Assembly: GCA_041287865.1 (NCBI GenBank) | Contig: JBGGMV010000066.1 | Location: 7,966 to 71,965 of the forward strand | Direction: 5' to 3' | Origin: Alphaproteobacteria bacterium | Lineage (GTDB): Bacteria > Pseudomonadota > Alphaproteobacteria > Micavibrionales > UBA2020 | DNA length: 64,000 nucleotides | Position numbers and translations under genes: made by a program | Notes under the pieces: model-generated | What the model was told of the DNA's origin: nothing | The model's input: the letters and a program-made list of their open reading frames with translations, nothing else | Databases searched by the model: none | In this document: piece by piece, positions 1-64,000 of the stretch | Position numbering within the stretch: the first letter of the stretch is position 1 | How the letters are laid out: every line of letters begins with the position of its first letter

Positions 1-731
1 GGGCGCAGGCCGATGGCCTTGAGACGATCGGCCAGCCACTGGGGCGAGGGGCCGTTCTTCACGCCCTTGATATACCTGCCAATGAATAACGGGCAGGCCT
101 GCGTGTCTTTAATGTCCACGCCAATCGGGCTCTTGAATTTACCCGCAACAGGCGCCGCAGCAGGGGGTTTCAGTTTTCCAAGCACCGCTGCGGCCAAATC
201 ACGCGCAATGCCAAGAATGCCGGCGCAATCACCACGGTTGGGTGTCAGGTTGATTTCGATTACTGCATCGTTCAGGCCGAGGGCCGTAGCGGCATCGCTG
301 CCGGTCGCGAAAGTGTCGGGCAGCTCGATAATGCCTTTATGTTCGTCCGAGAGCAGCAGCTCGCGTTCCGAACACATCATGCCGTTCGATTCCTGCCCGC
401 GGATTTTTGCTTTTTCCAGCGTCTTGTCGATGCCGGGGATATAGCTGCCGGCGGGGGCGAAAACGCCTTTCATGCCCGCCCGCGCATTAGGCGCGCCGCA
501 GACGACTTTCAGTTTTTCCTTGCCGGTATCAACCACAAGGCACTGCAGCCTGTCGGCCTCCGGATGTTTTTCAGCCGTGAGCACATGGCCGACGACAAAA
601 CCGGCCAGCGTCTTGGACGGATCGTCGATGCCTTCGACTTCAAGGCCGATGGCGGTCAGTTTCTGCGAAATCTCGTCCAGCGAGGCGGTGGTGTCGAGAT
701 AATCCTTGAGCCAGGAGAGGGTGAATTTCAT
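1..731 (-). CDS. pheT: Phenylalanine--tRNA ligase beta subunit, N-terminal part (continues past the left window edge)
   Basis: Not in the ORF track because there is no stop inside the window. Reverse-strand translation from the ATG at 731-729 gives MKFTLSWLKDYLDTTASLDEISQKLTAIGLEVEGIDDP, the canonical PheT N-terminus. It starts 11 nt after the pheS stop, with a GGAGAA RBS. Confidence 0.9.
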   Translation of the reverse strand, partial: MKFTLSWLKDYLDTTASLDEISQKLTAIGLEVEGIDDPSKTLAGFVVGHVLTAEKHPEADRLQCLVVDTGKEKLKVVCGAPNARAGMKGVFAPAGSYIPGIDKTLEKAKIRGQESNGMMCSERELLLSDEHKGIIELPDTFATGSDAATALGLNDAVIEINLTPNRGDCAGILGIARDLAAAVLGKLKPPAAAPVAGKFKSPIGVDIKDTQACPLFIGRYIKGVKNGPSPQWLADRLKAIGLR

Positions 732-742
732 GTCTGTTCTCC

Positions 743-1831
743 TTACGCCAGCGCCGGATTGGGCTGGTCCATGGGGCCGAAGCCGTAGTGCCTCAGCCAG
801 CGCAGGTCAGATTCAAAGAAGGTGCGGAGGTCAGGGATGCCGTATTTCAGCATCGCCACACGCTCGATCCCCATGCCGAAGGCAAAGCCTTGGTATTCGT
901 TCGGGTCGATGCCGCAGTTTTTCAGCACGTTCGGATGCACCATGCCGCAGCCCAGAATTTCCAGCCAGTCGGAACCTTCGCCGATTTTCAGCTCGCCCCC
1001 TGCGCGGGAGCAGCCGATATCCATTTCGGCGGAGGGTTCGGTGAAGGGGAAGAAGCTGGGGCGGAAACGCGCCTTCAGCGTATCGACTTCGAAGAAGCGG
1101 CGGCAGAATTCAATCAGGCAACCTTTCAGGTGGCCCATATGCGCCGTCTTGTCGATCAGCAGGCCTTCCATCTGGTGGAACATCGGCGTATGCGTCATGT
1201 CATAGTCGGAACGGAAAGTGCGGCCCGGAATAATAACCTTTATCGGCGGCTTGGTTTCCTGCATCACATGCACCTGCACGGTGGATGTATGCGTGCGCAG
1301 CAGGCGCTTGGCGGCAAGACCTTCCTGCCCCGGTGCGTCGGGGAAATAGAAAGTGTCATGCATCGCGCGCGCAGGGTGGCCCGGCGGGAAGTTAAGCGCG
1401 GTGAAATTGTGGAAGTCGTCCTCGATCTCCGGTCCCTCGGCGACGCTGAAACCCATATCGGCGAAGATTGCGATCATTTCCTCGATCGTTTGCGAAATAG
1501 GGTGGATCGTGCCCTTCTGCTGCACGCGGGGCGAGAGGGTGACGTCGACCTTTTCCTTCGCCAGCCGTTCGTTCAGCGCGGCGCTTTTCAGCGTCAAGGC
1601 GCGCGCCTCGATCTCGGCGGTGATTTCGTCCTTAAGCTTATTAAGCGCTTGTCCCATCTCCTTGCGCTGGTCGGGGGTCATCTGGCCCAGCGTCGCCATC
1701 AGGCCCGTCACCTTGCCTTTTTTGCCAAGGGCGGAGACGCGCACCTCCTCCAGCTTATCGATATCGTTGGCGGCCTTGACCGTTTCAACGATTTCTTTGC
1801 GCAGGGCGTCGATATTGCTCATGTCCGTCAT
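743..1831 (-). CDS. pheS: Phenylalanine--tRNA ligase alpha subunit
   Basis: 362-aa ORF. It carries class II aaRS motifs ([38 protein letters not shown]) and is followed by pheT. Confidence 0.95.
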
Positions 1832-1837
1832 CTTTCT

Positions 1838-2173
1838 TTAAGGTTCCGTACCGGGCGCGATGGTCACCTGCAGCCCGTCAAGTTTCTCGCTCATCAATAT
1901 CTGGCACGACAGCCGCGAATTGTCGTGAATGTCGAAGGCGTCATCCTGCAGCCGCTCGGTTTCTTCGGCCAGCGGCGGCACAAGCTTCGGCAGCCACGCA
2001 GGGTCGACGTAAACATGGCAGGTGGCGCAGGCCAGCGCGCCGCCGCATTCCGCCTTGATGGCGATGGCCGGATCGTCGCGGCCATAGTCGCGGATGATCT
2101 CCATCACGCGCCAGCCTTCCACGCCTTCCAGCTGGCGTTCATTCCCGTCGCGCCCCGTGACCAGTATCTTCAT
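1838..2173 (-). CDS. [2Fe-2S] ferredoxin, adrenodoxin/putidaredoxin type
   Basis: This is the last 111 aa of track ORF 1838-2578, starting at MKILVTGRDG. It has the cysteine pattern CGGALACATCHV...SRLSCQ. The upstream part of the track ORF overlaps the next gene in another frame. Confidence 0.85.
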   Translation of the reverse strand: MKILVTGRDGNERQLEGVEGWRVMEIIRDYGRDDPAIAIKAECGGALACATCHVYVDPAWLPKLVPPLAEETERLQDDAFDIHDNSRLSCQILMSEKLDGLQVTIAPGTEP

Positions 2174-2937
2174 GCCGCTTTCTCCCGGTCGATGCGGCCC
2201 AGCATTTCCTTCATGGCGTAGCAGCCAGAGGCCGCCAGCAGCGATAATTCGATCGGCATCAGCAATGCGGCCAGCGCGACGGTGATGGCCGTGGGCTTTG
2301 TCTTGATCGTGAGGGCTTCGGGCGACGTCAGGGTAAACAACCCGGCCTCGACAAAGAACAGCGGCGAAAGGCAGACGATGGAAAGGCCCAGCAGGCTCAG
2401 CGATATGCGAATGCCGTTGACCTGGAAGATATAGCGCTTGATCGAATAGCCGACCGAGGCGAGAAGGGGCACGACCCCGAAACGCAACGACCAGAAAGAA
2501 GCACCGATCAGCAACAGCAGGAACATGTTGGCTCCGCCGCTTTGCTGCAGCTGCGGGTTCTGCATGAACCATGTGCAATAGCCTTTAAAGCCCGCCCACC
2601 ACGCGGACCAGAGCAGCCAGACGATCACCGTCACCTTCAGCCAGTGATGCCGTTCGCGCATTTCCTCCGGCGTCGATCCCTTGAAAGGCGCGCGCTCGCC
2701 CAGCAGCAGCAGGCGGGACAGCATAAAGAGATACCAGCCGAACAGCGTCAGGTAAGGCAGCGACAGCGCGTAGTACATGAACTCGGTCATGTATTGCTGG
2801 TTGTAGAAAATGGCCATGTTGGTGATCAGCAGCACGCCGGTCGGCAAAATGGCGAGACGCGCCAGATACCGCCATTCGCGGATGACGAAGATGTAACCGT
2901 TCCTGACGGCCGCCATGATGCTGAATTTGGTGCTCAT
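2170..2937 (-). CDS. Multi-pass membrane protein, unknown function
   Basis: Track ORF 2170-2970. There are several hydrophobic helices (LAILPTGVLLITNMAIF, FMYYALSLPYLTLFGWYLFML and others). I prefer the start at MSTKF (2937), though 2970 is possible. Its stop overlaps the ferredoxin start by 4 nt. Confidence 0.6.
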   Translation of the reverse strand: MSTKFSIMAAVRNGYIFVIREWRYLARLAILPTGVLLITNMAIFYNQQYMTEFMYYALSLPYLTLFGWYLFMLSRLLLLGERAPFKGSTPEEMRERHHWLKVTVIVWLLWSAWWAGFKGYCTWFMQNPQLQQSGGANMFLLLLIGASFWSLRFGVVPLLASVGYSIKRYIFQVNGIRISLSLLGLSIVCLSPLFFVEAGLFTLTSPEALTIKTKPTAITVALAALLMPIELSLLAASGCYAMKEMLGRIDREKAA

Positions 2938-2997
2938 ATTGTTTTGCAGCCTTTCGGCTGCCGCCCCCAAAAAAGTTTCCCTATTTTTCCACCGGAA

Positions 2998-4104
<1,107 letters not shown>

Positions 4105-4623
4105 TTAGCAGGGGGGATAGTAGGTGAAAACGCTGGGGTCGTCAGGCAGGCAGCGGTCAAGGAAGCGGCGGAACTTGCCGAACTTGCCGGACTCAACGTG
4201 CGCGGCGGGCAGCTTATCGCGGCAGGCTTCCTGCAGCTGGTGGCGGCCGATATGGCCCAGCACCTTGGTGATTTCCCAGCGGCTGTCGAGGCGTTCGACA
4301 TGGTTGTCGAAGGTCAGCGCGGTGATTTCGTAGAGGTTTTCTTTGACCTGCGTCGCCGTCAGCGCGGTTTCGAATTTCTGGTCGCCCTGTTTCAGCTGCG
4401 CGGTCAGGGTGATGGTTTTGCCGTCTTCCGACTTTTTCAGGTCATAGGCATATTCGCCGGTTTCTTTTTTCACCGCATAGCCGGTATTCAGCGCCAGCGC
4501 GCGGGGCAGGGCGGCTTCTCCATAGTACGGTTGCGGGCAGAGCAGCTCGGTCAGCTCGTGCTCGAAAAACTGGTTGCCGCGACGGCCATGATATGCGAAC
4601 TGGGGCGAAATAAAGGGCGGCAT
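4105..4623 (-). CDS. Hypothetical protein
   Basis: 172-aa ORF filling the gap between FNR and the PSRP gene. It has no recognisable motif. Coding is inferred only from ORF length and position. Confidence 0.5.
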   Translation of the reverse strand: MPPFISPQFAYHGRRGNQFFEHELTELLCPQPYYGEAALPRALALNTGYAVKKETGEYAYDLKKSEDGKTITLTAQLKQGDQKFETALTATQVKENLYEITALTFDNHVERLDSRWEITKVLGHIGRHQLQEACRDKLPAAHVESGKFGKFRRFLDRCLPDDPSVFTYYPPC

Positions 4624-4757
4624 GGGGATACACTTAACGGGTTGTTTTTAATGCCGTTTATCCTATTCCTGCCCCCTCCGCTTGTCAAGAAATATGAAAA
4701 ATCATGCAATATCAAAGAGTTTTATGGCAGCGGGTAAAAATTGCTAGAGTAAGGCCG

Positions 4758-5585
4758 ATGAAAAAATACCACCTGCACCTGATCTCCGATTCCACCGGCG
4801 GCACGCTGAATAGCGTGGTGAAGGCCTGCCTTGCCCAGTTCGAAGGGGTCGAGGCCGAACAGCATTTCTGGCCGCTGATCCGTACGCAAAAACAATTGCT
4901 GACCGCCATCGAAGGTATCCGCAAGCATCCGGGCCTCGCATTTTATACGCTGGTCGACGAAGGCCTCGCCAAGGCGCTGGAAAAACATTGCCAGGGCATG
5001 GGCGTGCCGACGATTTCGATTTTGCATCCCGTGCTGCAGATGATGTCGGGTTATTTCGGCATGACCTCGCTGGCCGAACCCGGGTTGCAGCATAAACTGA
5101 ACGAAGAATATTTCGCGCGCATGGATGCGGTCGACTACGCGCTGCATCATGACGACGGGCAGAAGAACGACCGCGATATCGCCAAGGCCGATGTGATTTT
5201 GGTCGGCGTCTCGCGCACCTCGAAAACGCCCACCTGCATTTACCTTGCCAACCGCGGCGTCAAGGCGGCCAACGTGCCTTATGTGCCGGGCATCCCGTTT
5301 CCTGAAAAAATTATCGAGTTGAAAAAGCCGATGTTCGTGGCGCTGACGGCCGCACCCGAACGCCTGATCGATATCCGCCGGAACCGCCTGCAGCAGCTGG
5401 GCGAATTGCGCTCGACCGACTACCTCGACACCGACCGCGTGCAGGAAGAAGTGCGCGAGGCGCGCCGTTTCTACAACCGCATGGGCTGGCCCGTCATCGA
5501 TGTCACGCGCCGCTCGATCGAGGAGACGGCGGCGGAGATTCTCGGCCTGCTCGAGGCGCATCGCGCGGAGAGGAAGGGCGCATGA
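4758..5585 (+). CDS. Pyruvate,phosphate dikinase / PEP synthase regulatory protein (PSRP, DUF299 kinase/pyrophosphorylase)
   Basis: Begins MKKYHLHLISDSTGGT and has the P-loop-like GVSRTSKTPT. I placed the start at ATG 4758, an internal Met of track ORF 4704-5585, which is preceded by GAGTAAGG. Confidence 0.85.
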   Translation: MKKYHLHLISDSTGGTLNSVVKACLAQFEGVEAEQHFWPLIRTQKQLLTAIEGIRKHPGLAFYTLVDEGLAKALEKHCQGMGVPTISILHPVLQMMSGYFGMTSLAEPGLQHKLNEEYFARMDAVDYALHHDDGQKNDRDIAKADVILVGVSRTSKTPTCIYLANRGVKAANVPYVPGIPFPEKIIELKKPMFVALTAAPERLIDIRRNRLQQLGELRSTDYLDTDRVQEEVREARRFYNRMGWPVIDVTRRSIEETAAEILGLLEAHRAERKGA

Positions 5586-6415
5586 GCGAAGATCATGCCC
5601 TTAAAGCCTGTGTGATGGGCTTCCCCGTCTCGCATTCGCTGTCGCCGAAACTGCATGGCTGGTGGCTGCAGAAATACGGCATCGACGGTGCCTATACATC
5701 CATGGCGGTCGATGTAGCGAACCTGAAGGACGCCTTCACGCTGCTCAAGGAACGCGGCTTTCGCGGCTGCAACCTGACCCTGCCGCTGAAAGAATCCGCG
5801 CTGTCGATGATGGATGAGCACGACGAAAGCTGCCTGATGTCGGGCGCGGTCAATACCGTGGTGATCGATAAAGGCCGGTTGCACGGCTATAACAGCGACG
5901 GTTTCGGTTTTGCCGAAAGCCTGACGGCGCAGGCGCCCGGCTGGAACGGCGAGCGCGTTGTTATTCTCGGCACCGGCGGCGCTGCGCGCGGCATCATCGC
6001 GTCTTTGCGCGGCGCTGGCGCGAAGCATTTCGTGCTCGTCAACCGCACGCCTGAAAAGGCTGACAAGATCGTCAAGGCCTTCAAGCTGGAGAGCGAGGTC
6101 TATGCCTGGGATCAGCGCCATGAAGCGCTGAAGGATGCGACGCTGCTGGTCAATTGCTCCAACCTCGGCATGAAAGACCAGCCGGCGCTCGATCTTTCGC
6201 TCGATACCCTGCCCGCCGAAGCGGTGGTGGCCGATATCGTCTACCGCCCCCTCGAAACCGGCCTGCTGAAAAAGGCCAAGGCGCGCGGCAACAAAACGGT
6301 GGAAGGCCTCGGGATGCTGCTGCATCAGGGGCGTCTCGGGTTTGGTCACTGGTTCGGCCGCGATCCGGAAGTGACGCCGGAGCTTTATAAATATATGGAA
6401 GGACTAGCCGCATGA
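5582..6415 (+). CDS. aroE: Shikimate dehydrogenase
   Basis: 277 aa. It carries GFPVSHSLSPKLHG, NLTLPLKE, NTV and GTGGAARG motifs. It has a 4-nt overlap with the PSRP stop. Confidence 0.9.
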   Translation: MSEDHALKACVMGFPVSHSLSPKLHGWWLQKYGIDGAYTSMAVDVANLKDAFTLLKERGFRGCNLTLPLKESALSMMDEHDESCLMSGAVNTVVIDKGRLHGYNSDGFGFAESLTAQAPGWNGERVVILGTGGAARGIIASLRGAGAKHFVLVNRTPEKADKIVKAFKLESEVYAWDQRHEALKDATLLVNCSNLGMKDQPALDLSLDTLPAEAVVADIVYRPLETGLLKKAKARGNKTVEGLGMLLHQGRLGFGHWFGRDPEVTPELYKYMEGLAA

Positions 6416-7032
6416 TCATCGCCGGATTAACAGGGTCTATCGGCATGGGCAAATCGACGGCATCGAACATGCTGCGCGAGATGGGCGTGCCGATCCACGA
6501 TTCAGACGCCACCGTGCATGAGCTGATGGGCAAGGGCGGCAAGGCTGTCGCGGCCATCGCCGCGCTCTGCCCCGAATGTCATGTCGATGGCGGCATCGAC
6601 CGCAAGATACTGGGCAAATATCTTTTCGCCGACCCCGCCCTGAAACAGGCGGTCGAAGATGTGCTCTTCCCGCTGGTCAAGCAATCGGCTGTTGATTTCA
6701 TCGCGCTGAAGAAAACCGAAGGCCATGCGCTGGCGGTGCTCGACGTGCCGCTGCTGTTCGAGGCCGGCTGGGACAAGATGGTCGATAAGGTCATCTGCGT
6801 CTCCGCCCCGCCCGAGGTGCAGAAGGCCCGCGTCATGGCCCGCCCCGGCATGACGGAGGAACGCTTCAACGCCGTGCTGAAGGCGCAGATGAGCGACGCC
6901 GACAAGCGCGCGAAATCGGACTTCATCATTGATACGGGCGTTGGTATGGATGATACGCGCGCGCAGTTGAAAAAACTGGTGGATACGCTGCGTCCTGCCG
7001 CGCGTCCGAACCCACCCGGAATTAAACCATGA
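6412..7032 (+). CDS. coaE: Dephospho-CoA kinase (copy 1)
   Basis: 206 aa, starting MIIAGLTGSIGMGKST (P-loop), with D-PLLFE. It sits in the conserved aroE-coaE-dnaQ arrangement. Confidence 0.9.
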   Translation: MIIAGLTGSIGMGKSTASNMLREMGVPIHDSDATVHELMGKGGKAVAAIAALCPECHVDGGIDRKILGKYLFADPALKQAVEDVLFPLVKQSAVDFIALKKTEGHALAVLDVPLLFEAGWDKMVDKVICVSAPPEVQKARVMARPGMTEERFNAVLKAQMSDADKRAKSDFIIDTGVGMDDTRAQLKKLVDTLRPAARPNPPGIKP

Positions 7033-7646
7033 TCGTAATCGGTATTACCGGCTCGATCGGCATGGGCAAGACCACGGCGGCCAACATGCTGCGCGAGATG
7101 GGCATCCCCGTGCACGACAGCGACGCCAGCGTGCACAAGCTGCTGGGCCCCGACGGCGCAGGCGTGGAAAGGGTCGCGCAGAAATTCCCCGAGGCGGTGC
7201 GCACCGACGAAGCCGGCCATAGCTATATCGACCGGCAGGCGCTGGGCAGAATAGTGTTTGGTGACCGCAATAAAAAACGCGAACTGGAAGAAATCCTGCA
7301 TCCGATCGTGCGCGCCGAAAGCGACGCCTTTAAAGAAGAAATGCGCCAAAAGGCCCATAAAATCATCGCGCTGGATATTCCCCTGCTGTTCGAGACGGGC
7401 GGCGAGAAACGGGTCGATGTAACCCTTTGCGTCACCGCGTCGAAAGACGAACAAAGGAAGCGCGTCATGGCGCGCCCTGGCATGACGTCCGATAAATTCG
7501 ATCGCATCGTCGCGGGCCAGCTGCCCGACGCCGAAAAACGCAAAAGGGCAGACTATGTGGTGGAAACGGATATCAGTCTCGATGAAACGCGCAAGCAGCT
7601 GCAAAAAATCATCGACCTTGTGCGCACGCAGCGCCGCCGCCGTTGA
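7029..7646 (+). CDS. Dephospho-CoA kinase paralog (copy 2)
   Basis: 205 aa, starting MIVIGITGSIGMGKTT, with LDIPLLFETG. It aligns with copy 1 along its whole length but is clearly diverged. It has a 4-nt overlap with copy 1. Confidence 0.85.
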   Translation: MIVIGITGSIGMGKTTAANMLREMGIPVHDSDASVHKLLGPDGAGVERVAQKFPEAVRTDEAGHSYIDRQALGRIVFGDRNKKRELEEILHPIVRAESDAFKEEMRQKAHKIIALDIPLLFETGGEKRVDVTLCVTASKDEQRKRVMARPGMTSDKFDRIVAGQLPDAEKRKRADYVVETDISLDETRKQLQKIIDLVRTQRRRR

Positions 7647-7647
7647 C

Positions 7648-8379
7648 ATGAAAAAGTTTCTTTTCGCCTTGCTGCTTTTCGCAACGCCCGTCCATGCGGC
7701 CGACAGCGTCGTGGTGGCCGAGCTGTTTACCTCCCAGGGCTGTTCCTCCTGCCCGCCCGCGCAGGCCTTTCTGGGCGAACTGGCGAAACGCGACGACGTG
7801 CTGGCGCTGGAGCTGCATGTCGACTACTGGGATAATCTTAAAACCATGCTGCATGGCACATGGAAAGATCCTTACTCCGACAACGCATGGTCGCAGCGGC
7901 AGCTGGAATACAACCGCCGCATGACGGGCGAGGAAGAGGCGAGGGTCTATACGCCCGAGATGGTAATCGACGGCCGCTTTCAGGAAACCGGCAGCAAGAA
8001 AAGCGCGGTGAACGACATGATCGAACAGGCGCGCAGTTTGCGCCGCGGCGTCTATACCATCACCACCGCGTCGACAGACAAGGGCGTCGATATCAAGGTC
8101 GATGGCGCGGGCAAGGGCATCATGAAACCGCAACAGGTTGTGCTGGTGCGCCTGATCACCGAAGCCGAGACAAAAATAACGGCGGGCGAAAATAACGGCG
8201 ACCTGCTGAAGGGCTATAACGTCGTGAAGGACATGATGGTGGTGGGGACATGGAGCGGCGGCAAGGAAACCTATAATGCCCCCATCCCGCCCTTCAAGGC
8301 AGGGGAGAGCTGCGCCGTGCTGCTGCAAGACCCTGAAAACATGCATATTATATCGGGCGCGAAATGCACATTGAACTGA
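7648..8379 (+). CDS. DUF1223-family secreted protein (thioredoxin-like)
   Basis: Internal start at MKKFLFALLLFATPVHA (signal peptide), followed by VVAELFTSQGCSSCPPA, which is characteristic of DUF1223. Confidence 0.8.
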   Translation: MKKFLFALLLFATPVHAADSVVVAELFTSQGCSSCPPAQAFLGELAKRDDVLALELHVDYWDNLKTMLHGTWKDPYSDNAWSQRQLEYNRRMTGEEEARVYTPEMVIDGRFQETGSKKSAVNDMIEQARSLRRGVYTITTASTDKGVDIKVDGAGKGIMKPQQVVLVRLITEAETKITAGENNGDLLKGYNVVKDMMVVGTWSGGKETYNAPIPPFKAGESCAVLLQDPENMHIISGAKCTLN

Positions 8380-8405
8380 ATCACAACGGCTGGTAATTTT
8401 CGCCC

Positions 8406-9140
8406 ATGCGTGAAATCGTCCTCGATACCGAAACCACGGGCTTCGACCCCGAAGAAGGCCACAAGCTGGTCGAGATCGGCTGCGTCGAGCTTGAAAATCA
8501 TATCCCGACGGGCCGTGTTTTCCAGACCTACCTGAACCCGCAGCGCGACGTGCCGGCTGAAGCCGCGCGCGTCCACGGCCTGACCACCGAATTTTTGAAA
8601 GACAAGCCGCTGTTCACCGAAAAGGTCGGCGACTTCCTCGATTTCATCACCGACGGCACGCTGGTGATCCACAACGCCGAATTCGACATGAAGTTCATCA
8701 ACTTCGAGCTGAAGGAAGCGGGCTTCAAGCCGTTGCAGATGGCGCGCGTCATCGACACCCTGCCCATCGCTCGGCAGAAATACCCCGGCCAGCCAGCCTC
8801 GCTCGATGCGCTCTGCCGCAGATTTAAAATCGACCTGACAGAACGTAAATTCCACGGCGCCTTGCTCGACTGCCAGTTGCTGGCGGAAGTGTATCTGGAG
8901 CTGAAAGGCGGCCGGCAGCATGGCCTCAGCCTGATGAGTGAAGCCGCGATCGCCGGTTCCGTCCAGTTAAACGCCAAAATCAGGCGCCAGAAACGCGCCC
9001 ACCGCCACTTCCCCGCAACGGCGGAGGAAGAAAAAACGCATGGCGGCTTTATCGAGAAGATCAAGAACAGCCTCTGGTCACAGCTGACCGGCGCCGCCCC
9101 GCCTGCCGAAGAAAAGAAGAAAGACGGCACAAAAGGCTGA
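8406..9140 (+). CDS. dnaQ: DNA polymerase III epsilon subunit (3'-5' exonuclease)
   Basis: Begins MREIVLDTETTGFDP (ExoI). It also has VIHNAEFDMKFIN (ExoII) and FHGALLDCQLLAEVY (ExoIII). Confidence 0.92.
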   Translation: MREIVLDTETTGFDPEEGHKLVEIGCVELENHIPTGRVFQTYLNPQRDVPAEAARVHGLTTEFLKDKPLFTEKVGDFLDFITDGTLVIHNAEFDMKFINFELKEAGFKPLQMARVIDTLPIARQKYPGQPASLDALCRRFKIDLTERKFHGALLDCQLLAEVYLELKGGRQHGLSLMSEAAIAGSVQLNAKIRRQKRAHRHFPATAEEEKTHGGFIEKIKNSLWSQLTGAAPPAEEKKKDGTKG

Positions 9141-9175
9141 TTTAAACTAAACAAACAAACCGCGCACTTTATGCG

Positions 9176-9220
9176 CAAACAAAAACGCCGCCCGGTTTTC
9201 CGAGGCGGCGGTTTTGTTTG
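9176..9220. terminator. Bidirectional rho-independent terminator between convergent dnaQ and secB
   Basis: The sequence caaacaaaaacgccgcc / ggcggcggttttgtttg forms a hairpin of about 17 bp with A/T runs on both flanks. Confidence 0.8.
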
Positions 9221-9232
9221 CGTAAGTAAAGC

Positions 9233-9775
9233 TTAGGCTTTCGCGACTTCCTTTTCGCCTTTTTCCTGCTGGCGCTTCACTTCGTTGAGGTAGATCGCCT
9301 CGAAGCTGATGGGCGTCAGGAACAGCGGGGGATAGCCGCCGGCGGAGGTGACGTTCGCCACAATCTCGCGCGCGAAGGGGAAGAGCAGTTTCGGCACTTC
9401 CACCATGATGGCGGGGGCGTGGCGGTCCTGCGGGATGTTCTGCAGCACGACCAGCGCGCCGTATGAAAGATCGATGATGAAGCAGGGCTTGCGCTGGCCA
9501 TTGTCTTTTTCTTCCAGCGGTTTCACGGCTTCGATGCGGAAGTTGACGCTGCACTCGTAAGCGTCTTCGCGGATCGGCTGGTGGCGCAGGAAGATCTGCA
9601 CGTTGGTTTCGGGCGTCGGCCATTTCGAAATCAGGCTTTCCGGCGCGTTCGGGTTTTCGAACGAGAAATCCTTGATGTACTGCGCCACGACCTGGATGCC
9701 GGGGGCGTTATTCGCCTGCGCGCTGGCCGAAGGCATGGTCGCGGGCTTCGCTTCGGGCTTCTTGTCTTTTGCCAT
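9233..9775 (-). CDS. secB: Protein-export chaperone SecB
   Basis: 180 aa. The sequence IQVVAQYIKDFSFENPNAP...VNFRIEA...LLFPFAREIVANVTSAGGYPPL is typical SecB. Confidence 0.9.
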   Translation of the reverse strand: MAKDKKPEAKPATMPSASAQANNAPGIQVVAQYIKDFSFENPNAPESLISKWPTPETNVQIFLRHQPIREDAYECSVNFRIEAVKPLEEKDNGQRKPCFIIDLSYGALVVLQNIPQDRHAPAIMVEVPKLLFPFAREIVANVTSAGGYPPLFLTPISFEAIYLNEVKRQQEKGEKEVAKA

Positions 9776-9870
9776 AATTTGTTAATCCTTTTGGATGGTC
9801 ACTGCGTTTTACCTGCCCAATGCGTAGCATGGGCCTTATATGACCGCAAGATATGCCTGAAACCCGCAGT

Positions 9871-10347
9871 TTAGGGCAGTTTTTCGGTATCGTCGACGCG
9901 GAGGTATTCGCCCTCGATCACGGTCGTCTTCGGGGGTGAACCGGCGCTATCCGTCCGGCGCATATGCGACCAGCTGCGGTAACTGCGGCGCAGCACATGG
10001 TCGGGGCTTTTCTGCGTACGGGTGAACAGCCACTGGCGAAGCGACGGCACCAGCAGCGGCACAGCGATAAAATCGCTGATGAAGCCCGGGAAAATCAGCA
10101 GCAGCGCCGCAATCAGCATGCAGAGGCTGGCAAAGATGCTTTCGCCGCCGAATACTTCCGCATCGTCGGATGCCGCCGCGCGCGACAGCGCCATCGATCC
10201 GCCCATGGTCAGCAGGTAAAAACCGGCAGAAGCCGCAAAGAACAGCCAGAGCAGCGTGGCGAAAAAACCGATGCTGCCGCCGATAAAGATAAAGCCCAGC
10301 AGCTCGGCCAGCGGCAGCAGGGTCAGGGGTGATAAAAAGTTAATCAT
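9871..10347 (-). CDS. fxsA: FxsA-family membrane protein
   Basis: Internal start at MINFLSPLTLLPLAELLGFIFIGGSIGFFATLLW, which is the FxsA N-terminal pattern, followed by FPGFISDFIA. This is the truncated form of track ORF 9871-10428. Confidence 0.75.
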   Translation of the reverse strand: MINFLSPLTLLPLAELLGFIFIGGSIGFFATLLWLFFAASAGFYLLTMGGSMALSRAAASDDAEVFGGESIFASLCMLIAALLLIFPGFISDFIAVPLLVPSLRQWLFTRTQKSPDHVLRRSYRSWSHMRRTDSAGSPPKTTVIEGEYLRVDDTEKLP

Positions 10348-10542
10348 TTCAGCCGCTTGGGAATAGAGGGAATCTTTACGTTTTACGCCTATATTTATAA
10401 TGGGTGTAAAACTGGATGGATACACCAAAATAAGATAGAATCTAATGAAGGACCTGCAAGAGCTGTGCGTTAGCTTTACAGCATCAAAAACAAAGGCCGC
10501 GCTACAAAATTACAAGAGTTTGGCAGAAAGAGGACGGTTAGG

Positions 10543-11229
10543 GTGGATATTCTCATTTTCGCGGTTATCGCGGCATTTCTCGTCTACAGGCTGCATTCCG
10601 TGCTGGGCTCGAAACCCGGCAATCCCGACGAACGCCAGCGCCCGAACCCCTTCTCATCCGATGCGCCCCAGCCGGCCAAGGCTGTCGTGCAACCGCTGAA
10701 ACACCAGCGCCCCGTATTGCCCCCCCAGCCGCTCGACCTCGGCATGGTGGATAGCGAAGCCAACAAGGACGGCCGCATCGAGCAAGGCCTTGCCGATATC
10801 ATCACCGAAGATGCCAGCTTCGAGATCAATAGCTTCATGCAGGGCGCGCGCTATGCCTTCGAAATGGTCGTGACCTCCTATGCGAAGGGCGACCTGCCCG
10901 CGCTGCAACCGCTGCTCAGCGAAAAGCTCTACGGCGATTTCAAGGCCGGTGTGGCCGCGCGCGAACAGGCGGGCCATGTTTCCGATGTTACCATCCACCG
11001 CATCAAATCCGCGCGCCTGACCGACGCCCATATGGGCGGGTTGATGGCCTATATCACGGTATCTTTTGAAGTCGAGGAAACCTCCGTCACCCGCGACCGT
11101 GCCGGCGTGGTTGTCTCCGGCAGCCCCGATGAAATCACCACCATCGAAGACGTCTGGACCTTTACGCGCGACGTACGCTCCTCCGACCCCAACTGGATTC
11201 TTATTGAGACGCGGGCCGTAGAGAAGTAA
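10543..11229 (+). CDS. Tim44-like domain protein
   Basis: GTG start. It has an N-terminal TM helix (MDILIFAVIAAFLVYRL) and a C-terminal region (FMQGARYAFEMVVTSYAKGD...WTFTRD...DPNWIL) that matches the bacterial Tim44-like pattern. Confidence 0.75.
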   Translation: MDILIFAVIAAFLVYRLHSVLGSKPGNPDERQRPNPFSSDAPQPAKAVVQPLKHQRPVLPPQPLDLGMVDSEANKDGRIEQGLADIITEDASFEINSFMQGARYAFEMVVTSYAKGDLPALQPLLSEKLYGDFKAGVAAREQAGHVSDVTIHRIKSARLTDAHMGGLMAYITVSFEVEETSVTRDRAGVVVSGSPDEITTIEDVWTFTRDVRSSDPNWILIETRAVEK

Positions 11230-11262
11230 TCTGTCCCCTGTATTTCCGAAGGGGATTTTTCC

Positions 11263-12477
11263 ATGCGCATCTGTTTCCTGATATTGCCGCTGCTGCTCGC
11301 CGCCTGCGCTATGCCTGCGGAAAGCGTGAAGAAAAAGGAAGAACCGTTTTTCCTGAAACCGACCGCGTTCGCCGCATTGCCCGGCTGGCAGCAGGACAGC
11401 CAGGGCGAAATCCTGCCCGCGCTCGAAAAATCCTGTGCCCGCATTGCGAAGAAGGATGCCGATAAAACCTTCGGCCCCACCGACATCGGCACCTATGCTG
11501 ACTGGCAGGAGACTTGCGCGAAACTGCCGACCGATGCCGCGAATGCCCGCGCCTATTTCGAAGAAAACTTTATCCCTTACGAAATCTGGGGCGACAAGGG
11601 CAGGGACGGGCTGTTCACCGGCTATTACGAACCCACGCTCCACGGCTCGCTGAAGAAAAGCAAAAAATACAATATCCCCCTCTACGCCCGCCCCGCCGAT
11701 TTAATCAGCGTCAACCTTGGCGATTTCAAGGAAGCTCTGAAGGGCGAAAGCATCATGGGCCGCGTGAAGAAGGACAAGCTGGTGCCCTATTACACGCGCG
11801 AGGAGATCGAGGAGGGTGCCTTGAAGAAATCGAAAAAGGTGATTTACGTCGATAACGCCGTCGATGCCTTCTTCCTGCATATCCAGGGCTCGGGGCAGGT
11901 GGTGATGAAAAACGGCAAGGTCCTGCGCGTTGGCTACGCGGCAGCGAATGGCCGCGCCTATTACGCCATCGGGCAGGAATTGATCAAGCGCGGGGAGTTG
12001 CAGAAAGAAAACGTCTCGATGCAGAGCATCCGCAAATGGCTGGAAGAAAACCCGGACAAGGCGGAGGAGGTGATGAACCTTAACCAGTCTTACGTCTTCT
12101 TCAATAAACTTGAAGGCGATGGCCCGCTGGGGGCCGAGGGCGTGGCTTTGACGCCGGGGCGCAGCCTTGCGGTCGACCGCAAGAAACTGCCCTATGGCGC
12201 GCCGGTGTTTATTGACGCCGCGGCGCCCGAAGGTGAAGGACGCATCCAGAAACTGATGGTGGCGCAGGATACCGGCGGGGCTATTCGCGGGGCGGTGCGC
12301 GGCGATTATTTCTGGGGTGCGGGCGAAGATGCGGCGCATAACGCCGGCATCATGAAAAGCGCGGGCCAATCCTACGTTTTGCTGCCCAAAGCGGTGAAAG
12401 TGCCCGAAAAACTCCAGCCCAAGACATGGTGGCAAGCAGAGGGTGACGGGGCCAAGCCGATGCCCTATAATCCCTGA
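11263..12477 (+). CDS. mltA: Murein transglycosylase A (lipoprotein)
   Basis: Lipobox LLLAAC. It has an MltA core (FFLHIQGSGQV, YAIGQELIKRG) and a 3D-domain C-terminus (AQDTGGAIRGAVRGDYFWG). Confidence 0.85.
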   Translation: MRICFLILPLLLAACAMPAESVKKKEEPFFLKPTAFAALPGWQQDSQGEILPALEKSCARIAKKDADKTFGPTDIGTYADWQETCAKLPTDAANARAYFEENFIPYEIWGDKGRDGLFTGYYEPTLHGSLKKSKKYNIPLYARPADLISVNLGDFKEALKGESIMGRVKKDKLVPYYTREEIEEGALKKSKKVIYVDNAVDAFFLHIQGSGQVVMKNGKVLRVGYAAANGRAYYAIGQELIKRGELQKENVSMQSIRKWLEENPDKAEEVMNLNQSYVFFNKLEGDGPLGAEGVALTPGRSLAVDRKKLPYGAPVFIDAAAPEGEGRIQKLMVAQDTGGAIRGAVRGDYFWGAGEDAAHNAGIMKSAGQSYVLLPKAVKVPEKLQPKTWWQAEGDGAKPMPYNP

Positions 12478-12478
12478 T

Positions 12479-13297
12479 ATGTCCGATTTCACCTCCCCCT
12501 TCGGCACCTATGCCCTCAAGAAACGCGAAGCGCAGCTGCTGCGCTGGGCGCAGGGCATGCCCGTCAGCTGGTTCGGCCGCCGCGCCGCGCTGCTGCTGCG
12601 CAAGACGGTGTTGTCGTCGGGCCATGCGACGGTGGATGCGGCGGTCGATGGCCTCAAAATGCGGCTCTACATGAAGGACAATGTGTCGGAACGCAAATTC
12701 CTCTTCATGCCGCAGTTCTTCGACAGCTACGAGCGCAACCTGCTGAAAAAAGAACTGCAGCAAGGCGGCGTCTTCGTCGATATCGGCGCGAATGCGGGTA
12801 TTTATACTTTAGCCGCCGCCGCCTGTGTCGGCGCATCGGGCCATGTGCTCTCGATCGAGCCGAATCCCGTCGTTCTTGACCGCCTGAAATTCAATATGTC
12901 GCTGAACGGCTTCGAGCATTGCGTGCAGGTCGAACAATCTTGCGTCTCGGATGCGGAGGGCGTGGTGGAGCTCACGCTCGACGACACCAACCTCGGCGGC
13001 TCCAGCATCGTCGCCGAACGCTCGGCCCGCAAGATCAGCGTCAGCGCCTATCCGCTGGCCGATATTCTTGCCAAGCATAACCTCTCGCGCATCGACGCGC
13101 TGAAAATCGATATCGAGGGTGCGGAGGATCAGGCCTTGATCCCCTTCTTCGCTTCTGCACCCAAAACGCTGTTCCCCCGCCTCCTGATCCTTGAAAATTC
13201 ATCAAAGCAATGGAAACAGGATTTGCCGGCAGCCCTGCAAACGGCGGGCTATGCGCTGGTCAAAGAAACACGGATGAATTTCGTCTACAGGCTTTAA
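12479..13297 (+). CDS. FkbM-family methyltransferase
   Basis: Carries VFVDIGANAGIYTL (SAM motif) and IDALKIDIEGAEDQAL. I placed the start at ATG 12479, just after the mltA stop. Confidence 0.75.
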   Translation: MSDFTSPFGTYALKKREAQLLRWAQGMPVSWFGRRAALLLRKTVLSSGHATVDAAVDGLKMRLYMKDNVSERKFLFMPQFFDSYERNLLKKELQQGGVFVDIGANAGIYTLAAAACVGASGHVLSIEPNPVVLDRLKFNMSLNGFEHCVQVEQSCVSDAEGVVELTLDDTNLGGSSIVAERSARKISVSAYPLADILAKHNLSRIDALKIDIEGAEDQALIPFFASAPKTLFPRLLILENSSKQWKQDLPAALQTAGYALVKETRMNFVYRL

Positions 13298-14220
13298 GCA
13301 ATACGTTCCGGCATCGGCAGTTCGCCGAGGCGCGCGTCGATATCGTCTTTCGACGGCATGGCGTCCTGCGCGCCCATGCCGGTGCAGGAAATGCCCGCGC
13401 CCACGGCCGCGCGTTGCAGCGCCTTCAGCCAGCTGTCGCCGTTCTGCAGCGCCGCCGCGAAAATGCCGCAGAAAGCATCGCCCGAGCCTGTCGTGTCGAC
13501 AGCGGAGATTTTTATCGCGCCGACGCGGAACACGCCGTCCGCCGATGCCGCTACCGCGCCCTTGCTGCCCATGGTGATGATGCAGGTATGCTTGCCCGCC
13601 GCCGCGATCTGCGGCGCCAGTTTCAGCGGGTCGGTTTCTTTCAACCCGATCCCTTTGGCTAGTTGCAGCGCCTCCGGCTCGTTCACGATCAGGAAATCGA
13701 TATCGGGCAGCGCGCCTTTCGGGATATTGCCGGCGGGCGAGGCGTTGAGAATTGTTTTCGCGCCGCCTTCATGGGCGCGTTTCAAAACGGTGAAAGTTTC
13801 CTGCGGCGATACTTCCAGCTGCGTCAGGATGATGTTCTTGGGGATCATCACTTCGTCGGGCATCTGATCGGAGGTGGCGTCGAGGTTCGCGCCCGGGGCC
13901 ACGATCACGGTATTCTCGCCATCCGCATTGACGGCGATGGTGGCGCAGCCCGTCGGGCGCTCCGAAATGCCGATGCCCGATGTCCAGATGCCCTGCGACT
14001 TCAGCCCGTTGACGCAGCGGCGGCCGAAGGCATCGTCGCCCACCTTGCCGACCATCACCACCTTCGCGCCCGCGCGCATGGCCGCGATGGCCTGGTTGGC
14101 TCCCTTGCCGCCCGAGCTGCTGATGTAGTCATTGGTGCAGAGAATGGTCTCGCCGGGGGCCGGGAATGCCTTCACCGGCATGACCAAATCGACGTTCATA
14201 GAGCCGAAAACGACTATCAT
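13294..14220 (-). CDS. rbsK: Ribokinase / PfkB-family sugar kinase
   Basis: Has MIVVFGSMNVDL, GGKGANQA and the C-terminal DTTGSGDAF motif of the PfkB family. Confidence 0.8.
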   Translation of the reverse strand: MIVVFGSMNVDLVMPVKAFPAPGETILCTNDYISSSGGKGANQAIAAMRAGAKVVMVGKVGDDAFGRRCVNGLKSQGIWTSGIGISERPTGCATIAVNADGENTVIVAPGANLDATSDQMPDEVMIPKNIILTQLEVSPQETFTVLKRAHEGGAKTILNASPAGNIPKGALPDIDFLIVNEPEALQLAKGIGLKETDPLKLAPQIAAAGKHTCIITMGSKGAVAASADGVFRVGAIKISAVDTTGSGDAFCGIFAAALQNGDSWLKALQRAAVGAGISCTGMGAQDAMPSKDDIDARLGELPMPERIA

Positions 14221-14446
14221 GCTATATCTCCCCCGCTAAAATCACTGTATGCCCAGACGTTTACAGGGTCTAGGGCTATCCGTCTGTATTTTATGGCAAA
14301 AGACCTTTTATTGCATAAGAAAGCCAAGCGGTGTACACCATACGGAGCTCCTGATAACCCTTAATCCTGCAAATCCTATGCCACTGACCAAGTTCCCCAA
14401 ATCGGCCGTTCAAAAAAGCCCCTGCGGCAGCGGCAAAAACTCGACC

Positions 14447-15664
14447 ATGGGTTTTTACGAGAGCTTCTTCGAAGGCCGCATCGCGGATCTGCACAAGGAA
14501 GGCCGCTACCGCGTCTTCGCCGATCTGGAACGCCAGGCCGGCAAATTCCCCAAGGCGATTTATCGCGGCGACGACGGGTTGGAGCGCGAAGTCACCATCT
14601 GGTGCTCCAACGATTACCTCGGCATGGGCCAGCATCCCAAAGTCATCGCCGCCATGTGCGAGGCCGCGCAGAAATCGGGCGCAGGCGCGGGCGGCACGCG
14701 CAATATATCGGGCACGACCCATTATCACGTGGTGCTGGAAGACGAGCTGGCCGACCTGCACGGAAAAGAATCTGCGCTGCTGTTCACCTCCGGCTATATC
14801 TCCAACGAAGCGGCTATTGGTACCATTGCCAAGGTGCTGCCCGACTGCGTGATTTTCTCGGACGAGCTGAACCATGCCTCGATGATCGCGGGGATTAAAG
14901 CGTCGGGCTGCGAAAAATTCATCTTCCGCCATAACGATCTCGCGCATCTGGAACAGCTGCTGCAATCGGTCGAACGCTGCCGCCCGAAAATGATTGCGTT
15001 TGAATCCGTCTATTCGATGGACGGCGATATCGCGCCGATTAAAGAGATCTGCGACCTCGCCGAAAAATACGGCGCGCTGACCTACCTTGATGAAGTCCAT
15101 GCCGTCGGCATGTACGGCCCCCGCGGCGCAGGCGTTGCGGAACGCGACGGACAGATGCATCGCATCGACATCATGGAAGGCACACTGGGCAAGGCATTCG
15201 GTGTCATGGGCGGCTATATCGCCTCCACCCGCGCCATTGTCGATGTCGTGCGTTCATACGCTTCCAGCTTTATCTTCACCACCGCCCTGCCGCCCGCATT
15301 GTTGGCCGGCGCTGCCGCCAGCGTGCAGCACCTGAAATCATCGCAGGTGGAACGCGCGCGTCATCAGGAACGGGCATCGACGCTGAAGAAAATGCTGCTG
15401 GATGCGGGCTTACCCGTGCTGGAAAGCGTCAGCCATATCGTCCCCGTCATGGTGGGCGATGCGCGCCTGTGCAAGAAAGCCAGCGACGAGCTGATGCAAA
15501 AACACGGCGTCTATGTGCAGCCGATCAATTACCCCACCGTGCCGCGCGGCACCGAACGCCTGCGCCTGACACCCACGCCCTATCACACCGACGCCGACAT
15601 GCAGCAGCTGGTGGACGCGCTCTGCGAAGTCTGGCAGGGCCTGAGTCTCCGCCGCGCCGCTTAA
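14447..15664 (+). CDS. hemA: 5-aminolevulinate synthase
   Basis: Carries [36 protein letters not shown] and the PLP-lysine region [10 protein letters not shown] chose the start at MGFYESFF; the upstream Mets of track ORF 14249 lie in AT-rich leader sequence. Confidence 0.92.
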
Positions 15665-15668
15665 GGAA

Positions 15669-15983
15669 TTACAGGCAGACTAAGTCTAATCGGGATTCTA
15701 TATCTTCGATTTTGCCGCGATCATCCGCGTGCCAATCCACGCGGTATCTGTGTTTACAGGCGATGGTTTTATTTTCTCTGTAAAGATGCTGTGCGCCATT
15801 CTGTTTTCGAGAGTATTTAAATCCTTTTGCTTCCAGATCATGAATAAGCCGTTGCTCATCCGAACCTGCAGGATAGGCCGTCATACGCTGTGAAAAGCTT
15901 TCTTTGCTTTCGGGCGAGCAACTTGTCACTAGCAAGCACAATGATGCAGTTAATAGAATCTTCTTCAGGTTCGCGAGTTCCAT
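15669..15983 (-). CDS. Small lipoprotein, unknown function
   Basis: Internal start MELANLKKILLTASLCLLVTSC (lipobox). GC content is visibly lower than the surroundings. The start ATG overlaps the upstream gene's TAA by 1 nt. Confidence 0.5.
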   Translation of the reverse strand: MELANLKKILLTASLCLLVTSCSPESKESFSQRMTAYPAGSDEQRLIHDLEAKGFKYSRKQNGAQHLYRENKTIACKHRYRVDWHADDRGKIEDIESRLDLVCL

Positions 15984-16498
15984 TACTCCTCGTCCTCGTT
16001 TTCCTTGTGCTTGATCTTCAGCTGCTCGATCTCGGCGGGCACGGTTTTGTCTTCCATGTCCTTGGTGCCGCCGCAAAGGCCGCCGACGTCGAAAGTGCCG
16101 GAGGGCAGGGGATAGAGCGACCAGTCCTCGACGACGTCTTCCTGCCGCTCGTAGGCGAAGACCAGATACTTGCGACCCTTCTCGAAGGGATGGCCGGTGC
16201 AGGTTTCACGCGTCAGGTTCGTCTGCAGCTCGAATGAACTGCCCGATTTTACCTTGCCCTTATAGACGTCATCCACAGCCAGCTTGACGCTGACCGGCAG
16301 GTCGACGTTGCCGCGCTGCACCTGTATCTTGATGACGTCGATCGAGCTGACAGAACCGGTGAAAATCACCGTCGCGTTTTTCCACCGCGTGTCGAGCTTG
16401 CTGGGCGCGCAGGCGCACCGGGTCACCGGCCGCTCTTCCCGGGCCCCGGCGGGTCCGGTTATCAGCATGAACAGTAGCAGGAACAATACAGCGCGCAT
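15983..16498 (-). CDS. Secreted protein with TIMP/NTR-like cysteine pattern, unknown function
   Basis: Internal start MRAVLFLLLFMLITGPAGA (signal peptide), followed by CACAP...VIFTGSV...YKGK...ETCTG...KYLVFAY...LCGG. Confidence 0.6.
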   Translation of the reverse strand: MRAVLFLLLFMLITGPAGAREERPVTRCACAPSKLDTRWKNATVIFTGSVSSIDVIKIQVQRGNVDLPVSVKLAVDDVYKGKVKSGSSFELQTNLTRETCTGHPFEKGRKYLVFAYERQEDVVEDWSLYPLPSGTFDVGGLCGGTKDMEDKTVPAEIEQLKIKHKENEDEE

Positions 16499-16557
16499 CT
16501 CGATTTCCTTGTTTTTCCGGTCTATTATGCAGCCGGAAGAATCACAATAGAACAGCG

Positions 16558-17499
16558 ATGATTGCATTACATAACAATTTAGAGGGAATGCCCGCAGCAT
16601 CAAGGGGCGCCGTTGTCGCCATCGGCAATTTCGACGGCGTGCACAAGGGCCACCGCGCCCTGATCGGCGAAGCCGCCGCGATTGCGAAGAACCTGAACGC
16701 GCCCCTGGCCGCGCTCACCTTCGAGCCTCACCCCCGCGAATTCTTCCAGCCGCAGGCCGACCCCTTCCGCCTGACCCTGCCCGCACAGAAAACGCGGCTG
16801 CTGGAGGCGCTGGGCGTCAGGCATCTGTTCGCGCTGCCCTTTAACGCGGGCCTTGCATCGCAATCGCCCGATGAATTCATTGATCTCCTGCAAAACAAGC
16901 TGGGCGCAAGGCATATCGTCACCGGCCCCGATTTCGCCTTTGGCAAGGCCCGCGCTGGCGGCGTGAAACAGCTGCAGGAAGCGGCGGATAAAGGCCTCTT
17001 CGGCTTCACCGCGCTCGCCCCCGTGCGCTGCGAGGGGGAGGAGCCCTATTCCTCGACGCGCATCCGCCAGCTGCTGCAACAGGGCAAGTTCGAGGCGGCA
17101 GCAGGCCTGCTCGGCTGGAACTGGGCGATGGAAACGGAAGTCGTCCACGGCGACAAGCGCGGTCGCGAACTGGGCTACCCGACGGCCAACCAGCAGGTGC
17201 AGCGCTATATCCGCATTCCCTATGGCATTTATGCCGTGCGGGTCAAAATCGAGGATGAAGCCCACTGGCGGGAGGGCGCGGCCAATTTCGGCATCCGTCC
17301 GATGTTCAGGGTGGAGCAGCCGATTCTGGAGACTTTCATCTTTGACTTCAGCGGCGATATTTATGGAAAAATGATGCAGGTCCAGCCCGTCGCCCACCTG
17401 CGTCCCGAGCTTGAATTCAAAGGGCTGGAGGCGCTGGTCGAGCAGATGAAACAGGATTGCGCCGAAGCCCTCACTGTGCTGAAATCCACCAGATTATAA
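16558..17499 (+). CDS. ribF: Bifunctional riboflavin kinase / FMN adenylyltransferase
   Basis: Has GNFDGVHKGHRALI (FAD synthetase) and a C-terminal GDKRGRELGYPTAN...ETFIFDF riboflavin kinase region. Confidence 0.92.
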   Translation: MIALHNNLEGMPAASRGAVVAIGNFDGVHKGHRALIGEAAAIAKNLNAPLAALTFEPHPREFFQPQADPFRLTLPAQKTRLLEALGVRHLFALPFNAGLASQSPDEFIDLLQNKLGARHIVTGPDFAFGKARAGGVKQLQEAADKGLFGFTALAPVRCEGEEPYSSTRIRQLLQQGKFEAAAGLLGWNWAMETEVVHGDKRGRELGYPTANQQVQRYIRIPYGIYAVRVKIEDEAHWREGAANFGIRPMFRVEQPILETFIFDFSGDIYGKMMQVQPVAHLRPELEFKGLEALVEQMKQDCAEALTVLKSTRL

Positions 17500-17534
17500 A
17501 AAACCCAACAGAAACCGTGCGCAGCGCGAATTAA

Positions 17535-18137
17535 ATGATCTCCAAAAAACACAGCCCCGGCCGTTTTCTCATCATCGGCTTCTGCATCATCCTCGCGGTC
17601 ATCGTGGCCGACCAGTACAGCAAATGGCTGGTGATGGAAACCATGCTGCGCGTCGGCGGCGACACGCCGTCTTTCGGCCAGTGGTTCGTGACGGGCAAGC
17701 CTATCCCCTCCGGCCTTGAAGGTGCTGCGACCGCCACGGAATACGCGGTCAGGGAAATATCGCCCAACCTCACGCTCCGCATGGTCTGGAACTGCGGCAT
17801 CAGCTTCGGGATGCTCGACAGCTGCGGGCAGGGCATGCAGATCACCCTGATCGGCCTTGCGCTCTGCATTTCGCTGGCGCTGCTGATCTGGATGGCCATC
17901 GCGCGCCATGTCCTGATCGGCTTTGCCGTGCCGCTGATCGTCGGCGGCGCCGTCGCCAACGTGATTGATCGTATAAGATTCAAGGCGGTCGCCGATTTCG
18001 TCGATGTCTATTACGGCCAGCACCACTGGCCCGCGTTCAACCTTGCCGATGCCTGCATCGTGGTGGGCGCAATCCTGCTGGGGATCGACGCGATCTTCAA
18101 CAAGGACGGCGCGGAGCCGCAGAAGAAGAAAAAATGA
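17535..18137 (+). CDS. lspA: Lipoprotein signal peptidase (signal peptidase II)
   Basis: Carries DQYSKW, NCGISFGML, NVIDR and FNLADACIVVGA motifs. Confidence 0.9.
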   Translation: MISKKHSPGRFLIIGFCIILAVIVADQYSKWLVMETMLRVGGDTPSFGQWFVTGKPIPSGLEGAATATEYAVREISPNLTLRMVWNCGISFGMLDSCGQGMQITLIGLALCISLALLIWMAIARHVLIGFAVPLIVGGAVANVIDRIRFKAVADFVDVYYGQHHWPAFNLADACIVVGAILLGIDAIFNKDGAEPQKKKK

Positions 18138-18706
18138 GGAATGTCATGAAGTACAACCGTTTCATGCTCGCCTGCGGGGTCCTGCTGGCGCTATCCGCCT
18201 GCTCGACGATGAAAAGGGAACTGGGCGTCGGCCGCAATTCGCCCGATGAATTCATGGTGGTGAAACGGGCACCCCTGTCGCTGCCGCCCGATTACAGCCT
18301 GCGGCCGCCTTCCGACAGCGATGTCTCGCCCGCTTCCGACGCCTCCAACCAGGCGAAAGCCGCGCTGATGGGTGAAGGCGCGGAAGAAACCGTCGCCGCC
18401 GGCAATTCCGAAAGCGCCTTGCTGCAACAAATGGGCGCGCAAAACGCCAACCCCGAAATCCGCTCCGTCATCAACCAGGAAAACGGCTATATCGCCGTCA
18501 AGAACGAGCGACTGGTGGACAAGCTGATTTTCTGGAAGGACGAGCAGGAAAAAGGCGTCGCCGACGACGACCTCGACAGTTCCGTCGTCAACCCGGGCGC
18601 CGAAGCCGAGCGCCTGAAAAAGAACGAGGAAGAGGGCCGCCCCGTCAACGAGGGCAAAGTCCCCACCATCGAGAAGAAAAAAGGCACCATCGACCGCCTG
18701 TTCTAG
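18134..18706 (+). CDS. DUF3035-type lipoprotein
   Basis: Lipobox LALSAC, then GRNSPDEFMVVKRAPLSLPPDYSLRPP, which is typical of this alphaproteobacterial family. It has a 4-nt overlap with lspA. Confidence 0.7.
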   Translation: MRNVMKYNRFMLACGVLLALSACSTMKRELGVGRNSPDEFMVVKRAPLSLPPDYSLRPPSDSDVSPASDASNQAKAALMGEGAEETVAAGNSESALLQQMGAQNANPEIRSVINQENGYIAVKNERLVDKLIFWKDEQEKGVADDDLDSSVVNPGAEAERLKKNEEEGRPVNEGKVPTIEKKKGTIDRLF

Positions 18707-18715
18707 GAGGATCCC

Positions 18716-19450
18716 ATGCGCATTTTCGCCGCCCTTGCCATCGTCATGCTCGGCCTGATGGCCGCGCCCGCTATCGCCGACCAGGAAAAGGTGGCGATAC
18801 TGCAGCCGACGAAGGAACGCCTGATCGTCTTCTGGGAAGACACGCTTAAATCCGACCCGCAGGTGAAAAAGCTGGAAAAGACCAAGGAAGAGGGCGTCTA
18901 TAATTTCGAGACCACCTTCTTCCCCTACAAGGGCCGCCTTCGGTTGCTCAACGCCGCCATCACGCCTTACGAAGACGGCTATTACGACGGGTTGTCGAGC
19001 GGCATCATCGAGGTCGAACTGCTGGACGCCGACGAAAAGTTTTTCAAGAAATATGCCGCCAGCTATAGCGCATGGACGCGGCAGAATTATTTCTATCATG
19101 ACGAAGTCGGCGGTGTCTGGTTCCCCGCCAATAAAATGGGCGACTGGTCGAAGGAATATTACAAGCGCAATAATCCCGCCGCGGCTACCCCCGCCGCCGG
19201 TTGCGCGAGCACATGGTGGACGCGCAACATGACGACGCTGGTTTATATCGTCTTCCTTGCGGCGCTGGTCGGGTTCGTCGTGCTGCTGGCGAAAAAGCAG
19301 AACAAGAAAATCTGGGACAACCACGCCACGGCGCTGTCGGAACAGCAGCGCGGCCTTGCCATGGTTGAAAAGAGCATGGCGCTGACCGAGCAGAGCCTGA
19401 AACACCAGCAGGAAATGATCCGCCTGCTGACCGAAATTCTTAAAAAATAG
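18716..19450 (+). CDS. Hypothetical exported/membrane-anchored protein
   Basis: Signal peptide MRIFAALAIVMLGLMAAPAIA, with a C-terminal TM helix (TTLVYIVFLAALVGFVVLLA) and coiled tail. I recognise no family. Confidence 0.55.
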   Translation: MRIFAALAIVMLGLMAAPAIADQEKVAILQPTKERLIVFWEDTLKSDPQVKKLEKTKEEGVYNFETTFFPYKGRLRLLNAAITPYEDGYYDGLSSGIIEVELLDADEKFFKKYAASYSAWTRQNYFYHDEVGGVWFPANKMGDWSKEYYKRNNPAAATPAAGCASTWWTRNMTTLVYIVFLAALVGFVVLLAKKQNKKIWDNHATALSEQQRGLAMVEKSMALTEQSLKHQQEMIRLLTEILKK

Positions 19451-20348
19451 CCGAAACCAGCTTGCCCGCATCGGGCGTATCCATTACCAGATCGGGTTTG
19501 ATCTGGTGGCGGAACCATGTCACCTGCCGCTTCGCATAGTGGCGCGTCGCGCGCTGCGCCATTTCGATGGCTTCGTTCAATGTCAGGTTGCCTGCCAGAT
19601 GTGACGACAGTTCGGGGTAGCCCAAGGCCTTCGATAGCGCCCAGCCGGCCTGCGGCCTGAAGTGCCGCACGTCCTCCAGCACGCCCGCCGCCACCATCTG
19701 GCCGAAACGGGTATCGCATTGCTCGTATAATTTTTTACGTTCGGGCAGCAGCGTGACCGACAGGAATTTCAGGTGCGCGGGCGGTTTCGACATCGGCAGG
19801 GCCTGCCATTCGGCAAGGCTCTTGCCGGTCGCCTCCAGCACCTCCCAGGCCCGCACAAGGCGCTGTGTGTTGAAGGGATGCAGCCGCTCCGCCATCACGG
19901 GGTCGCGCTTTTGCAGTTCTGCGTGAAAGGCGGGGTTGCCCAGTTCTTTTTGCAGGGTGTTCGCGCGCTCCCGCACCGCCGGGTCGATATCGGGAATGGG
20001 GCTGATGCCCTCCAGCAGCGTGCGGATATAAAATCCCGTCCCGCCGACAACGATGGGCAGCCGTCCCGCCGCAATCGATTTTTCAATCTCCGCCAGCGCC
20101 ATATCGCGCCATATCGCCGATGAACACAGCTGGTCAGGTTTCAGGCAGCTATATAAAACATGCGGTGCTACGGCAAGTTCTTCGGCCGAGGGCTGCGCAG
20201 TCAACCTGTGCAGCCCGTCGTAAAGCTGCATTGAATCCGCATTGATAACGGTGCCGTTTTTTGCCCTGGCCAGTGAAAGCGCGAGGCCCGACTTGCCGCT
20301 GGCAGTCGGGCCCCCGATAACGACGACGGTTTTGAGGCCGCCTGTCAC
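19440..20348 (-). CDS. miaA: tRNA dimethylallyltransferase
   Basis: Carries VVIGGPTASGKSGLAL, ADSMQLY and VGGTGFY motifs. Confidence 0.92.
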   Translation of the reverse strand: MTGGLKTVVVIGGPTASGKSGLALSLARAKNGTVINADSMQLYDGLHRLTAQPSAEELAVAPHVLYSCLKPDQLCSSAIWRDMALAEIEKSIAAGRLPIVVGGTGFYIRTLLEGISPIPDIDPAVRERANTLQKELGNPAFHAELQKRDPVMAERLHPFNTQRLVRAWEVLEATGKSLAEWQALPMSKPPAHLKFLSVTLLPERKKLYEQCDTRFGQMVAAGVLEDVRHFRPQAGWALSKALGYPELSSHLAGNLTLNEAIEMAQRATRHYAKRQVTWFRHQIKPDLVMDTPDAGKLVSAIF

Positions 20349-21829
20349 TTGTCTTTCAGTTTAAGCGCGACAAAACGCCTGTCGGATTTGCGCGCGATGA
20401 AGAAGAGCACCGAGCCGTGCTTGGCGGCCTTGGCTTCCTCCACCTTCGCCACCACGTCTTCGGGCGAGGTGACTTCGGTCTGGTCAACTTCGGCGATCAG
20501 GTCGCCGGCGGCGATGCCCTTTTCAGACGCCGCGCCGTTACGCTTCACGTCCGTCACCACCGCGCCCTTTTGCTCTTTGCCAATGCCGTAGAGCGTGCGC
20601 AGTTTTTCGGTGATGGGGGACAGCGTCATGCCGAAGGCGGGCAGTTCGGTGCCGGCGGCGGGTTTCTTGTCGTCTTCCTTCGTGGGCTTCTTGCCGCCCT
20701 CGATCATGCCGCTTTCCTCGGCCGTTTCCAGCTGGCCCAGCGTGACGGTGACAAGTTCTTCCTTGCCCTTGCGCCAGACAGTGAGATTAACTTTCTTGCC
20801 GACCTCGGTTTCCGCCACCATGCGGGGCAGTTTCTGCGAGGTGTCGACGTTATGTCCGTCGAAGGTCAGGATCACGTCGCCTGATTTCAGGCCGGCCTCG
20901 TCGGACGGGCCGTTTTCGGTGACGCCCGCGACCATCGCGCCGCGCGCCTTGCCCATCTGCAGGGTTTCGGCGATTTCGGGCGTGACGATCTGGATGCGCA
21001 CACCCAGCCAGCCGCGCTTGGTCTTGCCGTATTTCACCAGCTGCTCGACCACCGATTTCACGAGGTTCGAGGGCACGGCAAAACCGATACCCACCGAGCC
21101 GCCGGAGGGGGAGAAGATGGCGGTGTTGATGCCCACCACCTCGCCCTTCATGTTGAACATCGGGCCGCCCGAGTTGCCGCGGTTGATCGAGGCGTCGGTC
21201 TGGATGAAGTCGTCGTAGGGACCGGCGTTGATATCGCGCTGGCGGGCGGAAACGATACCCGCCGTGACAGTGCCGCCAAGGCCAAAGGGGTTGCCGATGG
21301 CCAAGATCCACGAACCCACCTTCGCCTGATCGCTGTCGCCCCACTGGGTCGCGATCATCGAGGGATCGGGTTTCACTTTAAGAACGGCGATGTCGGTTTT
21401 CTCGTCGGTACCGACCAGCGTCGCGTCCAGCGTTTCGTCGTTGTGAAGAATGATTTTGATTTCATCCGCGTCCTTGATGACGTGGTTGTTGGTCACGACA
21501 TAGCCGTTGGCCGCGTCGATGATAAAGCCCGAGCCGAGCGCGGAGACTTTTTCATCCTCGCCGCCTTCGCCGGGCGGGCGTTTATAGCGGTCATAGAAAT
21601 CCTTGAAGAAATCTTCGAAGGGCGAACCCGGCGGCAGTTCGGGCATCGGCGGCATTTCGCCGCGGCGCGGGTCGGCAATCTTGGTCGTGGTCGATACGTT
21701 CACCACGGTCGGCAGCAGGTTTTCGGCCAGCGTCTCGAAACCTTCCGGTGCTGCGGCCTGTGCGGGGGCAATCTGGAACAGCCATGCCGCCACAGCGGCG
21801 ATCTGCACGGTCTTGACGATTCTCATCAT
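20345..21829 (-). CDS. degP: Periplasmic serine endoprotease DegP/HtrA family, two PDZ domains
   Basis: Signal peptide, a catalytic triad context (TNNHV, DIAVLK, GNSGGPM) and two PDZ-like regions. Confidence 0.92.
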   Translation of the reverse strand: MMRIVKTVQIAAVAAWLFQIAPAQAAAPEGFETLAENLLPTVVNVSTTTKIADPRRGEMPPMPELPPGSPFEDFFKDFYDRYKRPPGEGGEDEKVSALGSGFIIDAANGYVVTNNHVIKDADEIKIILHNDETLDATLVGTDEKTDIAVLKVKPDPSMIATQWGDSDQAKVGSWILAIGNPFGLGGTVTAGIVSARQRDINAGPYDDFIQTDASINRGNSGGPMFNMKGEVVGINTAIFSPSGGSVGIGFAVPSNLVKSVVEQLVKYGKTKRGWLGVRIQIVTPEIAETLQMGKARGAMVAGVTENGPSDEAGLKSGDVILTFDGHNVDTSQKLPRMVAETEVGKKVNLTVWRKGKEELVTVTLGQLETAEESGMIEGGKKPTKEDDKKPAAGTELPAFGMTLSPITEKLRTLYGIGKEQKGAVVTDVKRNGAASEKGIAAGDLIAEVDQTEVTSPEDVVAKVEEAKAAKHGSVLFFIARKSDRRFVALKLKDK

Positions 21830-21974
21830 ATGAAAATCCCTCTTTCACGTTGGAAAGCGCCTCGTTGATCACGGGCGCGGTTGATATTGATCAGGTAGGC
21901 CTGTTTTCGGTTGTGGTCAATAGATTGCACAAAAATTCAACAATTCCAGCAGATTGGGGTATCAGAATCCGCCC

Positions 21975-22181
21975 TCAGAAGCTTCTTATTTGCCAGAGCA
22001 GAAAGGCCGCGACAATCGCGATGCCAGCCGCCGCAGTACGCAGCTTGATAACCGGCATTGCCAGCATGTCGGTAACAAACCTGCGCATCGCATTGGGGAA
22101 AAGCGCATAGGTCAGCCCCTCGATGATGCCCATCAGAAGAAGCGCTTGCGTCACTCCCGCCGCTGTGAACAGGTCTTCCAA
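21975..22181 (-). CDS. DUF2065 small membrane protein
   Basis: 68 aa with two TM segments. It sits immediately downstream of hflC, as is usual for this family. Confidence 0.65.
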   Translation of the reverse strand: MEDLFTAAGVTQALLLMGIIEGLTYALFPNAMRRFVTDMLAMPVIKLRTAAAGIAIVAAFLLWQIRSF

Positions 22182-22184
22182 GGC

Positions 22185-23060
22185 TTACTTCTTGGCGGAT
22201 TGCCCGCTCTTGAAGAAGCGGAAGAAGTCGTTGTCGGGCGAGAGGATCATGGTGGTGTTCTCGTCGCCCAGCGTCGCGCGGTACGCTTCCATCGAGCGGT
22301 AGAAGGCATAGAACTCGGGGTCGCGCTCGAAGGCGTCGGCGTAGATCTTGATCGCCGCCTCGTCGCCCTGGCCGCGCAGGATCTGCGCGTCTTTCTCGGC
22401 GGTGGCCAGCGTCACGGTGCGTTCCTTCTCGGCCTTCGACTTGATGTCCTGCGCGGTCTCTTTACCCTGGCCGCGGAAGTCTGCCGCTTCCTTCTCGCGC
22501 GCGGTGCGCATGCGGGCATAGATGGCCTGGCTGGTCTGCTCGGGCAGCTCGGCGCGGCCGATGCGCACGTCGACGATCTCGACGCCCAGGTTGCCCTTGA
22601 CGCCTTCGTTCACCTTGTCGCGGATCGCGTTCATCAGCGGCGCGCGTTTTTCGGACAGCACGTCGGCCAGCGTCGCGGTGCCCAGTACCTCGCGCGTCAT
22701 CGAGTTCATGATGTTGGCAAGGCGTTCGCGCGCCATGTCCTCGCTGACGAGGTTGTTGTTGAATTTCAGCATGTCGGTAATTTTATACCGGCCGAAGGTG
22801 TCGACCACGATGCGCTTCTGGTCGGCAAGGATGACTTCCTCCGGCAGCGGATCGACCGACAAAACTTTTTGCGAAAAGAAGCGCGCGTTCTGGATGAAGG
22901 GCGTCTTGAAGTAAAGCCCCGGTTCTTCCTTCATGCTCACGGGCTTGCCGAACTGCAGCACCATGGCCTGCTGGCCCTGCGTGACGATAAAGGCCGATTG
23001 CGAGACGATCAGGAAACCCGCCACCAGCAGGAAACCCAGGAATGAAAAACTCTTGCTCAT
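22185..23060 (-). CDS. hflC: Protease modulator HflC
   Basis: 291 aa with an N-terminal TM helix and an SPFH/band-7 domain. It directly follows hflK. Confidence 0.9.
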   Translation of the reverse strand: MSKSFSFLGFLLVAGFLIVSQSAFIVTQGQQAMVLQFGKPVSMKEEPGLYFKTPFIQNARFFSQKVLSVDPLPEEVILADQKRIVVDTFGRYKITDMLKFNNNLVSEDMARERLANIMNSMTREVLGTATLADVLSEKRAPLMNAIRDKVNEGVKGNLGVEIVDVRIGRAELPEQTSQAIYARMRTAREKEAADFRGQGKETAQDIKSKAEKERTVTLATAEKDAQILRGQGDEAAIKIYADAFERDPEFYAFYRSMEAYRATLGDENTTMILSPDNDFFRFFKSGQSAKK

Positions 23061-23071
23061 GGCTTTACCCT

Positions 23072-24259
23072 TTACTGCTGCGGCTGGGGCGGAATGCGCC
23101 CGCCGGTTTTGCCGACGTCAAGCCAGGGCAGCACGTTCTGCCCGCCGCCCTCGCCGACGATGATTTTTTTGCTGTTCTTCAAAATCTCCTGCATCGTCTC
23201 CAGATACAGGCGTTTCTGCGTCACATCCTTGGCGACCGAATAGGCCTTGTAGACCGACAGGAAGCGCTCCGCGTCACCCTGCGCCTTGGAGATGACGGCT
23301 TCTTTATAGGCTTCCGCGTCCTGAATGGTCTTGCGCGCCACGCCTCGCGCGCTGGGCACGATATCGTTGCGGTAGGTTTCGGCTTCGTTCTTCAGGCGCT
23401 CTTTATCCGTGCGGGCGCGCTGCACGTCGTTGAAGGCGTCGATGACCGGCGTCGGCGGATCGGCCGAGAGCAGCTGGACCGAGTTGATGATCACGCCGGA
23501 ATTATAATCGTCCAGCATCTTCTGCATCAGCTCTTTCGACTTGCTTTCGATCTCGGCGCGGCCCTCGGTCAGCGCGCGCTGGATCGGCGTGCGGCCGATG
23601 ATTTCCCGCATCGCGCTTTCGGCCACTTTCTGCACCGTCTCGTCGGGGTTCTGGATCGAGAAGAGGTATTTCACCGCATCCGTGCGGCGCCAGAAGACCG
23701 AGAAATGGATGTTCACGATATTTTCGTCGCCCGTCAGCATGGCGCTCTCCGAAGGATCGCGGTTCGCATTGCCGATATCGACCTTCTGGATTTCTTCCAC
23801 GTTCACTTTCAAAACGTCCTCGATCGGCCAGGGCAGGCGATAGCCAAGGCCGGGATCGGTGATGGTCTTGCGCGCCTTGCCGAAGGTCAGTACGACGGCG
23901 TCTTCCTGCGGCTGCACGGTATAGAACCCCGTGCCCAGCCAGAGCGCGACGAGGATGATGAGGATGATGCCAAAGGCCTTGCCGGGATCGAGGTCCGACG
24001 CCGGGCGCTTGCCGCCGCCGAAGGTGCCGCGGAAACGTTCCTGCGCCTGGCGCAGCATGTCGTCGAGATCGGGTTCGTTGTCACGGCCGCCGCCGCCACC
24101 ACCGCCGCCATTATTCGAGGGACGCTGGCCCCAGGGATTGGGCTTGTCGTTCTTGTCGCCGCCGCCACCGTTGCCGCCGCCGTCATTGCTGCCGCCGCGT
24201 CCGCCCCAGGGGCCCTGGTTCGCCAAAATCGTGCCGTCGCCTGATGATGAAGAAGCCAT
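23072..24259 (-). CDS. hflK: Protease modulator HflK
   Basis: Gly-rich N-terminus (GPWGGRGG...), a TM helix and an SPFH domain (VQPQEDAVVLTFGK...). Confidence 0.9.
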   Translation of the reverse strand: MASSSSGDGTILANQGPWGGRGGSNDGGGNGGGGDKNDKPNPWGQRPSNNGGGGGGGGRDNEPDLDDMLRQAQERFRGTFGGGKRPASDLDPGKAFGIILIILVALWLGTGFYTVQPQEDAVVLTFGKARKTITDPGLGYRLPWPIEDVLKVNVEEIQKVDIGNANRDPSESAMLTGDENIVNIHFSVFWRRTDAVKYLFSIQNPDETVQKVAESAMREIIGRTPIQRALTEGRAEIESKSKELMQKMLDDYNSGVIINSVQLLSADPPTPVIDAFNDVQRARTDKERLKNEAETYRNDIVPSARGVARKTIQDAEAYKEAVISKAQGDAERFLSVYKAYSVAKDVTQKRLYLETMQEILKNSKKIIVGEGGGQNVLPWLDVGKTGGRIPPQPQQ

Positions 24260-24387
24260 TCTTATCCCCTGTTATGACACGCAAAAAAAGCGCTATATAT
24301 ACTCGCGCCAAGAGCAATATACTTGAGCATGGCTTATATTGTGTCTGCAAGGCTTTTAGGCAAGAGCCCAACAAGGGGAAAATGATT

Positions 24388-25500
24388 ATGTCTTCCGTTA
24401 CAAAAGATCAGGTTATGGAACAGTTGAAGACGGTGATCGAGCCCGCTTCCGGAAAAGACATCGTATCGCTCAAGATGGTGAGCGCGGTCGAGATCAAGGA
24501 CGGCGCGGCCTTTGTCACGCTCGAGGTCGACCCCGCCAAGGGCGCGGCGCTGGAACCGCTCCGTCAGGCGGCCGAATCCGCCGCCGCGAAAACCGCCGGC
24601 GTCACCAAGGCCACGGTGGTCATGACCGCTGAACGCAAATCGCCCCCGCCGCTGAACGTGCGGCAGAAACCGCAGCATCCTTCCACCCAGCACCGCATTT
24701 CGCAGCGCCCCGTGGCACCGGGCGTAAAACAAATCGTGGCCGTTGCTTCGGGCAAGGGCGGCGTCGGCAAATCGACTGTGTCCGCCAACCTCGCGCTTGC
24801 ACTTCATGCGCAGGGCAAGCGCGTGGGGCTGCTGGACGGCGATATCTACGGCTCCTCCATCCCTGTGATGCTGGGCCTGCGTGAAAAACCCGAAACCGAT
24901 GATGGGGATATGATCGTGCCGCCGGTCGCGCATGGCATCAAGTTCATGAGCATGGGATTCTTCGTCGAACCCGACGCGCCCGTCATCTGGCGGGGGCCCA
25001 TGGTTCATGCGGCAATACAACAGCTGCTCCGCGACGTCGCCTGGGGTGATCTCGACGTACTGGTGATCGACCTGCCGCCCGGCACGGGCGATGCGCAGCT
25101 TTCTCTCGCGCAATACGTGCCTGTCGCGGGCGCGGTGATCGTTTCCACCCCGCAGGATGTGGCGCTGAACGAGGCGCGCAAGGGGCTCAACATGTTTGCA
25201 AAAACCGGCGTGCCCGTGCTGGGCATGGTGGAAAACATGAGTTACCACAACTGCGCGTCCTGCGGCCACCGCGAGGATATCTTCGGCCATGGCGGGGTGA
25301 AAACCGCCGCGGCCCAGCTGGGCGTGGATTTCCTTGGTGAAATTCCGCTGCTCACCGCCATCCGTATCGCCGCCGACAATGGCAAGCCGATTGTGGTGGC
25401 CGATCCCGCGCATCCCGCCGCTGTTGCGTTCCGTGCTCTGGCGGACACTGTCTCCGCCAAGCTTGCCGTCGCGCCGCCCGCGAAGGTGAAGACGAAATAG
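24388..25500 (+). CDS. apbC: Fe-S cluster carrier ATPase Mrp/ApbC
   Basis: N-terminal DUF59-like region, a deviant Walker A (SGKGGVGKST) and CxxC (HNCASCGH). I placed the start at ATG 24388, 8 nt after AAGGGGA. Confidence 0.9.
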   Translation: MSSVTKDQVMEQLKTVIEPASGKDIVSLKMVSAVEIKDGAAFVTLEVDPAKGAALEPLRQAAESAAAKTAGVTKATVVMTAERKSPPPLNVRQKPQHPSTQHRISQRPVAPGVKQIVAVASGKGGVGKSTVSANLALALHAQGKRVGLLDGDIYGSSIPVMLGLREKPETDDGDMIVPPVAHGIKFMSMGFFVEPDAPVIWRGPMVHAAIQQLLRDVAWGDLDVLVIDLPPGTGDAQLSLAQYVPVAGAVIVSTPQDVALNEARKGLNMFAKTGVPVLGMVENMSYHNCASCGHREDIFGHGGVKTAAAQLGVDFLGEIPLLTAIRIAADNGKPIVVADPAHPAAVAFRALADTVSAKLAVAPPAKVKTK

Positions 25501-25631
25501 GGGCCCCTTCAGCAAGTTCCCGATTTTCTCCTTTATCTCCCGGAGCCGCATCCGGATTTTTTGCGCGGCGATGAAAAACATTCCCATACTTTAATGGTGA
25601 CGCATTTTTTTGAAGCTGTGCGAAGAGTTTT

Positions 25632-25668
25632 TGAAACGCTGTGAAACGGTTTGAAACGCTCTGAAACG
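25632..25668 (+). repeat. Phased direct repeats, block 1: 4 x TGAAACG at exact 10-bp spacing
   Basis: TGAAACG occurs at 25632, 25642, 25652 and 25662. The block ends ...TGAAACGCATAAGCGCG. Confidence 0.9.
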
Positions 25669-25757
25669 CATAAGCGCGAATGCAGAAATTTCCCAGCCGC
25701 ATAGGCCATTTTATATGTGCGTGTTTCAGGCGCCTTAAAGTGGGGTATCCGCTGACA

Positions 25758-25784
25758 TGAAACGCTCTGAAACGCTTTGAAACG
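25758..25784 (+). repeat. Phased direct repeats, block 2: 3 x TGAAACG at exact 10-bp spacing
   Basis: TGAAACG occurs at 25758, 25768 and 25778. The block ends ...TGAAACGGATAAGGCGG, parallel to block 1. An inverted copy (GTTTCA) lies at 25733-25738 and a near copy (CTGAAAAC) at 25803. Confidence 0.9.
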
Positions 25785-25957
25785 GATAAGGCGGAGACTC
25801 GCCTGAAAACAGTCACTTGCCGATCATCCGATAACAGGCAGGGCGTTCACATACCCTGAATTGTTCAATGTTTTCATTTGTATAAATAGTTTTTGGCGAA
25901 TTAAGCCAAGCTTAAACTTTTTTCCCTAATATAGCATCAGCAGCAAAAGGATTTCCC

Positions 25958-26740
25958 ATGGCCGGTGACAGCGACAAAACGAAACTTTTTCAGGCGGTTG
26001 CCTCCTATACGCTGGGCAAGGGAATCAAGCGTGACATGCTCCTTACCGATTACCGCGCAGTCGTGAGCGAGCTTGCGACCGGCAGCCGTGCGCCATTCTT
26101 CATGGGCGATATCGCTGATTACATGAACGAACATCCCGACCCCGATCCGGATTCCGACGCGGACAAACCGCTGCAGGCGCTTCAGGGCCTGCATGTTGAC
26201 AAGTTCCGTGTCAGCATCGTCATGGCTGAAGACGGCGGAAAGCGCGTATTCCTGCCGGTTTGTGAAGACATGCACAACGGGCGGCTGCTGGTGGTGGGAC
26301 CGGGCGGCGGAAACTATGGCGGCGCGCCGGTGGAAAAACTCGTTTATGTCGACGGAAGTTCCTCGACCGCCGTAGAGGCGATTAACAGTTTCATTGACAA
26401 AGGCATCCTCGAGCGCGGGGCTGTTGGCATCAAGCCGGCCAGCGCCCACAAAATCAATCAACACTTGGTACAGGCGATCAGTCTCGTTGCCGATTTATCG
26501 AGCCTCACCGAAGAGATCAACATGGCGCCCAAGGGCCAGTCGCCCGAGATGGTGCCTATGCTGTCAGGCACGACGCTGGGAAAATGTTTCCAGGCGGTCG
26601 CTGCCGGGCAAGCGGATGTGGACACCTGCATCATCGCGCGGCCCCACTTCAATCCCGAAGAGGCGGACGCCCAGGTGATGCAGGGCGTCACGTCAGACAT
26701 CAAGGTCGGCAAGCCTTTCAGTTTCAAGCCGAAGGCATGA
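25958..26740 (+). CDS. Hypothetical protein, paralog pair member P1
   Basis: 260 aa. It is similar to the next ORF (LFQAVASY/RFKAVATY; FRVSIVMAEDGGKRVFLPVCED/FKITIVQAEHNDKPVFLPVVED; LLVVGPG/VLVVAPG). The C-terminus is IKVGKPFSFKPKA. Confidence 0.7.
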   Translation: MAGDSDKTKLFQAVASYTLGKGIKRDMLLTDYRAVVSELATGSRAPFFMGDIADYMNEHPDPDPDSDADKPLQALQGLHVDKFRVSIVMAEDGGKRVFLPVCEDMHNGRLLVVGPGGGNYGGAPVEKLVYVDGSSSTAVEAINSFIDKGILERGAVGIKPASAHKINQHLVQAISLVADLSSLTEEINMAPKGQSPEMVPMLSGTTLGKCFQAVAAGQADVDTCIIARPHFNPEEADAQVMQGVTSDIKVGKPFSFKPKA

Positions 26741-26750
26741 GGAGATAAAC

Positions 26751-27461
26751 ATGGCAAACGAAACAGATATCAAAAGGCGATTCAAGGCGGTCGCGACTTA
26801 CGACACGGCCGAGCGGGTGGAAACCTTGCAGCTTGCGCCCGCGGGCAATGTGATCGCGGCGCTGGATTTTTACCGGCAGGATCTTTTCCTCACCGGCATC
26901 GACAAGGCGATAGGCACCCAGGCCACCGACCTGCCTAAAGGCGCGCTGGATATCCTGACGGGTCGCCATGTCAACGGCTTCAAAATCACCATTGTGCAGG
27001 CGGAGCATAACGACAAGCCGGTTTTCCTGCCCGTCGTCGAAGACTCCCTGCTGCAGGAAGTCCTTGTCGTGGCCCCCGGACCGCGCCCTGACAGTTGCGG
27101 CCCTGCTGTTGTCTATGTCGACAGCACCGACACCGACGCCTCTGCGCAGGTCAACGATTTCCTCATCCGCGGCGCGCGGCTGCGCGGCGAGCGCAGTTTG
27201 CTCGACCCTGAGGGCGCCAGGAATCTCATCGATGACATGATCACTGCTGTTTCAATGGTAGGCGACCTTCCGGAAACGCGGGCGATGGAAAATAACATCA
27301 CGATCGGCGCAGCCTTCGCGGAAGTCGCGCGCGGCAATTCCGGGATGGTCAACTACGTGATGGCCTGCAACCTTATCGACTACAAGGCCGAGGCGACCGA
27401 AGGAACGCAAAAGCCCATCGCCGTGCGCGGGCCGCTGTCCTTCAAGGGCAGGGTGGTATAG
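26751..27461 (+). CDS. Hypothetical protein, paralog pair member P2
   Basis: 236 aa, 10 nt after P1, with a GGAG RBS. The C-terminus is IAVRGPLSFKGRVV. Confidence 0.7.
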   Translation: MANETDIKRRFKAVATYDTAERVETLQLAPAGNVIAALDFYRQDLFLTGIDKAIGTQATDLPKGALDILTGRHVNGFKITIVQAEHNDKPVFLPVVEDSLLQEVLVVAPGPRPDSCGPAVVYVDSTDTDASAQVNDFLIRGARLRGERSLLDPEGARNLIDDMITAVSMVGDLPETRAMENNITIGAAFAEVARGNSGMVNYVMACNLIDYKAEATEGTQKPIAVRGPLSFKGRVV

Positions 27462-28460
27462 TCAGCGTTTTTTGTTGTTCTTTTTCGGGGCGGGTTTTGC
27501 CGTGCCCTCCGCGCGTTGCGCGGGTTTTTCCGTTTCGGGCTTGTCGACCTTCACCACGATATCGGGCTGGTCGTTGATGACCAGTTCGCCGCCCGCCAGC
27601 TGCTTGATCGTCGTGCCGTGGCCGCACATCTCGCTCACCTCGTTGAAGGATTTGATGGCGCGGTTGACGATGCGCTGATCCAGGTCTTCCTTCGCGGCGG
27701 CGACGATGAATTTCGCCAGCGCTTCGTGTTCTTCTTTTTCGGGCCCCGCGTCGCCGTATTCCTTCATCTCGTATTTCGTCATTTCCATGCCGGCGGCGGT
27801 ATTGGCGAGGAAAAGGCGTTTTGTATCCGGCTCCATGCCGCCAAGCTCCAGCAGGCGGACGTCTTCCTCCGGCGCCATCATCATGCGGTGCATTTCGTCG
27901 ACCATGCCGACCGTTTCAGGCTGGAACAGGCCGGTGATATCGTCGAAATTATCGGCGTCCATCAGCAGCGCCGCCGCCGTCATCGCGTCAACGCGCGCAT
28001 CGGGCATGCGGCCGCGATAGGTTTCCTCGATAATCCCGGCGGTAATCACATCGGCCATCGACAGGTTCGATACGTTTTCAAGCGCATCGCGGATTTCGCG
28101 GCGGCGCGGCAGCATGTGCCCTGCGGCGTCGAAGGTGCGTTCCTGCTCGGCGCGCATTTCCTGTTCCAGCTCGAACATGTCGTCGTCGCTCAAGGCTTCG
28201 TCGTCGTCGCCCAGCGGAATGTCGGTGCCGTCATCGTCGTCGGATTCAATGCTGATGCGGCGGCCCGTGCCGTCGATGCCGCGATAGGGCTCGAACTTCA
28301 GGTCGTCGGGGTTGAGTTTCGATTTGTCGGGTTCCGGTTTCGGCGGTTCGGGGTGCAGATCCTTGCCCACGTTCTCGTTATCATCAAACGAGAATTCCTT
28401 GCCCTTGCCGGTGGCGGCCTTGAAGGCTTTCTTCAGCTCTTTTTTGTCAGGCTCGGTCAT
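27462..28460 (-). CDS. Hypothetical acidic protein
   Basis: 332 aa, rich in D and E, with a Lys-rich C-terminus. It is on the same strand as, and downstream of, thyA-folA. Its stop codon abuts the P2 stop codon with zero spacer. Confidence 0.65.
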   Translation of the reverse strand: MTEPDKKELKKAFKAATGKGKEFSFDDNENVGKDLHPEPPKPEPDKSKLNPDDLKFEPYRGIDGTGRRISIESDDDDGTDIPLGDDDEALSDDDMFELEQEMRAEQERTFDAAGHMLPRRREIRDALENVSNLSMADVITAGIIEETYRGRMPDARVDAMTAAALLMDADNFDDITGLFQPETVGMVDEMHRMMMAPEEDVRLLELGGMEPDTKRLFLANTAAGMEMTKYEMKEYGDAGPEKEEHEALAKFIVAAAKEDLDQRIVNRAIKSFNEVSEMCGHGTTIKQLAGGELVINDQPDIVVKVDKPETEKPAQRAEGTAKPAPKKNNKKR

Positions 28461-28547
28461 GACGTCCCTAATAACCGTAATGCTTTCGGATTCGCAAAAG
28501 ATTACAGTATTATGGAAGCTGATGGAAGGGGCTAGGGTGTAATATTA

Positions 28548-29060
28548 TTACTTTTTCCGCTCAAGGACGGTGATCGTGTAGTCGCAGGTTTCCCCCGGCA
28601 GGGCAGGGTGATGCTCGCGTTTGACTTCTTTCCACTCGGCCTTGTCGAAGGTCGGGAAATGGGTATCGCCTTCGGGCGACAGGTGAATTTCGGTCAGGTA
28701 CAGGCGGTCGGCATGGGGCAGGGACAGGCGGTAAATTTCCGACCCGCCGCCGATAAAGATTTCACCGACGCCGTCTTTCTCCGCAATGCCGCGCGCCATC
28801 TCGATGCCGTCCTCCAAAGTGTGGACGACGAAGGCGCCTTCGGCTTTGTAATTGGTATCGCGTGTGACGATGATGTTCGCGCGTTTGGGCAGCGGCTTGC
28901 CCAGCGATTCAAAGCTCTTGCGGCCCATGACGATCGGGTGGCCGATGGTCGTGGTTTTGAAATACTGGAATTCGGATTTAATCTCCCAGGGCATCCAGCT
29001 GTCCTTGCCGATCACGCCGTTTTCGGCGACCGCTGCGATAAGCGAAACTTTCACCGTCAC
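28548..29060 (-). CDS. folA: Dihydrofolate reductase
   Basis: Carries [40 protein letters not shown] and LYLTEIH motifs. Confidence 0.92.
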
Positions 29061-29851
29061 ACCGCAACCTTTCCTTTAATGGCCGCATGGTGCTGGTAAC
29101 CGGTGATTTCAAAGTCTTCGAACTTGAAATCGAACAGGTTTTTGACGGCGGGGTTAAGCTTTACCTGCGGCAGCGGCAGCGGGTCGCGCTGGAGCTGCAG
29201 TTTGCACTGCTCGATATGGTTCACGTAGATATGCAGGTCGCCGAAGCTGTGAATGAATTCACCGGGCTGCAGCCCTGCCACCTGCGCGATCATCAGCGTC
29301 AGCAGCGCATAGGAAGCGATATTGAACGGCACGCCAAGGAAAACATCCGCAGAGCGTTGATAAAGCTGGCAGGACAGCTTTCCATCCTGCACGTAAAACT
29401 GGAACAGGCAGTGGCAGGGGGCCAGCGCCATTTTGGGAATGTCGGAGGGATTCCACGCCGTCACAATCAGGCGGCGGCTGTCGGGATTGGTTTTAATCTC
29501 GTTTAAAATGTTCGAGATTTGATCGATAGCACCGCCATCGGCTGCAGGCCAGCTGCGCCACTGCGCGCCGTAAACGGGGCCGAGATCGCCGCGCTCGTCC
29601 GCCCATTCGTCCCAGATGCGGACGTCGTTCTCCTTGAGATACTTGATATTCGTATCGCCCTTCAGGAACCAGAGCAGTTCATGGATGATCGATTTGGTAT
29701 GGACTTTTTTGGTCGTGACCAGCGGAAAACCCTTCGCCAGATCATAGCGCGACTGGTGGCCGAAGGTTGAAATGGTGTCGACGCCGGTACGGTTCTTTTT
29801 CAGCTTCCCGTTATCAAGGACATGCTGCATCAACTCCAGATACTGTTTCAT
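29057..29851 (-). CDS. thyA: Thymidylate synthase (ThyA type)
   Basis: Starts at [12 protein letters not shown], giving 264 aa. It has DRTGTGT-like NRTGVDT, the catalytic [12 protein letters not shown] region and DLHIYVNH. It has a 4-nt overlap with folA. Confidence 0.95.
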
Positions 29852-29910
29852 GTGCGCTTCCCCCTGCTGAAAACCGATTCTATCACAAGGCAATATAGAG
29901 AAGGCAGCCA

Positions 29911-29947
29911 AAAATAAAAGCGGCGGAAGGGGGTAAATCCTTCCGCC
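29911..29947 (-). terminator. Rho-independent terminator after the 29971-30486 gene
   Basis: A 9-bp perfect stem (ggcggaagg / ccttccgcc) is followed on the minus strand by GCTTTTATTTTT. Confidence 0.6.
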
Positions 29948-29970
29948 ACTTAGATGTTTCTCTTAATCCC

Positions 29971-30486
29971 TTAAGGTCTCGGCTGGCTGCCGGAGGGAGC
30001 CGGTGCCGGAGCGGGCGCCGTCTCGGCCGGCCCGCCGGCAACAGCGCCGGCAAAGGCCTCGGCCGCCGCGCCCTTGGCGGGCAGCTGCGCGCGTTGCGCC
30101 CTGTAAAGGTCCTGCGTTTCAGCCAGTTCGCGTTCTTTCTGGTCCAGCACGCTGTGATAACGGGCGGTCAGCTTGCCGTTGTCGATGTCGGCGTTGATAG
30201 CTTTCTGGGCGCGGTTGCCTTCCTTGACCATGGCGACGATGCTGGTGACCATGCTACCGGCAAAGCCGATCAGCAGGGGGATACCGACGGGGGGCGCCCA
30301 GACTGCGGCGAGAACGGACAGGATTAAAAAGACACCCGCATTCATTCCCGCCTTGCCGGCGATTTTGTCAGCCGTATCCATGACGGCGCGCGATGCCTTA
30401 AACACGGGGTGGGAGTTCGCTTCTTCGGCTTTGCGGTATTCGTCGAAGAAGGCTTCGTTGATGTCTTTTTTGAGTTGGTCGTCCAT
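29971..30486 (-). CDS. Hypothetical membrane protein
   Basis: Starts at MDDQLKKD after an AGAGGGA RBS. It has two central TM helices (GVFLILSVLAAVWAPPVGIPLLIGFAGSMVTSIVAMV) and an Ala/Pro-rich tail. Confidence 0.55.
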   Translation of the reverse strand: MDDQLKKDINEAFFDEYRKAEEANSHPVFKASRAVMDTADKIAGKAGMNAGVFLILSVLAAVWAPPVGIPLLIGFAGSMVTSIVAMVKEGNRAQKAINADIDNGKLTARYHSVLDQKERELAETQDLYRAQRAQLPAKGAAAEAFAGAVAGGPAETAPAPAPAPSGSQPRP

Positions 30487-30689
30487 TTTGAATGTCCCTC
30501 TGTCTTTATTATGAAAATTTGTATCAGTTATATGCGCCTTGTGCTTTGCTGTCAATTTTTAATAAAAAAATCTATAAATTACATATAGATAGAAGAATGA
30601 ATGTCTTCGGGAGGGAATCGCATTTGACATAATATTCCCAAAAATGATACCCTCATGCATTCATTTGCTTAACCCCAAAAGGGCCCTTC

Positions 30690-32105
30690 ATGGCGGAGAG
30701 CGACCAGACATCGACCGAAACCGCGCGTCTTCCGGCCGGCAGCCTTGTCGACAAGACGACGGGGAAGGTCCTCGGTCAAATATTGCTGGATAAACCGGAC
30801 AAAGGCCGCGCAGGTCGTCTCGCGCGCGCCGAGGCGGTCGCGCGTGTGGCGCGCCGCTGGCAGAGAGGGGATTTCCGCGCCTTCCAGCGCGGGCTTTCGC
30901 AGGCGCGCCGCGACAAGGACAAGGCCGCGCTGGAAAAGGCTTTCAACCTTGCCGCCGAAGTGCCGGTTTTCAAGGAAGCGCTCGACTGGGCGAAGGAAAA
31001 CGGCATCGAGTTCTTTGTCGACCGCACCTGCTCGAAATACGTGGGGGCCTATTACACCGGCACGACCGGCGTGATCGGCGTCAACCACCGCGCGCTGCAA
31101 AACCCGCAGCTGATGGCGATCTACCTGACGCATGAAATCCGCCACGCCTGGCAGGACGCGCATGGCATCATGGGCCATAGCATGAAACCCGATTATGCGG
31201 GCGAAGCGATCCGCACCGCGCTGGTCGAGGCCGACGCCATGGCCTTTGAAACCCTTGCCGCGCATCAGGCCGCGCGCGCCGTGCTGCAAAAACGGCAGGC
31301 TGAAAAAGGCCTGCCGCCCGACCTCGCCACCCGCCTGAAGCGCATGGAAAAGATGTGCGCCAATGCGGAAAGAGACCTCTGGCGCGGGTTTGAAACCTGG
31401 TTCCAGACGTCGCGTCCCTTCTTTTACTGCGAGGCGGTGGCGAAACGCGAGGCGACTGTGCTGGGGATAAGGGGCGAGGCGCCGAAAGACCACAAATATG
31501 AATTCAAGGCGATGATGATGCCGGGCGAGAAAACACGGCTGATCGATGTGACCGACGAGGCTGACTTCCAGAAGCTGGGCACGACTTTCTCGGGCGGCAA
31601 TTACCTGAACGAGAAGAAGCGCCGCGAATTCGTCAAGCATACCGTGAACAATCCGTCCCTTGCGCGCACCTTCTGGCGCGCGGGTGCGAAAACGCCGAAG
31701 CTCCTCACCGCGCTGCGTAAAAAAGAACTGCAGATGAAGCAGGACACGCCGCAACTGCATATCGACGCCACCGGCCAGCCGTCCGATATCCAGGCGCTGG
31801 CGAACCTGCTGGAAATAAAACTGAAAGCCCTGACGGAAGTGGAAAAGGTCGAGGCGGATAAACGCTCCAGCCTCATGCTTAATATGACGGTGACTTTCAA
31901 GAAAGGCATCGACCCCGTCACGGCCTTCCGCAACGCCGCCATCGCCCTCGACGGCCAGTGGGCGCATGTCGCGCCCTCGGTCATGAAGCTTTATATCGAG
32001 GGCATGAGCAAGACCATGTGGGGCGCGCGCGGGCGCCTTGAGCGCAACCCTTACCGCCCTCCCAATCGCACCCCCGGCCGCGTTATGCCTGCCGCAACCC
32101 CCTGA
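30690..32105 (+). CDS. Hypothetical protein with HExxH motif (possible zinc metallopeptidase-like)
   Basis: 471 aa with no signal peptide. The sequence LMAIYLTHEIRHAWQDAHG contains HEIRH, and an acidic residue run (EADAMAFE) follows about 40 aa later. Confidence 0.7.
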   Translation: MAESDQTSTETARLPAGSLVDKTTGKVLGQILLDKPDKGRAGRLARAEAVARVARRWQRGDFRAFQRGLSQARRDKDKAALEKAFNLAAEVPVFKEALDWAKENGIEFFVDRTCSKYVGAYYTGTTGVIGVNHRALQNPQLMAIYLTHEIRHAWQDAHGIMGHSMKPDYAGEAIRTALVEADAMAFETLAAHQAARAVLQKRQAEKGLPPDLATRLKRMEKMCANAERDLWRGFETWFQTSRPFFYCEAVAKREATVLGIRGEAPKDHKYEFKAMMMPGEKTRLIDVTDEADFQKLGTTFSGGNYLNEKKRREFVKHTVNNPSLARTFWRAGAKTPKLLTALRKKELQMKQDTPQLHIDATGQPSDIQALANLLEIKLKALTEVEKVEADKRSSLMLNMTVTFKKGIDPVTAFRNAAIALDGQWAHVAPSVMKLYIEGMSKTMWGARGRLERNPYRPPNRTPGRVMPAATP

Positions 32106-32174
32106 TATTGCGCCAAAACTGGCAAAGCCCCTGAAACTACTGGTTTTTTAATCTTTTTCCGCTATATTGAAGAT

Positions 32175-32536
32175 GTCCGGAGCAATCCGGACTATGACGA
32201 TAAACGCGCTATAAAATAGGCGAGACGGACCTGGGGGCGGTACCCAGCGGCTCCACCATTCTTCAAAAGGATTTGCGAAAGTTGTCTTCGCATCCGGTAT
32301 GGGGCCGAAATAGGATCGACGTGCGTAGTAAAGATGGTTGCTTTCGTCCGGCATTGTTCCGCCGTTATCGGGCTACTTTTATAAATGCTAACGACAACAT
32401 GCCCGCAAGGGCTGAACTCCGCCTCGTTGCTTAACAGCGACAACAGCGAAGTTGGCATTCAATTCCTAAGCTAGCAATAGCATAGGTGGGGCGTGGGGGC
32501 AGGCCTAGCAACAGAACTGCCCCCATTTTCTTTTTT
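32175..32536 (+). ncRNA. ssrA: Two-piece (circularly permuted) tmRNA; the 5' boundary is approximate
   Basis: The acceptor piece ends ...CTGGGGGCGGTACCCAGCGGCTCCACCA at 32258. The coding piece starts GGGGCCGAAATAGGATCGACG at 32301. GGGGCCG pairs with CGGCTCC, including the G3:U wobble. The tag ORF at 32387-32434 encodes ANDNMPARAELRLVA*. It ends in a hairpin at 32495-32524 plus a U-tract. Confidence 0.8.
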
Positions 32537-32563
32537 CAGTCCTTCCGAACGAGTTTTCATTTC

Positions 32564-33367
32564 ATGAGCACCCCCCAGAAACCAGCCGTAAAAATGCCGG
32601 TTCTGGTCAGGATTATTTTCTGGAAGGTTCACTCGCGGCAGATGGCCCTGACATGGGTACGGGTTCTCGGGGCCCTTGGCCTCGTCTGCGCTTTTTTCAG
32701 TTTGATGTCGCCCCTCAACGTTTATTTGTGGGTGCCTGCTATCTACTCTTTTGCCGCTGGGGCCCTGTGCTGGTGGTTATTGAAGTGGTTTGACAGGAAC
32801 GGCGTCTGGCCCTCTGCAACGCCGTCCAAAGGCCTGATAGCGGCGGTCTGGTGCATCCCGGCGCTGGCCGCGCTGGTGCTGGCGACTCTTGAGTTCTTTA
32901 TCGGGATCCATCACTTCTCGCACAACGGCATGTATCCCGGCCTGCCGGCAAAGAGCGTGATTTTTACCAATAAACGCGCCTATGCGGCGCCGTCAGACGT
33001 CAAGCGGGGGGATATCGTTTACTTTACCCTCGAAACAGAGGAAGAAACATTCAAGTTTATCTTGCGCGTCATCGGCCTTCCGGGCGAAACGGTGAAGAAT
33101 GCCGGCGAGGCGCTTTCCATCAACGGGCAGCCTGTCAAACGGAAACTGCTCCGCAAGGCTGACGATACAACAATCTTCCGCGAAAGCATTGGCGAGGCCT
33201 CCTATGAGGTGGCCTTCGATAAGACCCCGCCCCGCAAGCCACTCGATGTGACAATTACCGTGCCGGCTGACGCGTTCTTCGTCATGGCTGATAACCGTCT
33301 TAGCGCTTTTGACAGCCGGTGGTTTGGGACAGTTCCGTTCAGTGCAATCATCGGCAAGAAGTTTTGA
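32564..33367 (+). CDS. Signal peptidase I (S26) homolog with N-terminal multi-TM region, apparently lacking the catalytic Ser and Lys
   Basis: It retains S26 boxes (RGDIVYF, LRVIGLPGE, FVMADNRLSAFDSRWFG). The SM-PTL box reads NGMYPGL and the K of the (I)KR-GLPGD box reads L. I placed the start at ATG 32564 because track ORF 32486 overlaps the tmRNA terminator. Confidence 0.75.
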   Translation: MSTPQKPAVKMPVLVRIIFWKVHSRQMALTWVRVLGALGLVCAFFSLMSPLNVYLWVPAIYSFAAGALCWWLLKWFDRNGVWPSATPSKGLIAAVWCIPALAALVLATLEFFIGIHHFSHNGMYPGLPAKSVIFTNKRAYAAPSDVKRGDIVYFTLETEEETFKFILRVIGLPGETVKNAGEALSINGQPVKRKLLRKADDTTIFRESIGEASYEVAFDKTPPRKPLDVTITVPADAFFVMADNRLSAFDSRWFGTVPFSAIIGKKF

Positions 33368-33375
33368 GCGGACGC

Positions 33376-33404
33376 GGCGACGGCAGGGTCGCCCCGGTTT
33401 CTTT
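33376..33404 (+). terminator. Possible rho-independent terminator after the S26-like gene
   Basis: Stem ggcgac / gtcgcc with a 6-nt loop, then a T-rich run (ccggtttcttttcatttttt). Confidence 0.45.
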
Positions 33405-34445
33405 TCATTTTTTGGGCGTCAGCTTCAGCGGCTTTGAAACCTTCGCCGCCGTGTCCAGCGCCATGCGGAAATCGAGGTCGCCGTCCTTGTCGCAGAGCAG
33501 CCATGTCTGCCAGCCGCCGCTGCGGGCGTCTTTCGGCCTGACTTCCAAAGCGCCGTCGCTTTCCTTGCGCGTCACGAAATCGCCGGGGTGAACGACCTGG
33601 TAGATCGAGCCCGCGCCGGTGCCGAAGGTGTCGGCCGCCTGCCAGGCGCGGAAAGGGGTGGAGAGGGTATAGACGATATTTTTATCGCCCTCGGTCTCGA
33701 CGCGGGAAACGACGGTGCCGGAGCGGGGGCAGACCGCCCCTTGCGCGTATTCGGCGGCGGGCGATACATGCGAAAAGCTGATATCGGGCATGCGGCGGGG
33801 GTCGAGCGCATCGGCGGTTGTCATTTTATCGAGCATGCCCCTGCGGTCTTCCCAGACCACCAGCACCTGCCCTTCGGTGGCGACACCCTCGTGGTAGGAA
33901 GGTTTTCCTTCGTCGAAGCCCTGCCGCAGCGTATAGGCCTGCCCCGCCTTCAGCGGCACGACAAGGTAGCGGCTTTCGTCGCGGTAGTAGGAACAGTCGG
34001 AGAAATCGATGTCCATGAGCGGCATCAGGCGGGTCTCCGGCCTGCCCGGATAGTCGAGCGGCACCTGCTTGCTTTTGTCGGCGATCTGGTCGGGCACGAA
34101 GACCTGCCCGTCGGGAAAGGCGAAGGTCCACAGGCGCGGGAGGGCCTTGGTGACTTCCGTGGGCCTGTCGCCGCCGATGCCCGCATCGCGCAGCGCGCCG
34201 AACATCATCATGTCATGCGTCGACATCGTGACGCGGGGAAATTCGGAGAAACCGGGGTCGGTCTTTTTCATGCGCTTGACGAGGCTGGCCTCGAACAGCG
34301 CCAGCTGCTCGGGCGTGATCGCTGCGCCGTCGTGCTCGGCGGGCAGACGCTTCGCCCACCAGGCGGCCAGCGCCTGCAGGGCCGTGTCGGGCCACCAGCC
34401 CGATTTCGGCGCGGCCCTGCTGTTGAAAGCGTCGTTGCTGCTCAT
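33405..34445 (-). CDS. Hypothetical protein, tandem paralog Q1 (last of 4)
   Basis: 346 aa. It shares blocks with Q2-Q4 (ALAAWWAKRLP; IDFSDCSYYRDESRYLVVPLKAGQ; GQVLVV; PGDFVT). The C-terminus is KVSKPLKLTPKK. Confidence 0.75.
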   Translation of the reverse strand: MSSNDAFNSRAAPKSGWWPDTALQALAAWWAKRLPAEHDGAAITPEQLALFEASLVKRMKKTDPGFSEFPRVTMSTHDMMMFGALRDAGIGGDRPTEVTKALPRLWTFAFPDGQVFVPDQIADKSKQVPLDYPGRPETRLMPLMDIDFSDCSYYRDESRYLVVPLKAGQAYTLRQGFDEGKPSYHEGVATEGQVLVVWEDRRGMLDKMTTADALDPRRMPDISFSHVSPAAEYAQGAVCPRSGTVVSRVETEGDKNIVYTLSTPFRAWQAADTFGTGAGSIYQVVHPGDFVTRKESDGALEVRPKDARSGGWQTWLLCDKDGDLDFRMALDTAAKVSKPLKLTPKK

Positions 34446-35518
34446 GCGGGCGTTTTACCGGGAGTTAATTTCAAGGGCTTGCCGGCGGTGATCGGCTTGT
34501 CCAGCGCGTTCATCTCCAGCGTCTCGCCCCCGGGCGTGCAGGGGATGAAGCAGCTGAGGCCCCTTTCCATCGCGGCCTTGGGCAAGACGAAGTGCCGGTG
34601 GCCGCGGTCCATCTCCATCCGCGACACGAAGTCGCCGGGGTTGACGGTCTTGTAGTCGATGCTCCAGCCGGTGAGGAAGGTTTGCTTCGCCTCCAGCAGC
34701 TGCAGCGGGTGGGAAACCATGCGGTAGTGGCCCTTGTTGTCCAGTTTTTCCAGCGTGCCGTCGTAACCCTTGCCTTCCTTGTAGCTCGATTTCAGGCAGA
34801 CGGAGGCGGAGGTGACGTTCGGGTGAGACCGCAGGTCGAGCGCATCCGCCGCGGTCAGGCTGTCGTAGCCTTCCGTGCCTGCGGCATGGATGACCAGCAC
34901 GTCGTCTCCCTTTGCCTCCCGCTCCACGTAGGTCAGGGTGCCGTCTTTGGCGCGGCGCGGCAGCTGCACTTTCTGGCCGGCCTCCAGCTCGACAATCATC
35001 ATGCGGCTTTCCTGCCTGAACCAGAGCGCGCCGGTGAAATCGATATCGCCGTATTTGATAAAGGGCGTCGCGGGCTGCCCGCCATAGGCGAGGGGCTGGC
35101 CCGCGGCGAAAAGCTGCCCGTCGGTGTAAAGGCGCGTTTCCACGATGCTGGACTTCATCTCGTCATAGACATCGGGAATGCCCGCCCTTGCGCAGGCGTT
35201 TTTCAGCGGCGTCGAAGGGGCGCGGGTTGCGCCGGGCGGCTGGTTGTCGGCGTTGGTGACGTAAAGGCAGTTCGCAGGCGATTTGCTGGGCGGCACCTGT
35301 TTCAGCTCGTCCACCAGCGCCTCGGTAAAGGCCGCGCGCTGGGCAGGGGTGACGGTCGCGGTGATGATTTCTATCGACATGATGTCTGTTCCCACTCCCG
35401 TCTGGTATTCCTTGGGCAGTCTGTCCGTCCACCAGTTGGCGATCACGCGATACGTTTCTTCGGGCCACTTGAAGGCGTCGCTGGCGGCGTTGAACGCGGG
35501 GGTTTTTGTATCGGTCAT
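34442..35518 (-). CDS. Hypothetical protein, tandem paralog Q2
   Basis: 358 aa. Shared blocks are VIANWWTDRLP, IDFTGALWFRQESRMMIVELEAGQ and PGDFVS. The C-terminus is ITAGKPLKLTPGKTPA. It has a 4-nt ATGA overlap with Q1. Confidence 0.75.
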   Translation of the reverse strand: MTDTKTPAFNAASDAFKWPEETYRVIANWWTDRLPKEYQTGVGTDIMSIEIITATVTPAQRAAFTEALVDELKQVPPSKSPANCLYVTNADNQPPGATRAPSTPLKNACARAGIPDVYDEMKSSIVETRLYTDGQLFAAGQPLAYGGQPATPFIKYGDIDFTGALWFRQESRMMIVELEAGQKVQLPRRAKDGTLTYVEREAKGDDVLVIHAAGTEGYDSLTAADALDLRSHPNVTSASVCLKSSYKEGKGYDGTLEKLDNKGHYRMVSHPLQLLEAKQTFLTGWSIDYKTVNPGDFVSRMEMDRGHRHFVLPKAAMERGLSCFIPCTPGGETLEMNALDKPITAGKPLKLTPGKTPA

Positions 35519-36609
35519 GGGTTTTTGGCTCCGTTCATCTGTATCTGCAATGGCTTGCGGGTGGTGATGGGCTTGTCCAGCACGGTCGGGTCGATGAGTG
35601 TGCCGTCAGGCGTGCAGGGCTGCATGATGCGCCGGCCGTTTTCCGTCCAGCTTTTCGGGATGGCTTCGAACAAGTCGCCTTCTTTGGTCTGCAATTTCGA
35701 GACGAAATCGCCCGGCTGCAAGACGACATAGCCGTCCCGGCTGCGGGTGGCGAAGGCTTCGGTGACTTCCAGCATCTGCAGCGGGCCGGACAGTTTGCGG
35801 AACTGCCCCTTGTCGCCGACTTTTTCCAGCGTGCTGCCGGCGAGCGTGACGCCGTCGGAGAACGTGGCAGCATCCGCGATAAAGCAGTAGGGGATTTCGG
35901 GGTGGAGGTGCAGCCTGAACGCGTCCTCTGTCGTCAGCTTGTTGAAATCGGGGGTGTCGTTCGAGGGGATGACCAGCACCTTTCCCTCGCCCACACGCTC
36001 GGTTTCATAGACCCGCTTGCTGTCTTTCTCCCGCGCCAGCCTGCAGGTCTGGACCTTCTGCCCCGCATCGAGCGGTGCGACCAGGCAGCGGGTTTCCCGC
36101 CTGAACCAGCGGCAGCCGGTGAAATCGAGATCCTTCAGTTGCGTAAAGGTTGTGGCGGGCTGCGCCGCGTGCTCGATGCGGCCGTCGAGGTTGAAGATCT
36201 GCCCGTCGGCGTACAGCTGTGTCCACATGGTTTCAAGGCTGAAGAACGCGTCGAAGATGCCGGCTTTTTCAAGCGCGGCCTCCAGCGGCGCCGAATCCGC
36301 CCTGCCGCCGGGCGCATCGTGCGCGATGCAGTTGCTGTTGCTGACATAGATGAATTCGTTGCCGTAGCGGCCGGTGCGCAGGGGAACGGTTTTCAGCTCC
36401 TGCACAAAGGCGTCCTTGAAGGCGGCGAGATGCGCGGCGGTGACCTCGACCTTGACGGCTTTCTGGCCGACATCGTCGTCGCGGTCGTCGACAATGGTGA
36501 AGCTGGAGGGCAGCCGCCCTGCCCAGAATTCCGCCAGCGCGCGGGCGCTGGCGTCGCTCCACTGGGGCGGTCCGGCGTCGCTGGCGGCGTTGAAGGCGGC
36601 GGTTTTCAT
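35515..36609 (-). CDS. Hypothetical protein, tandem paralog Q3
   Basis: 364 aa. Shared blocks are ALAEFWAGRLP, LDFTGCRWFRRETRCLVAPLDAGQ and PGDFVS. The C-terminus is ITTRKPLQIQMNGAKNP. It has a 4-nt overlap with Q2. Confidence 0.75.
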   Translation of the reverse strand: MKTAAFNAASDAGPPQWSDASARALAEFWAGRLPSSFTIVDDRDDDVGQKAVKVEVTAAHLAAFKDAFVQELKTVPLRTGRYGNEFIYVSNSNCIAHDAPGGRADSAPLEAALEKAGIFDAFFSLETMWTQLYADGQIFNLDGRIEHAAQPATTFTQLKDLDFTGCRWFRRETRCLVAPLDAGQKVQTCRLAREKDSKRVYETERVGEGKVLVIPSNDTPDFNKLTTEDAFRLHLHPEIPYCFIADAATFSDGVTLAGSTLEKVGDKGQFRKLSGPLQMLEVTEAFATRSRDGYVVLQPGDFVSKLQTKEGDLFEAIPKSWTENGRRIMQPCTPDGTLIDPTVLDKPITTRKPLQIQMNGAKNP

Positions 36610-37715
36610 GCGGGCTGCCCCGGACGGTTGATTTTAAGGGGCTTCAGCGCGGTGATATCCTCGCCGGTCGTGGTGGGGTCGATCAAATTGCCTTTGTCGT
36701 CGGAGGCCAGCCAGCGGCGGGCGCCTTCCTTCAGCCATTCTTTTTTCACGACTTCGTGCCGCGCCTGTCCGTTCTCGACCGTGCAGGTCAGGAAGTCGCC
36801 GGGGGAGACGATCTGGTAACTGCGCCCGTCGCCGACGAAGAAAGGCGCCACCGCCGCCTTGGCGCGGAACGGCTTGCCGAGCGAGCGGTAATGGCCGGCG
36901 TCGCCGACCTTCTCGAACTTCTGGCCGAACTTGCCTTCGGGATTGGTGTAATCCGATTTCGGGTCGGTCATCGCGAAGGTGATATCGGGGTTCTTGCTCT
37001 GGTCGAAAAGATGCCGGCCGACGACGATATCGTCGAAATTCTTCGCGCCGGATTCAAAGATCACCAGCACCTGGCCTTCCTTGTCGACCGTTTCCTCGCG
37101 GTATTCCATCTTGCCCCAGCGCATCATGCCGGTGACGATCTTCTGCCCGACGGGAATATCGACCAGCAGGTAGCGGCTTTCGTCGCGGTACCAGTTGCAG
37201 CCCTTGAAATCGAGCTCGGCCGCGCCGGCCTGCGGGATTTTCGGGCGGTCGGGATGGTCGATGACCTTGCCCTCGGCGAAGGCCTGCCCGTCCTCGAACA
37301 GCGTGGTCGATGTTTTCCACGGCAGGGTGATCATGCCGTCGCCGATTCCCGCCGCCTTGAGCGCATTGGCCAGCGCCTCGCAGGGGTGGTAGTCGGTATT
37401 CAGCTTGATGCATTGCTGCTGCACATAGGTGCCACGTTCGCGCGGCGCCTGTTTCATTTCGCCGATCAGGGCTTCGACGAAGGCGTCATACTGCTCCTGC
37501 GTCACCTGAATTTTCAGCCGGTGTTTTTCCTTCATCGCCGTCACCTGCGCCACTTGGGCGCTGCCGCCGATATTGTCGAGTTCCTGTTTCGGAATGCCCA
37601 GCTGCTTCGCGCCCGGCAGGTGGTCGGCCCACCAGGTGGCGAGCGCACGGTAGCTGCCGTCGCTCCACTTCACGGGCGTGCTTTCCTCGTTGAATTGCTG
37701 GATTATTTCAGCCAT
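36606..37715 (-). CDS. Hypothetical protein, tandem paralog Q4 (first of 4)
   Basis: 369 aa. Shared blocks are ALATWWADHLP, LDFKGCNWYRDESRYLLVDIPVGQ and PGDFLT. The C-terminus is ITALKPLKINRPGQPA. It has a 4-nt overlap with Q3. Confidence 0.75.
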   Translation of the reverse strand: MAEIIQQFNEESTPVKWSDGSYRALATWWADHLPGAKQLGIPKQELDNIGGSAQVAQVTAMKEKHRLKIQVTQEQYDAFVEALIGEMKQAPRERGTYVQQQCIKLNTDYHPCEALANALKAAGIGDGMITLPWKTSTTLFEDGQAFAEGKVIDHPDRPKIPQAGAAELDFKGCNWYRDESRYLLVDIPVGQKIVTGMMRWGKMEYREETVDKEGQVLVIFESGAKNFDDIVVGRHLFDQSKNPDITFAMTDPKSDYTNPEGKFGQKFEKVGDAGHYRSLGKPFRAKAAVAPFFVGDGRSYQIVSPGDFLTCTVENGQARHEVVKKEWLKEGARRWLASDDKGNLIDPTTTGEDITALKPLKINRPGQPA

Positions 37716-37803
37716 TCGTTCCCCTTAAAAACTGCCCTCATTATAGTATCTTATGGTTAATATGGAGTTATCTCCCCGAAGCCCTTGTTTCCAGAGGATT
37801 TTA

Positions 37804-37832
37804 TTGACATAACCGCACCCTGCCGATAGTCT
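37804..37832 (+). promoter_or_regulatory. Sigma70-like promoter candidate for the 37862 gene
   Basis: TTGACA at 37804-37809, a 17-nt spacer, then TAGTCT at 37827-37832. An AAGGAGAG RBS lies just before ATG 37862. Confidence 0.35.
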
Positions 37833-37861
37833 GCCGTCCGTACATATAAAGGAGAGCAAAG

Positions 37862-38182
37862 ATGCCGATGGGCCCCGAGGAATTCGTCAAGGCGAACGAT
37901 TACACGCTGGTCGTCTCGCAGGTCTATGCGACCGAGAAACTGTCGAAGCCGACCCTGACCAAAATCTTCAACTTTGCTGCGCAGGAAGTCTCGACCATCT
38001 ATGAGCGCGGCTATGCCCGGGAAGGCATGGGCGTGGGCTTCGCCATCACCCGCGAGAGCAAGAATTTCAGCGAACTCGATAGCCTCGACGAAGTGGCGCT
38101 GATGCGCGCCAAGCTGGTCGACCTCGGCGGCCACCCGCCCGAGTTGCCGACCCTGTCGAAACCCCGCAAACTGGGCAATTGA
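37862..38182 (+). CDS. Hypothetical small protein, divergent from the Q array
   Basis: 106 aa with a strong RBS. The C-terminus (LPTLSKPRKLGN) resembles the Q/P-family tails. Confidence 0.55.
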   Translation: MPMGPEEFVKANDYTLVVSQVYATEKLSKPTLTKIFNFAAQEVSTIYERGYAREGMGVGFAITRESKNFSELDSLDEVALMRAKLVDLGGHPPELPTLSKPRKLGN

Positions 38183-38279
38183 GACTTATTCATAATCGCC
38201 CGAAAAGCGCGTGACAGTGTTAACGACTCTCTCTAAACTGGCACGGACTAAGTTAAGAAACACCGGAGCAAGTATTAAT

Positions 38280-38777
38280 ATGGCCCCCCGCAACCGAGAA
38301 GACGCCTTCCGCTACGACAAGATGGTCGAGAAGGCTTTGCGCGGCGTGGTCAAGCAGGCGCTGGCCGAGGTTGTTAAAGACGGTCTGGTCGACGACCACC
38401 ATTTCTACATCACCTTCTTCACCGACCGCCCGGGCGTGAAACTGCCGCCCTACCTGAAAGACCGTTATCCCGGTGAAATGACCATCGTGCTGCAGCACCA
38501 GTTCTACGACCTCGAGGTCGATGACGAACGCTTTACGGTGATGCTGTCCTTCAACAACGTGCCGGAACGCCTGACGATTCCGCTGTCGGCGATCACCATT
38601 TTTGCCGACCCCTCCGTCAACTTCGCGCTGCAGTTCCAGCCGCTGTCGGAAGAAGACGAAGACGAAATCCAGTTCGAAGCCGAAGAGCTTGATCTGGACA
38701 AGGACGACAAGGCGAAGAAAAAAGGCGAAGTCATTTCGCTCGACTCTTTCCGCAAAAAAGATAAAGACAAGACCTAA
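38280..38777 (+). CDS. sspB: SspB-family ClpXP adaptor (alpha-proteobacterial type)
   Basis: The sequence HHFYITFFTDRPGVKLPPYLKDRYPGEMTIVLQHQFYDLEVDDERFTVMLSFNNVPERLTIPLSAITIFADPSVNF is the SspB substrate-binding fold pattern. An acidic linker and a basic C-terminal ClpX-binding-like tail follow. I placed the start at ATG 38280. Confidence 0.78.
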   Translation: MAPRNREDAFRYDKMVEKALRGVVKQALAEVVKDGLVDDHHFYITFFTDRPGVKLPPYLKDRYPGEMTIVLQHQFYDLEVDDERFTVMLSFNNVPERLTIPLSAITIFADPSVNFALQFQPLSEEDEDEIQFEAEELDLDKDDKAKKKGEVISLDSFRKKDKDKT

Positions 38778-38791
38778 AAAAGGGCGCTTCA

Positions 38792-39535
38792 ATGCCCGCC
38801 ATCGTCGTCAAAAATCTTTCCAAGCAGTACAAAACCGTTCTCGCGGTCGATGATATTTCATTCACCGTGAAACGCGGCAGCATCACCGCGCTCCTCGGCG
38901 GCAATGGCGCGGGCAAGACCACGACCATCGCAATGTTATTGGGCACGCTGCAGCCGACAGCGGGCAGCATTCATATGCTTGGCATAGATATGCTCAAGAA
39001 CCGCTATCGCGCGCTGGAGAGGATGAATTTTTCTTCGCCCTACGTCGATCTTCCGCGCAAGCTGACCGTGCGCCAGAATCTCCGTGTCTACGGCAAGCTG
39101 TATAACGTGAAAAATCTGGAAGACCGCATTAACCGCATGGCGGAGGAACTGGACCTGCGCGAATTTATCGACCGCCCCGTGGGGAAGTTGTCGGCGGGCC
39201 AGCAGACGCGCGTCGCGCTGTCGAAGGCGCTGATCAATAAACCCGAATTGCTGTTGCTGGACGAACCGACGGCTTCGCTCGACCCCGATACGGCGGACAG
39301 GTTGCGCGGTTACCTCGACGATTTCCGCAAGGAACATGGCACGACTTTCCTGATGGCGTCCCACAACATGAAAGAGGTGGAACGGTTGTGTGATGACGTC
39401 ATCATGATGAAAAAAGGCAAAGTGGTCGACGAAGGCACGCCGAAAGAATTGATTAAACGGTATGGCCGCAAGGATCTGGAAGAAGTCTTCCTTGATATCG
39501 CGCGCAATACGGGCACAAGGGAGAACGCCGCATGA
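38792..39535 (+). CDS. ABC transporter ATP-binding protein
   Basis: Has Walker A (GGNGAGKTT), the signature LSAGQQ and Walker B (LLLLDEPT). Confidence 0.9.
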   Translation: MPAIVVKNLSKQYKTVLAVDDISFTVKRGSITALLGGNGAGKTTTIAMLLGTLQPTAGSIHMLGIDMLKNRYRALERMNFSSPYVDLPRKLTVRQNLRVYGKLYNVKNLEDRINRMAEELDLREFIDRPVGKLSAGQQTRVALSKALINKPELLLLDEPTASLDPDTADRLRGYLDDFRKEHGTTFLMASHNMKEVERLCDDVIMMKKGKVVDEGTPKELIKRYGRKDLEEVFLDIARNTGTRENAA

Positions 39536-40344
39536 CGCCAGCCTTCACCCGCGTACAGGCCGTTCTGCTGCGCCATATATATGTGCTGCGGTCATCGCCG
39601 CCGCGCCTGATTGAAATTATTTACTGGCCGACGATCCAGATGGTGCTCTGGGGTTTTATCTCCAGCTTCTTCGCCAACAAGGGGCCCGCACTGGGTGGCA
39701 GCATGGGCGTGGCGGCCTTTGGCACGCTGCTGGGCGCGGTGCTGCTCTGGGATATGCTGTTCCGCACGCAGCTGGGCGTGACGCTTTCTTATCTTGTGGA
39801 AGTCTGGGCGCGTAACCTCGGGCATCTGTTCGTCAGCCCGCTGCGCCCTTGGGAATGGTGGCTGTCGCTGATGATTTTCAGCATCCTGCGCGCGCTGGTC
39901 GGCATGCTGCCGGCGGCGGCGCTGGCGATTCCCTTTTACGGGTTTTCTATTTTCGACCTCGGCCTGCCGATGCTGTTCTTCTTCTTCAACATCATGTTTA
40001 TGGGCTGGTGGCTGGGCTTCCTCATCATGGCCTTGCTGCTGAAATACGGGCAGGGGGCGGAGACGATGGCATGGGCGCTGACCTTCTTCCTCGCGCCCTT
40101 CTGCGCTGTCTACTACCCCATCGCCTCGCTGCCGCAATGGCTGCAGCCGTTTTCAAACGCGCTGCCCGCCGCGCATGTGTTCGAAGGACTGCGCGCCCTT
40201 GTCCACCAGCACACCTATGAAGCCATTCATATGTGGTGGGCCTTTGGCCTTAACTGCATATATATGTGCGTCTCGCTCTTTGTGCTGACCATCGCCTTCA
40301 ACGGTGCGCGCAAGGCGGGAACCCTTCTGCAGAGCGGGGAATAA
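39532..40344 (+). CDS. ABC-2 type transporter permease
   Basis: 270 aa with about 6 TM helices. It has a 4-nt overlap with the ATPase gene. Confidence 0.8.
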   Translation: MTPAFTRVQAVLLRHIYVLRSSPPRLIEIIYWPTIQMVLWGFISSFFANKGPALGGSMGVAAFGTLLGAVLLWDMLFRTQLGVTLSYLVEVWARNLGHLFVSPLRPWEWWLSLMIFSILRALVGMLPAAALAIPFYGFSIFDLGLPMLFFFFNIMFMGWWLGFLIMALLLKYGQGAETMAWALTFFLAPFCAVYYPIASLPQWLQPFSNALPAAHVFEGLRALVHQHTYEAIHMWWAFGLNCIYMCVSLFVLTIAFNGARKAGTLLQSGE

Positions 40345-40346
40345 GG

Positions 40347-40685
40347 TTGCTTAAGAAAATCAGGGAACAGATTTACGTTTTCTGGACAGGGCCGCTCAGG
40401 GCTCCCGGTTTCTTCGCCTTCGTGCTTTTATTTCCGCTGGCGGCGGCGTTTATCCTCAAGCTGGTGTTCAAAGCCTTCGGCTGGTCGCGTGACATCTCTT
40501 TTGATGCATCGGTGGTGCTGCTGCTTCCGCTTGTCTGCGGCTTGCCGCTGGTGCAGATCTTCCGGCTGCCACCGGCCTTTTTCCTGCCGAAGTGGCTGGT
40601 GACGGGGATTATCAGCATTGTTTATCTGGTGCTAATGTTCTGGCCCGTTGTCCTCATTTTCTCCGGATTTCCGGGCGACTTGTAA
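40347..40685 (+). CDS. Possible small membrane protein
   Basis: Track ORF 40266-40685 overlaps the permease in another frame. A TTG at 40347 after GGGGA would give about 112 aa with 3 hydrophobic helices. Both the start and the coding status are uncertain. Confidence 0.35.
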   Translation: MLKKIREQIYVFWTGPLRAPGFFAFVLLFPLAAAFILKLVFKAFGWSRDISFDASVVLLLPLVCGLPLVQIFRLPPAFFLPKWLVTGIISIVYLVLMFWPVVLIFSGFPGDL

Positions 40686-40858
40686 GGTCACCATCGCCCT
40701 CAATGATTTTCCTTAAGTAATTTCCACAATCTTGAAATAGTGCAGTATTTGCCTTTTGCGTAAAAACTGCTACGAGTCAGTACATTCCAATTCACAGAAG
40801 CTGAAGAGCCGCGCCAAGACGGCTCACGACACGGGATCATTTTAACGAGGAGAGCACA

Positions 40859-41722
40859 ATGCTATTCAAAGATTCAGGCCTGCCCAACAACAAGCTGGTC
40901 GAAGACGCCTTCAACCACAGCCGCACCAATGCGCAGGGCAACCAGAAAGAAGCGCTGAAAAGCTTCAAGCAGCAGATCGAGATGATCCACAGCCAGAACC
41001 TGATGATGCTCGACATGGAAAAAGACCAGGGCGGCATGAAGGACGACGAATACAAGCAGAACAAAATCGCGCTGGAACGCATGCGCGACGACCAGCTGAA
41101 AATGGGCCCGCAGCTGATCGCGCGCGAGCTGGACAATATGTTCGAAAAACGCCGCGTCGGCCCCGCAAAAATCGCGGCCAGCCACGCCGATGCAACCTCG
41201 CCTGAACTGGTCGCCGCGATCATGCTGATCGACTGCGTGCGCTCGCCGGTCGACTTCCAGAACATCAACGCGAAATTCGGCGCGAAGGTCTCGGGCCTGA
41301 TCGCCGAAGTGGTGCACATCGACGCTTACCCGTCGGAGCGCGACACGAACCTGTCGAAAGCCTCCGACGACGCCAAGCGCGCCTATCAGGCGCTGGTGAT
41401 CATGTCGCTCGACCAGATCGTCGACCAGATCAAGCGCTCGGCCAAAGAAAACCCGCTGCAGAAAATCATGTTCCCGCCCGGTCAGGAAGAACAGATCTAC
41501 GGCGACGTGAAAAACCTCTGGGGCACCGACAAGAAACTGGACGCCAAATTCCTCGACGCCTTCAACAAGGCATCGGATGCGGCTTCCTCGCCCTACAAGC
41601 TCGAAGTCGGCACCGACGGCTCGCTCGAACTCGTCAAGGGCACGGTTAAATCCGGCCCCGGCGTCAAGCCGCCGAAAAAAGGCCCCGGCGGCCCCGGCCC
41701 CGGCCCCGGCGACGTGTTCTAA
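40859..41722 (+). CDS. Hypothetical protein
   Basis: 287 aa with an AGGAGAG RBS. It is hydrophilic and probably helical, with a Gly/Pro tail (KKGPGGPGPGPGDVF). I recognise no family. Confidence 0.6.
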   Translation: MLFKDSGLPNNKLVEDAFNHSRTNAQGNQKEALKSFKQQIEMIHSQNLMMLDMEKDQGGMKDDEYKQNKIALERMRDDQLKMGPQLIARELDNMFEKRRVGPAKIAASHADATSPELVAAIMLIDCVRSPVDFQNINAKFGAKVSGLIAEVVHIDAYPSERDTNLSKASDDAKRAYQALVIMSLDQIVDQIKRSAKENPLQKIMFPPGQEEQIYGDVKNLWGTDKKLDAKFLDAFNKASDAASSPYKLEVGTDGSLELVKGTVKSGPGVKPPKKGPGGPGPGPGDVF

Positions 41723-41749
41723 GCACGGATTACAGACTAGGGAATGAAA

Positions 41750-41778
41750 AGCGCGGGATGAAAGTCCCGCGCTTTTTC
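41750..41778 (+). terminator. Rho-independent terminator
   Basis: Stem agcgcggga / tcccgcgct, followed by TTTTT. Confidence 0.75.
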
Positions 41779-42000
41779 TATTCACGCGCTGGCATAGCAT
41801 TTGTTTTTTGTGCAAGAAAAATTTTCACAAACTGAACAAGCGTTCATTCGCTTGAGTTGTCCACAGCTACGCTTTGAAATGACTCAGGAAAATATTTTCC
41901 CTTGCATTGGCGAATCGATTTTGCGATTGTGCGCCTCACACAACCCCCGCGGCATTCATGTCGGGGGAGACTACCGAAGCGAAGCTGGAGATTAGATTTC

Positions 42001-42462
42001 ATGAACAACGGCATCGATGCCGGACGCCGCCAGAAATGGCGCGCGGAGATCGACGAGTCCAAGGTGGATATGGGCCTGATTGCGCCCATGGGCCAGCTTG
42101 CGCTCGATGTTTCCTTGTATACCGCTATCCTCGATAACGACCATCAGGCGATCCGCGCCATGGGCGCGGCGGGTGCCAACCCGAACATGTGGGTCGAAGG
42201 CAAGCTGGGCGAGCCCGAAGGCACGCTGCTCCACTTCGCCGCGCGCCATGCGCAGATGAAAACCGTGATTGCCTTGCTGCAGATCGGCGCCGATCCCTTG
42301 ATCAAAGACGCCGACGGCCGCATCCCGCGCCAGGTCGCCGCCGAAATGCCCACGGGCAACCGTCTCCGTTCCATGCTGCAATTGTGGGAAAAGAAGCGCT
42401 ATTCCCCCGTGCCGCAGCACGAAGAGAACGAGAACCGCGAAGAAGTCGCCCAACGCGCCTAA
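42001..42462 (+). CDS. Ankyrin-repeat protein
   Basis: Starts at MNNGIDAG. The sequence TLLHFAARHAQMKTVIALLQIGADPLIKDADGRIPRQVA is a clear ANK repeat, preceded by a degenerate repeat. Confidence 0.7.
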   Translation: MNNGIDAGRRQKWRAEIDESKVDMGLIAPMGQLALDVSLYTAILDNDHQAIRAMGAAGANPNMWVEGKLGEPEGTLLHFAARHAQMKTVIALLQIGADPLIKDADGRIPRQVAAEMPTGNRLRSMLQLWEKKRYSPVPQHEENENREEVAQRA

Positions 42463-43181
42463 ATTTTCGTTACAGTTTTGAGGAAAGGCACCAGCATTGC
42501 CGCGCGGCAGGGCAGGGGCAGGGCTGTTTTGGCGAAGGGTATCGCCGCGATGTCTTTTGCATGCGCGCCTGCGCCCGTGTTCAGTTTTTCCAGCACGGAT
42601 GCTGCGGCCAGCGCCGCCTTGCCCTCCAGCAGCACCGGCGTTTTCGCAAGGCGTGCTGCGACCAGCGCGCCGGTCATGGCGGCGATGTCCAAAGTTTTGA
42701 TCGCGGCAAGCGGTTCGGTGTTGTTCAGCCGTGCGACCAGTTCGTCGCCCGCTTTTTCGGCGGCGGGGTCGAGCGCGGCAAGGATCAGCAAATCGATCCC
42801 CGGCTGCACCGCCATCATGCCATAGGCCAGCGCATGGGCAATTTCGTTGTCGTCAGGCTGCGCATGGCGGCTGCCCAGTTCGTAGACTTGCAAATCCGCA
42901 TTTGCTTCTTCGGCCAGCGGGTTCAGTGGGTGCTTGCCCTGCTGGATATCCTTTAGAATATTTTCCGCCGCTGCCGTCGCAAAGAGCGCAAGGCGCGGGT
43001 GGCGCAACAATGGCTTCTCGCGCCCCTGCGACGAGGCCAGCCACGACCAGATCACGCCCATCTCGTCCAGCAGCGCGGGTGGCGCGATGATGCTTTGCAG
43101 CACCGGCAGGTCGTTCTTCACCAGCTGGCGGATTTCATCGAAGCTGATCGCGGGCGATGGTTTCTGCACAGGCTGGTTCAT
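42459..43181 (-). CDS. Hypothetical protein, with weak resemblance to the CobT (NaMN:DMB phosphoribosyltransferase) fold
   Basis: 240 aa. The resemblance rests on RHPRLALFA, GIDLLILAAL and LDIAAMTGALVAARLAKTPVLLEG. It is shorter than canonical CobT, so the family call is tentative. Confidence 0.5.
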   Translation of the reverse strand: MNQPVQKPSPAISFDEIRQLVKNDLPVLQSIIAPPALLDEMGVIWSWLASSQGREKPLLRHPRLALFATAAAENILKDIQQGKHPLNPLAEEANADLQVYELGSRHAQPDDNEIAHALAYGMMAVQPGIDLLILAALDPAAEKAGDELVARLNNTEPLAAIKTLDIAAMTGALVAARLAKTPVLLEGKAALAAASVLEKLNTGAGAHAKDIAAIPFAKTALPLPCRAAMLVPFLKTVTKI

Positions 43182-43705
43182 GGCTGGGCTTTCTTGCTAT
43201 CGCAGCGCGGATAGCGCTTGTCGTCGGGGCTGATTTTCGTCCAGGTTTCGGTCTGGCGGAAGATGCCCTTCGAGAAAACCACGCGCAGCCGGTTCTCGTC
43301 CAGCGGCGTGGCGGTCACGTTGACATTCATGCCCATGCCGCGCATTTCCATCCGGCCTTCCCAGTTCTGGGCCGTGGCGGGGGTAAAGTTCATTTTAGGC
43401 GTAAAGCCGCAGAGTGATTTCACATCGGTTTCCGTCACCGGCTCGTCAAAGCTCTTCCGCTCGCCGAAATAGTCGTACAGTTTTTTATCGGCAGGGTTCA
43501 GCCAATATATATAACCGCAGGCGCCGGTCTCGGGGCAGGGGCGCAGGCTCACCACCGCATCGAAGGTTTCGGTCTTCCACAGGGTCTCGCTATTGGACGG
43601 CGGCGGGACCGGCTTGTCGGTGGCGGGCATGGCCTGCGCCGCCGCGATGCAGAAGGCGGAGGAGACGGCGGCGGTGATAGAACGGAGGGAGCGGGGCTTT
43701 TTCAT
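43178..43705 (-). CDS. DUF2147-like secreted protein
   Basis: Internal start MKKPRSLRSITAAVSSAFCIAAAQA (signal peptide). The sequence WKTETFDAVVSLRPCPETGACGYIYWLN is DUF2147-like. It has a 4-nt overlap with the downstream gene. Confidence 0.6.
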   Translation of the reverse strand: MKKPRSLRSITAAVSSAFCIAAAQAMPATDKPVPPPSNSETLWKTETFDAVVSLRPCPETGACGYIYWLNPADKKLYDYFGERKSFDEPVTETDVKSLCGFTPKMNFTPATAQNWEGRMEMRGMGMNVNVTATPLDENRLRVVFSKGIFRQTETWTKISPDDKRYPRCDSKKAQP

Positions 43706-44043
43706 GAGGATTTTTTGTAATCCTCCTCCGAAAGCCGCGCAAGGGCTAATCCGGTCTTCGCATTTCAACGTATTGAGGAGGGATGCGGGCCAAAAGCGCG
43801 AAAAACCGGGAATCGCCATGGAACTTGTTCCGAAACCGATTCTCGGGTGACGGGTGGATATTCCCCCCGGGAGGTCCAATTTATAAACATAATCAGGCCC
43901 GGAAGGCCTGCTGGACCCCCTGCCATAGCCTCTTAGCGGGATAGTTATGGTAAAATGTTGAGATTAGGTAAACAAAACAGGGTAATATTCTGACTTTGTT
44001 AACTAATGTATGGCAGTCTTAATACTGGAGGAATACTGGGAAA

Positions 44044-46002
44044 GTGGTTGGGTTTACCAAAATGGCTGAAGATGCTACCGCAAAAGCAGGCGCTGCCAAG
44101 CCAGCGCAACCGAAACCGTCGGGTGGTCTGTCGATGAACCCGTCGCCTGAGGATCTGCTTGTGCCGCCCTCACCCCCCGCACCCTCGGCGGCTCTGCCTG
44201 TGTCGACGGGCGCCGCGATCACCATTTCCGGCGGCGCCAACGCGCCCGCCATGCCCGGCGCGGCAGGCCCCGGCACAGCCCCCGGCGGCGGCAAACGTAT
44301 CGGCGACCGCCTGCTGGAACGCGGCCTCATCACCGAAGACCAGCTCAAGGTCGCCCTGCACGAAAAGAAAACATCTTCAAAGCTGATCGGCGAGATCCTT
44401 GTCGACCTCGGCTTCATTTCCTCGACCGCGCTGTCCGAATTCCTGTCTGAATCCACGGGCCTGCAGCAGTTCGACCCCAAGAAAACGATGCTCGACCCCG
44501 AAGCGCTCGAGATGATCCCGAAGAAGGAAGCGCAGAAGTACCAGATCCTGCCCGTCTCCGTCGACAAGGCCGCGAACCGCGCCGTCATCGCCATGGTCGA
44601 CCCCTACGACGTGGTGGCGCTCGACAAGCTGAAGCAGCTGCTGCCCAAATCCTGCATGATCGTGCCGCAGATCTGCCCGCCCGCGACGCTGGCGGACGCG
44701 ATCCACAAGGCTTACGGCGTCTCCACCTCGATCGACGCGATTTTGAAGGAGCTTGCGGGCGACGCTTCGGCCGCGAAAAAGAACCTCGATACGCTGTCGG
44801 AGGCTGAATCTTATAGTCACCCGCTCGTGCGCCTTGTCAACGCGCTGATCTTCGAAGCCGTGAAAATGGGCGCGTCCGACTTGCACTTCGAGCCCGAAGA
44901 AAACTTCATCCGCCTGCGCTGGCGCATCGACGGCGACCTGATCACCTCGCACACGCTGCACAAGGAATACTGGAGCGGCATCTGCCAGCGCCTGAAGATC
45001 ATGGCCGAGCTGAACATCGCCGACAAATATTCGCCGCAGGACGGCCGCTTCAACCTGAACATGGGCGCGAGGGAAGCCGACTTCCGCGTCTCCTGCCTGC
45101 CGACCGTGCATGGCGAGAACATCGTGCTGCGCGTGCTCGACAAATCGGCGTCCATCGTGCCGCTGACCAAGCTCGGCTTCTCCGAACACAACCTGCGCAT
45201 CATCAAGAAGGCGCAGTCCCGCCCCGAAGGCATCATCATCGTCACGGGCCCCACCGGCTCAGGGAAAACAACGACGCTCTACTCGATGCTGAACGACGTG
45301 AACACGCCCGACGTGAACATCCAGACGCTGGAAGACCCGGTCGAATATAACCTGGGCATGATCAGGCAGTCGCACGTGAAAGAGGGCGGCGGTTTCACCT
45401 TCGGCGAGGGCGTGAAAGCGCTCCTGCGCCAGGACCCTGACATCATCTTCATCGGCGAGGTCCGCGACCTCGTGACCGGCGAGCAGGCGCTGAAAGCCGC
45501 CATGACCGGCCACCAGGTCTATACCTCGCTCCACACCAACGACTGCTTCGGCGCCGTGCCGCGCCTGGTCGACATGGGCCTGAAGCCCGGCATGATTTCG
45601 GGCGCGATTATCGCAACCTTTGCGCAGCGACTTGTCAGAAAGCTTTGCCAGAAGTGCAAGAAACCTGCGGCGGCCACGCCCGAAGAATGCAAGATGCTGA
45701 GGGACGGCCCCGACGGCAAGGCAATCGACCCTGCCAACCCGCCCACGATCTACCATCCCGGCGGCTGCCCGGATTGCAATAATACCGGCTTCAAGGGCCG
45801 TATCGCCTGCGTCGAGATCCTTTACTTCGACGACGATATGGACGCGCTGGTGGCGCAGGGCGCGCACAAGGCCGAAATGAAGAAAGTGGCGCTCACCAAG
45901 GGCTTCAAGAGCATGCTCGACGACGGCATCGTCAAGATCTACGAAGGCACGACCAGCCTTGATCAGGCCAGCAAGTCCCTGAACTTCGCCGACCGCCTCT
46001 AG
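44044..46002 (+). CDS. pilB: Type IV pilus assembly ATPase, PilB/GspE family, with MshEN/T2SSE_N-type N-domain
   Basis: Carries Walker A (GPTGSGKTTTLYS), Asp/His boxes and a C-terminal tetracysteine (CQKC...CPDC). The N-domain reads RIGDRLLERGLITEDQLKVAL / LIGEILVDLGFISSTAL. It has an Ala/Pro-rich leader of about 75 aa. GTG start, 11 nt after GGAGGA. Confidence 0.9.
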   Translation: MVGFTKMAEDATAKAGAAKPAQPKPSGGLSMNPSPEDLLVPPSPPAPSAALPVSTGAAITISGGANAPAMPGAAGPGTAPGGGKRIGDRLLERGLITEDQLKVALHEKKTSSKLIGEILVDLGFISSTALSEFLSESTGLQQFDPKKTMLDPEALEMIPKKEAQKYQILPVSVDKAANRAVIAMVDPYDVVALDKLKQLLPKSCMIVPQICPPATLADAIHKAYGVSTSIDAILKELAGDASAAKKNLDTLSEAESYSHPLVRLVNALIFEAVKMGASDLHFEPEENFIRLRWRIDGDLITSHTLHKEYWSGICQRLKIMAELNIADKYSPQDGRFNLNMGAREADFRVSCLPTVHGENIVLRVLDKSASIVPLTKLGFSEHNLRIIKKAQSRPEGIIIVTGPTGSGKTTTLYSMLNDVNTPDVNIQTLEDPVEYNLGMIRQSHVKEGGGFTFGEGVKALLRQDPDIIFIGEVRDLVTGEQALKAAMTGHQVYTSLHTNDCFGAVPRLVDMGLKPGMISGAIIATFAQRLVRKLCQKCKKPAAATPEECKMLRDGPDGKAIDPANPPTIYHPGGCPDCNNTGFKGRIACVEILYFDDDMDALVAQGAHKAEMKKVALTKGFKSMLDDGIVKIYEGTTSLDQASKSLNFADRL

Positions 46003-46124
46003 GCCAGCACCCCGCACGCCGTGACTCTGTATATTCCCGCCCTATATCTATTCCGGGGGCGAATATATTTCGTCGTGAGACCCGAATACAAGTGCTTGGT
46101 TTACCTTCATAATTGGTGTAACAC

Positions 46125-46142
46125 TATAAGGTGTGTTTTGGG
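46125..46142 (+). promoter_or_regulatory. Cluster cis-motif copy (TATAAGGTGTGTTTTGGG), upstream of pilC
   Basis: The 12-mer TATAAGGTGTGT is identical to 53882-53893. It lies 36 nt before the pilC ATG. Confidence 0.55.
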
Positions 46143-46177
46143 TCGTATGACACTACAGGGGGCGTTCGTCTTTAATC

Positions 46178-47392
46178 ATGCCTAAGTTCAGTTACAGGGC
46201 TATCAATCCGAAGGGCCGGCCGGTGCGGGGCGTTGTGAACGCCGCCAACGAGACGGATTTGTTCAATCGCTTGCAAGAAACGGGCATGAACCTGCTCGAC
46301 TGCAAGGAGATGAGCGAAAAATCCAACAAGCTGGCGGCCCTGACCGCCAAGAAGGTCAAGGTCCGCGACCTGATCCAGATGTTCGTCCACCTCGAACAGC
46401 TGCAGAAGGCCGGGGTTCCCTTGCTGGATTCAATTACCGACGTGCGCGACACCGCTGAATCGACCCGCCTGCGCGACATCATGAGCGATATTTACGCCGA
46501 AGTGACGGCGGGCTCCTCGTTCTCCAACGCGCTGGCCAAGCACCCCGGCACCTTCCCCGCCATCTTCATCTCGCTCATCAACGCGGGCGAGGAAACGGGT
46601 AACCTCACCAACTCGTTCGTGCAGGTCATCAAGCACCTGAAGTGGACGGACGCGATGGACACCAAGGTGAAAAAGGCGACGCGCTATCCCAAGGTTCTCT
46701 GCGTGGTCGTCGTCGGCGTTATTTACGTGATGCTGGGCCACGTCGTGCCCGAGGTCGTCGGATTCCTGCGCAACATCGGGCAGGAACTGCCGCCGATCAC
46801 GCAGGCGCTGATCTCCACCTCCGACTTCGTGGTGGGCTATTTCGGCTATATCATCGGCGTGATCATCCTCATCATGGTCATCCTGCGCGTCGGGCGCCTG
46901 ATGTCGGAGGATTTCAAGTACCGCACCGACTACATCGCGCTGCGCATGCCGGTGATGGGCAACCTGATCCGCAAAATCTCGCTCTCGCGCTTCTGCCAGA
47001 CCTTCGGCGTCCTCTTCACCTCGGGTCTCGAGATCCTGAAATGCCTCGAGGCCGCGAAGCAGACCTCGGGCAACCTCGTCATCACCGAGGCGCTGGAATC
47101 GGTCAAGACGCAGGTGCAGGAAGGCTCGGGCCTTTCCCATGCGCTCAACTCCTCGGGCGAATTCCCGTCGCTGGTCGTGCGCATGGTCAAGATCGGCGAG
47201 GAATCGGGTAACCTGACGGGCGTTCTGGAACAGGTGTCGGAATTCTACGACAAGGACGTCAACGAAGCCGTCGACGCGATGATCCAGATGATCGAACCCG
47301 CGCTGACCGTCGTGCTCGGCGGCATGCTGCTGTGGATCGCGGCCGCCGTCTTCGGCCCCGTTTACGACAGCTTCGGCAAGATGGGCGGATAA
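46178..47392 (+). CDS. pilC: Type IV pilus platform protein, PilC/GspF family
   Basis: 404 aa with two GspF repeats and 3 TM helices, including the (ESGNL) motif. Confidence 0.9.
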   Translation: MPKFSYRAINPKGRPVRGVVNAANETDLFNRLQETGMNLLDCKEMSEKSNKLAALTAKKVKVRDLIQMFVHLEQLQKAGVPLLDSITDVRDTAESTRLRDIMSDIYAEVTAGSSFSNALAKHPGTFPAIFISLINAGEETGNLTNSFVQVIKHLKWTDAMDTKVKKATRYPKVLCVVVVGVIYVMLGHVVPEVVGFLRNIGQELPPITQALISTSDFVVGYFGYIIGVIILIMVILRVGRLMSEDFKYRTDYIALRMPVMGNLIRKISLSRFCQTFGVLFTSGLEILKCLEAAKQTSGNLVITEALESVKTQVQEGSGLSHALNSSGEFPSLVVRMVKIGEESGNLTGVLEQVSEFYDKDVNEAVDAMIQMIEPALTVVLGGMLLWIAAAVFGPVYDSFGKMGG

Positions 47393-47395
47393 CGC

Positions 47396-49033
47396 ATGGT
47401 TGCGCTGGGCGGCGGCAAAAGGGTTCTTCTGGTCGGCGGCGAGGGCGTTGTGCTTTACGCGCCGCACGGCCGCGGCATGGAGCGCGAAACATCCATCTCG
47501 TGGGAAGTGCCCAACTTCGACCAGCAGCTGGCCGAGGCGCTTTCCGCCAAGAACCAGAGCAAGTCTGTCGTGGTGCTTTTCGACGGCACCGACCAGACCT
47601 ACCGCCGCGAGGAACTGGCCGCGAAACTTTCCATCATCGACCGCCCGAAATTCGTGAAGCGGAAACTCGAACTCGCCTTCCCGAGCTACCCGATCCGCGC
47701 CTCGCTTGAAATCAAGCCGCCCAAGAAAAAAGGCCGGCAGCCCAAGGGCGCCAAGACCGAGCTGCCCTCGTTCCTTTTCGTGGCGCTGCCCGAAACCGAG
47801 CAGCTCGACCGCATCGGCAACGCGATGTACGAGGCGGGCGTGCCCGTCGCGGGCTTCGGCCTGCTGCCGCTTGAATCGATGGGTCTCGTCAACGAGATGT
47901 CCGACAAGGTTTTTGGCGGCCGCGGCAAGAAATCGCGCTGGGCGGTGCTGGTCGGCCAGCATGAAACCGGCGGCCTGCGTCAGGTTGTGATTAAAGACGG
48001 CAACCTGGCGCTGACGCGCCTTACCCCGACGTCGGAAGCCGGCACCAGCGGCACGGGCTGGGTGGAAGAAGTCACGCGCGAATTGAAGGCAACGCTCACC
48101 TATATCTCGCGCTTCGGCTACAGCAACGACGACGGTCTCGACATCGTGGTCGTCTGCGGCGACGTGGAAAAACAGTTTTTCGACACCCGCGCCATCCCGG
48201 TCACCAATTTCCAGTGCGTCAACGTGTCGGAAGCGATGCGCCATATCGGCCTGCGTTCCTTCGGCATGGAGAAAAGCAATTTCGCCGACGCGCTGCACGC
48301 CGCCTGGGCGTCGCGCAAGACCGGGCTCAAGCTCGCGGTCAAGGTTCCCTCCATCCAGCGCATCATGGCGCCGCGCCTTGCCGCGCGCGTCGGCTCGGTG
48401 CTGCTCGCGCTCTCCATCCTCGGCCTGATGGGCTTCACCGCGCAGGGCTTCCAGGAATACCGCTCGCTCGAGGAAGAAATCGCCGGCAAGCAGAACCGCA
48501 AGACGATGCTCGACCGCGAATACGAGCAGGAGGCGAAGATCTTCGACACGCTGGCGGTCAAGCCCGATGTCGTCAAGGCCGCGCTGTCGGTCAAGAAACT
48601 GCTGGAAACCAACAGCGTCGACCTGCGCCCGATCCTGCATTCGCTGAAAAACACGCTGCCATCTGACGTTAGAATCGAGAACCTGAATATCGAGCACAAC
48701 GCCTCCAGCCACCTCAAGGTCGCCGATGCCTCCAGCGGCGCCGGGCTGTTCGGCGTGCCGGAAGAAGTCACCGACCCCGGCAAGGTGCGCATCAACCTTT
48801 CCTATTCGCTGCCGGACAACCTGATCCTCGAGCAGAAAGTGCTGCGCTCGGAAGACCTCCTGAAGAAACTGAAAACGGCCTTCCCGGGCTTCGAGGTCTC
48901 GCTGAAGAAGCAATTCGGCGGCGTGGAACGCACCGGCTCGGCCGTGGACACACTGGGTAGCCCTGCGCCGACTCCCGGCGGCGGCATGCTGGACCTGGCT
49001 GAAATCGAACTCAGGGGAGCGCCCCTCAAATGA
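47396..49033 (+). CDS. Pilus assembly protein, PilM-like cytoplasmic domain fused to a TM helix and PilN-like periplasmic domain
   Basis: 545 aa. The first ~330 aa look cytoplasmic, followed by one TM helix (VGSVLLALSILGLMGFTAQGF), a coiled coil and a periplasmic domain. It is positioned after pilC and before a PilO-like gene. Confidence 0.65.
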   Translation: MVALGGGKRVLLVGGEGVVLYAPHGRGMERETSISWEVPNFDQQLAEALSAKNQSKSVVVLFDGTDQTYRREELAAKLSIIDRPKFVKRKLELAFPSYPIRASLEIKPPKKKGRQPKGAKTELPSFLFVALPETEQLDRIGNAMYEAGVPVAGFGLLPLESMGLVNEMSDKVFGGRGKKSRWAVLVGQHETGGLRQVVIKDGNLALTRLTPTSEAGTSGTGWVEEVTRELKATLTYISRFGYSNDDGLDIVVVCGDVEKQFFDTRAIPVTNFQCVNVSEAMRHIGLRSFGMEKSNFADALHAAWASRKTGLKLAVKVPSIQRIMAPRLAARVGSVLLALSILGLMGFTAQGFQEYRSLEEEIAGKQNRKTMLDREYEQEAKIFDTLAVKPDVVKAALSVKKLLETNSVDLRPILHSLKNTLPSDVRIENLNIEHNASSHLKVADASSGAGLFGVPEEVTDPGKVRINLSYSLPDNLILEQKVLRSEDLLKKLKTAFPGFEVSLKKQFGGVERTGSAVDTLGSPAPTPGGGMLDLAEIELRGAPLK

Positions 49034-49683
49034 AACTGATCGGCCTTAAACGCGCCATCATCCTTGCCGTGCTGTTCGCCATCAACCTGGCGATCGCGGC
49101 GGTCTATTTCCTGCAGGTCATGCCGATGGCCGAGGAATCGGCGCGCAACCTCGACAACATCAACAGCCAGATCTCCGCGACCAGCCAGAAAATATCCTCG
49201 ATCAAGGCGGATCTTGAAACCTTCAAGACCACGCTGCCGCAGTTCCGCGAGCTGGAGGCCAAGGGCTTCACGCTGCCGCAGGACCGTTTCCGCATGAGCC
49301 GCGACCTCGACGCCGTGCGCCTGAAGGCCGAGCTCGGTGGCTTCAAGTTCACCATCAACGACATCCGGAAGGTCGACAACCCCGACATCGACCCGACGAC
49401 GATGCAGCTGATCTACCGCCGCATCAAGGTCGACAACGTCGAATCGCTGCTCGACACCAACTTCTTCACCTTCATCGACGCGATGCAGCGCGACTTCCCG
49501 ACGCATACCCGCTTCCAGTCGATGCAGATGCGGCGCAAGGACCCGCTGAACGGCGCCGCGCTGGCCAAGATCCAGAAAAAGGAACGCGTCGACCTGATCA
49601 CGGCCGAAGCGCAGTTCGACTGGCTGACGATCATTCCGAAGGCAACCGAAGAATCGGGCACCGGCCCGACGGGAGGCCTGTAA
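49030..49683 (+). CDS. PilO-like pilus assembly protein
   Basis: 217 aa with an N-terminal TM helix (AIILAVLFAINLAIAAVYFL), a coiled coil and a C-terminal domain. It has a 4-nt overlap with the upstream gene. Confidence 0.6.
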   Translation: MKLIGLKRAIILAVLFAINLAIAAVYFLQVMPMAEESARNLDNINSQISATSQKISSIKADLETFKTTLPQFRELEAKGFTLPQDRFRMSRDLDAVRLKAELGGFKFTINDIRKVDNPDIDPTTMQLIYRRIKVDNVESLLDTNFFTFIDAMQRDFPTHTRFQSMQMRRKDPLNGAALAKIQKKERVDLITAEAQFDWLTIIPKATEESGTGPTGGL

Positions 49684-49684
49684 G

Positions 49685-50443
49685 ATGAAGGCCGCCGCCC
49701 CGAAGCCGACCGCCACGAAATACGGCTGGATCATCGCCGCCGCCTGCCTTGCCGTGCTGGGCCTGTCGCCCGTGGCGCGCGCGCAGCTGGGCGATGTCGG
49801 CATTGCTTCCGGCGCCGCCGGCATGATGAACAACAACCCGATTGCGCAGGGCGCGCAGCAGACGCAGGCTGCCGCGGCGCTTGCCGCCGGCCAGCCCGCT
49901 GCCGCAGTTGCGCCCGGCACGCCGCCGGCTGCGGCTGCTCCGGCAGGAGCGCCTGCTGCCGCAGCGCCCGCAGGGGCACCCGTCGCCGCAGCAGCGCCGG
50001 CAACAGCCGCTGCCGCGATGTCCGTGCCGGCGCCCGAGGCACCGGCGGTCACCGACCTGAAATCGCCTTTCGTGCAGTCGCTTTTCTTCTCGCCGCAGGA
50101 CATCATTGCGATCAAGAAAGCTTCCGAAACGCGCGGACCGATCGACACCACAGGCGGTGTGCAGACGCAGACGCCCGTGATCCCGATGAACCGCTACATT
50201 GCCGTTTCCGGCATCAGCTATAAATCGCCCGACAACTGGGTGGTCTGGATCAACGGCCGCAAGGTCGTCAAGGGCGGCGAAGGCGTGCTGAAGGAACTGG
50301 TCGAGATCAAGCCGCAGAAAGATTACGTCGACCTGCTCTGGTTCGATATCGGCCTCAACGGCACGATCAAGATCAAGATGCGCCCCAACCAGACCTATTA
50401 TATAGTGCCGGGCCTGCTCCTGCCGGGGGTTGCACACGAATGA
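49685..50443 (+). CDS. PilP-like / unknown periplasmic pilus component with Ala/Pro-rich linker
   Basis: 252 aa with a signal/TM segment (WIIAAACLAVLGLSPVARA), a long A/P-rich region and a small C-terminal beta-rich domain. Confidence 0.55.
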   Translation: MKAAAPKPTATKYGWIIAAACLAVLGLSPVARAQLGDVGIASGAAGMMNNNPIAQGAQQTQAAAALAAGQPAAAVAPGTPPAAAAPAGAPAAAAPAGAPVAAAAPATAAAAMSVPAPEAPAVTDLKSPFVQSLFFSPQDIIAIKKASETRGPIDTTGGVQTQTPVIPMNRYIAVSGISYKSPDNWVVWINGRKVVKGGEGVLKELVEIKPQKDYVDLLWFDIGLNGTIKIKMRPNQTYYIVPGLLLPGVAHE

Positions 50444-51210
50444 CGGCACTCGCCCAGACCATGCCCGATCCCGCCATTCCGGCGGTGAGCATCAAGCAGG
50501 TATCCGCCGGCTACAAGCACGGCATGGTGATCGAGGACATCGATTTCGAGGTCAGGCAGGGCGAAACCTTCGGCCTGATCGGGCTGAACGGCGTCGGCAA
50601 GACGACGCTCATCAAGATCATGCTGGGCCTGATGGAGGCCAAGAAGGGTTCGGTCGAGATTTTCGGCGGCAAGTCGCTGGACGCCGCCACCAAGAAAAAA
50701 ATCGCCTACCTGCCCGAAAAATTCGAGCCGCCGCCGTTCCTGTCGGCGCTCGAATTCGTCAAATTCTCGCTCGACCTCTACAAGCAGCCTTTCTCGGAAG
50801 AAGCGGTGATGAAAGCCGCTGACCGTGTGTCGCTGACGCGCGCCGCGGTCAAGCGCCGCGTGTCGACCTATTCGAAAGGCATGCGCCAGAAGACGGGGCT
50901 GATCGGCACCTGGCTGACCGGCTGCCCGCTGCTGATACTGGACGAGCCGATGAGCGGCCTCGATCCTCTCGCCCGCGTGCTGGTGAAGGACGAGATCGCC
51001 GCCTGCCGCAAGGCCGGCATGACCGTTTTTTTATCGTCGCACATCCTCGCCGACATGGACGAAATTTGCGACCGCATCGCCGTCATCCACGACGGCCGCC
51101 TGCGCTTCACCGGCACGCCTGCCGAGCTGAAGGCGCAGACGAAGCAGGAATACCTCGAGCGGGCATTCCTGAAAACAATCGAAGGTTCAACAAGGGTCTA
51201 TGAATCATGA
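50440..51210 (+). CDS. ABC transporter ATP-binding protein embedded in the pilus operon
   Basis: Has Walker A (GLNGVGKTT), the signature YSKGMRQ and Walker B (LLILDEPMSGLD). It has 4-nt overlaps with both neighbouring genes. Confidence 0.88.
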   Translation: MTALAQTMPDPAIPAVSIKQVSAGYKHGMVIEDIDFEVRQGETFGLIGLNGVGKTTLIKIMLGLMEAKKGSVEIFGGKSLDAATKKKIAYLPEKFEPPPFLSALEFVKFSLDLYKQPFSEEAVMKAADRVSLTRAAVKRRVSTYSKGMRQKTGLIGTWLTGCPLLILDEPMSGLDPLARVLVKDEIAACRKAGMTVFLSSHILADMDEICDRIAVIHDGRLRFTGTPAELKAQTKQEYLERAFLKTIEGSTRVYES

Positions 51211-52955
51211 CAAATAACGATGACAACCTCGATGAAGGTTTCGAAGACCTCGACGCCGCGGCGGACGCCCCCCCCGGTGACGAACCCGTTCCCGGTGAAG
51301 AAGGCGGCGATGCGCTGGCCGCGCCCACGCGCAGGATGACCTCCGGCGGGGGCTCCAGGAAAAACCTCTTTATCCTGCTGGGCCTTGTCGGCGTTCTCGC
51401 CGTTGGCGGCGGCGGCGCTTATATGTTCCTGATGGGAGGCGATGATCTTGCGCCCGCAACGCCTGTCGCGGCCGTGCCGGCCGCCGCGCCTGCAACCGAA
51501 GCGACTTTCGCAGCGCCCACCGACCCCAATGCCACGCCGCTCGTCGATCCGCTGGCGACTGCGCCCGCGCCCGGCAACCTGTCTGACACGCGTCCCGATG
51601 CCATGGCCACGGCACCGGGCGCCATTCCCGGCATGGACGCCGCCCCCGCGACCGATCCCGCCGCTGTCGCGGTTGTTGATCCCGCTGCTCCCGCTGCTCC
51701 CGCAGCTCCCGCAGCGACTGATCCTGCCGCTGCTGTCGCCGTCGTTGATTCTGCTACCGTTGCGGTTGTCGATCCTGCCGCCACGCCGCCGGTTGATACC
51801 GCGACCGCGACGACGACCGTCACGACAACAGTCGAAACCGCCGCGAACCCCGCCGTCGACCCTGCCACTGTGCCGCCGGCTGACGCCGCTGCGCCGCCGG
51901 TAGATACGGCAGCTGCGCCGCCCGCCGATCTCGGCGCGCCGCCGGCAGAAGAAAATATAGCTGTGCCGCTCAACGCGGTGCCGCCGGCTGACGTTGCCGC
52001 CGTGCCCGCCGACCCGGCGACAACCGCGCCGGTCACGCCCGCGCCCGGCGAACAGCAGCCCGACCTGCCCATGCCCGAACAGGCGCAGGTGCCCGCGACG
52101 ACGACCACCACCACGGTCACCACCACCGTCACGCAGCCCACCGGCACGCCTGTCACGCCCGCCACGGGCGGCCCCAGCGCGGCCGAACTGGCCATCACGC
52201 AGAACGCCGCAATCCTCGACCAGCTGGCGCAGCCCGGCACGTCAACGCGGCCCTTCGATCCCGCCGCGCCCACGCCCAGCCAGACCAATGCGATCAAGGA
52301 AGTGGACAAGCTGCTGCAGCAGGAAGCCATCATCCGTCCGCTGCCGCCCTCGTGGCTGCAGGTCAGCAAGAACCGCGACGCGGGCGACATGGACAGCCGC
52401 CTCACCGCCGCGCGCTCCGCGCTGGCGCAGAACCGCAACTCCGCCGCCCTGCAGCTCTTCACCGAGCTGAGCAGCAAATACCCGAAGGATACCCGCATCC
52501 TGATGGGCCGCGCCGTGGCGCTGCAGAAACTGGGACAAAACGAGGAAGCGCTGGGCGCCTACGAAGCCGTGCTGATCGCCAATCCCAAGAACCTGGAAGC
52601 GCTGACCAACATGCTGGGCCTGCTGAAAGGCAAGGATCCGCAGCTGGCCGTCTCCAAGCTGACCGAGCTGCATGAAACCTATCCCTACCAGGCCGATATC
52701 ACGGCGCAGCTGGGCGTCGCCCACGGGCAGGCCGGCGAATACGAACAGGCGCTCCGCTATCTCGACATGGCCGAGGCGATGGACCCCGGCAGCGCGTACA
52801 TCCTCTATAACAAGGCCGTGCTGCACGACAAAATGGGCCATTCCGCGCAGGCGGGCGACCTGTACCGCCAGCTGATCCGCATGGCGGCCGACGGCTCGCT
52901 CGACGAAAACCTGCCGCTCGAGCACATCAAGAGACGCCTGACAGTCCTGCGCTAG
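51207..52955 (+). CDS. TPR-repeat pilus-associated protein with long Ala/Pro/Thr/Val low-complexity region
   Basis: 582 aa. It has an acidic N-terminus, one TM helix (LFILLGLVGVLAVGGGGAYMFLM), a low-complexity stretch of about 270 aa (VVDPAA repeats and TTTVTTTV twice) and C-terminal TPRs (ALQLF.., EEALGAYEAVL.., YEQALRYLDMA..). Confidence 0.8.
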   Translation: MTNNDDNLDEGFEDLDAAADAPPGDEPVPGEEGGDALAAPTRRMTSGGGSRKNLFILLGLVGVLAVGGGGAYMFLMGGDDLAPATPVAAVPAAAPATEATFAAPTDPNATPLVDPLATAPAPGNLSDTRPDAMATAPGAIPGMDAAPATDPAAVAVVDPAAPAAPAAPAATDPAAAVAVVDSATVAVVDPAATPPVDTATATTTVTTTVETAANPAVDPATVPPADAAAPPVDTAAAPPADLGAPPAEENIAVPLNAVPPADVAAVPADPATTAPVTPAPGEQQPDLPMPEQAQVPATTTTTTVTTTVTQPTGTPVTPATGGPSAAELAITQNAAILDQLAQPGTSTRPFDPAAPTPSQTNAIKEVDKLLQQEAIIRPLPPSWLQVSKNRDAGDMDSRLTAARSALAQNRNSAALQLFTELSSKYPKDTRILMGRAVALQKLGQNEEALGAYEAVLIANPKNLEALTNMLGLLKGKDPQLAVSKLTELHETYPYQADITAQLGVAHGQAGEYEQALRYLDMAEAMDPGSAYILYNKAVLHDKMGHSAQAGDLYRQLIRMAADGSLDENLPLEHIKRRLTVLR

Positions 52956-52959
52956 GCCC

Positions 52960-53772
52960 ATGGAGAGCGGGGCCGAAGGACTGCCGGCGATTTTCTCCAT
53001 CATCAGCGTCATCCTGCTGGGCCTCTGCCTTGGCAGTTTCGCCAGCGCGATGTCGTGGCGCCTGCCACGCGGCATTTCATTCGTCACCGAAAGATCCCAA
53101 TGCCCCTCGTGCCGCGCCACGCTCGGCGTCGTTGACCTTGTGCCGGTTTTTTCGTGGCTTTTCCTGGGGGGCAAATGCCGCCGCTGCAAGGCGCCGATCG
53201 GCTGGCGCTATCCGCTGATCGAGCTGTCGACGCTGCTGCTCTGCCTTCTCTTCCTCTGGCGCTTTCATTTTTCGCCGGCGTTGTTTCCGCTGCTGCTGCT
53301 GGCGCCGGTGATCGTCAGCATCATCGACATCGACCTGCACCACAAAATCATTCCCGACGGGCTGAACGCCTCGGTCGCACTTTTCGGCTTCATGGCGCTG
53401 GCGCTGGCCGCCGTCGATTCGGGCAACCCGCCGGCCTATCTCAGCGACAAGGGGCTCATAGCTTTGGCGGGCGCGCTGCTCTATGGGCTGGGTTCGCTTG
53501 CTTTACGATACGGGATGATGCTGGCGCTGAAGAAAGATCCGCTCGGTCTGGGCGATGTTAAGTTCTTTGCGGCGGCGGGCTTCTGGTTCGGCCTCAGCCC
53601 CGATGCGCTGGCCGCTTTTATGCTGATTTCGGGCCTGATGGCGGTCTTTTTGGCGCTTCTGTGGCGCAAGGTGAAAAAGGAACTGGAGTTCCCCTTCGGC
53701 CCCGCGCTGGTGCTGGCGTTCCTGCTTGTCCTGCTGGTACACCCGCCTGAATTCCTGACAGTATATTTTTAA
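52960..53772 (+). CDS. pilD: Prepilin peptidase / N-methyltransferase (A24 family)
   Basis: Has CPSC...CRRC zinc-type cysteines and catalytic Asp contexts (IIDIDLHHKIIPD, GLGDVKF). Confidence 0.9.
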   Translation: MESGAEGLPAIFSIISVILLGLCLGSFASAMSWRLPRGISFVTERSQCPSCRATLGVVDLVPVFSWLFLGGKCRRCKAPIGWRYPLIELSTLLLCLLFLWRFHFSPALFPLLLLAPVIVSIIDIDLHHKIIPDGLNASVALFGFMALALAAVDSGNPPAYLSDKGLIALAGALLYGLGSLALRYGMMLALKKDPLGLGDVKFFAAAGFWFGLSPDALAAFMLISGLMAVFLALLWRKVKKELEFPFGPALVLAFLLVLLVHPPEFLTVYF

Positions 53773-53820
53773 ATATGTAAACGCAGATTTACCGTTTTTT
53801 CAATCAAAATAGGCTATCTT

Positions 53821-53837
53821 TATAAGGTACTGCAGGG
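53821..53837 (+). promoter_or_regulatory. Cluster cis-motif copy (TATAAGGTACTGCAGGG)
   Basis: This is the first of two copies in the pilD-pilT intergenic region, 61 bp upstream of the second. Confidence 0.5.
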
Positions 53838-53881
53838 AGTACAGGCGTTCATTTAAAAACCGTTACGCCCCTGACAGAGAT

Positions 53882-53899
53882 TATAAGGTGTGTGCAGGG
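53882..53899 (+). promoter_or_regulatory. Cluster cis-motif copy (TATAAGGTGTGTGCAGGG), upstream of pilT
   Basis: It lies 44 nt before the pilT GTG. With its flanks, GATTATAAGGTGTGTGCAGGGCTC closely parallels the copy upstream of the secretin gene. Confidence 0.55.
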
Positions 53900-53942
53900 C
53901 TCTGATCAAAGCGCTCTGGGGTAATCGAGGGGGAATAAAGCC

Positions 53943-55175
53943 GTGGAAATCACCGAGCTGTTAAAATTCACGCTGGAGAACAAGGCGTCAGACTTGCACC
54001 TGAGCTCCAACAACCAGCCGATCGTGCGCATCGACGGCGACCTGCAGCGCATCAAGACCGATATGCTGACCAGCGACATCATCCGCACCATGCTCTTCGC
54101 GGTCATGACCGAAGACCAGCGCGCGATTTACGAACGCGAGCTCGAGCACGACTTCGCCATCTCGCTCGGCACCGACGCGCGTTTCCGTGTCAACGCTTTC
54201 ACCAACCGCGGCGGCGCTGCCGCCGTCTTCCGGGTGATTCCGACCAAGATTCCGACGATGGAGCAGCTCGATCTTCCGCCCGTCATGCGCCGCCTGGCCG
54301 AACTTGAAAAGGGCCTCGTGCTCGTCACCGGCCACACCGGCTCGGGTAAATCGACGACGCTGGCGTCCATGATCAACCACATCAACGCGACATACCCCTA
54401 TCACATCCTGACGGTCGAAGACCCGGTGGAATTCTTCCACCCCTCGAAAACCTCGCTCGTCAACCACCGCGAGGTCGGCAACGACACAAGATCATTCGCC
54501 CGCGCGCTCAAATCCGCGCTCCGCGAAGACCCCGACGTCATTCTGGTGGGGGAGATGCGCGACCATGAAACGATCTCTCTCGCGCTGACCGCCGCCGAAA
54601 CGGGCCACTTGGTCTTCGGCACCCTGCACTCGAACACCGCTTCCAAAACAATCGACCGTATCATCGACGTGTTCCCGGCCGCGGAAAAAGAGATGGTGCG
54701 CGCCATGTTGTCCTCCTCGATCCAGGGCGTTATCGCGCAGGCGCTCCTTAGAAAAGAAGGCGGCGGCCGCGTCGCCGCTCACGAGATCATGGTGGGCACG
54801 AACGCCGTGCGAAACCTGATCCGCGAAAACCAGCTGGCCCAGTTATACTCGATGATCCAGACCGGCTCCCGCTACGGGATGCAGACGATGGAAGACTCGG
54901 TGAACGACCTTGTCGTGACGGGCGCGATTTCCGAACAAACCGCGCATGACGCGACCAAGGACGCGACCGAAGACATGGCGGAAGCCAACGAAGGCATCCA
55001 GGGCGGCAACGCGCCCGCGAAGGGCAAGCCCATGGTCAAGGCCCCGCCGCCCAAGGCGGTCGCGCCGCCGAAACCGGTTCCCGGCAAGCCCGCAGCAGCG
55101 CCGCCGAAACCGGCCGAAGCGCCGCCGGCTGAAGGCGAAGAAGGCAAAGCTGAAGGCGGAGGATATTCCTTTTGA
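53943..55175 (+). CDS. pilT: Twitching-motility retraction ATPase PilT with Pro/Ala/Lys-rich C-terminal extension
   Basis: GTG start. It reads MEITELLKFTLENKASDLHL, has Walker A (GHTGSGKSTT) and the AVRNLIRE motif, and carries a tail of about 65 aa (KAPPPKAVAPPKPVPGKPAAAPPKPAEAPP). Confidence 0.9.
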   Translation: MEITELLKFTLENKASDLHLSSNNQPIVRIDGDLQRIKTDMLTSDIIRTMLFAVMTEDQRAIYERELEHDFAISLGTDARFRVNAFTNRGGAAAVFRVIPTKIPTMEQLDLPPVMRRLAELEKGLVLVTGHTGSGKSTTLASMINHINATYPYHILTVEDPVEFFHPSKTSLVNHREVGNDTRSFARALKSALREDPDVILVGEMRDHETISLALTAAETGHLVFGTLHSNTASKTIDRIIDVFPAAEKEMVRAMLSSSIQGVIAQALLRKEGGGRVAAHEIMVGTNAVRNLIRENQLAQLYSMIQTGSRYGMQTMEDSVNDLVVTGAISEQTAHDATKDATEDMAEANEGIQGGNAPAKGKPMVKAPPPKAVAPPKPVPGKPAAAPPKPAEAPPAEGEEGKAEGGGYSF

Positions 55176-56296
55176 GCGGAGTCGCGATCTACGCATACCT
55201 GAACGAGATGATAAAGCAGTCGGCCACCGACCTTTATATTACCTGTGGCGTGCCGCCGACATTGCGCGTCGACAACGAATTGCACCCGCTGGGCGACCAG
55301 CAATTGCAGGAAGACGACGTGCAGGCGATGCTGAACGAGGTCCTGACCTCGCGCCAGCGCCGCGAATTCGACGCCAACATGGAACTGAACCTCGCCTTCG
55401 ACATGGGCAAGGAAGGCCGTTTCCGCGTGAACGTCATGCGCCAGCGCCAGCATACCGGGATGGTCATCCGCCGCATCACCAGCGAAATTCCGTCGTTTGA
55501 AAAACTGCGCCTGCCCAAGATCATGGAAAAACTCGCGCTTGAAAAACGCGGGCTCATCATGCTGACCGGCGTGACCTCGTCGGGTAAATCGACCTCTCTC
55601 GCCGCGATGATCGACTACCGCAACCAGACGGTGGGCGGCCACATCATCACCATCGAAGACCCGATCGAGTATTATCACGAGCATAAAAAAGGCGTGATCA
55701 CCCAGCGCGAGATCGGTATCGACACGACGTCCTATGCGATTGCGCTGAAAAACGCGCTGCGCCAGAAGCCCGACGTTATTCTGGTGGGCGAGGTGAGGGA
55801 TCCCGAGGTGATGGAGCAGACCATCACGGCCGCCGAAACCGGCCACTTGTGCCTTGCGACCATTCACACCAACAACGCGCCGCAGGCGATCGAGCGCATC
55901 ATCAACTTCTTCCCCGAAGACCGGCAGCAGCAGATCCGCATCGCGCTGTCGATGAACCTGAAGGCCATCGTCTCGCAGCGCCTGATCCGCACGATCAAGG
56001 GCGACATGGTTGTGGCGCTGGAAATCCTGCTCAACGAAGCGCTCATCAAGGAGCTGATTCTGAAGGGCGAGACGACAAAGATTAAGGAAATCATGATCTC
56101 GAGCGGACAGGCCTCCGGCATGATCACCTTCGACCAGTCGATCCTCAAATTATACGTTGACGGGCTCATTTCCGAGCAGACCGCCGTCGCCGAAGCCGAC
56201 ATTCAGGCGGATATGAAAATGAAGATCAAGAATATCAACCTGAGCGACAAGTCCCGCGGTTCGTCCAGCGTTGACACCTCCAAACTCTCCCTGTAA
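55172..56296 (+). CDS. pilU: PilT-family ATPase, PilU-like
   Basis: TTG start overlapping the pilT stop. It has Walker A (GVTSSGKSTS) and lacks the AIRNLIRE motif, as PilU proteins do. Confidence 0.85.
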   Translation: MSGVAIYAYLNEMIKQSATDLYITCGVPPTLRVDNELHPLGDQQLQEDDVQAMLNEVLTSRQRREFDANMELNLAFDMGKEGRFRVNVMRQRQHTGMVIRRITSEIPSFEKLRLPKIMEKLALEKRGLIMLTGVTSSGKSTSLAAMIDYRNQTVGGHIITIEDPIEYYHEHKKGVITQREIGIDTTSYAIALKNALRQKPDVILVGEVRDPEVMEQTITAAETGHLCLATIHTNNAPQAIERIINFFPEDRQQQIRIALSMNLKAIVSQRLIRTIKGDMVVALEILLNEALIKELILKGETTKIKEIMISSGQASGMITFDQSILKLYVDGLISEQTAVAEADIQADMKMKIKNINLSDKSRGSSSVDTSKLSL

Positions 56297-56308
56297 CAAT
56301 TGTTTGAT

Positions 56309-56328
56309 TATAAAGGTATAAAGCAGGG
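56309..56328 (+). promoter_or_regulatory. Cluster cis-motif copy (TATAAAGGTATAAAGCAGGG), upstream of the secretin gene
   Basis: GATTATAAAGGTATAAAGCAGGGCTC. The 3' part forms the hairpin cagggc/gccctg (56324-56341). It lies 56 nt before ATG 56384. Confidence 0.5.
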
Positions 56329-56383
56329 CTCGCGCGCCCTGTTTAGACATAACTTTTTTGGGAAAGTCGGGGCCTTCAAGATC

Positions 56384-58219
56384 ATGTTCGCATCAGGTCG
56401 CTTCGGCCGCTTCGGCGGTTTCATTGTCACGGTTCTTGCGGTGGTCTTCCTCACCAGCTGCCAGGCAGCCAAGAACCAGCTGCAGTTCGACCGCAGCGCC
56501 GAGCTGGATCGCCAGGATTACCGCGACGCGCTGGCGCCGAACACGCTGCCGCCGGATTCCGAAGTGCCCACGCCTGAATTCCAGGCCGTTCTCTCCACGC
56601 CCGAAGAACTGCGCCTGCCGTCGCCGCTGGTCAGCGTTCAAGTCAACCAGACCGTCGGCCTGCGCGACCTGATCTGGCAGCTGGCCGAACAGGCCGATAT
56701 CGATGTCGAACTGGATCCGCAAATCCACGGCACGATCAGCTTCACCGCCAAGGAACGCCCGTTCGACGAAGTCATCCAGCGCATCTGCGACATGGCCGGC
56801 CTGCGCTACAAGTTTGACAACGCCGTCCTGCGCGTCGAGCTCGACCGCCCCTATACCCACAACTACAGCGTCGATTTCATCAACGTCGCGCGCCGCGGCA
56901 GCATGGGCATCAACACCAGCATCAGCCTGGCGTCCACCGAAGGCGGCGCCGCAGGCAGCGGCAGCTCGTCCTCGAACGTCAGCAACGAGATCAACGGCGA
57001 CATGTGGAAAGAGCTGAACGACGGCATGGAACAGCTGCTGTCGTCTTCCGACACATATATATCGCTGGCTACGCTGACCGATCCGGTGACGGCGCCTGCC
57101 GTGCCTGCGCCGCCGCCGCCGCCCGCGAACCCCGACCAGCCCCCGCCGCCCCCGCCGCTGCCGGGCGATCCCGCCGTCGCGCCGCTGCCGGCCGCCGTCG
57201 CGCCTGTGCTCAACATCACCACGCCGCCCGGCGAACCGATGGTGCCGAACCCGCCCGCGACCTTCTCGATCAGCCGCCAGTCCGGCATCGTCAGCGTCTT
57301 CGCGAGCGAGCGCCAGCAGCGCCTTGTGCAGCGTTTCATGAACGATTTCCGCCGCCGCGTCGGCACACAGGTGCTGATCGAGGCGAAAGTGCTGCAGGTC
57401 GAGCTTAACGACGAATATGCCGCCGGCATCAACTGGTCGGACGTCGACCTGACCGGCCTGCTGAAAGTGACGCAGGGATACACCTTCCCCGGCATCACGG
57501 GCCTGAACGGCAGCAACTTCGGCCTGACCTTTGACCACGGCAACTTCAGCGCGGCGCTGCAGGCGATGAACCGCTTCGGCAGCATCCGCATCCTGTCCAG
57601 CCCGCGCGTGACGGTGATGAACAACCAGCCCGCCGTCGTCAACGTGACGCAGAGCTTCGTCTACTTCGACTTCGACGTCGAGGCCGGCACGACCGACACC
57701 AACGGCGTGACCACGCCGCCCACCATCGACGGCGAAGTGCGCTCGGTGCCCGAAGGCGTGCTGCTCAACGTCGTGCCGACCGCGAACCCCGACACCGGCG
57801 AAATCGTCCTTGTCGTGCGTCCGACGGTTTCCAAGATCACGAACACGATTCCCGACCCGACGGTCGGCCTGACGCTGGCGCTGAACGGCGGCGTGCCGCC
57901 CGGCGTCGAAGTGCCCACCAACGAAATCCCGCGCGTCGCGTTGCAGGAAATCGATTCTGTCATGCGTCTCCAGTCCGGCCAGATGATGGCCCTGGGCGGG
58001 TTGATGGAAGACGAAAACACCATCCAGCAGGACGGCGTTCCGATTGCGTCGGACATGCCGATCCTGGGCGCGCTCTTCCGCACCCATAAAGACACGCTGC
58101 GCAAGAGCGAGCTGGTCATCTTCCTGAAGGCCTCCATCATCGCCGGCTCGAACGTCGACGAGATGGAGAAGAAGACTTACAAGGTCTTCTCGCTGGACCG
58201 CCGTCCGGCGCGCCTCTAA
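56384..58219 (+). CDS. Secretin (PilQ/GspD family), lipoprotein-type signal
   Basis: Starts at MFASGRFG, with lipobox FLTSC. It has a poly-Pro linker and a C-terminal secretin domain (ILSSPRVTVMNNQPAVVNV, VPIASDMPILGALFR). Confidence 0.88.
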   Translation: MFASGRFGRFGGFIVTVLAVVFLTSCQAAKNQLQFDRSAELDRQDYRDALAPNTLPPDSEVPTPEFQAVLSTPEELRLPSPLVSVQVNQTVGLRDLIWQLAEQADIDVELDPQIHGTISFTAKERPFDEVIQRICDMAGLRYKFDNAVLRVELDRPYTHNYSVDFINVARRGSMGINTSISLASTEGGAAGSGSSSSNVSNEINGDMWKELNDGMEQLLSSSDTYISLATLTDPVTAPAVPAPPPPPANPDQPPPPPPLPGDPAVAPLPAAVAPVLNITTPPGEPMVPNPPATFSISRQSGIVSVFASERQQRLVQRFMNDFRRRVGTQVLIEAKVLQVELNDEYAAGINWSDVDLTGLLKVTQGYTFPGITGLNGSNFGLTFDHGNFSAALQAMNRFGSIRILSSPRVTVMNNQPAVVNVTQSFVYFDFDVEAGTTDTNGVTTPPTIDGEVRSVPEGVLLNVVPTANPDTGEIVLVVRPTVSKITNTIPDPTVGLTLALNGGVPPGVEVPTNEIPRVALQEIDSVMRLQSGQMMALGGLMEDENTIQQDGVPIASDMPILGALFRTHKDTLRKSELVIFLKASIIAGSNVDEMEKKTYKVFSLDRRPARL

Positions 58220-58249
58220 CAGGGGCCGAAGGGCGAGGGGTCTTCCGTC

Positions 58250-59071
58250 ATGATCTCAGGTCCGCTGATCAGGTTCGTGCTGACCGCCGCTTTCCGCGAC
58301 AAGCTGCTGCTGACCCTGCTCGTCATGATCGGGACGGGCACGGGCCTTGCGATGTTCCTGGGCGACGCGGCGATGACCGAAAAGGAAAGCTTCGCGCTGG
58401 TCTTCGGCGCTTCGGGCTTGCGTTTCCTCTCCGTCATCGGCGTGGTACTGTTCTGCTGCTTCTACGTGCGCCGCGCCTTCGAGACCAAGGAAGTCGAATT
58501 CCTGCTCTCCCGCCCGCTGTCCCGCATGTCCTTCCTGTTTAACCATGCCCTGGCCTTCATGCTGCTGGCCGCGCTGGTCACGCTGGCGGTGGTGGCGGCT
58601 GTCTTCTGCCTTGGCAAGCCTGACATGGGCGGCCTTGCTGCCTGGGGCTTCAGCATCGGCATCGAAAACATGATCATGGCGGTCACCGCGCTCTTTTTCT
58701 CGATGGTGCTGTCCTCGGCCGCCGGCTCGGCGCTCGCCACGCTCGGCGTCTATGTGCTGGCGCGACTGATGGGCACGCTGCTGGGCATCGCGGCGGTGAC
58801 GCCGGAAAAAGTGGTTTTCGCCGTGCTCAACAACGTCATGAACCTCGTCTCCGTCGTGGTGCCGCGCCTTGACCTGATGGGCCAGACGTCGTGGCTCGTC
58901 TATGGCGTCGAGGGCTCCGGCGGCATCGACTTCCTCGAGCGCGCGGGCACCTACGCGCACCAGCTGATGGGAACGCTGGGTATCATGGGCTTCATGGCGG
59001 CGCAGGGGGTGGTGTTTATCGGGCTGATGCTCTTCGCCGCCGCCTTCGACTTCTTGCGGCGGCAGTTCTGA
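58250..59071 (+). CDS. Multi-pass membrane protein, possible ABC-2-type permease partner of the 50440 ATPase
   Basis: 273 aa with about 6 TM helices. The permease role is inferred from topology and context only. Confidence 0.6.
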   Translation: MISGPLIRFVLTAAFRDKLLLTLLVMIGTGTGLAMFLGDAAMTEKESFALVFGASGLRFLSVIGVVLFCCFYVRRAFETKEVEFLLSRPLSRMSFLFNHALAFMLLAALVTLAVVAAVFCLGKPDMGGLAAWGFSIGIENMIMAVTALFFSMVLSSAAGSALATLGVYVLARLMGTLLGIAAVTPEKVVFAVLNNVMNLVSVVVPRLDLMGQTSWLVYGVEGSGGIDFLERAGTYAHQLMGTLGIMGFMAAQGVVFIGLMLFAAAFDFLRRQF

Positions 59072-59853
59072 TGGCGCCGGCACAGCTCAAAAAAGCTGTG
59101 AACGCGGGGCTGCTGGCTTTCCTCGGCCTTAACTTCCTTCTCTGGTACGCCAGCTCGGATATCTACGCGCGCTGGGAAGGCGTGCCGCCCCCGCCGTCGG
59201 AGAAAAGCGCGCGGCTGATGACGCTGGGCGACGCGCAGTTTTCCTACCGCTTCGGCGCGATCACGCTGCAGAACCTCGGCGACGGCGGCGGCCGCGTGAC
59301 AAGCTTGCGCGATTACGACTACGGGCGCCTTGGCAAATGGTTCTGGCTGCTCAACAGCCTCGATCCGGCCTCGAACCACGTGCCGATGGTGGCGGCCTAT
59401 TACTTCGGCGGCAGCGGCACGCCCAAGGACATCATCGTGGTCGTCGATTACCTTGCGGCGATCGGCGTCAACCCGGTCGGCAACAAATGGCGCTGGCTGG
59501 CGCATGCGATCTTCCTCGCACGGCACCACCTGAACGACCTCAAGCGCGCGCTCGACCTTGCCTACAGGCTGTCGAAGATGGAGCCCATCGGCGACACGCT
59601 GCCGGAATGGGCGCGGCAGATGCCGGCCTTCGTGCTGTCGGAGCAGGGCGACAAGCAGGCCGCGCGCAAGATCATCGAAAACCTCCTGCTAAGCAGCCGG
59701 CGCTTCCACCCCAACGAAGTCAATTTCATGAAGCACTGGCTGACCGTCGAGCTGGGCGTCGATCCGCAGGAAGTCGACATGATACTCAAGATGCGCGGCC
59801 CGGATCAGCCCTTGCCGGACGGCCCGCGGATCGCACCACCGGCGCCCGAGTGA
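59071..59853 (+). CDS. Hypothetical membrane-anchored protein
   Basis: Starts at MAPAQLKKAVNAGLLAFLGLNFLLWY; the start ATG overlaps the upstream TGA. It has one TM helix and a soluble helical domain. I recognise no family. Confidence 0.55.
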   Translation: MAPAQLKKAVNAGLLAFLGLNFLLWYASSDIYARWEGVPPPPSEKSARLMTLGDAQFSYRFGAITLQNLGDGGGRVTSLRDYDYGRLGKWFWLLNSLDPASNHVPMVAAYYFGGSGTPKDIIVVVDYLAAIGVNPVGNKWRWLAHAIFLARHHLNDLKRALDLAYRLSKMEPIGDTLPEWARQMPAFVLSEQGDKQAARKIIENLLLSSRRFHPNEVNFMKHWLTVELGVDPQEVDMILKMRGPDQPLPDGPRIAPPAPE

Positions 59854-59881
59854 GCGCGTCGCGCCTAAAAGGATACAAGCC

Positions 59882-60979
59882 GTGATCGGACTGGACTATG
59901 CCACCACTTTCAGCCTGATAGAATGGCTGGCCGTCACCGGCCTGGTGCAGTGCGTCTTTATCCTTGTCTATACGGCCTTTCGCGCGCGCAACTGGCGTCA
60001 GGCGGCGATCGCCTTCGCCTATTTCCTCTGCCTTGCGGCGGCCTTCGGCCTGCAGTTCTCGTTGCGTCTCACCTATATCGAGCAGCCGCTGCGCGTTGCC
60101 CTGTGGTTCTTCTGGGCGATGGGCGCGCCGCTGTGCTTTCTGCTGGTGCACCAGGTCGTCAAGCTGACCGAGGTGCCGGAGCGGCGGCACCTGCTGGTTC
60201 TCTTTATCATGCCGCTGGTTTTCGCGGCGGCCTTCGCGCTGCAGCGCACGCGCCATCTGTGCGAAGGCGGCGACTGGCTCTGCCCGCGCTTTATTGACGT
60301 GCTGTCCTGGCTGGGCGGCATGGCGGGGGCGCTTTGCATGCTGGCGCTCTGGGCGCAGAAGGACATGTTCGGCAAGCTCTGGCGGCAGAGGGGCGCCCGC
60401 GAGCGCTACTGGCTGGTCATGACGCTGGTGCTGGCGAACGTCATGGGCGTCATCGTCAGCCTGCTGAACGCAACAGGATATCTTGACCGCACCGACCATG
60501 ACGCGCTGCATGTGATCCTCGGGATCGCCTTCGCCTATCTTGCAACGACAACATTGTTCCGTGTCTATCCGCTGCCCGTGGCGATGAGCGCGGCGTCGCG
60601 CGCGCGGGCGCTTTTGCTCACCGAGGAAGAAAAGCGAATCGCCGAAAAAGTCCAGAAGCTCATGGAGCTGGACAAGCTGTACCACGAGCATACTTTCAGC
60701 CGCGCCGACCTGGCGCGCGAGGTGGGGGCGTCCGAAAATACGCTGTCGCGCGTCATCAACATCGCCTTTGGCCGCAGTTTCCCCCGTTTGCTCAACGAAT
60801 TCAGGGTGGAAGACGCAAAACGGATGCTGGCCGATCCCGCGATCCCGATCCATGTGCTTGCCTCCGAAGTGGGCTTTAACTCGCTGGCGTCGTTCAATCG
60901 TGTCTTTCGCGCGCTCACCGGCGAGACGCCATCCTCCTACAGGGCGGCGCATACCGCTGCGACAGAAAAAAACCCGTAA
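59882..60979 (+). CDS. AraC-family transcriptional regulator with N-terminal polytopic membrane domain
   Basis: GTG start. The first ~240 aa contain 6-7 hydrophobic helices. The C-terminus has the AraC HTH (FSRADLAREVGASENTLSRVIN...VGFNSLASFNRVFRALTGETPSSYR). Confidence 0.85.
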   Translation: MIGLDYATTFSLIEWLAVTGLVQCVFILVYTAFRARNWRQAAIAFAYFLCLAAAFGLQFSLRLTYIEQPLRVALWFFWAMGAPLCFLLVHQVVKLTEVPERRHLLVLFIMPLVFAAAFALQRTRHLCEGGDWLCPRFIDVLSWLGGMAGALCMLALWAQKDMFGKLWRQRGARERYWLVMTLVLANVMGVIVSLLNATGYLDRTDHDALHVILGIAFAYLATTTLFRVYPLPVAMSAASRARALLLTEEEKRIAEKVQKLMELDKLYHEHTFSRADLAREVGASENTLSRVINIAFGRSFPRLLNEFRVEDAKRMLADPAIPIHVLASEVGFNSLASFNRVFRALTGETPSSYRAAHTAATEKNP

Positions 60980-61432
60980 TTGGCATTTCTTTGCGCCGGG
61001 ACGCAGTAAAATAATCATCAAAACGTAAAATTCTGTTTTAATGATTCTCACTTTGTCCCGCAGGACACAGCGTGACGTTTTGGTAACTCTGTTGGCGGTG
61101 TCGAGAGCAGGACGCGCAGGATCATGCAAAAGACGCTGAATCGCTCTTCATCTTGACGATGTAAAGAGTGTACGTGCGTACGGGAAAATCCCACATAAAT
61201 CATCAGTATATGTCAACGCAGACTGCTTATTTTGTCATGGTGAGCAATGAAACGACTGAAATTAAACATTCGTTTAACTTTTTTGTTGAATTATAGGGAT
61301 TAGGCCACCAAACTTGTGCATGACCTTCCTGCCTATTGTCGGCAGACGAGCTTTCAGAACACATCTAATGGGGCAGACTCAAGGGACGGTTTTAATTAAC
61401 GAACTAAATAAGACCAACATAGGGGAAAATTC

Positions 61433-62272
61433 ATGAAAAGAGTTAATGCACAAAAGGGCTTCACGCTCGTCGAATTGGCGATCGTGATGACCATCATCGG
61501 CCTGCTGATCGGCGGGATTCTGAAAGGGCAGGAACTGATGGAAAACGCCCGCGTGACCTCGACCGTCGCGCAGGTGAAATCCTATTCGGCTGCCGTCACC
61601 AGCTTCAAGGACATGTACCAGTCCTATCCCGGTGACATGCCCGGCGCGGGCACCCGCCTTGTCGGCTGCCCCGGCGCGTCCGGTGCTGCTTGCGACCCTG
61701 TTACCGGCGCCGGTAACGCGGGTAACAACATCGTCGGCCTGACCACCTGGAGCACGGCTTGGGGCGCGCCTGGCGTGACCGCAACCACCGGCACCACGGC
61801 TGCCACGGCTGTCGACTCGGAAAAATACCTCTTCTGGGCGCACCTGCTGCTTGCCAACCTGATCGGCGGCGTGACGGATGAAGGCCTGAACAACGCGATC
61901 GCGTTCCAGTTCGGCCGCACCCATCCTGAAGCCAAGATCTCGGGCGGCTTTACGGCAGGCTATGCTACGGGCGTGATTGGCCCGGGCTCGCTGCAGCCTG
62001 CAGGCACCGGCATCTCGGGCACCATCCTCGCGCAGGTGGTTGCACCCGATGCAGCCCTGCCGGTCACGGCAAGCTCGAACCCTCTTGCTCCTCTGCGCGC
62101 CGCGCAGATCGACCGCAAGATGGATGACGGCCGCCCCGGCACCGGATATGTCCAGGCCTTCGGCCTCGGCACGTCCTGCTTCACGACCGCCACGGCCGGC
62201 ACGACGCAGTACACCTACAACGAGACCATCGCTACGAAAGACTGCGGTCTCCTGTTCCGTATTGAAGGCTAA
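61433..62272 (+). CDS. Type IVa pilin, large (279 aa), tandem copy 1
   Basis: The sequence MKRVNAQKG|FTLVELAIVMTIIGLLIGG has a short leader, Gly-1, Phe+1 and Glu+5. A C-terminal Cys pair (SCFTT...KDCG) forms a D-region-like loop. Confidence 0.92.
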   Translation: MKRVNAQKGFTLVELAIVMTIIGLLIGGILKGQELMENARVTSTVAQVKSYSAAVTSFKDMYQSYPGDMPGAGTRLVGCPGASGAACDPVTGAGNAGNNIVGLTTWSTAWGAPGVTATTGTTAATAVDSEKYLFWAHLLLANLIGGVTDEGLNNAIAFQFGRTHPEAKISGGFTAGYATGVIGPGSLQPAGTGISGTILAQVVAPDAALPVTASSNPLAPLRAAQIDRKMDDGRPGTGYVQAFGLGTSCFTTATAGTTQYTYNETIATKDCGLLFRIEG

Positions 62273-62280
62273 TCAAACGA

Positions 62281-62315
62281 AAAAAACCCGGGGGGTTTCC
62301 CCCGGGTTTTTTTTG
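62281..62315 (+). terminator. Rho-independent terminator after pilin copy 1
   Basis: aaaaaacccgggggg ttt cccccgggtttttttt. Confidence 0.85.
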
Positions 62316-62392
62316 ACTCAAGCACTATATGAACTCGTCTCTACCAAGTGAACTTCCTCAAAAATCATGAAAAATCATGGGAGAAAAAATTC

Positions 62393-63232
62393 ATGAAAAG
62401 ACTAAACACACAAAAGGGCTTCACCCTCGTCGAGTTGGCGATCGTGATGACCATCATCGGTCTGCTGATCGGCGGTATTCTGAAGGGGCAGGAACTGATG
62501 GAAAACGCCCGCGTGACCTCGACCGTCGCGCAGGTGAAATCATATTCGGCTGCCGTCACCAGCTTCAAGGACATGTACCAGTCCTATCCCGGTGACATGC
62601 CCGGCGCAGGCACCCGTCTTGTGGGCTGCCCCGGCGCTTCCGGTGCCGCTTGCGACCCTGTTACCGGCGCTGGTAACGCGGGTAACAACATCGTCGGCCT
62701 GACCACCTGGAGCACGGCCTGGGGCGCGCCCGGCGTGACCGCAACCACCGGCACCACGGCCGCCACGGCTGTCGACTCGGAAAAATATCTTTTCTGGGCC
62801 AACCTGCTGCTCGCTAACCTGATCGGCGGTATCACGGATGAAGGCCTGAACAACGCGATCGCGTTCCAGTTCGGCCGCACCCATCCTGAAGCCAAGATCT
62901 CGGGCGGCTTTATCGCGGGCTATGCTACGGGCGTGATCGGCCCGGGCTCGCTGCAGCCTGCAGGCACCGGCATCTCGGGCACCGTTCTCGCGCAAGTGGT
63001 TGCACCTGCAGCCGCCCTGCCGGTCACGGCAAGCTCGAACCCTCTTGCTCCCCTGCGCGCCGCGCAGATCGACCGCAAGATGGATGACGGCCGCCCCGGC
63101 ACCGGCTATGTCCAGGCCTTCGGCCTCGGCACGTCCTGCTTCACGACCGCCACAGCCGGCACGACGCAGTACACCTACAACGAGACCATTGCTACCAAAG
63201 ACTGCGGTCTCCTGTTCCGTATTGAGGGCTAA
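62393..63232 (+). CDS. Type IVa pilin, tandem copy 2
   Basis: Starts at MKRLNTQKGFTLVELAIVM and is 279 aa. It is nearly identical to copy 1. The upstream Met of track ORF 62348 lies in non-homologous leader sequence. Confidence 0.92.
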   Translation: MKRLNTQKGFTLVELAIVMTIIGLLIGGILKGQELMENARVTSTVAQVKSYSAAVTSFKDMYQSYPGDMPGAGTRLVGCPGASGAACDPVTGAGNAGNNIVGLTTWSTAWGAPGVTATTGTTAATAVDSEKYLFWANLLLANLIGGITDEGLNNAIAFQFGRTHPEAKISGGFIAGYATGVIGPGSLQPAGTGISGTVLAQVVAPAAALPVTASSNPLAPLRAAQIDRKMDDGRPGTGYVQAFGLGTSCFTTATAGTTQYTYNETIATKDCGLLFRIEG

Positions 63233-63250
63233 TCACCTTCTTCTCTAGCA

Positions 63251-63281
63251 AAAAGCCCGGGGGCGACCCCGGGTTTTTTTG
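63251..63281 (+). terminator. Rho-independent terminator after pilin copy 2
   Basis: aaaaagcccggggg cga ccccgggttttttt. Confidence 0.85.
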
Positions 63282-63506
63282 TTTGCGTTCCTTGATTTCC
63301 CCTCTGTCGGGGGCACTTTGATAAACAGGCGTTTAAAAATATGAGAGGTTCCGATGGAACTTTTTTACCGGAACAATGTTAGACGGCTAGTACCAAAATC
63401 GTATTGCCCGCGATGGCTAACAAAAAGTTTACGCCGCGTTGACGGCGCAACCACCGCCCCGCTGGCAGGGGACGACATCAAGTAGCGCGTAAGGGGAGTT
63501 CAGAAC

Positions 63507-64000
63507 ATGAATAAAACGAACACACAAAAAGGCTTCACACTCGTCGAATTGGCGATCGTGATGACCATCATCGGCCTGCTGATCGGCGGGATTCTGAAAG
63601 GGCAGGAACTGATGGAAAACGCCCGCGTGACCTCGACCGTCGCGCAGGTTAAATCCTATTCGGCTGCCGTCACCAGTTTCAAGGACATGTACCAGTCTTA
63701 TCCGGGTGACATGCCCGGCGCAGGCACCCGTCTTGTGGGCTGCCCCGGCGCGTCCGGCGCGTCCTGCAACCCTGTTACCGGCGCCGGTAACGCGGGTAAC
63801 AACATCATCGGCCTGACAACCTGGAGCGCGGCCTGGGGCGCGCCCGGCGTGACCGCGACCACCGGCACCACGGCGGCCACGGCTGTCGACTCGGAAAAAT
63901 ACCTCTTCTGGTCGCACCTGCTGCTTGCCAACCTGATCGGCGGCGTGACGGATGAAGGCCTGAACAACGCGATCGCGTTCCAGTTCGGCCGCACGCATCC
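63507..64000 (+). CDS. Type IVa pilin, tandem copy 3 (partial, runs off the right window edge)
   Basis: Not in the ORF track because there is no stop. ATG 63507 gives MNKTNTQKGFTLVELAIVMTIIGLLIGGILKGQELMENARV..., collinear with copies 1 and 2. An AAGGGGAG RBS lies upstream. Confidence 0.9.
   Translation, partial: MNKTNTQKGFTLVELAIVMTIIGLLIGGILKGQELMENARVTSTVAQVKSYSAAVTSFKDMYQSYPGDMPGAGTRLVGCPGASGASCNPVTGAGNAGNNIIGLTTWSAAWGAPGVTATTGTTAATAVDSEKYLFWSHLLLANLIGGVTDEGLNNAIAFQFGRTH

Follow-up and report, generated by a model that had tools for sequence, protein, structure and literature searches.

The repeat array described here lies in a 64 kb stretch of DNA (the window) from a MAG of an uncultured 'Alphaproteobacteria bacterium'. 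It occupies a 457 bp gap between the end of apbC (25500) and the start of P1 (25958). The genes hflKC, degP, miaA and apbC are located upstream. On the downstream side, the paralogous genes P1 (25958–26740) and P2 (26751–27461), which are both on the + strand and make up the nearest downstream transcription unit (25958–27461), are followed by a convergent gene encoding a 332-residue protein and then by folA and thyA. The left limit of the intergenic region is set by the intrinsic terminator of apbC (25540–25564, + strand), which was located by a terminator scan and consists of the hairpin CCGGAGCCGCATCCGG followed by a T-run. The sole RNA gene detected by ARAGORN is a tmRNA (32166–32525), 6.4 kb away from the array, and the same program found no tRNA genes in the 64 kb. 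The window also contains a type IV pilus cluster, which together with the Micavibrio label of some relatives (see below) suggests a predatory lifestyle of the host. Exact-sequence look-ups of ThyA and FolA returned no strain-level relatives, whereas relatives with 85–93% identity in PheS were found, some of them on contigs of 2.2–2.6 Mb.

The core of the element comprises seven exact copies of the heptamer TGAAACG, all on the + strand and arranged head-to-tail. Four copies (25632, 25642, 25652 and 25662) with the linkers CTG, GTT and CTC form block A (25632–25668) and three copies (25758, 25768 and 25778) form block B (25758–25784), with a pitch of 10 bp in both. These positions and their register, as reported in the initial annotation of the sequence, were reproduced by a pattern search and by Tandem Repeats Finder, which gives a period of 10 in both blocks. 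The array is far beyond chance: the window contains five occurrences of the phased pair TGAAACGNNNTGAAACG, each of them in the array, compared with 0.00 expected from 100 dinucleotide-preserving shuffles. The window holds 12 further copies of TGAAACG, which is approximately the chance number, and no second array was found in the 64 kb; lacking a second site, the window gives no sign of a regulon. The alignment of block B with units two to four of block A shows 88% identity over 33 nt. The starts of the two blocks are 126 bp apart, corresponding to 12.0 turns of 10.5 bp, and the array extends from position −326 to −174 relative to the P1 ATG (25958), in agreement with the separation and the range of about 170–330 bp given earlier.

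The element begins with a 5′ flank box, CATACTTTAATGGTGACGCATTTTT (CAT..TTTA..TGAC..ATTTT; 25585–25609, + strand), which is conserved in four of the relatives described below (L144, L142, L020 and L136) and in which the nhmmer match begins (25588). The two blocks are separated by an 89 bp spacer (25669–25757). It opens with CATAAGC (25669–25675) and contains a hairpin-capable pair of segments, CGCATA (25698–25703) and TATGTG (25714–25719), followed by GTGTTTCAG, and farther on GTGGGGTAT (25740–25748). The inverted GTTTCA that had been placed between the blocks at 25733–25738 is indeed present, but lies within GTGTTTCAG at 25723–25728. The parallel ending previously ascribed to the blocks holds for the shared (C/G)ATAAG but was written one base out; the common ending is TGAAACG(C/G)ATAAG followed by SSSG (CGCG/GCGG). 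The distal flank of block B (25785–25810, + strand), which was delineated by comparison of homologues, comprises GATAAGG, a GANTC site (GACTC, 25796–25800) and the degenerate copy CTGAAAAC (25803–25810), the near copy already listed at 25803. The element lacks coding potential: the 10 bp period shifts the reading frame at each repeat and the 89/90 nt spacer breaks any frame, and a protein-coding origin was rejected.

Conservation of the element in two lineages

The element is kept in six other assemblies. Three of these (L144, L142 and L141) are syntenic with the window and were found through contigs that encode P-family proteins; the other three (L020, L136 and L137) represent a lineage labelled Micavibrio. 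The gene order in L144 is fully syntenic (hflKC–apbC–element–P1–P2–324 aa–folA–thyA) and L142 closely resembles it; L141 has the P–folA–thyA side in common and its contig begins inside block A. L020, from a MAG labelled Micavibrio sp., was retrieved when species-representative genomes were scanned for three phased TGAAAC and is the only full-length homologue of the element among the matches listed. L136 and L137 are the two homologous loci among the 21 matches obtained when metagenome contigs were searched for the two-block pattern. The nhmmer profile built on the core recovers the seven loci with E = 1e-46 to 1e-64 and nothing besides these except bare repeats. Phased TGAAAC arrays in Hyphomonas sp. 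34-62-18 and 'Proteobacteria bacterium OH_CBB_136' were inspected for a common neighbour and gave no lead. The initial annotation had suggested a search of the genome for other phased TGAAAC arrays. None is present elsewhere in the window, whereas three phased TGAAAC occur at at least 118 loci from many phyla in the species-representative genomes, so that this type of array is common in bacteria.

Block A consists of four units in every homologue with a complete block A. Block B consists of three units, the third of which is degenerate (CGAAACG) in L144 and L142 and lost in L136. Across six independent sequences, TGAAACG is exact in 35 of the 38 aligned heptamers and the base that follows the heptamer (position 8) is C in 31 of the 38 aligned units, while the three linker positions vary both within and between genomes. 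This pattern points to selection on each heptamer and not on the whole 10 bp unit, and the combination of exact heptamers with variable linkers argues against recent slippage. The steps within the blocks are 10 bp without exception in all homologues, and the distance from the start of block A to that of block B is 126 or 127 bp in seven of seven copies. The conserved heptamers, drifting linkers, 10 bp pitch and constant block distance, which are found in seven copies from two lineages, bear out the initial description of a phased array of the kind used by cooperative proteins.

The identity of the element core is 63–66% between the two lineages and 82% between the window and L144, the latter value being similar to that of neighbouring housekeeping genes. 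The spacer sequence is conserved only partly, and the spacer hairpin varies in arm sequence and loop length among the homologues, yet the length of the spacer is 89 nt in four of them and 90 nt in two others. That the overall length stays the same while the interior changes is what would be predicted if duplex DNA were constrained by helical phase or looping. Besides the blocks, the conserved islands are the 5′ box, the CATAAGC that adjoins block A, two further segments of the spacer (TTTTCAG and ATGCGCGTTTTTG) and GTGGGGTAT(ACCCCAC), which immediately precedes block B.

The GANTC site in the distal flank is located 32–41 bp after the start of the first unit of block B (B1) in all six independent homologues; in L141 the site is kept through a change from GACTC to GAATC. 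GANTC is depleted threefold in the window (90 observed versus 279 expected). Such depletion is a signature of CcrM-carrying alphaproteobacteria, and intergenic GANTC sites have been linked to regulation (PMC3973325). The site beside block B may couple a complex formed on the element to CcrM methylation and hence to the cell cycle.

The genes beside the element differ between the lineages. A + strand gene is found 170–240 bp past the block-B side in four independent contexts (the window, L144/L142, L141 and L137). In L137 it encodes an FkbM methyltransferase; other FkbM loci that were examined lack the element, including L148 and L149, which were inspected as a route to more copies from the Micavibrio lineage. 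In L020 the element is flanked by a macA-like gene on one side and by a convergent GDSL lipase gene on the other, the latter with its 3′ end against the block-B side, which leaves no obvious target there. Conversely, the array is missing from the P-family loci L143 and L145 and from the syntenic L146/L147. The specific tie to P1/P2 that had been proposed is thus not upheld: P genes occur without the array and elements of the Micavibrio lineage (L020 and L137) stand beside unrelated genes. Absence of the array from close relatives that carry P1/P2, which the initial annotation had named as counter-evidence to its proposal, does not hold either, since the array is conserved in three P-carrying syntenic relatives (L144, L142 and L141).

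The P1–P2 cassette and its promoter

P1 and P2 are 32% identical to each other. No family in Pfam, NCBIfam or PADLOC was assigned to P1, P2 or the 332-residue protein, and the P family is small, with 47 representatives among 1.84 billion proteins. The structure model of P1 is confident (pLDDT of 82, pTM of 0.79), and a search of the PDB with this model gave no fold match and no match to a DNA-binding fold.

The proximal promoter region of P1 lies outside the array (25901–25934, + strand). It was delineated by a motif scan and by comparison with relatives and consists of TTAAGCCAAGCTTAA (TTAA-N7-TTAA) followed by the −10-like CCCTAATATAG. The TTAA-N7-TTAA box (25901–25915) is the only one in the 64 kb, compared with 0.17 expected. 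The box and a CC(C/T)TAATAT are common to the promoters of P-family genes in L141, L144, L143 and L145, and the P promoter of L146 carries a shorter variant, TTAA-N7-TTGA. We take this box to be of the CtrA consensus type, from which we infer a probable CtrA-type promoter for P1. This proximal promoter is absent from the initial annotation. As regards other promoters, the promoter scan of the window and the homologues detected none of σ70-like type inside the element or beside the blocks. Spacings of σ70, σ32, σ54 and ECF type (the last with TGAAAC as the −35 element) inside the element were fitted by eye and were rejected, as the fits were inconsistent across the homologues.

The proteins that flank P1–P2 are 85–97% identical between the window and L144 (ApbC 88%, HflK 92%, the 332-residue protein 85%, FolA 92% and ThyA 97%). 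P1 and P2 themselves display only 27–33% amino-acid identity in the same comparison. At the DNA level, identity drops from ∼75–85% to 40–50% exactly at the start codon of P1 and is regained near 27560–27590, a region within the 3′ end of the convergent gene. Only one P gene occupies the corresponding place in L141. The drop at the P1 ATG and the recovery past P2 make P1–P2 a sharply bounded hypervariable cassette, which stands behind what the comparison marks as a conserved regulatory region.

A candidate protein-binding platform and comparable systems

We infer that the element may be a platform on which a protein binds the DNA cooperatively in head-to-tail fashion and loops it, a reading to which the comparative sequence data lend about an even chance. 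The platform would be a bipartite, conserved structure of about 230 bp (25585–25820). A sequence-specific DNA-binding protein would oligomerize head-to-tail with one monomer on each TGAAACG(C) heptamer, so that each block would be filled cooperatively along one face of the helix. Because the blocks lie exactly 12 helical turns apart, proteins bound to both could touch and thereby loop or wrap the 89–90 bp spacer, and the two blocks and the spacer would form a single nucleoprotein complex. From its upstream position this complex would regulate a promoter on the block-B side, which in the window would be the CtrA-box promoter of the P1–P2 operon, some 110–140 bp farther downstream. The one-turn pitch, the common strand, the conserved heptamers with free linkers and the whole-turn distance between the blocks point together to duplex DNA that is read along one face and to two clusters that are bridged. 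The recurrence of a + strand gene past block B in four contexts makes an upstream regulatory module the simplest functional reading.

The most likely binder of such a platform would be a winged-helix protein of the OmpR/PhoB/SARP type. Proteins of this type read direct repeats of 6–7 bp with a pitch of 10–11 bp, and the array is likewise built of same-strand direct repeats, here of 7 bp with a spacing of exactly 10 bp and variable linkers. Arrays of the OmpR/PhoB family contain four to six contiguous half-sites, the distal ompF site serves looping, and the half-sites of Escherichia coli OmpR contain GAAAC/GTTAC. The pho boxes, the ompF sites F1–F3 with the distal F4 and the tor boxes share with the array head-to-tail half-sites one turn apart, and the winged-helix domains of the family bind tandem half-sites head-to-tail (PMC3973317). 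These sites are normally paired and adjoin or overlap the −35 element, whereas the array is located far upstream and one of its blocks is odd-numbered.

SARP-type regulators offer the closer precedent. The sites of PimR are heptameric direct repeats, some of them in 10 bp units, that are grouped into a triplet and a separate doublet on one DNA face, off the −35 box (PMC5930380). The PimR site at pimM, as a SARP/SARP-LAL example, resembles the array in its 7 bp direct repeats, its less conserved spacers of 3–4 bp and its units of 10–11 bp, and overlap with the −35 element is not obligatory in view of the SARP-LAL precedent (PMC5930380). A further likeness is the cooperative placement of monomers on one DNA face in a main and a secondary cluster, which is known for PimR and would apply to the array by analogy. 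The two systems differ in the heptamer (CGGCAAG or TCGAG-type versus TGAAACG), in the layout (a triplet and a doublet versus four and three copies 126 bp apart) and in the host (actinomycetes versus an alphaproteobacterium). The array is also farther from its promoter, the nearest promoter signal to the 4 + 3 copies being the CtrA-box region (25901–25934).

Several observations stand against the platform. The number of sites in block B is odd and its third copy is variable, which is a poor fit to strict binding by a dimer of half-sites, and the nearest promoter-like signal is more than 110 bp from the array. The single occurrence in the window and the lack of an obvious target in L020, both noted above, also count against it. 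A Pfam scan of ∼60 window ORFs revealed no response regulator or other winged-helix regulator, and hence neither a SARP nor another Trans_reg_C gene; the sole regulator among them is an AraC-type protein encoded 34 kb from the array. Finally, the spacer carries on its + strand a hairpin with a T-run and sequences complementary to the repeats, which are explained more directly if the element acts as RNA.

Alternative readings and implications

Transcription of the element is the main rival of the platform, although we consider it unlikely. An sRNA or leader would have its start either before block A or shortly past it, and its end at the spacer hairpin and T-run (∼25698–25729). Its UGAAACG repeats could bind or titrate an oligomeric (ring-shaped) RNA-binding protein, in TRAP- or HutP-like attenuation or as a sponge, or could pair with the complementary UUUCAG/GCGUUU islands as an antiterminator. 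A hairpin just before a T-run is possible on the + strand at the matching place in every homologue, with different arms (GCGCATG/CATGCGC in L136, GCGCGT/ATGCGC in L020, GCGTAT/ATATGC in L141 and CGCATA/TATGTG in the window). In the RNAalifold consensus, two conserved islands of the spacer are paired with the last two repeats and the hairpin contains one compensatory pair; the unrelated gene contexts of the element are as expected for an independent gene. At −5.6 kcal/mol, however, the consensus fold is weak and the covariation term counts against it, and most of the pairs are invariant and hence uninformative. In none of the homologues does the spacer hairpin pass the terminator scan, owing to loops of 10–15 nt or GC-poor stems, and the T-run in the window is only TGTTTC. 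The promoter scan found no promoter-like signal upstream, and an exact 10 nt pitch and a fixed distance of 126–127 nt despite loop variation would be unexpected for an RNA sponge. A known RNA family was rejected, as there was no relevant Rfam match in the region 24500–27000 (E ≤ 1) or in L020, L136, L137, L144 and L141 (E ≤ 0.1).

It is quite unlikely that the element is a chromosome-structural site, either a centromere-like or organizing site bound by a filament-forming or ring-forming adaptor or a replication-linked iteron cluster. In ParR–parC of R1 and TubR–tubC of pBtoxis, a small adaptor coats two clusters of direct repeats with a pitch of about one turn, and the resulting higher-order complex also autoregulates the adjacent operon. 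The two clusters of the array at a one-turn pitch match this layout of type II/III partition centromeres, and the element is present as a single copy in the 64 kb with flanking genes that differ between the lineages. In addition, the window contains a gene set (RP001-like kinase/phosphorylase–aroE–coaE–dnaQ–secB–Tim44–mltA) that presumably flanks the origin in Caulobacter, and the element may thus be origin-proximal. In contrast to the plasmid systems, the array is chromosomal, adjoins unrelated genes in different genomes and has no parM/parR, tubZ/tubR or other par, tub or rep genes alongside it, and P1 has no match to a DNA-binding fold. The heptamer resembles a parS half-site, but a parS/ParB site was rejected: the window contains no palindromic parS, and the best match has three mismatches and lies elsewhere.

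The iteron option of the initial annotation fails every origin test that was run (GC skew, plasmid/phage similarity and DnaA boxes). Iterons are repeats of 17–22 bp with a pitch of about two turns and are found beside a rep gene, DnaA boxes and an AT-rich region. The array has in common with them direct repeats in phase, but its repeats are of 7 bp at a 10 bp pitch. A replication origin was rejected, with neither rep nor dnaA as a neighbour, no DnaA-box-like 9-mer within 9 kb of the element, no DnaA-box cluster and no AT-rich unwinding element at the locus. The cumulative GC skew tracks gene orientation and has no consistent V and no switch at 25.7 kb. A plasmid or phage origin was likewise discarded after a blastn search with 25585–25830 gave no match in the plasmid and phage collections.

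An elaboration of the platform, in which it would serve as a clade-specific and possibly single-copy switch, is decidedly doubtful. An oligomeric protein would bridge both in-phase arrays, and occupancy of block B would control the access of CcrM to the GANTC site, giving a heritable or cell-cycle-gated ON/OFF state that governs P1/P2. The analogue of such a CcrM-based device is the Pap/Lrp/Dam switch, in which the Lrp sites form two sets of three and the GATC sites are ∼100 bp apart. Both have two clusters of cooperative sites ∼100–130 bp apart and a methylation target that is conserved at one cluster. The array differs in having one GANTC instead of one per cluster and in that the methylase would be CcrM and not Dam, and there is no evidence of phase variation for it.

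A recombination site, whether relic or active, is highly improbable. The phased repeats would then serve an integrase as arm-type sites, or an excisionase, with the inverted repeat of the spacer as the core, in connection with exchange of the P1–P2 cassette. The adjacent P1–P2 segment does have sharp divergence boundaries, and unrelated phased TGAAACG triplets occur beside tRNA gene ends in viral contigs (L150 and L163), similar to att arm repeats; a scan of viral contigs for three phased TGAAACG gave 15 loci, none of which is homologous. Against this, no integrase, excisionase, transposase or tRNA gene is found within ±10 kb, seven genomes have the two blocks intact and co-linear, and homologues of the element exist without any P cassette. 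Nor does the divergence begin at the element: its boundary is the P1 ATG, 170 bp past block B.

A neutral 10 bp minisatellite without function is scarcely credible: phased TGAAAC triplets are common in bacterial genomes, as noted above, but copy number, register, block distance and flanking boxes are kept across two lineages that are only ∼65% identical and the linkers differ between the copies, which are thus not recent duplicates, so that this conservation pattern leaves the minisatellite effectively refuted.

Operators made of phased direct repeats are well known as such. A literature search by motif found no description of this motif, of the 4 + 3 layout at 12 turns, of the linked GANTC site or of the clade in anything that was retrieved, and the element cannot be filed under a named regulator. 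It is unusually well defined by comparative data alone, through its 10 bp pitch, the 12-turn distance between its blocks and its conserved methylation site. The host belongs to a clade of uncultured, small-genome alphaproteobacteria for which, to our knowledge, no transcription-factor sites are known, and the element provides a ready bait for finding a regulator. It also fronts a pair of genes that is far more variable among close relatives than its surroundings and may help to explain how this cassette is controlled.

The P1–P2 cassette and its proximal promoter

The two paralogous genes P1 (25958–26740) and P2 (26751–27461) constitute a hypervariable cassette with sharp bounds (25958–27590). 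Between the window and the syntenic locus L144, P1 and P2 share only 27–33% identity, the flanking genes retain 85–97% protein identity and the non-coding element upstream of P1 has 82% DNA identity. DNA identity between the two loci falls at the P1 ATG and is regained within the 3′ end of the convergent gene that encodes a 332-residue protein. Gene number also varies, with a single P gene in the syntenic locus L141 versus two in the window. The family is small: a set of 1.84 billion proteins includes only 47 representatives, every one from an uncultured alphaproteobacterium. An AlphaFold model of P1, computed from a family alignment of 29 sequences, is confident (pLDDT of 82 and pTM of 0.79), and Foldseek returned no PDB match to it at E ≤ 0.001.

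P-family genes at several loci have a common proximal promoter layout consisting of TTAA-N7-TTAA followed by CC(C/T)TAATAT. It is located at 25901–25934 in the window, at 260–295 in L141, at 3221–3255 in L144 and, in two P-family loci that do not carry the TGAAACG array, at 3143–3176 (L143) and 2003–2036 (L145). Judged by its sequence, the TTAA-N7-TTAA motif is of the CtrA-box type; the copy in the 25901–25934 region is the sole one in the 64 kb (0.17 expected). In L020, a Micavibrio-labelled copy of the array locus, the minus strand has a terminator-like hairpin with a T-run (6683–6698) that separates the element from the beginning of a macA-like gene. It could indicate that this genome alone produces a short transcript or leader running leftward.

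Phased TGAAAC units in other genomes and viral contigs

Among the matches listed from the genome scan, many Oscillospiraceae/Clostridia MAGs carry a distinct conserved element with phased TGAAACC, in which one inverted copy precedes three phased direct copies (GGTTTCA-N(8-10)-TGAAACC-N3-TGAAACC-N3-TGAAACCGTATCATTATTATCAA; loci L005, L006, L014, L017, L021, L023–L025, L034, L038, L050, L070, L080, L082, L089, L090, L108 and L116). This element is unrelated to the two-block TGAAACG element of the window. The listed matches also include elements with phased TGAAAC units that are dispersed in multiple copies inside single genomes, namely the Verrucomicrobiia MAG SMAG_U9932 (L011, L027, L037, L049, L056 and L105) and the MAG OH_CBB_136 (L063, L076, L079 and L092). 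Each OH_CBB_136 element comprises three direct copies and then an inverted copy, which could pair with the third direct copy to form a hairpin.

Two layouts were seen in viral contigs. In L150 and L163, a tRNA-like sequence has phased TGAAACG triplets immediately next to its 3′ end; in L152, L154, L158–L160 and L164, such triplets lie near a second, paired direct repeat (TTGTTCCGT). Both arrangements look like the att-site arm repeats of integrative elements.

Genomic setting

GANTC is approximately threefold rarer than expected across the whole window (90 sites versus 279 ± 14). Such depletion is a signature of CcrM (PMC3973325), and fits the presence of a CcrM-type methyltransferase in this organism. 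ARAGORN identified a permuted (two-piece) tmRNA gene at 32166–32525 with the tag peptide ANDNMPARAELRLVA.

Region 4704–12477 encodes a kinase/pyrophosphorylase (RP001-like), aroE, coaE, DUF1223, a second CoaE-like ORF (7029–7646), a dnaQ-like exonuclease, secB, FxsA, a Tim44-like protein and mltA. In Caulobacter and Rickettsia this gene set adjoins the replication origin, so the window may lie close to one. The analysis located no origin. Three of the window's six DnaA-box-like 9-mers (TTATCCTCA, TGATCCACA and TTGTCCACA) cluster within 1.4 kb (40450–41865), near a divergence in gene orientation (minus-strand genes to 37.7 kb and plus-strand genes from 44 kb).

A cluster of type IV pilus/type II secretion-like genes occupies 44044–63232 and comprises a PilB-like ATPase, a PilC-like platform protein, a TPR protein, a prepilin peptidase, two PilT-like ATPases, a secretin and two N-methyl pilins. 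Positions 59882–60979 encode an AraC-family regulator. The type IV pilus cluster would fit a predatory lifestyle like that of Micavibrio.

Follow-up and report, generated by a model that had tools for sequence, protein, structure and literature searches.

Why should proteins that appear unrelated end in nearly the same short, basic peptide? In the window, by which we mean the whole 64-kb stretch of DNA analyzed here, the preliminary description listed seven "otherwise dissimilar" proteins that place the pattern [KG]-P-[LFR]-x-[LFI] shortly before the stop codon, and it proposed a common sorting, secretion, docking, or degradation signal. Were a single partner to recognize the tail, the motif would serve to trace all clients of an unknown machinery in an uncultured lineage, and it could offer an initial hint at what two large orphan families do. 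If the tail is only a family-internal feature, it would deserve a small annotation note.

Genes and families that carry the tail

On re-reading, the seven ORFs and their C-termini were found to be as first quoted, with the motif 2–8 residues ahead of the stop in every case, and all seven exhibited a strong coding signature (GC3 of 0.72–0.84). They are as follows.

25958..26740, + strand: P1, an orphan protein of 260 aa with a net charge of -8
26751..27461, + strand: P2, 236 aa, a paralog of P1 (32% identity)
33405..34445, - strand: Q1, 346 aa, encoded by the last gene of the Q4-Q3-Q2-Q1 operon
34442..35518, - strand: Q2, 358 aa, for which an AlphaFold2 model was obtained (pLDDT 88.6)
35515..36609, - strand: Q3, 364 aa
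36606..37715, - strand: Q4, 369 aa, encoded by the first gene of the Q operon
37862..38182, + strand: a protein of 106 aa from a small family of orphans, with the C-terminus SKPRKLGN

The P2 gene starts 10 nt past the P1 stop with its own GGAGA ribosome-binding site, and the Q4-Q3-Q2-Q1 genes are translationally coupled via ATGA stop/start overlaps. The independence of the seven carriers had been overstated, because Q1–Q4 are paralogs (30–34% identity), as are P1 and P2, so that the seven proteins collapse to three independent families, namely P1/P2, Q1–Q4, and the 106-aa protein. Comparison of P with Q by hhalign gave a probability of 0.9% for four Q against two P sequences and 0.4% for 42 Q against the two P sequences, indicating at the sequence level two families with no detectable homology. 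The structure model of P1, built from two sequences, was poor (pLDDT 38), so that P and Q may be distantly related.

Neither family could be assigned to anything known in the resources searched. No Pfam domain was detected in P or Q, no signal-peptide-like hydrophobic N-terminal segment was seen in them by eye, and PDB-sequence profile searches with both families gave no match. A word-index protein search with Q2 and P1 as queries returned only self-matches, and a scan of a genome collection returned one spurious Paenibacillus fragment and nothing else. Relatives of the P family were absent from JGI metagenome contigs and viral contigs, and Q4 had no match in viral contigs, plasmids, or phages. 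The N-terminal domain of Q4 resembles phage family phrog_8937 (E = 3e-9), relatives of the Q N-terminal domain occur in a phage recombination module, and the Q family comprises at least 60 clusters at 50% identity. Assignment of P or Q to known defence systems was dropped because PADLOC gave no match for either, as was the idea of a compositional island, the GC content across the region being unremarkable.

Sequence and position of the motif

The six P and Q tails have more in common than the pattern first described, namely [DP]-I-x-[VAT]-x-[KG]-P-Φ-x-Φ, as listed below.

26696..26725, + strand: P1, DIKVGKPFSF, followed by KPKA and the stop
27414..27443, + strand: P2, PIAVRGPLSF, followed by KGRVV
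33420..33449, - strand: Q1, AAKVSKPLKL, followed by TPKK
34466..34495, - strand: Q2, PITAGKPLKL, followed by TPGKTPA
35542..35571, - strand: Q3, PITTRKPLQI, followed by QMNGAKNP
36630..36659, - strand: Q4, DITALKPLKI, followed by NRPGQPA

The consensus [DP]-I-x-[VAT]-x-[KRG]-P-[LIF]-x-[LIF], with 4–8 variable K/P/G/T-rich residues after it, stands in our judgement an even chance of being a lineage-specific short linear motif. It is strictly C-terminal in 6/6 P/Q proteins, ending 4–8 residues from the terminus. In each of the six proteins, the last 15 residues are charged +3 to +5 (+3 in P1), whereas the whole proteins are net -4 to -8, and only 18% of other tails reach +3. Basic K/P-rich tails are nevertheless common here, examples being ...KPAPKKNNKKR and ...AEPQKKKK.

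The codons of the motif differ synonymously among the copies (Pro as CCT, CCG, CCC, or CCA; Leu as CTG, TTG, or CTT), so that selection acts on the protein, and the motif is also present on the last gene of each operon. On these observations, a DNA-level 3′-end element of the repeat, recombination-site, or coupling-signal kind was rejected, and the motif is seen to be kept by purifying selection on the protein.

The fold of the Q2 model stops near residue 330, with residues 323–327 as its last strand, and residues ~335–358 have a pLDDT of 45–54 and no secondary structure. Thus, in the model, the Q2 tail lies in a basic and probably disordered extension past the folded domain, and the model gave no sign of the tail packing in cis on the Q domain. 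It had been foreseen that P and Q might prove to be one domain family whose last beta-strand simply has this sequence; the motif as the final strand of a shared domain was rejected on the hhalign probabilities below 1% and on the position of the Q2 tail outside the modelled fold. A Foldseek search with the confidently predicted Q2 fold found no match in the PDB at E <= 0.001 and, among viral models, two uncharacterised proteins only.

Rarity of the tail and resemblance between P and Q

The frequency of the motif was examined within the window. With the seven proteins set aside, 17,155 residues remained, in which the regular expression given in the preliminary description matched a single site; it matched nowhere in the final 20 residues of any of the 60 further called ORFs, and it occurred in 3/526 six-frame ORFs. 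Elsewhere in the window, the motif is thus almost absent. For graded comparison, we used a full matrix of 12 positions, derived from Q-family tails only, and a core matrix of six residues. On the full matrix, P1 and P2 were the two top-scoring non-Q tails in the window, with 12.3 bits (p = 2.7e-4 per random tail) and 6.0 bits (p = 5e-3), respectively; on the core-only matrix, the P tails scored about 0 bits. In direct BLOSUM62 comparison of tails, the P1–Q1 pair scored 32 and the P2–Q3 pair 31, placing them in the top 0.13% of 2,262 unrelated pairs, and the few equally high pairs were mostly low-complexity P/G/A- or E-rich tails. The window-level p after correction was about 0.02–0.03, which is not strong, the whole genome being scanned, for a motif that was defined after being seen and whose significance varies with the scoring model. 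On these sequence comparisons, the tail motif is real and is carried by two firm families, P and Q, in agreement with the earlier claim that it crosses at least two, and by at most three.

The third family, that of the 106-aa protein, is a doubtful member of the set as judged by its tail. SKPRKL scored 13.5 bits (p = 2.8e-4) on the core matrix and the whole tail 3.4 bits (p = 0.015, or approximately one such match expected per window) on the full matrix. The protein has no Φ-x-Φ pair, its close orthologs have SKARKM, and distant homologs retain only K-P. A 96-aa ORF in L004 ends in ...SKPLRLRYK; a relaxed pattern matches 4/142 (~3%) background ORFs, and this ORF was not counted as evidence.

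Conservation and loss

Among 12 tail-bearing Q proteins, identity was 37% in the body, 30% in the 14 columns before the motif, 63% in the motif, and 17% after it, and the remaining changes within the motif were conservative. At the sequence level, the motif is thus an island of conservation in hypervariable proteins. In two related genomes, P and Q proteins were 31–46% identical to the window copies, apart from two clear Q orthologs at 72–76%, whereas housekeeping neighbors were 88–99% identical (ThyA, FolA, SspB, and an ABC ATPase, 94–99%), indicating from sequence divergence that P and Q are fast-evolving families.

The expectation that orthologs would conserve the tail was borne out in part. 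Every Q gene with an intact C-terminus recovered from these two genomes retains [KRH]-[PA]-[LI]-[KRQ]-[LI], but the one P-family gene recovered from a relative, at the same locus (L013), lacks the tail, as do most distant Q-family members. Phage proteins that consist of the Q N-terminal domain alone also lack the motif, and there are single-copy members of the family that have tail-like ends (P0020). Both families include members with and members without the tail, and it is therefore a modular and easily lost add-on.

Comparison with known C-terminal signals

Substrates of VirB/VirD4 type IV secretion in Agrobacterium and Bartonella have unstructured, positively charged C-terminal translocation signals (PMC8714903, PMC11098119). 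The P and Q tails are similar in that they lie within the last ~20 residues, are net positive, and are predicted to be disordered in the Q2 model; the proteins are also, like VirB/VirD4 substrates, unrelated, fast-evolving, alphaproteobacterial, and without a Sec signal peptide. However, the VirB/VirD4 signals are set by an Arg-rich charge pattern or an added BID domain, and not by K-P-Φ-x-Φ. The Arg-rich consensus is R-x7-R-x-R-x-R. P and Q have the unstructured and positive C-terminus (pLDDT 45–54 in Q2; +3 to +5 in the six proteins) and neither the Arg-rich consensus nor a BID-type domain, their tails being Lys-rich with 0–2 Arg. No type IV secretion genes were found in the 64-kb window (of a 145.7-kb contig) or in related contigs.

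The tails are also like those recognized by AAA+ proteases (SspB, LarA), which are short hydrophobic-plus-basic peptides on a flexible C-terminus and are transferable between proteins, and the P and Q genes adjoin sspB and ssrA.

32136..32527, + strand: ssrA, a permuted two-piece alphaproteobacterial tmRNA with the tag ANDNMPARAELRLVA
38280..38777, + strand: sspB (Pfam SspB), the tail of which, ...EVISLDSFRKKDKDKT, is unlike the P/Q tails

The SspB tail binds the zinc-binding N-domain of ClpX, and its spacing is L-x-x-Φ as against Φ-x-Φ in P and Q. Against the Q-tail matrix, neither the SspB tail nor the ssrA tag scored better than chance. The SspB tail (ISLDSFRKK) scored -6.5 bits on the full and -0.4 bits on the core Q matrix and was not among the top tail pairs, and the ssrA tag ANDNMPARAELRLVA scored -8.7 and 2.2 bits, respectively. 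Termini of the ssrA-like ClpX C-motif 1 type (...LAA or ...VAA) were not found either, those of P and Q being KPKA, GRVV, TPKK, KTPA, AKNP, and GQPA. In the LarA degron, which Lon binds, two valines are spaced i/i+2, and the degron has to stand at the extreme C-terminus and end in His (PMC10665427). Degrons of the LarA/Sul20 type have their hydrophobic i/i+2 residues within the last five, whereas the P/Q motif lies 4–8 residues from the end with no terminal His, and the tails do not match this type, although Φ-x-Φ is present. The clpX gene is absent from the window. The Q array directly adjoins ssrA in relatives too, and the flanks of ssrA are a hotspot for variable genes in this lineage, which explains the adjacency with no need of a functional link. 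The early suggestion of a link to ssrA/sspB proteolysis is therefore reduced to adjacency, the tails resembling neither the tag nor the SspB tail.

In small heat-shock proteins, the Φ-x-Φ strand of the I-x-I/V motif docks in a hydrophobic groove (PMC12925178, PMC6119766). As in this motif (and in BAG3 IPV), Φ-x-Φ of P and Q lies in a flexible C-terminal extension with a variable polar tail after it, and it is often preceded by basic residues or proline. P and Q differ in using Leu/Phe rather than Ile/Val and in having the proline just before the first Φ as an integral part. The Q pairs L-K-L, L-Q-I, and L-K-I fit [ILV]-x-[ILV], and P has F-S-F and L-S-F, in which Phe is outside the classic set. 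There is no alpha-crystallin (HSP20) domain by Pfam in either family or by Foldseek of Q2 against the PDB.

Family 1 encapsulins take up unrelated cargo proteins, which may be encoded far from the shell gene, by means of a short peptide borne at the C-terminus by a disordered linker; P and Q are similar in these respects. The core of the cargo peptide is ...G-S-L... (Φ-x-Φ-G-S-L-[KR]). No P/Q tail has G-S-L, example cargo peptides scored below 0 bits on the Q matrix, and no encapsulin shell gene was found in the window. Beta-clamp-binding motifs (QL[SD]LF, QLxLxL) stand at the ends of many unrelated proteins and serve one hub. They share alternating hydrophobics with the P/Q tails, and a phage recombination module contains relatives of the Q N-terminal domain; however, the leading Gln is missing in all copies, a third hydrophobic position occurs in few, and all 14 tails examined have Pro before the first hydrophobic residue (Ala in one copy). 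A sortase or exosortase signal (LPXTG, PEP-CTERM), which goes with an N-terminal signal peptide and has a hydrophobic helix and a basic end after the motif, does not match, there being by eye no signal-peptide-like segment and only 4–8 polar residues after the motif. Nor does a PDZ or tail-specific-protease ligand, which keeps a fixed register to the free carboxylate, since the distance from motif to end varies from 2 to 8 residues. Taken together, the tail, judged from its sequence, fits none of the known C-terminal signals with which it was compared.

Possible function of the tail

We favor, at about even confidence, the reading that the P/Q tail is a lineage-specific docking or targeting motif with a separate partner. 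The idea of a portable C-terminal peptide put forward in the preliminary description fits unrelated families and a conserved tail outside the Q2 fold, but nothing beyond adjacency speaks for the readers suggested with it. P and Q, which are unrelated, fast-evolving, acidic overall, and made in the cytoplasm, would each dock through this portable peptide. Past the proline, the two alternating hydrophobic side chains may insert, as an extended strand, into a groove of the partner, the flanking lysines may steer the peptide to an acidic surface, and all P and Q copies would thereby be brought to one common reader. That reader could be a machine of the type IV coupling-protein kind that exports or translocates in one step and takes unstructured positive C-termini, or it could be an AAA+ protease (ClpX or Lon) with an N-domain that docks substrates or adaptors, each unlikely when taken singly; something else acting in trans is a clearly weaker candidate.

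In a broader proposal, which we rate as unlikely, K-P-Φ-x-Φ would be the signal of an undescribed handling system in an uncultured alphaproteobacterial genus, for example a new class of export signal or a new hub-docking motif. Its clients would be hypervariable and partly phage-derived orphans (P, Q, and perhaps the 106-aa family), encoded in variable islands on either side of ssrA and active in some biological conflict as, for example, effectors, defence, or anti-defence. Hypervariable bodies with an invariant short tail have the look of effector and cargo systems, and the motif, if read by one partner, could open the way to a new pathway for secretion, degradation, or assembly.

The docking reading has to be weighed against the view that the tail has no common function, being conserved separately in each family, with the P–Q likeness due to K/P-rich convergence, to ancient shared sequence, or to a post-hoc pattern. 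This is a minority view that has to be taken seriously, since there are only two firm families with ~10 shared residues, +3 basic K/P-rich tails are frequent (18% of the others), the P tails score ~0 bits on the core-only matrix, the L013 P gene and many Q-family members lack the tail, and the corrected window-level p is ~0.02–0.03. However, P1–Q1 and P2–Q3 are both extreme in tail similarity, and through partly different residues; the conservation island is sharp and stands in a predicted disordered region of hypervariable Q; and the motif is strictly C-terminal in all six proteins.

It is rather less probable that the tail is an assembly element, entering a groove of a neighboring P/Q subunit and holding the co-translated paralogs together as hetero-oligomers. 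The ATGA overlaps of Q and the 10-nt spacing of P1 and P2 suggest equimolar co-production, which is typical of the subunits of one complex, every paralog has the tail, and Φ-x-Φ in a flexible extension with a variable polar stretch follows the grammar of small heat-shock proteins (PMC12925178, PMC6119766). Assembly leaves the same tail on two unrelated folds unexplained, however, unless P and Q bind each other, and it accords poorly with a Q2 model in which the tail shows no sign of packing on the Q domain in cis, with two families devoid of an alpha-crystallin domain, and with single-copy members that have tail-like ends (P0020). Least probable is a non-specific, unstructured basic-hydrophobic anchor that would keep acidic cytoplasmic proteins on the anionic inner membrane or on nucleic acid through the avidity of oligomers. 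Two bulky hydrophobic side chains, a net charge of +3 to +5, and a variable distance to the C-terminus would suit such an anchor, and P1 KPFSFKPK appears similar to eukaryotic basic-hydrophobic membrane-binding segments. The conserved proline and the exact Φ-x-Φ spacing argue instead for specific recognition, the residues after the motif vary freely, there are just two hydrophobic residues, and the tail cannot form the amphipathic helix of known bacterial membrane-targeting sequences.

Neighboring genes

No reader of the tail was found within the window or in any related contig. The downstream pilus cluster, which had been pointed to as a possible reader, is an MSHA-type type IV pilus, and its association with the tails does not go beyond adjacency; no C-terminal cargo signal is known for pili of this type. 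A link to a neighboring S26-like gene was also considered and was rejected, the gene being missing from relatives that retain the Q tails. By inspection of its N-terminal hydrophobic segments, the peptidase-like domain of the S26-like protein would face the periplasm.

Two independent families carry the tail motif

The preliminary description had reported a [KG]-P-[LFR]-x-[LFI] motif at the C-termini of seven dissimilar proteins, namely, P1 and P2 (tandem orphans of 260 and 236 aa), Q1–Q4 (orphans of 346–369 aa), and a 106-aa protein, all of which exhibit strong coding signatures. Their genes and the nearby tmRNA gene are as follows.

25958–26740, +, P1
26751–27461, +, P2
32136–32527, permuted tmRNA gene (ssrA)
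37715 down to 33405, −, Q4-Q3-Q2-Q1
37862–38182, +, 106-aa gene

The C-termini had been quoted correctly, and the position of the motif, 2–8 residues ahead of the stop, was confirmed on called ORFs. However, Q1–Q4 are paralogs with 30–34% identity, in which K-P-L is among the few invariant columns, and P1 and P2 are also paralogs (32% identity), so that three families, not seven dissimilar proteins, are represented. No significant Pfam or NCBIfam match was obtained for the P, Q, or 106-aa family. Homology between P and Q was undetectable, with profile-profile probabilities of 0.9% and 0.4%, and the motif thus crosses at least two families, as had been proposed. The tail pattern rests on two independent families, P and Q.

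Outside the seven proteins, the pattern as first described occurred at a single site in 17,155 residues; it was absent from the last 20 residues of the 60 other called ORFs, and among 526 background six-frame ORFs three contained it. On a 12-position matrix built from Q-family tails only, with random tails of the composition of real C-termini as the null, the best non-Q tails were those of P1 (12.3 bits, p = 2.7e-4) and P2 (6.0 bits, p = 5e-3), although such significance varies with the scoring model and the motif was defined post hoc, after it had been sighted. When all tails were compared by ungapped BLOSUM62 scoring, P1-Q1 (KVGKPFSFKPK vs KVSKPLKLTPK, score 32) and P2-Q3 (KPIAVRGPLSFK vs KPITTRKPLQIQ, score 31) each ranked in the top 0.13% of 2,262 unrelated pairs, and low-complexity tails made up most of the few pairs scoring as high or higher. 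The matrix and BLOSUM62 similarities therefore indicate that the P/Q pattern is longer than first described, [DP]-I-x-[VAT]-x-[KG]-P-Φ-x-Φ (Φ, hydrophobic). It is real and moderately interesting.

The place of the 106-aa protein in this set is borderline. Its tail scored at chance level on the full Q-tail matrix (3.4 bits, p = 0.015); on a 6-residue core matrix, SKPRKL reached 13.5 bits (p = 2.8e-4). The Φ-x-Φ pair is absent. Close orthologs have SKARKM, and distant homologs retain only "K-P", which there belongs to another conserved stretch, GG-x-PPELP. Three members of the family lie in tandem in a metagenomic relative that is more distant (contig L005, 2–1041), and their K/P/G-rich ends differ (...HKPKPGLGG, ...GKAVPRTGLT, and ...GKPLHPRLG). 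On another contig (L004, 2625–2915, −), an unrelated 96-aa ORF that adjoins a 106-aa-family gene ends in ...IEQPSKPLRLRYK, a good core-motif match; as about 3% of background ORFs match the relaxed pattern, this single match may be due to chance.

The tail is an add-on, outside the fold in the Q2 model

A profile of Q1–Q4 found 60 cluster representatives, 32 of them with E < 1e-10. Conservation of the tail was evaluated in 12 tail-bearing Q proteins (the 4 in the window, 6 representatives, and 2 from related contigs), in which the mean pairwise identity was 63% for the 5-residue motif, with the remaining changes conservative, 37% for the folded body, 30% for the 14 columns ahead of the motif, and 17% for the residues past it. 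The variants in Q were KPLKL, KPLKI, KPLQI, RPLKL, RPIKL, RPLRI, HPLRL, and KALKL. The codons of the motif vary synonymously and, therefore, the constraint is on the protein, not on the DNA.

Conservation in orthologs, however, is partial: the tail is kept by all five Q genes of the related contigs L011 and L013 but not by the P-family gene of L013 or by distant Q members. The former protein ends in ...MAGQKTTAPSAPKA without the extension of about 20 residues that bears the motif in P1 and P2. The more distant Q-family members have P/K/G-rich ends without the motif, a few showing look-alike ends (EKPFSL, LRPLSKL, and RFKPKP), and stand-alone versions of the Q N-terminal domain lack the tail. 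The tail is thus an add-on, variably present in both families.

An AlphaFold2 model of Q2, built on an alignment of 42 Q-family sequences, had a mean pLDDT of 88.6 and a pTM of 0.81; the P1 model was unusable. The last strand of Q2 comprises residues 323–327, and the final ~25 residues have a pLDDT of 45–54 and no secondary structure, so that the motif lies in an extension, probably a disordered one according to the model, and not in a strand of the domain. With the motif beyond the last strand of the Q2 model and no homology detected between the P and Q profiles, it is probably not the last beta-strand of one P/Q domain family. P1, P2, and Q1–Q4 are acidic (net −4 to −8), yet the charge over the final 15 residues is +3 to +5. 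A strongly acidic 332-aa orphan encoded between P2 and folA (27462–28460, −) also has a very basic end, ...KPAPKKNNKKR, and shows how frequent basic K/P-rich ends are among orphan proteins of this lineage; its L013 counterpart is 88% identical, a degree of conservation not seen in P and Q.

The Q2 model had no match among PDB structures (best E = 0.016) and only two among viral models, both uncharacterised; profile searches of PDB sequences found nothing for either family. The N-terminal ~120 residues of Q (about 23–140 in Q4) match the phage family phrog_8937, with function unassigned (E = 3e-9), and this domain also stands alone in proteins of about 130–150 aa. One such relative (contig L009, 3223–3621) is encoded on a phage-like contig among ORFs without a Pfam match, and a RusA resolvase gene lies closely downstream of it. 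The more distant Q-family members are single chromosomal genes amid housekeeping genes, and no relatives of P were found in the collections searched.

P and Q lie in a hotspot of variable genes

Three related contigs (L011, L013, and L003) are syntenic with the window. In L011, which matches the window at 99% identity in SspB and the ABC ATPase and at about 88–93% in the DNA of aligned blocks outside the Q genes, the order is ABC, SspB, the 106-aa gene, and three Q genes (tails SRPLKLKTPVEPK, GKPLKIAVKAPT, and SRPLRITPKK), with ssrA directly after. L013 (ThyA 94%, FolA 97%, and the acidic neighbour 88% identical) has two Q genes (tails GKALKLSSKKPLP and HPLRLIQKSKT), ssrA, a DUF6782 gene, thyA, folA, the acidic protein, and the P-family gene, and L003 has Q, the 106-aa gene, SspB, and ABC, its Q gene being cut by the contig end so that the C-terminus is missing. 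Compared with those of the window, the Q proteins are 31–46% identical, except for two clear orthologs (72–76%), and the values for the P-family protein of L013 and for the DUF6782 protein are 34–38% and 55%. Between close genomes, the products of P, Q, and DUF6782 (window 25958–27461 and 30690–37715) are thus 31–55% identical, in contrast to 94–99% for ThyA, FolA, SspB, and the ABC ATPase; such low identity of P and Q in near-identical backbones indicates that they are hypervariable loci in a hotspot of variable genes.

The gene content varies on both sides of ssrA, with a Q copy number of 3 or 4; the DUF6782 and 194-aa genes are absent from L011, and a signal-peptidase-like gene near ssrA occurs in the window only. 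The flanks of the tmRNA gene, judging from gene content, behave like a variable island. The suggested links of the tail to ssrA, sspB, and the pilus stand as adjacency and gained no support beyond it, and the variable character of these flanks accounts for that adjacency without a functional connection.

The signal-peptidase-I-like (S26) gene (32564–33367, +) lies between ssrA and Q1 and encodes extra N-terminal hydrophobic segments; at the same position in L011 and L013 it is absent, and the Q array directly adjoins ssrA. In an alignment with 4nv4, a Bacillus enzyme of known structure, Gly stands in place of the catalytic Ser (…NGMYPGL) and Leu in place of the catalytic Lys (…FILRVIGLPGE), and the protein appears to be catalytically dead.

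Possible role of the tail

The tail does not fit, and was rejected as, an ssrA-like or LarA-like terminal degron, an SspB-type tail (that of the same organism), an Arg-rich type IV secretion consensus, an encapsulin cargo peptide with its G-S-L core, a clamp-binding motif, a sortase-type signal, or a PDZ ligand. The scores of several of the reference peptides compared with it serve as a rough check only. Like type IV secretion signals in general, the P/Q C-terminus is probably unstructured and is positively charged, and the I-x-I/V motif of small heat-shock proteins follows the same Φ-x-Φ grammar.

We favor, with an even balance of confidence and doubt, the reading that the tail is a lineage-specific short linear motif, which would enter a partner as an extended strand and dock there with the help of its basic flanks. 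The existence of the motif, its modularity, the constraint on the protein, and, for the Q2 model, its place beyond the fold have been demonstrated; we infer such docking, and a common reader, that is, a partner recognising the tails of both P and Q. No reader was found; an export machine and the N-domain of an AAA+ protease are about equally probable candidates, each of them doubtful. That the P and Q tails have no common function at all is rather unlikely, yet deserves consideration. The tail might instead sit in a groove of a co-translated paralog and serve assembly, which we consider improbable. ATGA stop/start overlaps connect the four Q genes (33405–37715), implying translational coupling, and because of this overlap Q4, Q3, and Q2 each finish with a codon whose third base is A, which accounts for their terminal Ala or Pro; P2 starts 10 nt past P1 with its own ribosome-binding site. 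A non-specific anchor to membrane or nucleic acid is very improbable.

Surrounding genes and repeats

The window is part of a 145,694-bp contig of a metagenome-assembled genome. The neighbours are ordinary alphaproteobacterial housekeeping genes (pheS, aroE, coaE, dnaQ, secB, mltA, ribF, lspA, miaA, degP, hflKC, mrp, folA, and thyA), and sspB and an ABC-2 exporter are also close to the P/Q region. Between mrp and P1, about 170–330 bp upstream of the latter, TGAAACG heptamers are arrayed with an exact 10-bp period, four copies (25632–25668) and then three (25758–25784); the 17-nt double-unit pattern, with 0 expected by chance, occurs nowhere else in the window, and the region ahead of the Q operon has no such array. 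From their sequence, the arrays look like iterons or like direct repeats to which a response regulator would bind. From 44 kb on, the window has an MSHA-type type IV pilus cluster, including MshE-, GspF/PilC-, PilT-, and MshL-like genes. Two tandem type IV pilin-like genes (61433–62272 and 62348–63232), both with the N-terminal methylation motif, encode proteins that are about 97% identical and share their final 22 residues, and this pair is an ordinary recent duplication.

Follow-up and report, generated by a model that had tools for sequence, protein, structure and literature searches.

Two adjacent genes in the genome of an uncultured alphaproteobacterium, which we call P1 and P2, raise the question of what their products do and whether they are kin to the Q1-Q4 gene array encoded in the same window (the whole 64,000-nucleotide stretch of DNA analysed here). 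P1 (25958-26740, forward strand; 260 aa) and P2 (26751-27461, forward strand; 236 aa) each encode a P domain followed by a C-terminal tail. An AAGGA ribosome-binding site, read from the sequence at 25947-25951, precedes P1; the last base of the P1 TGA stop is 26740, and the 10-nt gap that follows ('ggagataaac', with a GGAG ribosome-binding site at 26741-26744) leads directly into the ATG of P2, exactly as the original prediction had placed them. The proposed paralogy is borne out: BLASTP aligns the two proteins over 258 columns at 29% identity (E=1e-23), and the alignment contains all the shared blocks that had been listed, from F.AVA.Y through F..(S/T)IV.AE...K.VFLPV.ED....LVV.PG and VYVD to the C-terminal block. 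The two genes are diverged paralogs in the same orientation. The deposited annotation holds a protein identical to P1, ACAH80_09495, as a hypothetical protein of an Alphaproteobacteria bacterium MAG. Both N-termini are polar (MAGDSDKTKLF... and MANETDIKRRF...; GRAVY about -0.1) and, judged by eye, contain neither a signal peptide nor a transmembrane segment of the kind found in Sec/Tat substrates or membrane proteins. Like the Q proteins, P1 and P2 combine acidic bodies with basic tails and have native composition.

The pair belongs to a rare, uncharacterised family of alpha/beta domains. Searched exhaustively with the P profile (HMM), 1.84 billion representatives yielded 47 proteins at E<=1e-3, which share a domain of about 200 aa and come from uncultured Alphaproteobacteria, a group that includes relatives of the predator Micavibrio; the closest named genome carrying the family is an 'uncultured Micavibrio sp.' MAG, and an alpha-type tmRNA is present in the window. 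No curated family in Pfam, NCBIfam, PHROGs or PADLOC matched P1 or P2, and a Pfam scan of 45 family members gave no consistent family and none matching the P domain itself, the only matches at E below 0.01 being the ankyrin repeats of one fusion protein. An ATP-grasp_5 match of P1 (E=0.16) was set aside as noise because the other members do not share it. The family profile found 0 matches at E<=10 among PDB sequences, k-mer-prefiltered homologue searches with P1 and with Q2 returned self-matches only (with the alignment of 45 sequences, where ankyrin words dominated, P0040 and P1 only), and scans of viral contigs found nothing for P2 or for Q. With the conserved acidic protein encoded next to the P pair as a search anchor, one GTDB genome was found, and nothing in the JGI metagenomes.

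Upstream of P1 lies a full CtrA-type box, TTAAGCCAAGCTTAA (TTAA-N7-TTAA; 25901-25915, forward strand), the single occurrence of this pattern in the window. The box overlaps the -35 position, and 11 nt downstream of it a -10-like hexamer, TAATAT (25927-25932, forward strand; read from the sequence), follows a conserved TTTTCC(C/T). A TTAA-N7-TTAA box precedes the P-family gene, or the operon that contains it, by 57-92 nt at 11 of 11 distinct readable loci, which include many close relatives and amount to about six independent genomic contexts, and 13 of the 16 boxes present in 184 kb lie upstream of P-family genes (two duplicate contigs of one locus counted). The 'tttcc-taatat' block follows the box at most loci read, is altered in L006 and L133, and is absent from the AT-rich leader of L002. 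Both the definition of the motif and the position of activating CtrA sites over -35 come from the literature (PMC6180460), and the arrangement is that of CtrA-activated promoters in Caulobacter and Rhodobacter, in which a full TTAA-N7-TTAA overlaps the -35 position just before the -10 (PMC6180460). The P1-P2 promoter bears a CtrA-type site at -35, CtrA control itself being a prediction; in the available sequence ctrA itself was not found. If this prediction holds, the P domain would be a CtrA-regulon member not described before, with the box present wherever checked; the family is not among known members such as the flagellar, pilus, ccrM and GTA genes. Phosphorylated CtrA, bound to the box over the -35 position, would then switch on the P1-P2 operon during the part of the cell cycle in which CtrA is active; in a Micavibrio-like predator this would be the motile attack phase.

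The leader holds further elements. A terminator-like hairpin after mrp (25540-25555, forward strand), conserved in L003 and L004, parts the P operon from the upstream gene. The original prediction had also given the pair a leader of its own with a repeat array, and this array is real: it comprises four copies of TGAAACGS with a 10-bp period, followed by ATAAG (25632-25669, forward strand), and, starting 126 bp after this distal array, a proximal one of three copies with the same period and the same ATAAG ending (25758-25785, forward strand). The distal array, a candidate operator for a DNA-binding protein, is invariant across four genomes and absent upstream of more distant P homologues; the proximal array is conserved in L001, L003 and L004. 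CtrA-activated promoters described elsewhere differ from those of the P subclade, which adds these two upstream arrays of 10-bp GAAACGC repeats, and the 4+3 copies may provide a second, lineage-specific input. Loci with three phased GAAACGS repeats also occur in metagenomes (at least 120), and we regard these as unrelated because none encodes a relative of P, Q or the acidic protein.

When close genomes are compared, the P coding region stands out as a hypervariable cassette with sharp borders. The window and L003 share 85-90% of their nucleotides in the flanks but 43-62% across 25972-27418, and at the protein level P is 31-39% identical where the neighbours reach 87-91%. P pairs have a dS of 1.3-1.9, compared with 0.33-0.82 in the flanks, and a dN/dS of 0.2-0.5; the occupants of the cassette are deeply diverged members of the P family, each under purifying selection. 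Simple accelerated evolution of orthologues is ruled out as the cause of this divergence, because synonymous divergence also far exceeds that of the flanks. The locus is reminiscent of variable cassette loci such as polymorphic immunity arrays and surface-antigen loci, which share with it sharp breaks in identity at the CDS boundaries, conservation of flanks and promoter, and deeply diverged occupants that are each under purifying selection; it differs from them in that the window holds no toxin, recombinase, repeat-mediated switching element or silent copy. Diversity of this replacement type suggests that a surface recognised by P is under frequency-dependent or conflict-driven selection.

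The proteins end in a short basic, proline-containing motif, IKVGKPFSFK in P1 (26699-26728, forward strand; residues 248-257, predicted unstructured) and IAVRGPLSFK in P2 (27417-27446, forward strand; residues 223-232), with the consensus h-x-h-x-x-P-L-x-h-K, in which h is hydrophobic. The same kind of tail is found on the products of the Q1-Q4 array (33405-37715, reverse strand; 346, 358, 364 and 369 aa), whose globular family appears to be a different one. That the P and Q tails match had been noticed from the outset, and the observation stands: an HMM built only from P tails (seven from the family), run against 3,024 ORF C-termini, ranks five of six Q tails straight after the P tails (best Q E=1.9e-4, best background E=1.2), the best hhalign alignment between P and Q coincides exactly with the tail (E=0.0023 over 22 columns), and a regular expression for the motif finds P and Q only among 690 ORFs. 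The tails are predicted to be disordered in the models of both families, most carry a net charge of +3 to +5, and the motif sits 3-7 residues from a C-terminus whose final residues are not conserved. Within the Micavibrio-like subclade, many but not all P proteins carry the tail, as do all Q proteins; since three syntenic P proteins (the first L003 copy, L004 and L130) are tailless, the tail is not essential to the P domain.

The two families have more in common than this. The Q array has a promoter of its own with a near-full CtrA-type site containing an ungapped TTAACCAT variant (ATAA-N7-TTAACCAT at 37771-37753, then 7 nt and TATAAT at 37745-37740; together 37740-37771, reverse strand), which is kept upstream of the Q genes in L001 and adds to the likeness to CtrA-activated promoters. 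Q proteins, too, have acidic bodies without a signal peptide, are multi-copy and hypervariable in their organisation, and lie in the same neighbourhood as P in two genomes, the only two in which Q has been seen; in at least one genome with a tailed P (L007/L008), there is no Q at the syntenic position. The tail may be pictured as a short linear motif that would couple P and Q to one common trans-acting partner, for which export, localisation or proteolysis machinery are candidates. Promoter architecture at all eleven loci, replacement of the cassette and a tail in common with an unrelated family together make this a testable locus.

What, then, does the P domain do? Its AlphaFold2 (AF2) model is confident (pLDDT 83.4, pTM 0.79) and runs from a beta strand through three helices, four beta strands and four helices to a further beta strand and a helix. 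Across the family a single residue, the aspartate D104, is invariant, with no invariant histidine or cysteine; the pair E103-D104 together with Y130, N143 and R153 is conserved, at strand ends and in the helix that comes next; these residues could make up an active site or bind a ligand. One homologue is fused to ankyrin repeats. In distant homologues the P domain forms the C-terminal part of longer proteins (about 890 aa) that also have Walker A/B motifs and whose genes directly follow, in two operons (L002 and a JGI contig), a gene for a protein of about 1,000-1,100 aa that in L002 ends in a C-terminal VWA domain. Beyond its Walker motifs the N-terminal NTPase was assigned to no specific class, its one match being a weak one to AAA_16 (E=0.016). 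In two genomes the gene for the 300-aa class of P protein adjoins those for a PAS histidine kinase and for a response regulator of a single domain; this kinase and regulator could not be assigned to DivJ, PleC, DivK or any other specific equivalog. The wider family sits among housekeeping genes.

Because of the single invariant aspartate, the ankyrin fusion and the C-terminal position on an NTPase, we regard a non-catalytic role, in protein binding or as an adaptor, as the most likely one for the P domain, 'non-catalytic' being an argument from absence. MoxR-type ATPases carry target-binding domains C-terminally, as in RavA LARA-ViaA and CbbQ/CbbO, and the distant P homologues may be likened to these AAA+ proteins with VWA partners in bearing P at the C-terminus of a Walker A/B protein. 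The likeness ends at an NTPase too diverged to be assigned to MoxR and at the free-standing P1 and P2, which do not belong to such a system: the NTPase/VWA context is found in distant homologues only, and the window contains no homologue of the NTPase and no VWA gene. As a whole, the explanation that we favour, at a probability of roughly 55%, is that P is a CtrA-timed binding or adaptor module whose tail docks onto a partner shared with Q. The locus may then offer a way into the cell-cycle or attack-phase functions of organisms in which most such genes are hypothetical.

Several other explanations have to be weighed against this one. A Micavibrio-like predator could export P and Q as effector-like or prey-interaction proteins, with the basic, disordered tail as a Sec-independent secretion signal. 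The charge contrast between body and tail in most copies and the lack of an N-terminal signal peptide would suit such proteins, as would the restriction of the tail to these two families, an ankyrin fusion, promoters that suggest attack-phase-type control, a nearest named relative in a predatory genus and, as is typical of conflict genes, replacement-type hypervariability with variation in copy number. We nonetheless consider export unlikely: the annotated parts of the window hold a type IV pilus/T2SS-like cluster but no type I, III, IV or VI secretion genes, some P proteins have no tail, the wider family lies among housekeeping genes and beside a histidine kinase and response regulator, one fusion is to a cytoplasmic P-loop NTPase, and dN/dS stays at or below 0.5. 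An extended form of the idea, in which the tail would be a new lineage-specific export or targeting signal for a CtrA-timed (attack-phase), cassette-swapped repertoire of P and Q proteins deployed by Micavibrio-like epibiotic predators against prey, and the P domain a variable recognition module of new fold, is likewise speculative and in our judgement improbable.

The tail could instead be a degron or adaptor-binding motif that subjects P and Q to cell-cycle-timed proteolysis, which would make P a cytoplasmic cell-cycle or developmental factor. In Caulobacter, many proteins of the CtrA regulon are marked for degradation by signals at their C-termini, and one class of C-termini that ClpX recognises is basic and MuA-like; these precedents provide a lead, which the family-wide CtrA-type promoters, the disordered, basic and C-terminal nature of the tails and the kinase and regulator genes next to the 300-aa class in two genomes would all fit. 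Set against them are the variable distance of the motif from the C-terminus, with unconserved last residues, and the hypervariable cassette, which would be unexplained for a housekeeping cell-cycle factor; the presence of sspB near Q is ordinary synteny. We hold this role for the tail to be doubtful as well.

P might also be a diverged enzyme, for example an RNase H-like nuclease or a protein with a Ulp1/CE-clan protease-like fold. A Foldseek search gave no fold match, a statement that covers the PDB (best E=0.38) and BFVD (best E=0.33), with TM<=0.18. The weak matches do fall into two fold classes, one made up of MutS, RuvC, an integrase, the Hermes transposase, a 3'-5' exonuclease and a terminase RNase H-like domain, the other of Ulp1, SENP, NEDP1, Cdu1 and RavZ, and the invariant D104 has E103, Y130 and R153 close by. 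Every one of these matches, however, has an E of at least 0.3, a TM of 0.10-0.18 and an rmsd of 5-15 A. A CE protease would be expected to show an invariant histidine or cysteine, and P has neither; a DED(D) or DDE site needs more acidic residues than the one that is invariant; and an RNase H fold needs a helix between strands 3 and 4 that the P model does not have. An enzymatic P domain is accordingly very unlikely. If the favoured explanation holds, the fold of P would be one without a counterpart in the PDB or BFVD, its newness lying at the level of both protein family and fold.

This leaves the kinship with Q from which we set out. The original prediction suggested that P may be a shorter relative of Q without the N-terminal WW..RLP domain, and likened the (L/V)LVV.PG strand of P to the G.VLV(V/I) block of Q. 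On this reading P would be a truncated distant homologue, corresponding to the C-terminal part of Q. The top globular hhalign alignment does pick out that very block (P 83-115 against Q about 168-198), both aligned segments being predicted as a beta-hairpin plus strand, and the two families share similar tails, acidic character without a signal peptide, multiple copies and a separation of no more than 6 kb in two genomes. The similarity does not survive closer comparison: with window sequences only, hhalign gave the strand a probability of 1.15% (E 0.046), which fell to 0.2% (E 0.3) when the profiles were enriched to 45 P and 6 Q sequences. The P HMM against Q and the Q HMM against P scored at or below about 1 bit, some zero or negative; tblastn gave no cross-matches between P and Q at E<=0.1; and no Q protein is among the 47 found by the exhaustive P-profile search. 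Predicted architectures, compared via DSSP strings, part past the shared meander as well, since P consists of a single alpha/beta domain whose LVV strand is followed by long helices, and Q has an N-terminal alpha/beta domain, matched by phrog_8937 where P is not, followed by an almost all-beta region of about 14 strands, with about 12 past the meander. By every test available, the globular domain of P is unrelated to Q, profile-profile comparison and predicted structures both speaking against the proposed kinship, and descent of P from a shortened Q is highly improbable.

Least probable of all is that P and Q are orphan immunity (anti-toxin) or anti-phage defence arrays: tandem diverged paralogs of variable copy number, acidic cytoplasmic products, hypervariable islands between conserved genes and the position of the Q array beside the tmRNA, a common island integration site, would suit the idea, but P and Q are large by the standard of immunity proteins, neither a toxin nor a secretion gene lies nearby, scans of viral contigs found no relatives, codon composition is native, and a CtrA-type promoter kept across many contexts is not expected of defence cargo. 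Membership of an anti-phage defence system was ruled out for P because PADLOC gave no matches. Recent transfer of P from a foreign source was rejected too, since its GC and GC3 agree with those of the neighbouring genes.

P1 and P2, neighbouring paralogues on the forward strand (25958-26740, 260 aa, ending in TGA, and 26751-27461, 236 aa), lie exactly where the original prediction had placed them, separated by a 10-nt gap (ggagataaac) whose GGAG is the ribosome-binding site of P2; that of P1 is an AAGGA located 6 nt 5' of its ATG. P1 is identical in sequence to ACAH80_09495, deposited as a hypothetical protein of a MAG that bears the label Alphaproteobacteria bacterium. Judged by their sequences, the paralogy of the two proteins is real and far above chance (BLASTP, 29% identity over 258 columns, E=1e-23), and every conserved block that had been named recurs in their alignment. 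As also anticipated, the family is uncharacterized: P1 and P2 have no match in Pfam, NCBIfam, PHROGs or PADLOC, Pfam searches with 45 P-family members revealed not even a weak family common to them, and the family profile found no PDB sequence at E<=10. Foldseek searches with the P1 model gave best E-values of only 0.38 (PDB) and 0.33 (BFVD), with TM <=0.18, so that no relatives were detected in these two sets either. P is new as a protein family and as a fold, fold novelty being judged against the PDB and BFVD only.

The AlphaFold model of P1 (pLDDT 83.4, pTM 0.79) consists of one α/β domain. In order, it comprises a β-strand (11-16), three helices (32-40, 52-55 and 67-76), a meander (83-92/95-104/109-114), a further strand (128-132), helices 138-155, 163-177, 181-187 and 207-215, a strand at 224-229 and a last helix. 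Family members adopt several architectures: free-standing proteins of ~215-260 aa, proteins of ~300 aa with an N-terminal extension, a single ankyrin-repeat fusion (P0040), and proteins of ~865-900 aa in which an NTPase with Walker A (GDAAFGKS) and Walker B (LFLDEF) motifs precedes the P domain. In two unrelated contigs (L002, 1422-7788, and JGI sample 3300050046), the NTPase-P fusion (~890 aa) is encoded second in an operon of three genes, after a gene for a ~1,000-1,100-aa protein, which in L002 carries a C-terminal VWA domain (PF13519, 8e-7), and before one for a ~105-aa protein. This layout is similar to that of MoxR-VWA systems, in which the target is bound by the C-terminal domain of the ATPase; the likeness is an analogy only and does not reach an assignment to those systems.

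The original prediction also held that P may be a shorter relative of the proteins encoded by Q1-Q4, a nearby minus-strand array (33405-37715), and that its '(L/V)LVV.PG' strand resembles the Q block 'G.VLV(V/I)'. For the globular domains this kinship had to be abandoned. Using window sequences only, hhalign did align P and Q on that strand, at a probability of 1.15% (E 0.046), which dropped to 0.2% (E 0.3) with 45 P-family and 6 Q sequences. Reciprocal hmmsearch comparisons of the P profile with Q and the Q profile with P scored at most ~1 bit, tblastn gave no cross-matches, and an exhaustive P-profile search of 1.84 billion representatives recovered 47 P relatives and no Q. The secondary-structure elements of the P1 and Q2 AlphaFold models are also unlike, Q2 (pLDDT 79) having an N-terminal α/β domain followed by a nearly all-β region, and nothing supports an ancestral three-stranded meander common to both. 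Q carries an N-terminal 'W...WW..RLP' domain that matches phrog_8937, a functionally unassigned phage family (E=3.4e-9 for Q4, 36606-37715; 5e-4 for Q2; also noted for Q3), and no Q relatives were found in a viral contig collection.

What P and Q do share, as had been proposed, is a short C-terminal tail (h-x-h-x-x-P-L-x-h-K, h being hydrophobic). When the P alignment included tails, the best hhalign match between P and Q coincided with the final 22 residues (E=0.0023). We also sought the ten-residue pattern [IVLFA]-x-[VATIMS]-x-x-P-[LF]-x-[LFIYM]-[KTRNQES] in the C-terminal 20 residues of 690 ORFs (stop to stop) drawn from the window and nine loci, and all 12 of the 12 proteins that it matched were P or Q. 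As this pattern was derived from both P and Q, we added a non-circular HMM trained on seven P-family tails alone; among the C-terminal 40-mers of 3,024 ORFs, it ranked five of six Q tails directly below the P tails (Q E-values from 1.9e-4 to 0.17; best background ORF, 1.2). In both models the tail is predicted to lack structure (pLDDT 58-70 in P1, ~30 in Q2). It is basic, with a net charge of +3 to +5 over the last 20 residues of the protein, but +1 in Q4, on proteins that are otherwise acidic (pI 4.9-5.9). Its seven carriers among the aligned P-family members (P1, P2, P0004, P0006, P0012, P0014 and P0015) are all among the closest relatives, and those with readable contigs are flanked by Mrp and a conserved acidic protein. 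Within this same synteny, the tail is missing from P0010 (the first L003 copy) and the L004 protein, and is degenerate in P0011 (L130), which we counted as tailless. On the basis of this distribution, the tail is a separable short linear motif, acquired in a lineage that also has Q, and its likeness is no evidence that the P and Q domains share descent.

Two unexpected regularities mark the P loci: a CtrA-type promoter wherever upstream DNA is readable, and a cassette-like hypervariability. The full site of CtrA is TTAA(N7)TTAA, which also has an ungapped form, TTAACCAT; sites through which CtrA activates are located near the -35 position (PMC6180460). Counting both strands, the window has a single TTAA-N7-TTAA site, at 25901-25915, 57 nt upstream of the P1 ATG; a -10-like TAATAT follows 11 nt after it (25927-25932, forward strand), a spacing that makes the box overlap the -35 position. 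The box, ~11 nt and then 'tttcc-taatat' are kept in three syntenic genomes (L001, L003 and L004), and the box recurs at equal distance before P homologues of <50% identity in other contexts: between YkuD and CBS genes (L005), upstream of P homologues in L130 and L132, in L007 (duplicated by contigs L008 and L009), ahead of the VWA-NTPase operon in L002, and before the 300-aa P class. Neighbours of the latter are conserved in two genomes (L006, 10001-13347; L133, 1435-4748), with Obg-L27-L21 before it on the opposite strand and a PAS histidine kinase (~641 aa) and a 124-125-aa single-domain response regulator after it; in both, a second TTAA-N7-TTAA box lies beyond the response regulator (L006:13746, L133:5035). 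The -10 block is off-consensus in L006 and L133, and the AT-rich leader of L002 lacks it. In the 184 kb inspected, 13 of 16 full boxes stand upstream of P-family genes or operons, at a distance of 57-92 nt. They represent eleven distinct loci and two duplicate contigs, and all loci with readable upstream sequence are among them. At the Q array, ATAA-N7-TTAACCAT precedes TATAAT by 7 nt (37771-37740, minus strand), an arrangement conserved in L001. From these motifs, P is a strong candidate for control by CtrA and Q a reasonable one.

Further upstream, a terminator-like hairpin (25540-25555) lies beyond the end of mrp at 25500, so we assigned the ~400-nt leader to the P operon. The leader and repeat array expected for the pair are both present, in the form of four distal (25632-25669) and three proximal (25758-25785) copies of TGAAACGS, each set at an exact 10-bp period and with ATAAG after it; the two sets start 126 bp apart and lie ~120-270 nt upstream of the box. 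These arrays are invariant across four related genomes and confined to a Micavibrio-like subclade, with none upstream of more distant P homologues; their layout looks like a candidate operator that a protein of the winged-helix or response-regulator type would bind.

The order hflK, mrp, leader, P, a convergent acidic 332-aa protein, DHFR and thyA recurs, whole or in part as contigs allow, in L001, L003, L004, L007/L008 and L130, with two P genes in the window and L003 and one in L001, L004, L007 and L130. When the window is compared with L003, neighbouring proteins are 87-91% identical, whereas the best P pairs reach 31-39% at most, with no positional orthology among the P genes. Nucleotide identity in 100-nt bins is 70-87% in the leader, 43-62% at 25972-27418 and 78-92% from 27419 onward, a break that matches the P coding sequences. 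Nei-Gojobori estimates for flanking genes in this comparison were dS 0.33-0.82, dN 0.06-0.07 and dN/dS 0.075-0.22, as against 1.3-1.9, 0.55-0.77 and 0.36-0.52 for P pairs and 1.15, 0.26 and 0.225 for the closest pair (L003_Pb and L004_P). As dS in P far exceeds that of its flanks, fast amino-acid evolution of orthologues is ruled out as the sole cause, and the pattern is one of replacement by deeply diverged members, either ancient alleles or paralogues. Each copy is under purifying selection, and GC and GC3 are native. Q behaves similarly: the window has four copies and L001 two, and one pair of orthologues reaches 59% identity and the others 29-40%. The gene for the acidic protein (27462-28460, minus strand) and the last P gene stand tail-to-tail in six contigs or more. 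The protein combines an acidic stretch with a basic tail and is itself a conserved orphan: Pfam, NCBIfam, PHROGs and PADLOC gave no match to it, and its copies in different genomes are 76-88% identical. In the Micavibrio sp. MAG L004, mrp and the P leader are separated by the gene for a 326-aa Sel1/TPR-like repeat protein (5658-6638, minus strand) with a signal-peptide-like N-terminus and no counterpart in the window. Two more distant genomes encode, between mrp and P, a 214-221-aa Ala-rich helical protein (L007, 9277-9942; L130, 2198-2842) without Pfam match, which is not a P paralogue.

The best-supported model is that P is a non-catalytic binding or adaptor module, a role favoured by the NTPase and ankyrin fusions and by the lack of a catalytic signature; P1-P2 expression would be timed by CtrA, and the tail would dock on a partner common to P and Q. 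As rivals we keep the export of P and Q as effectors, timed proteolysis, P as a cryptic enzyme, and a role in immunity or defence. The weak Foldseek matches spread over RNase H-like and Ulp1-like folds, but the only invariant residue of the family, D104 (Y130, F145 and R153 being near-invariant), fits neither catalytic set.

Where the source gives an organism name, it is Alphaproteobacteria, and a single GTDB representative carries the acidic neighbour, under the title 'uncultured Micavibrio sp.'. The local NCBI taxonomy places Micavibrio (taxid 213485) under Bdellovibrionota. The MAGs with this locus are labelled Alphaproteobacteria, and the window has CtrA-type boxes and an alpha-type permuted tmRNA (32136-32527, forward strand; Rfam RF01849, 229.7 bits) immediately upstream of Q1-Q4. 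A signal-peptidase-I-like ORF (32486-33367; Peptidase_S26, 7.7e-30) overlaps the listed tmRNA 3' end. tmRNA genes are frequent integration sites of genomic islands, and given this adjacency both the S26 gene and the Q array could be cargo of such an island. The window also holds a type IV pilus/MSHA-like cluster (44044-58219, forward strand) with three ORFs without Pfam match, a secretin (639 aa), a PilT-like ATPase (410 aa), a TPR protein, an ABC ATPase, a T2SSF platform protein and an MshE-type ATPase with an MshEN domain (652 aa).
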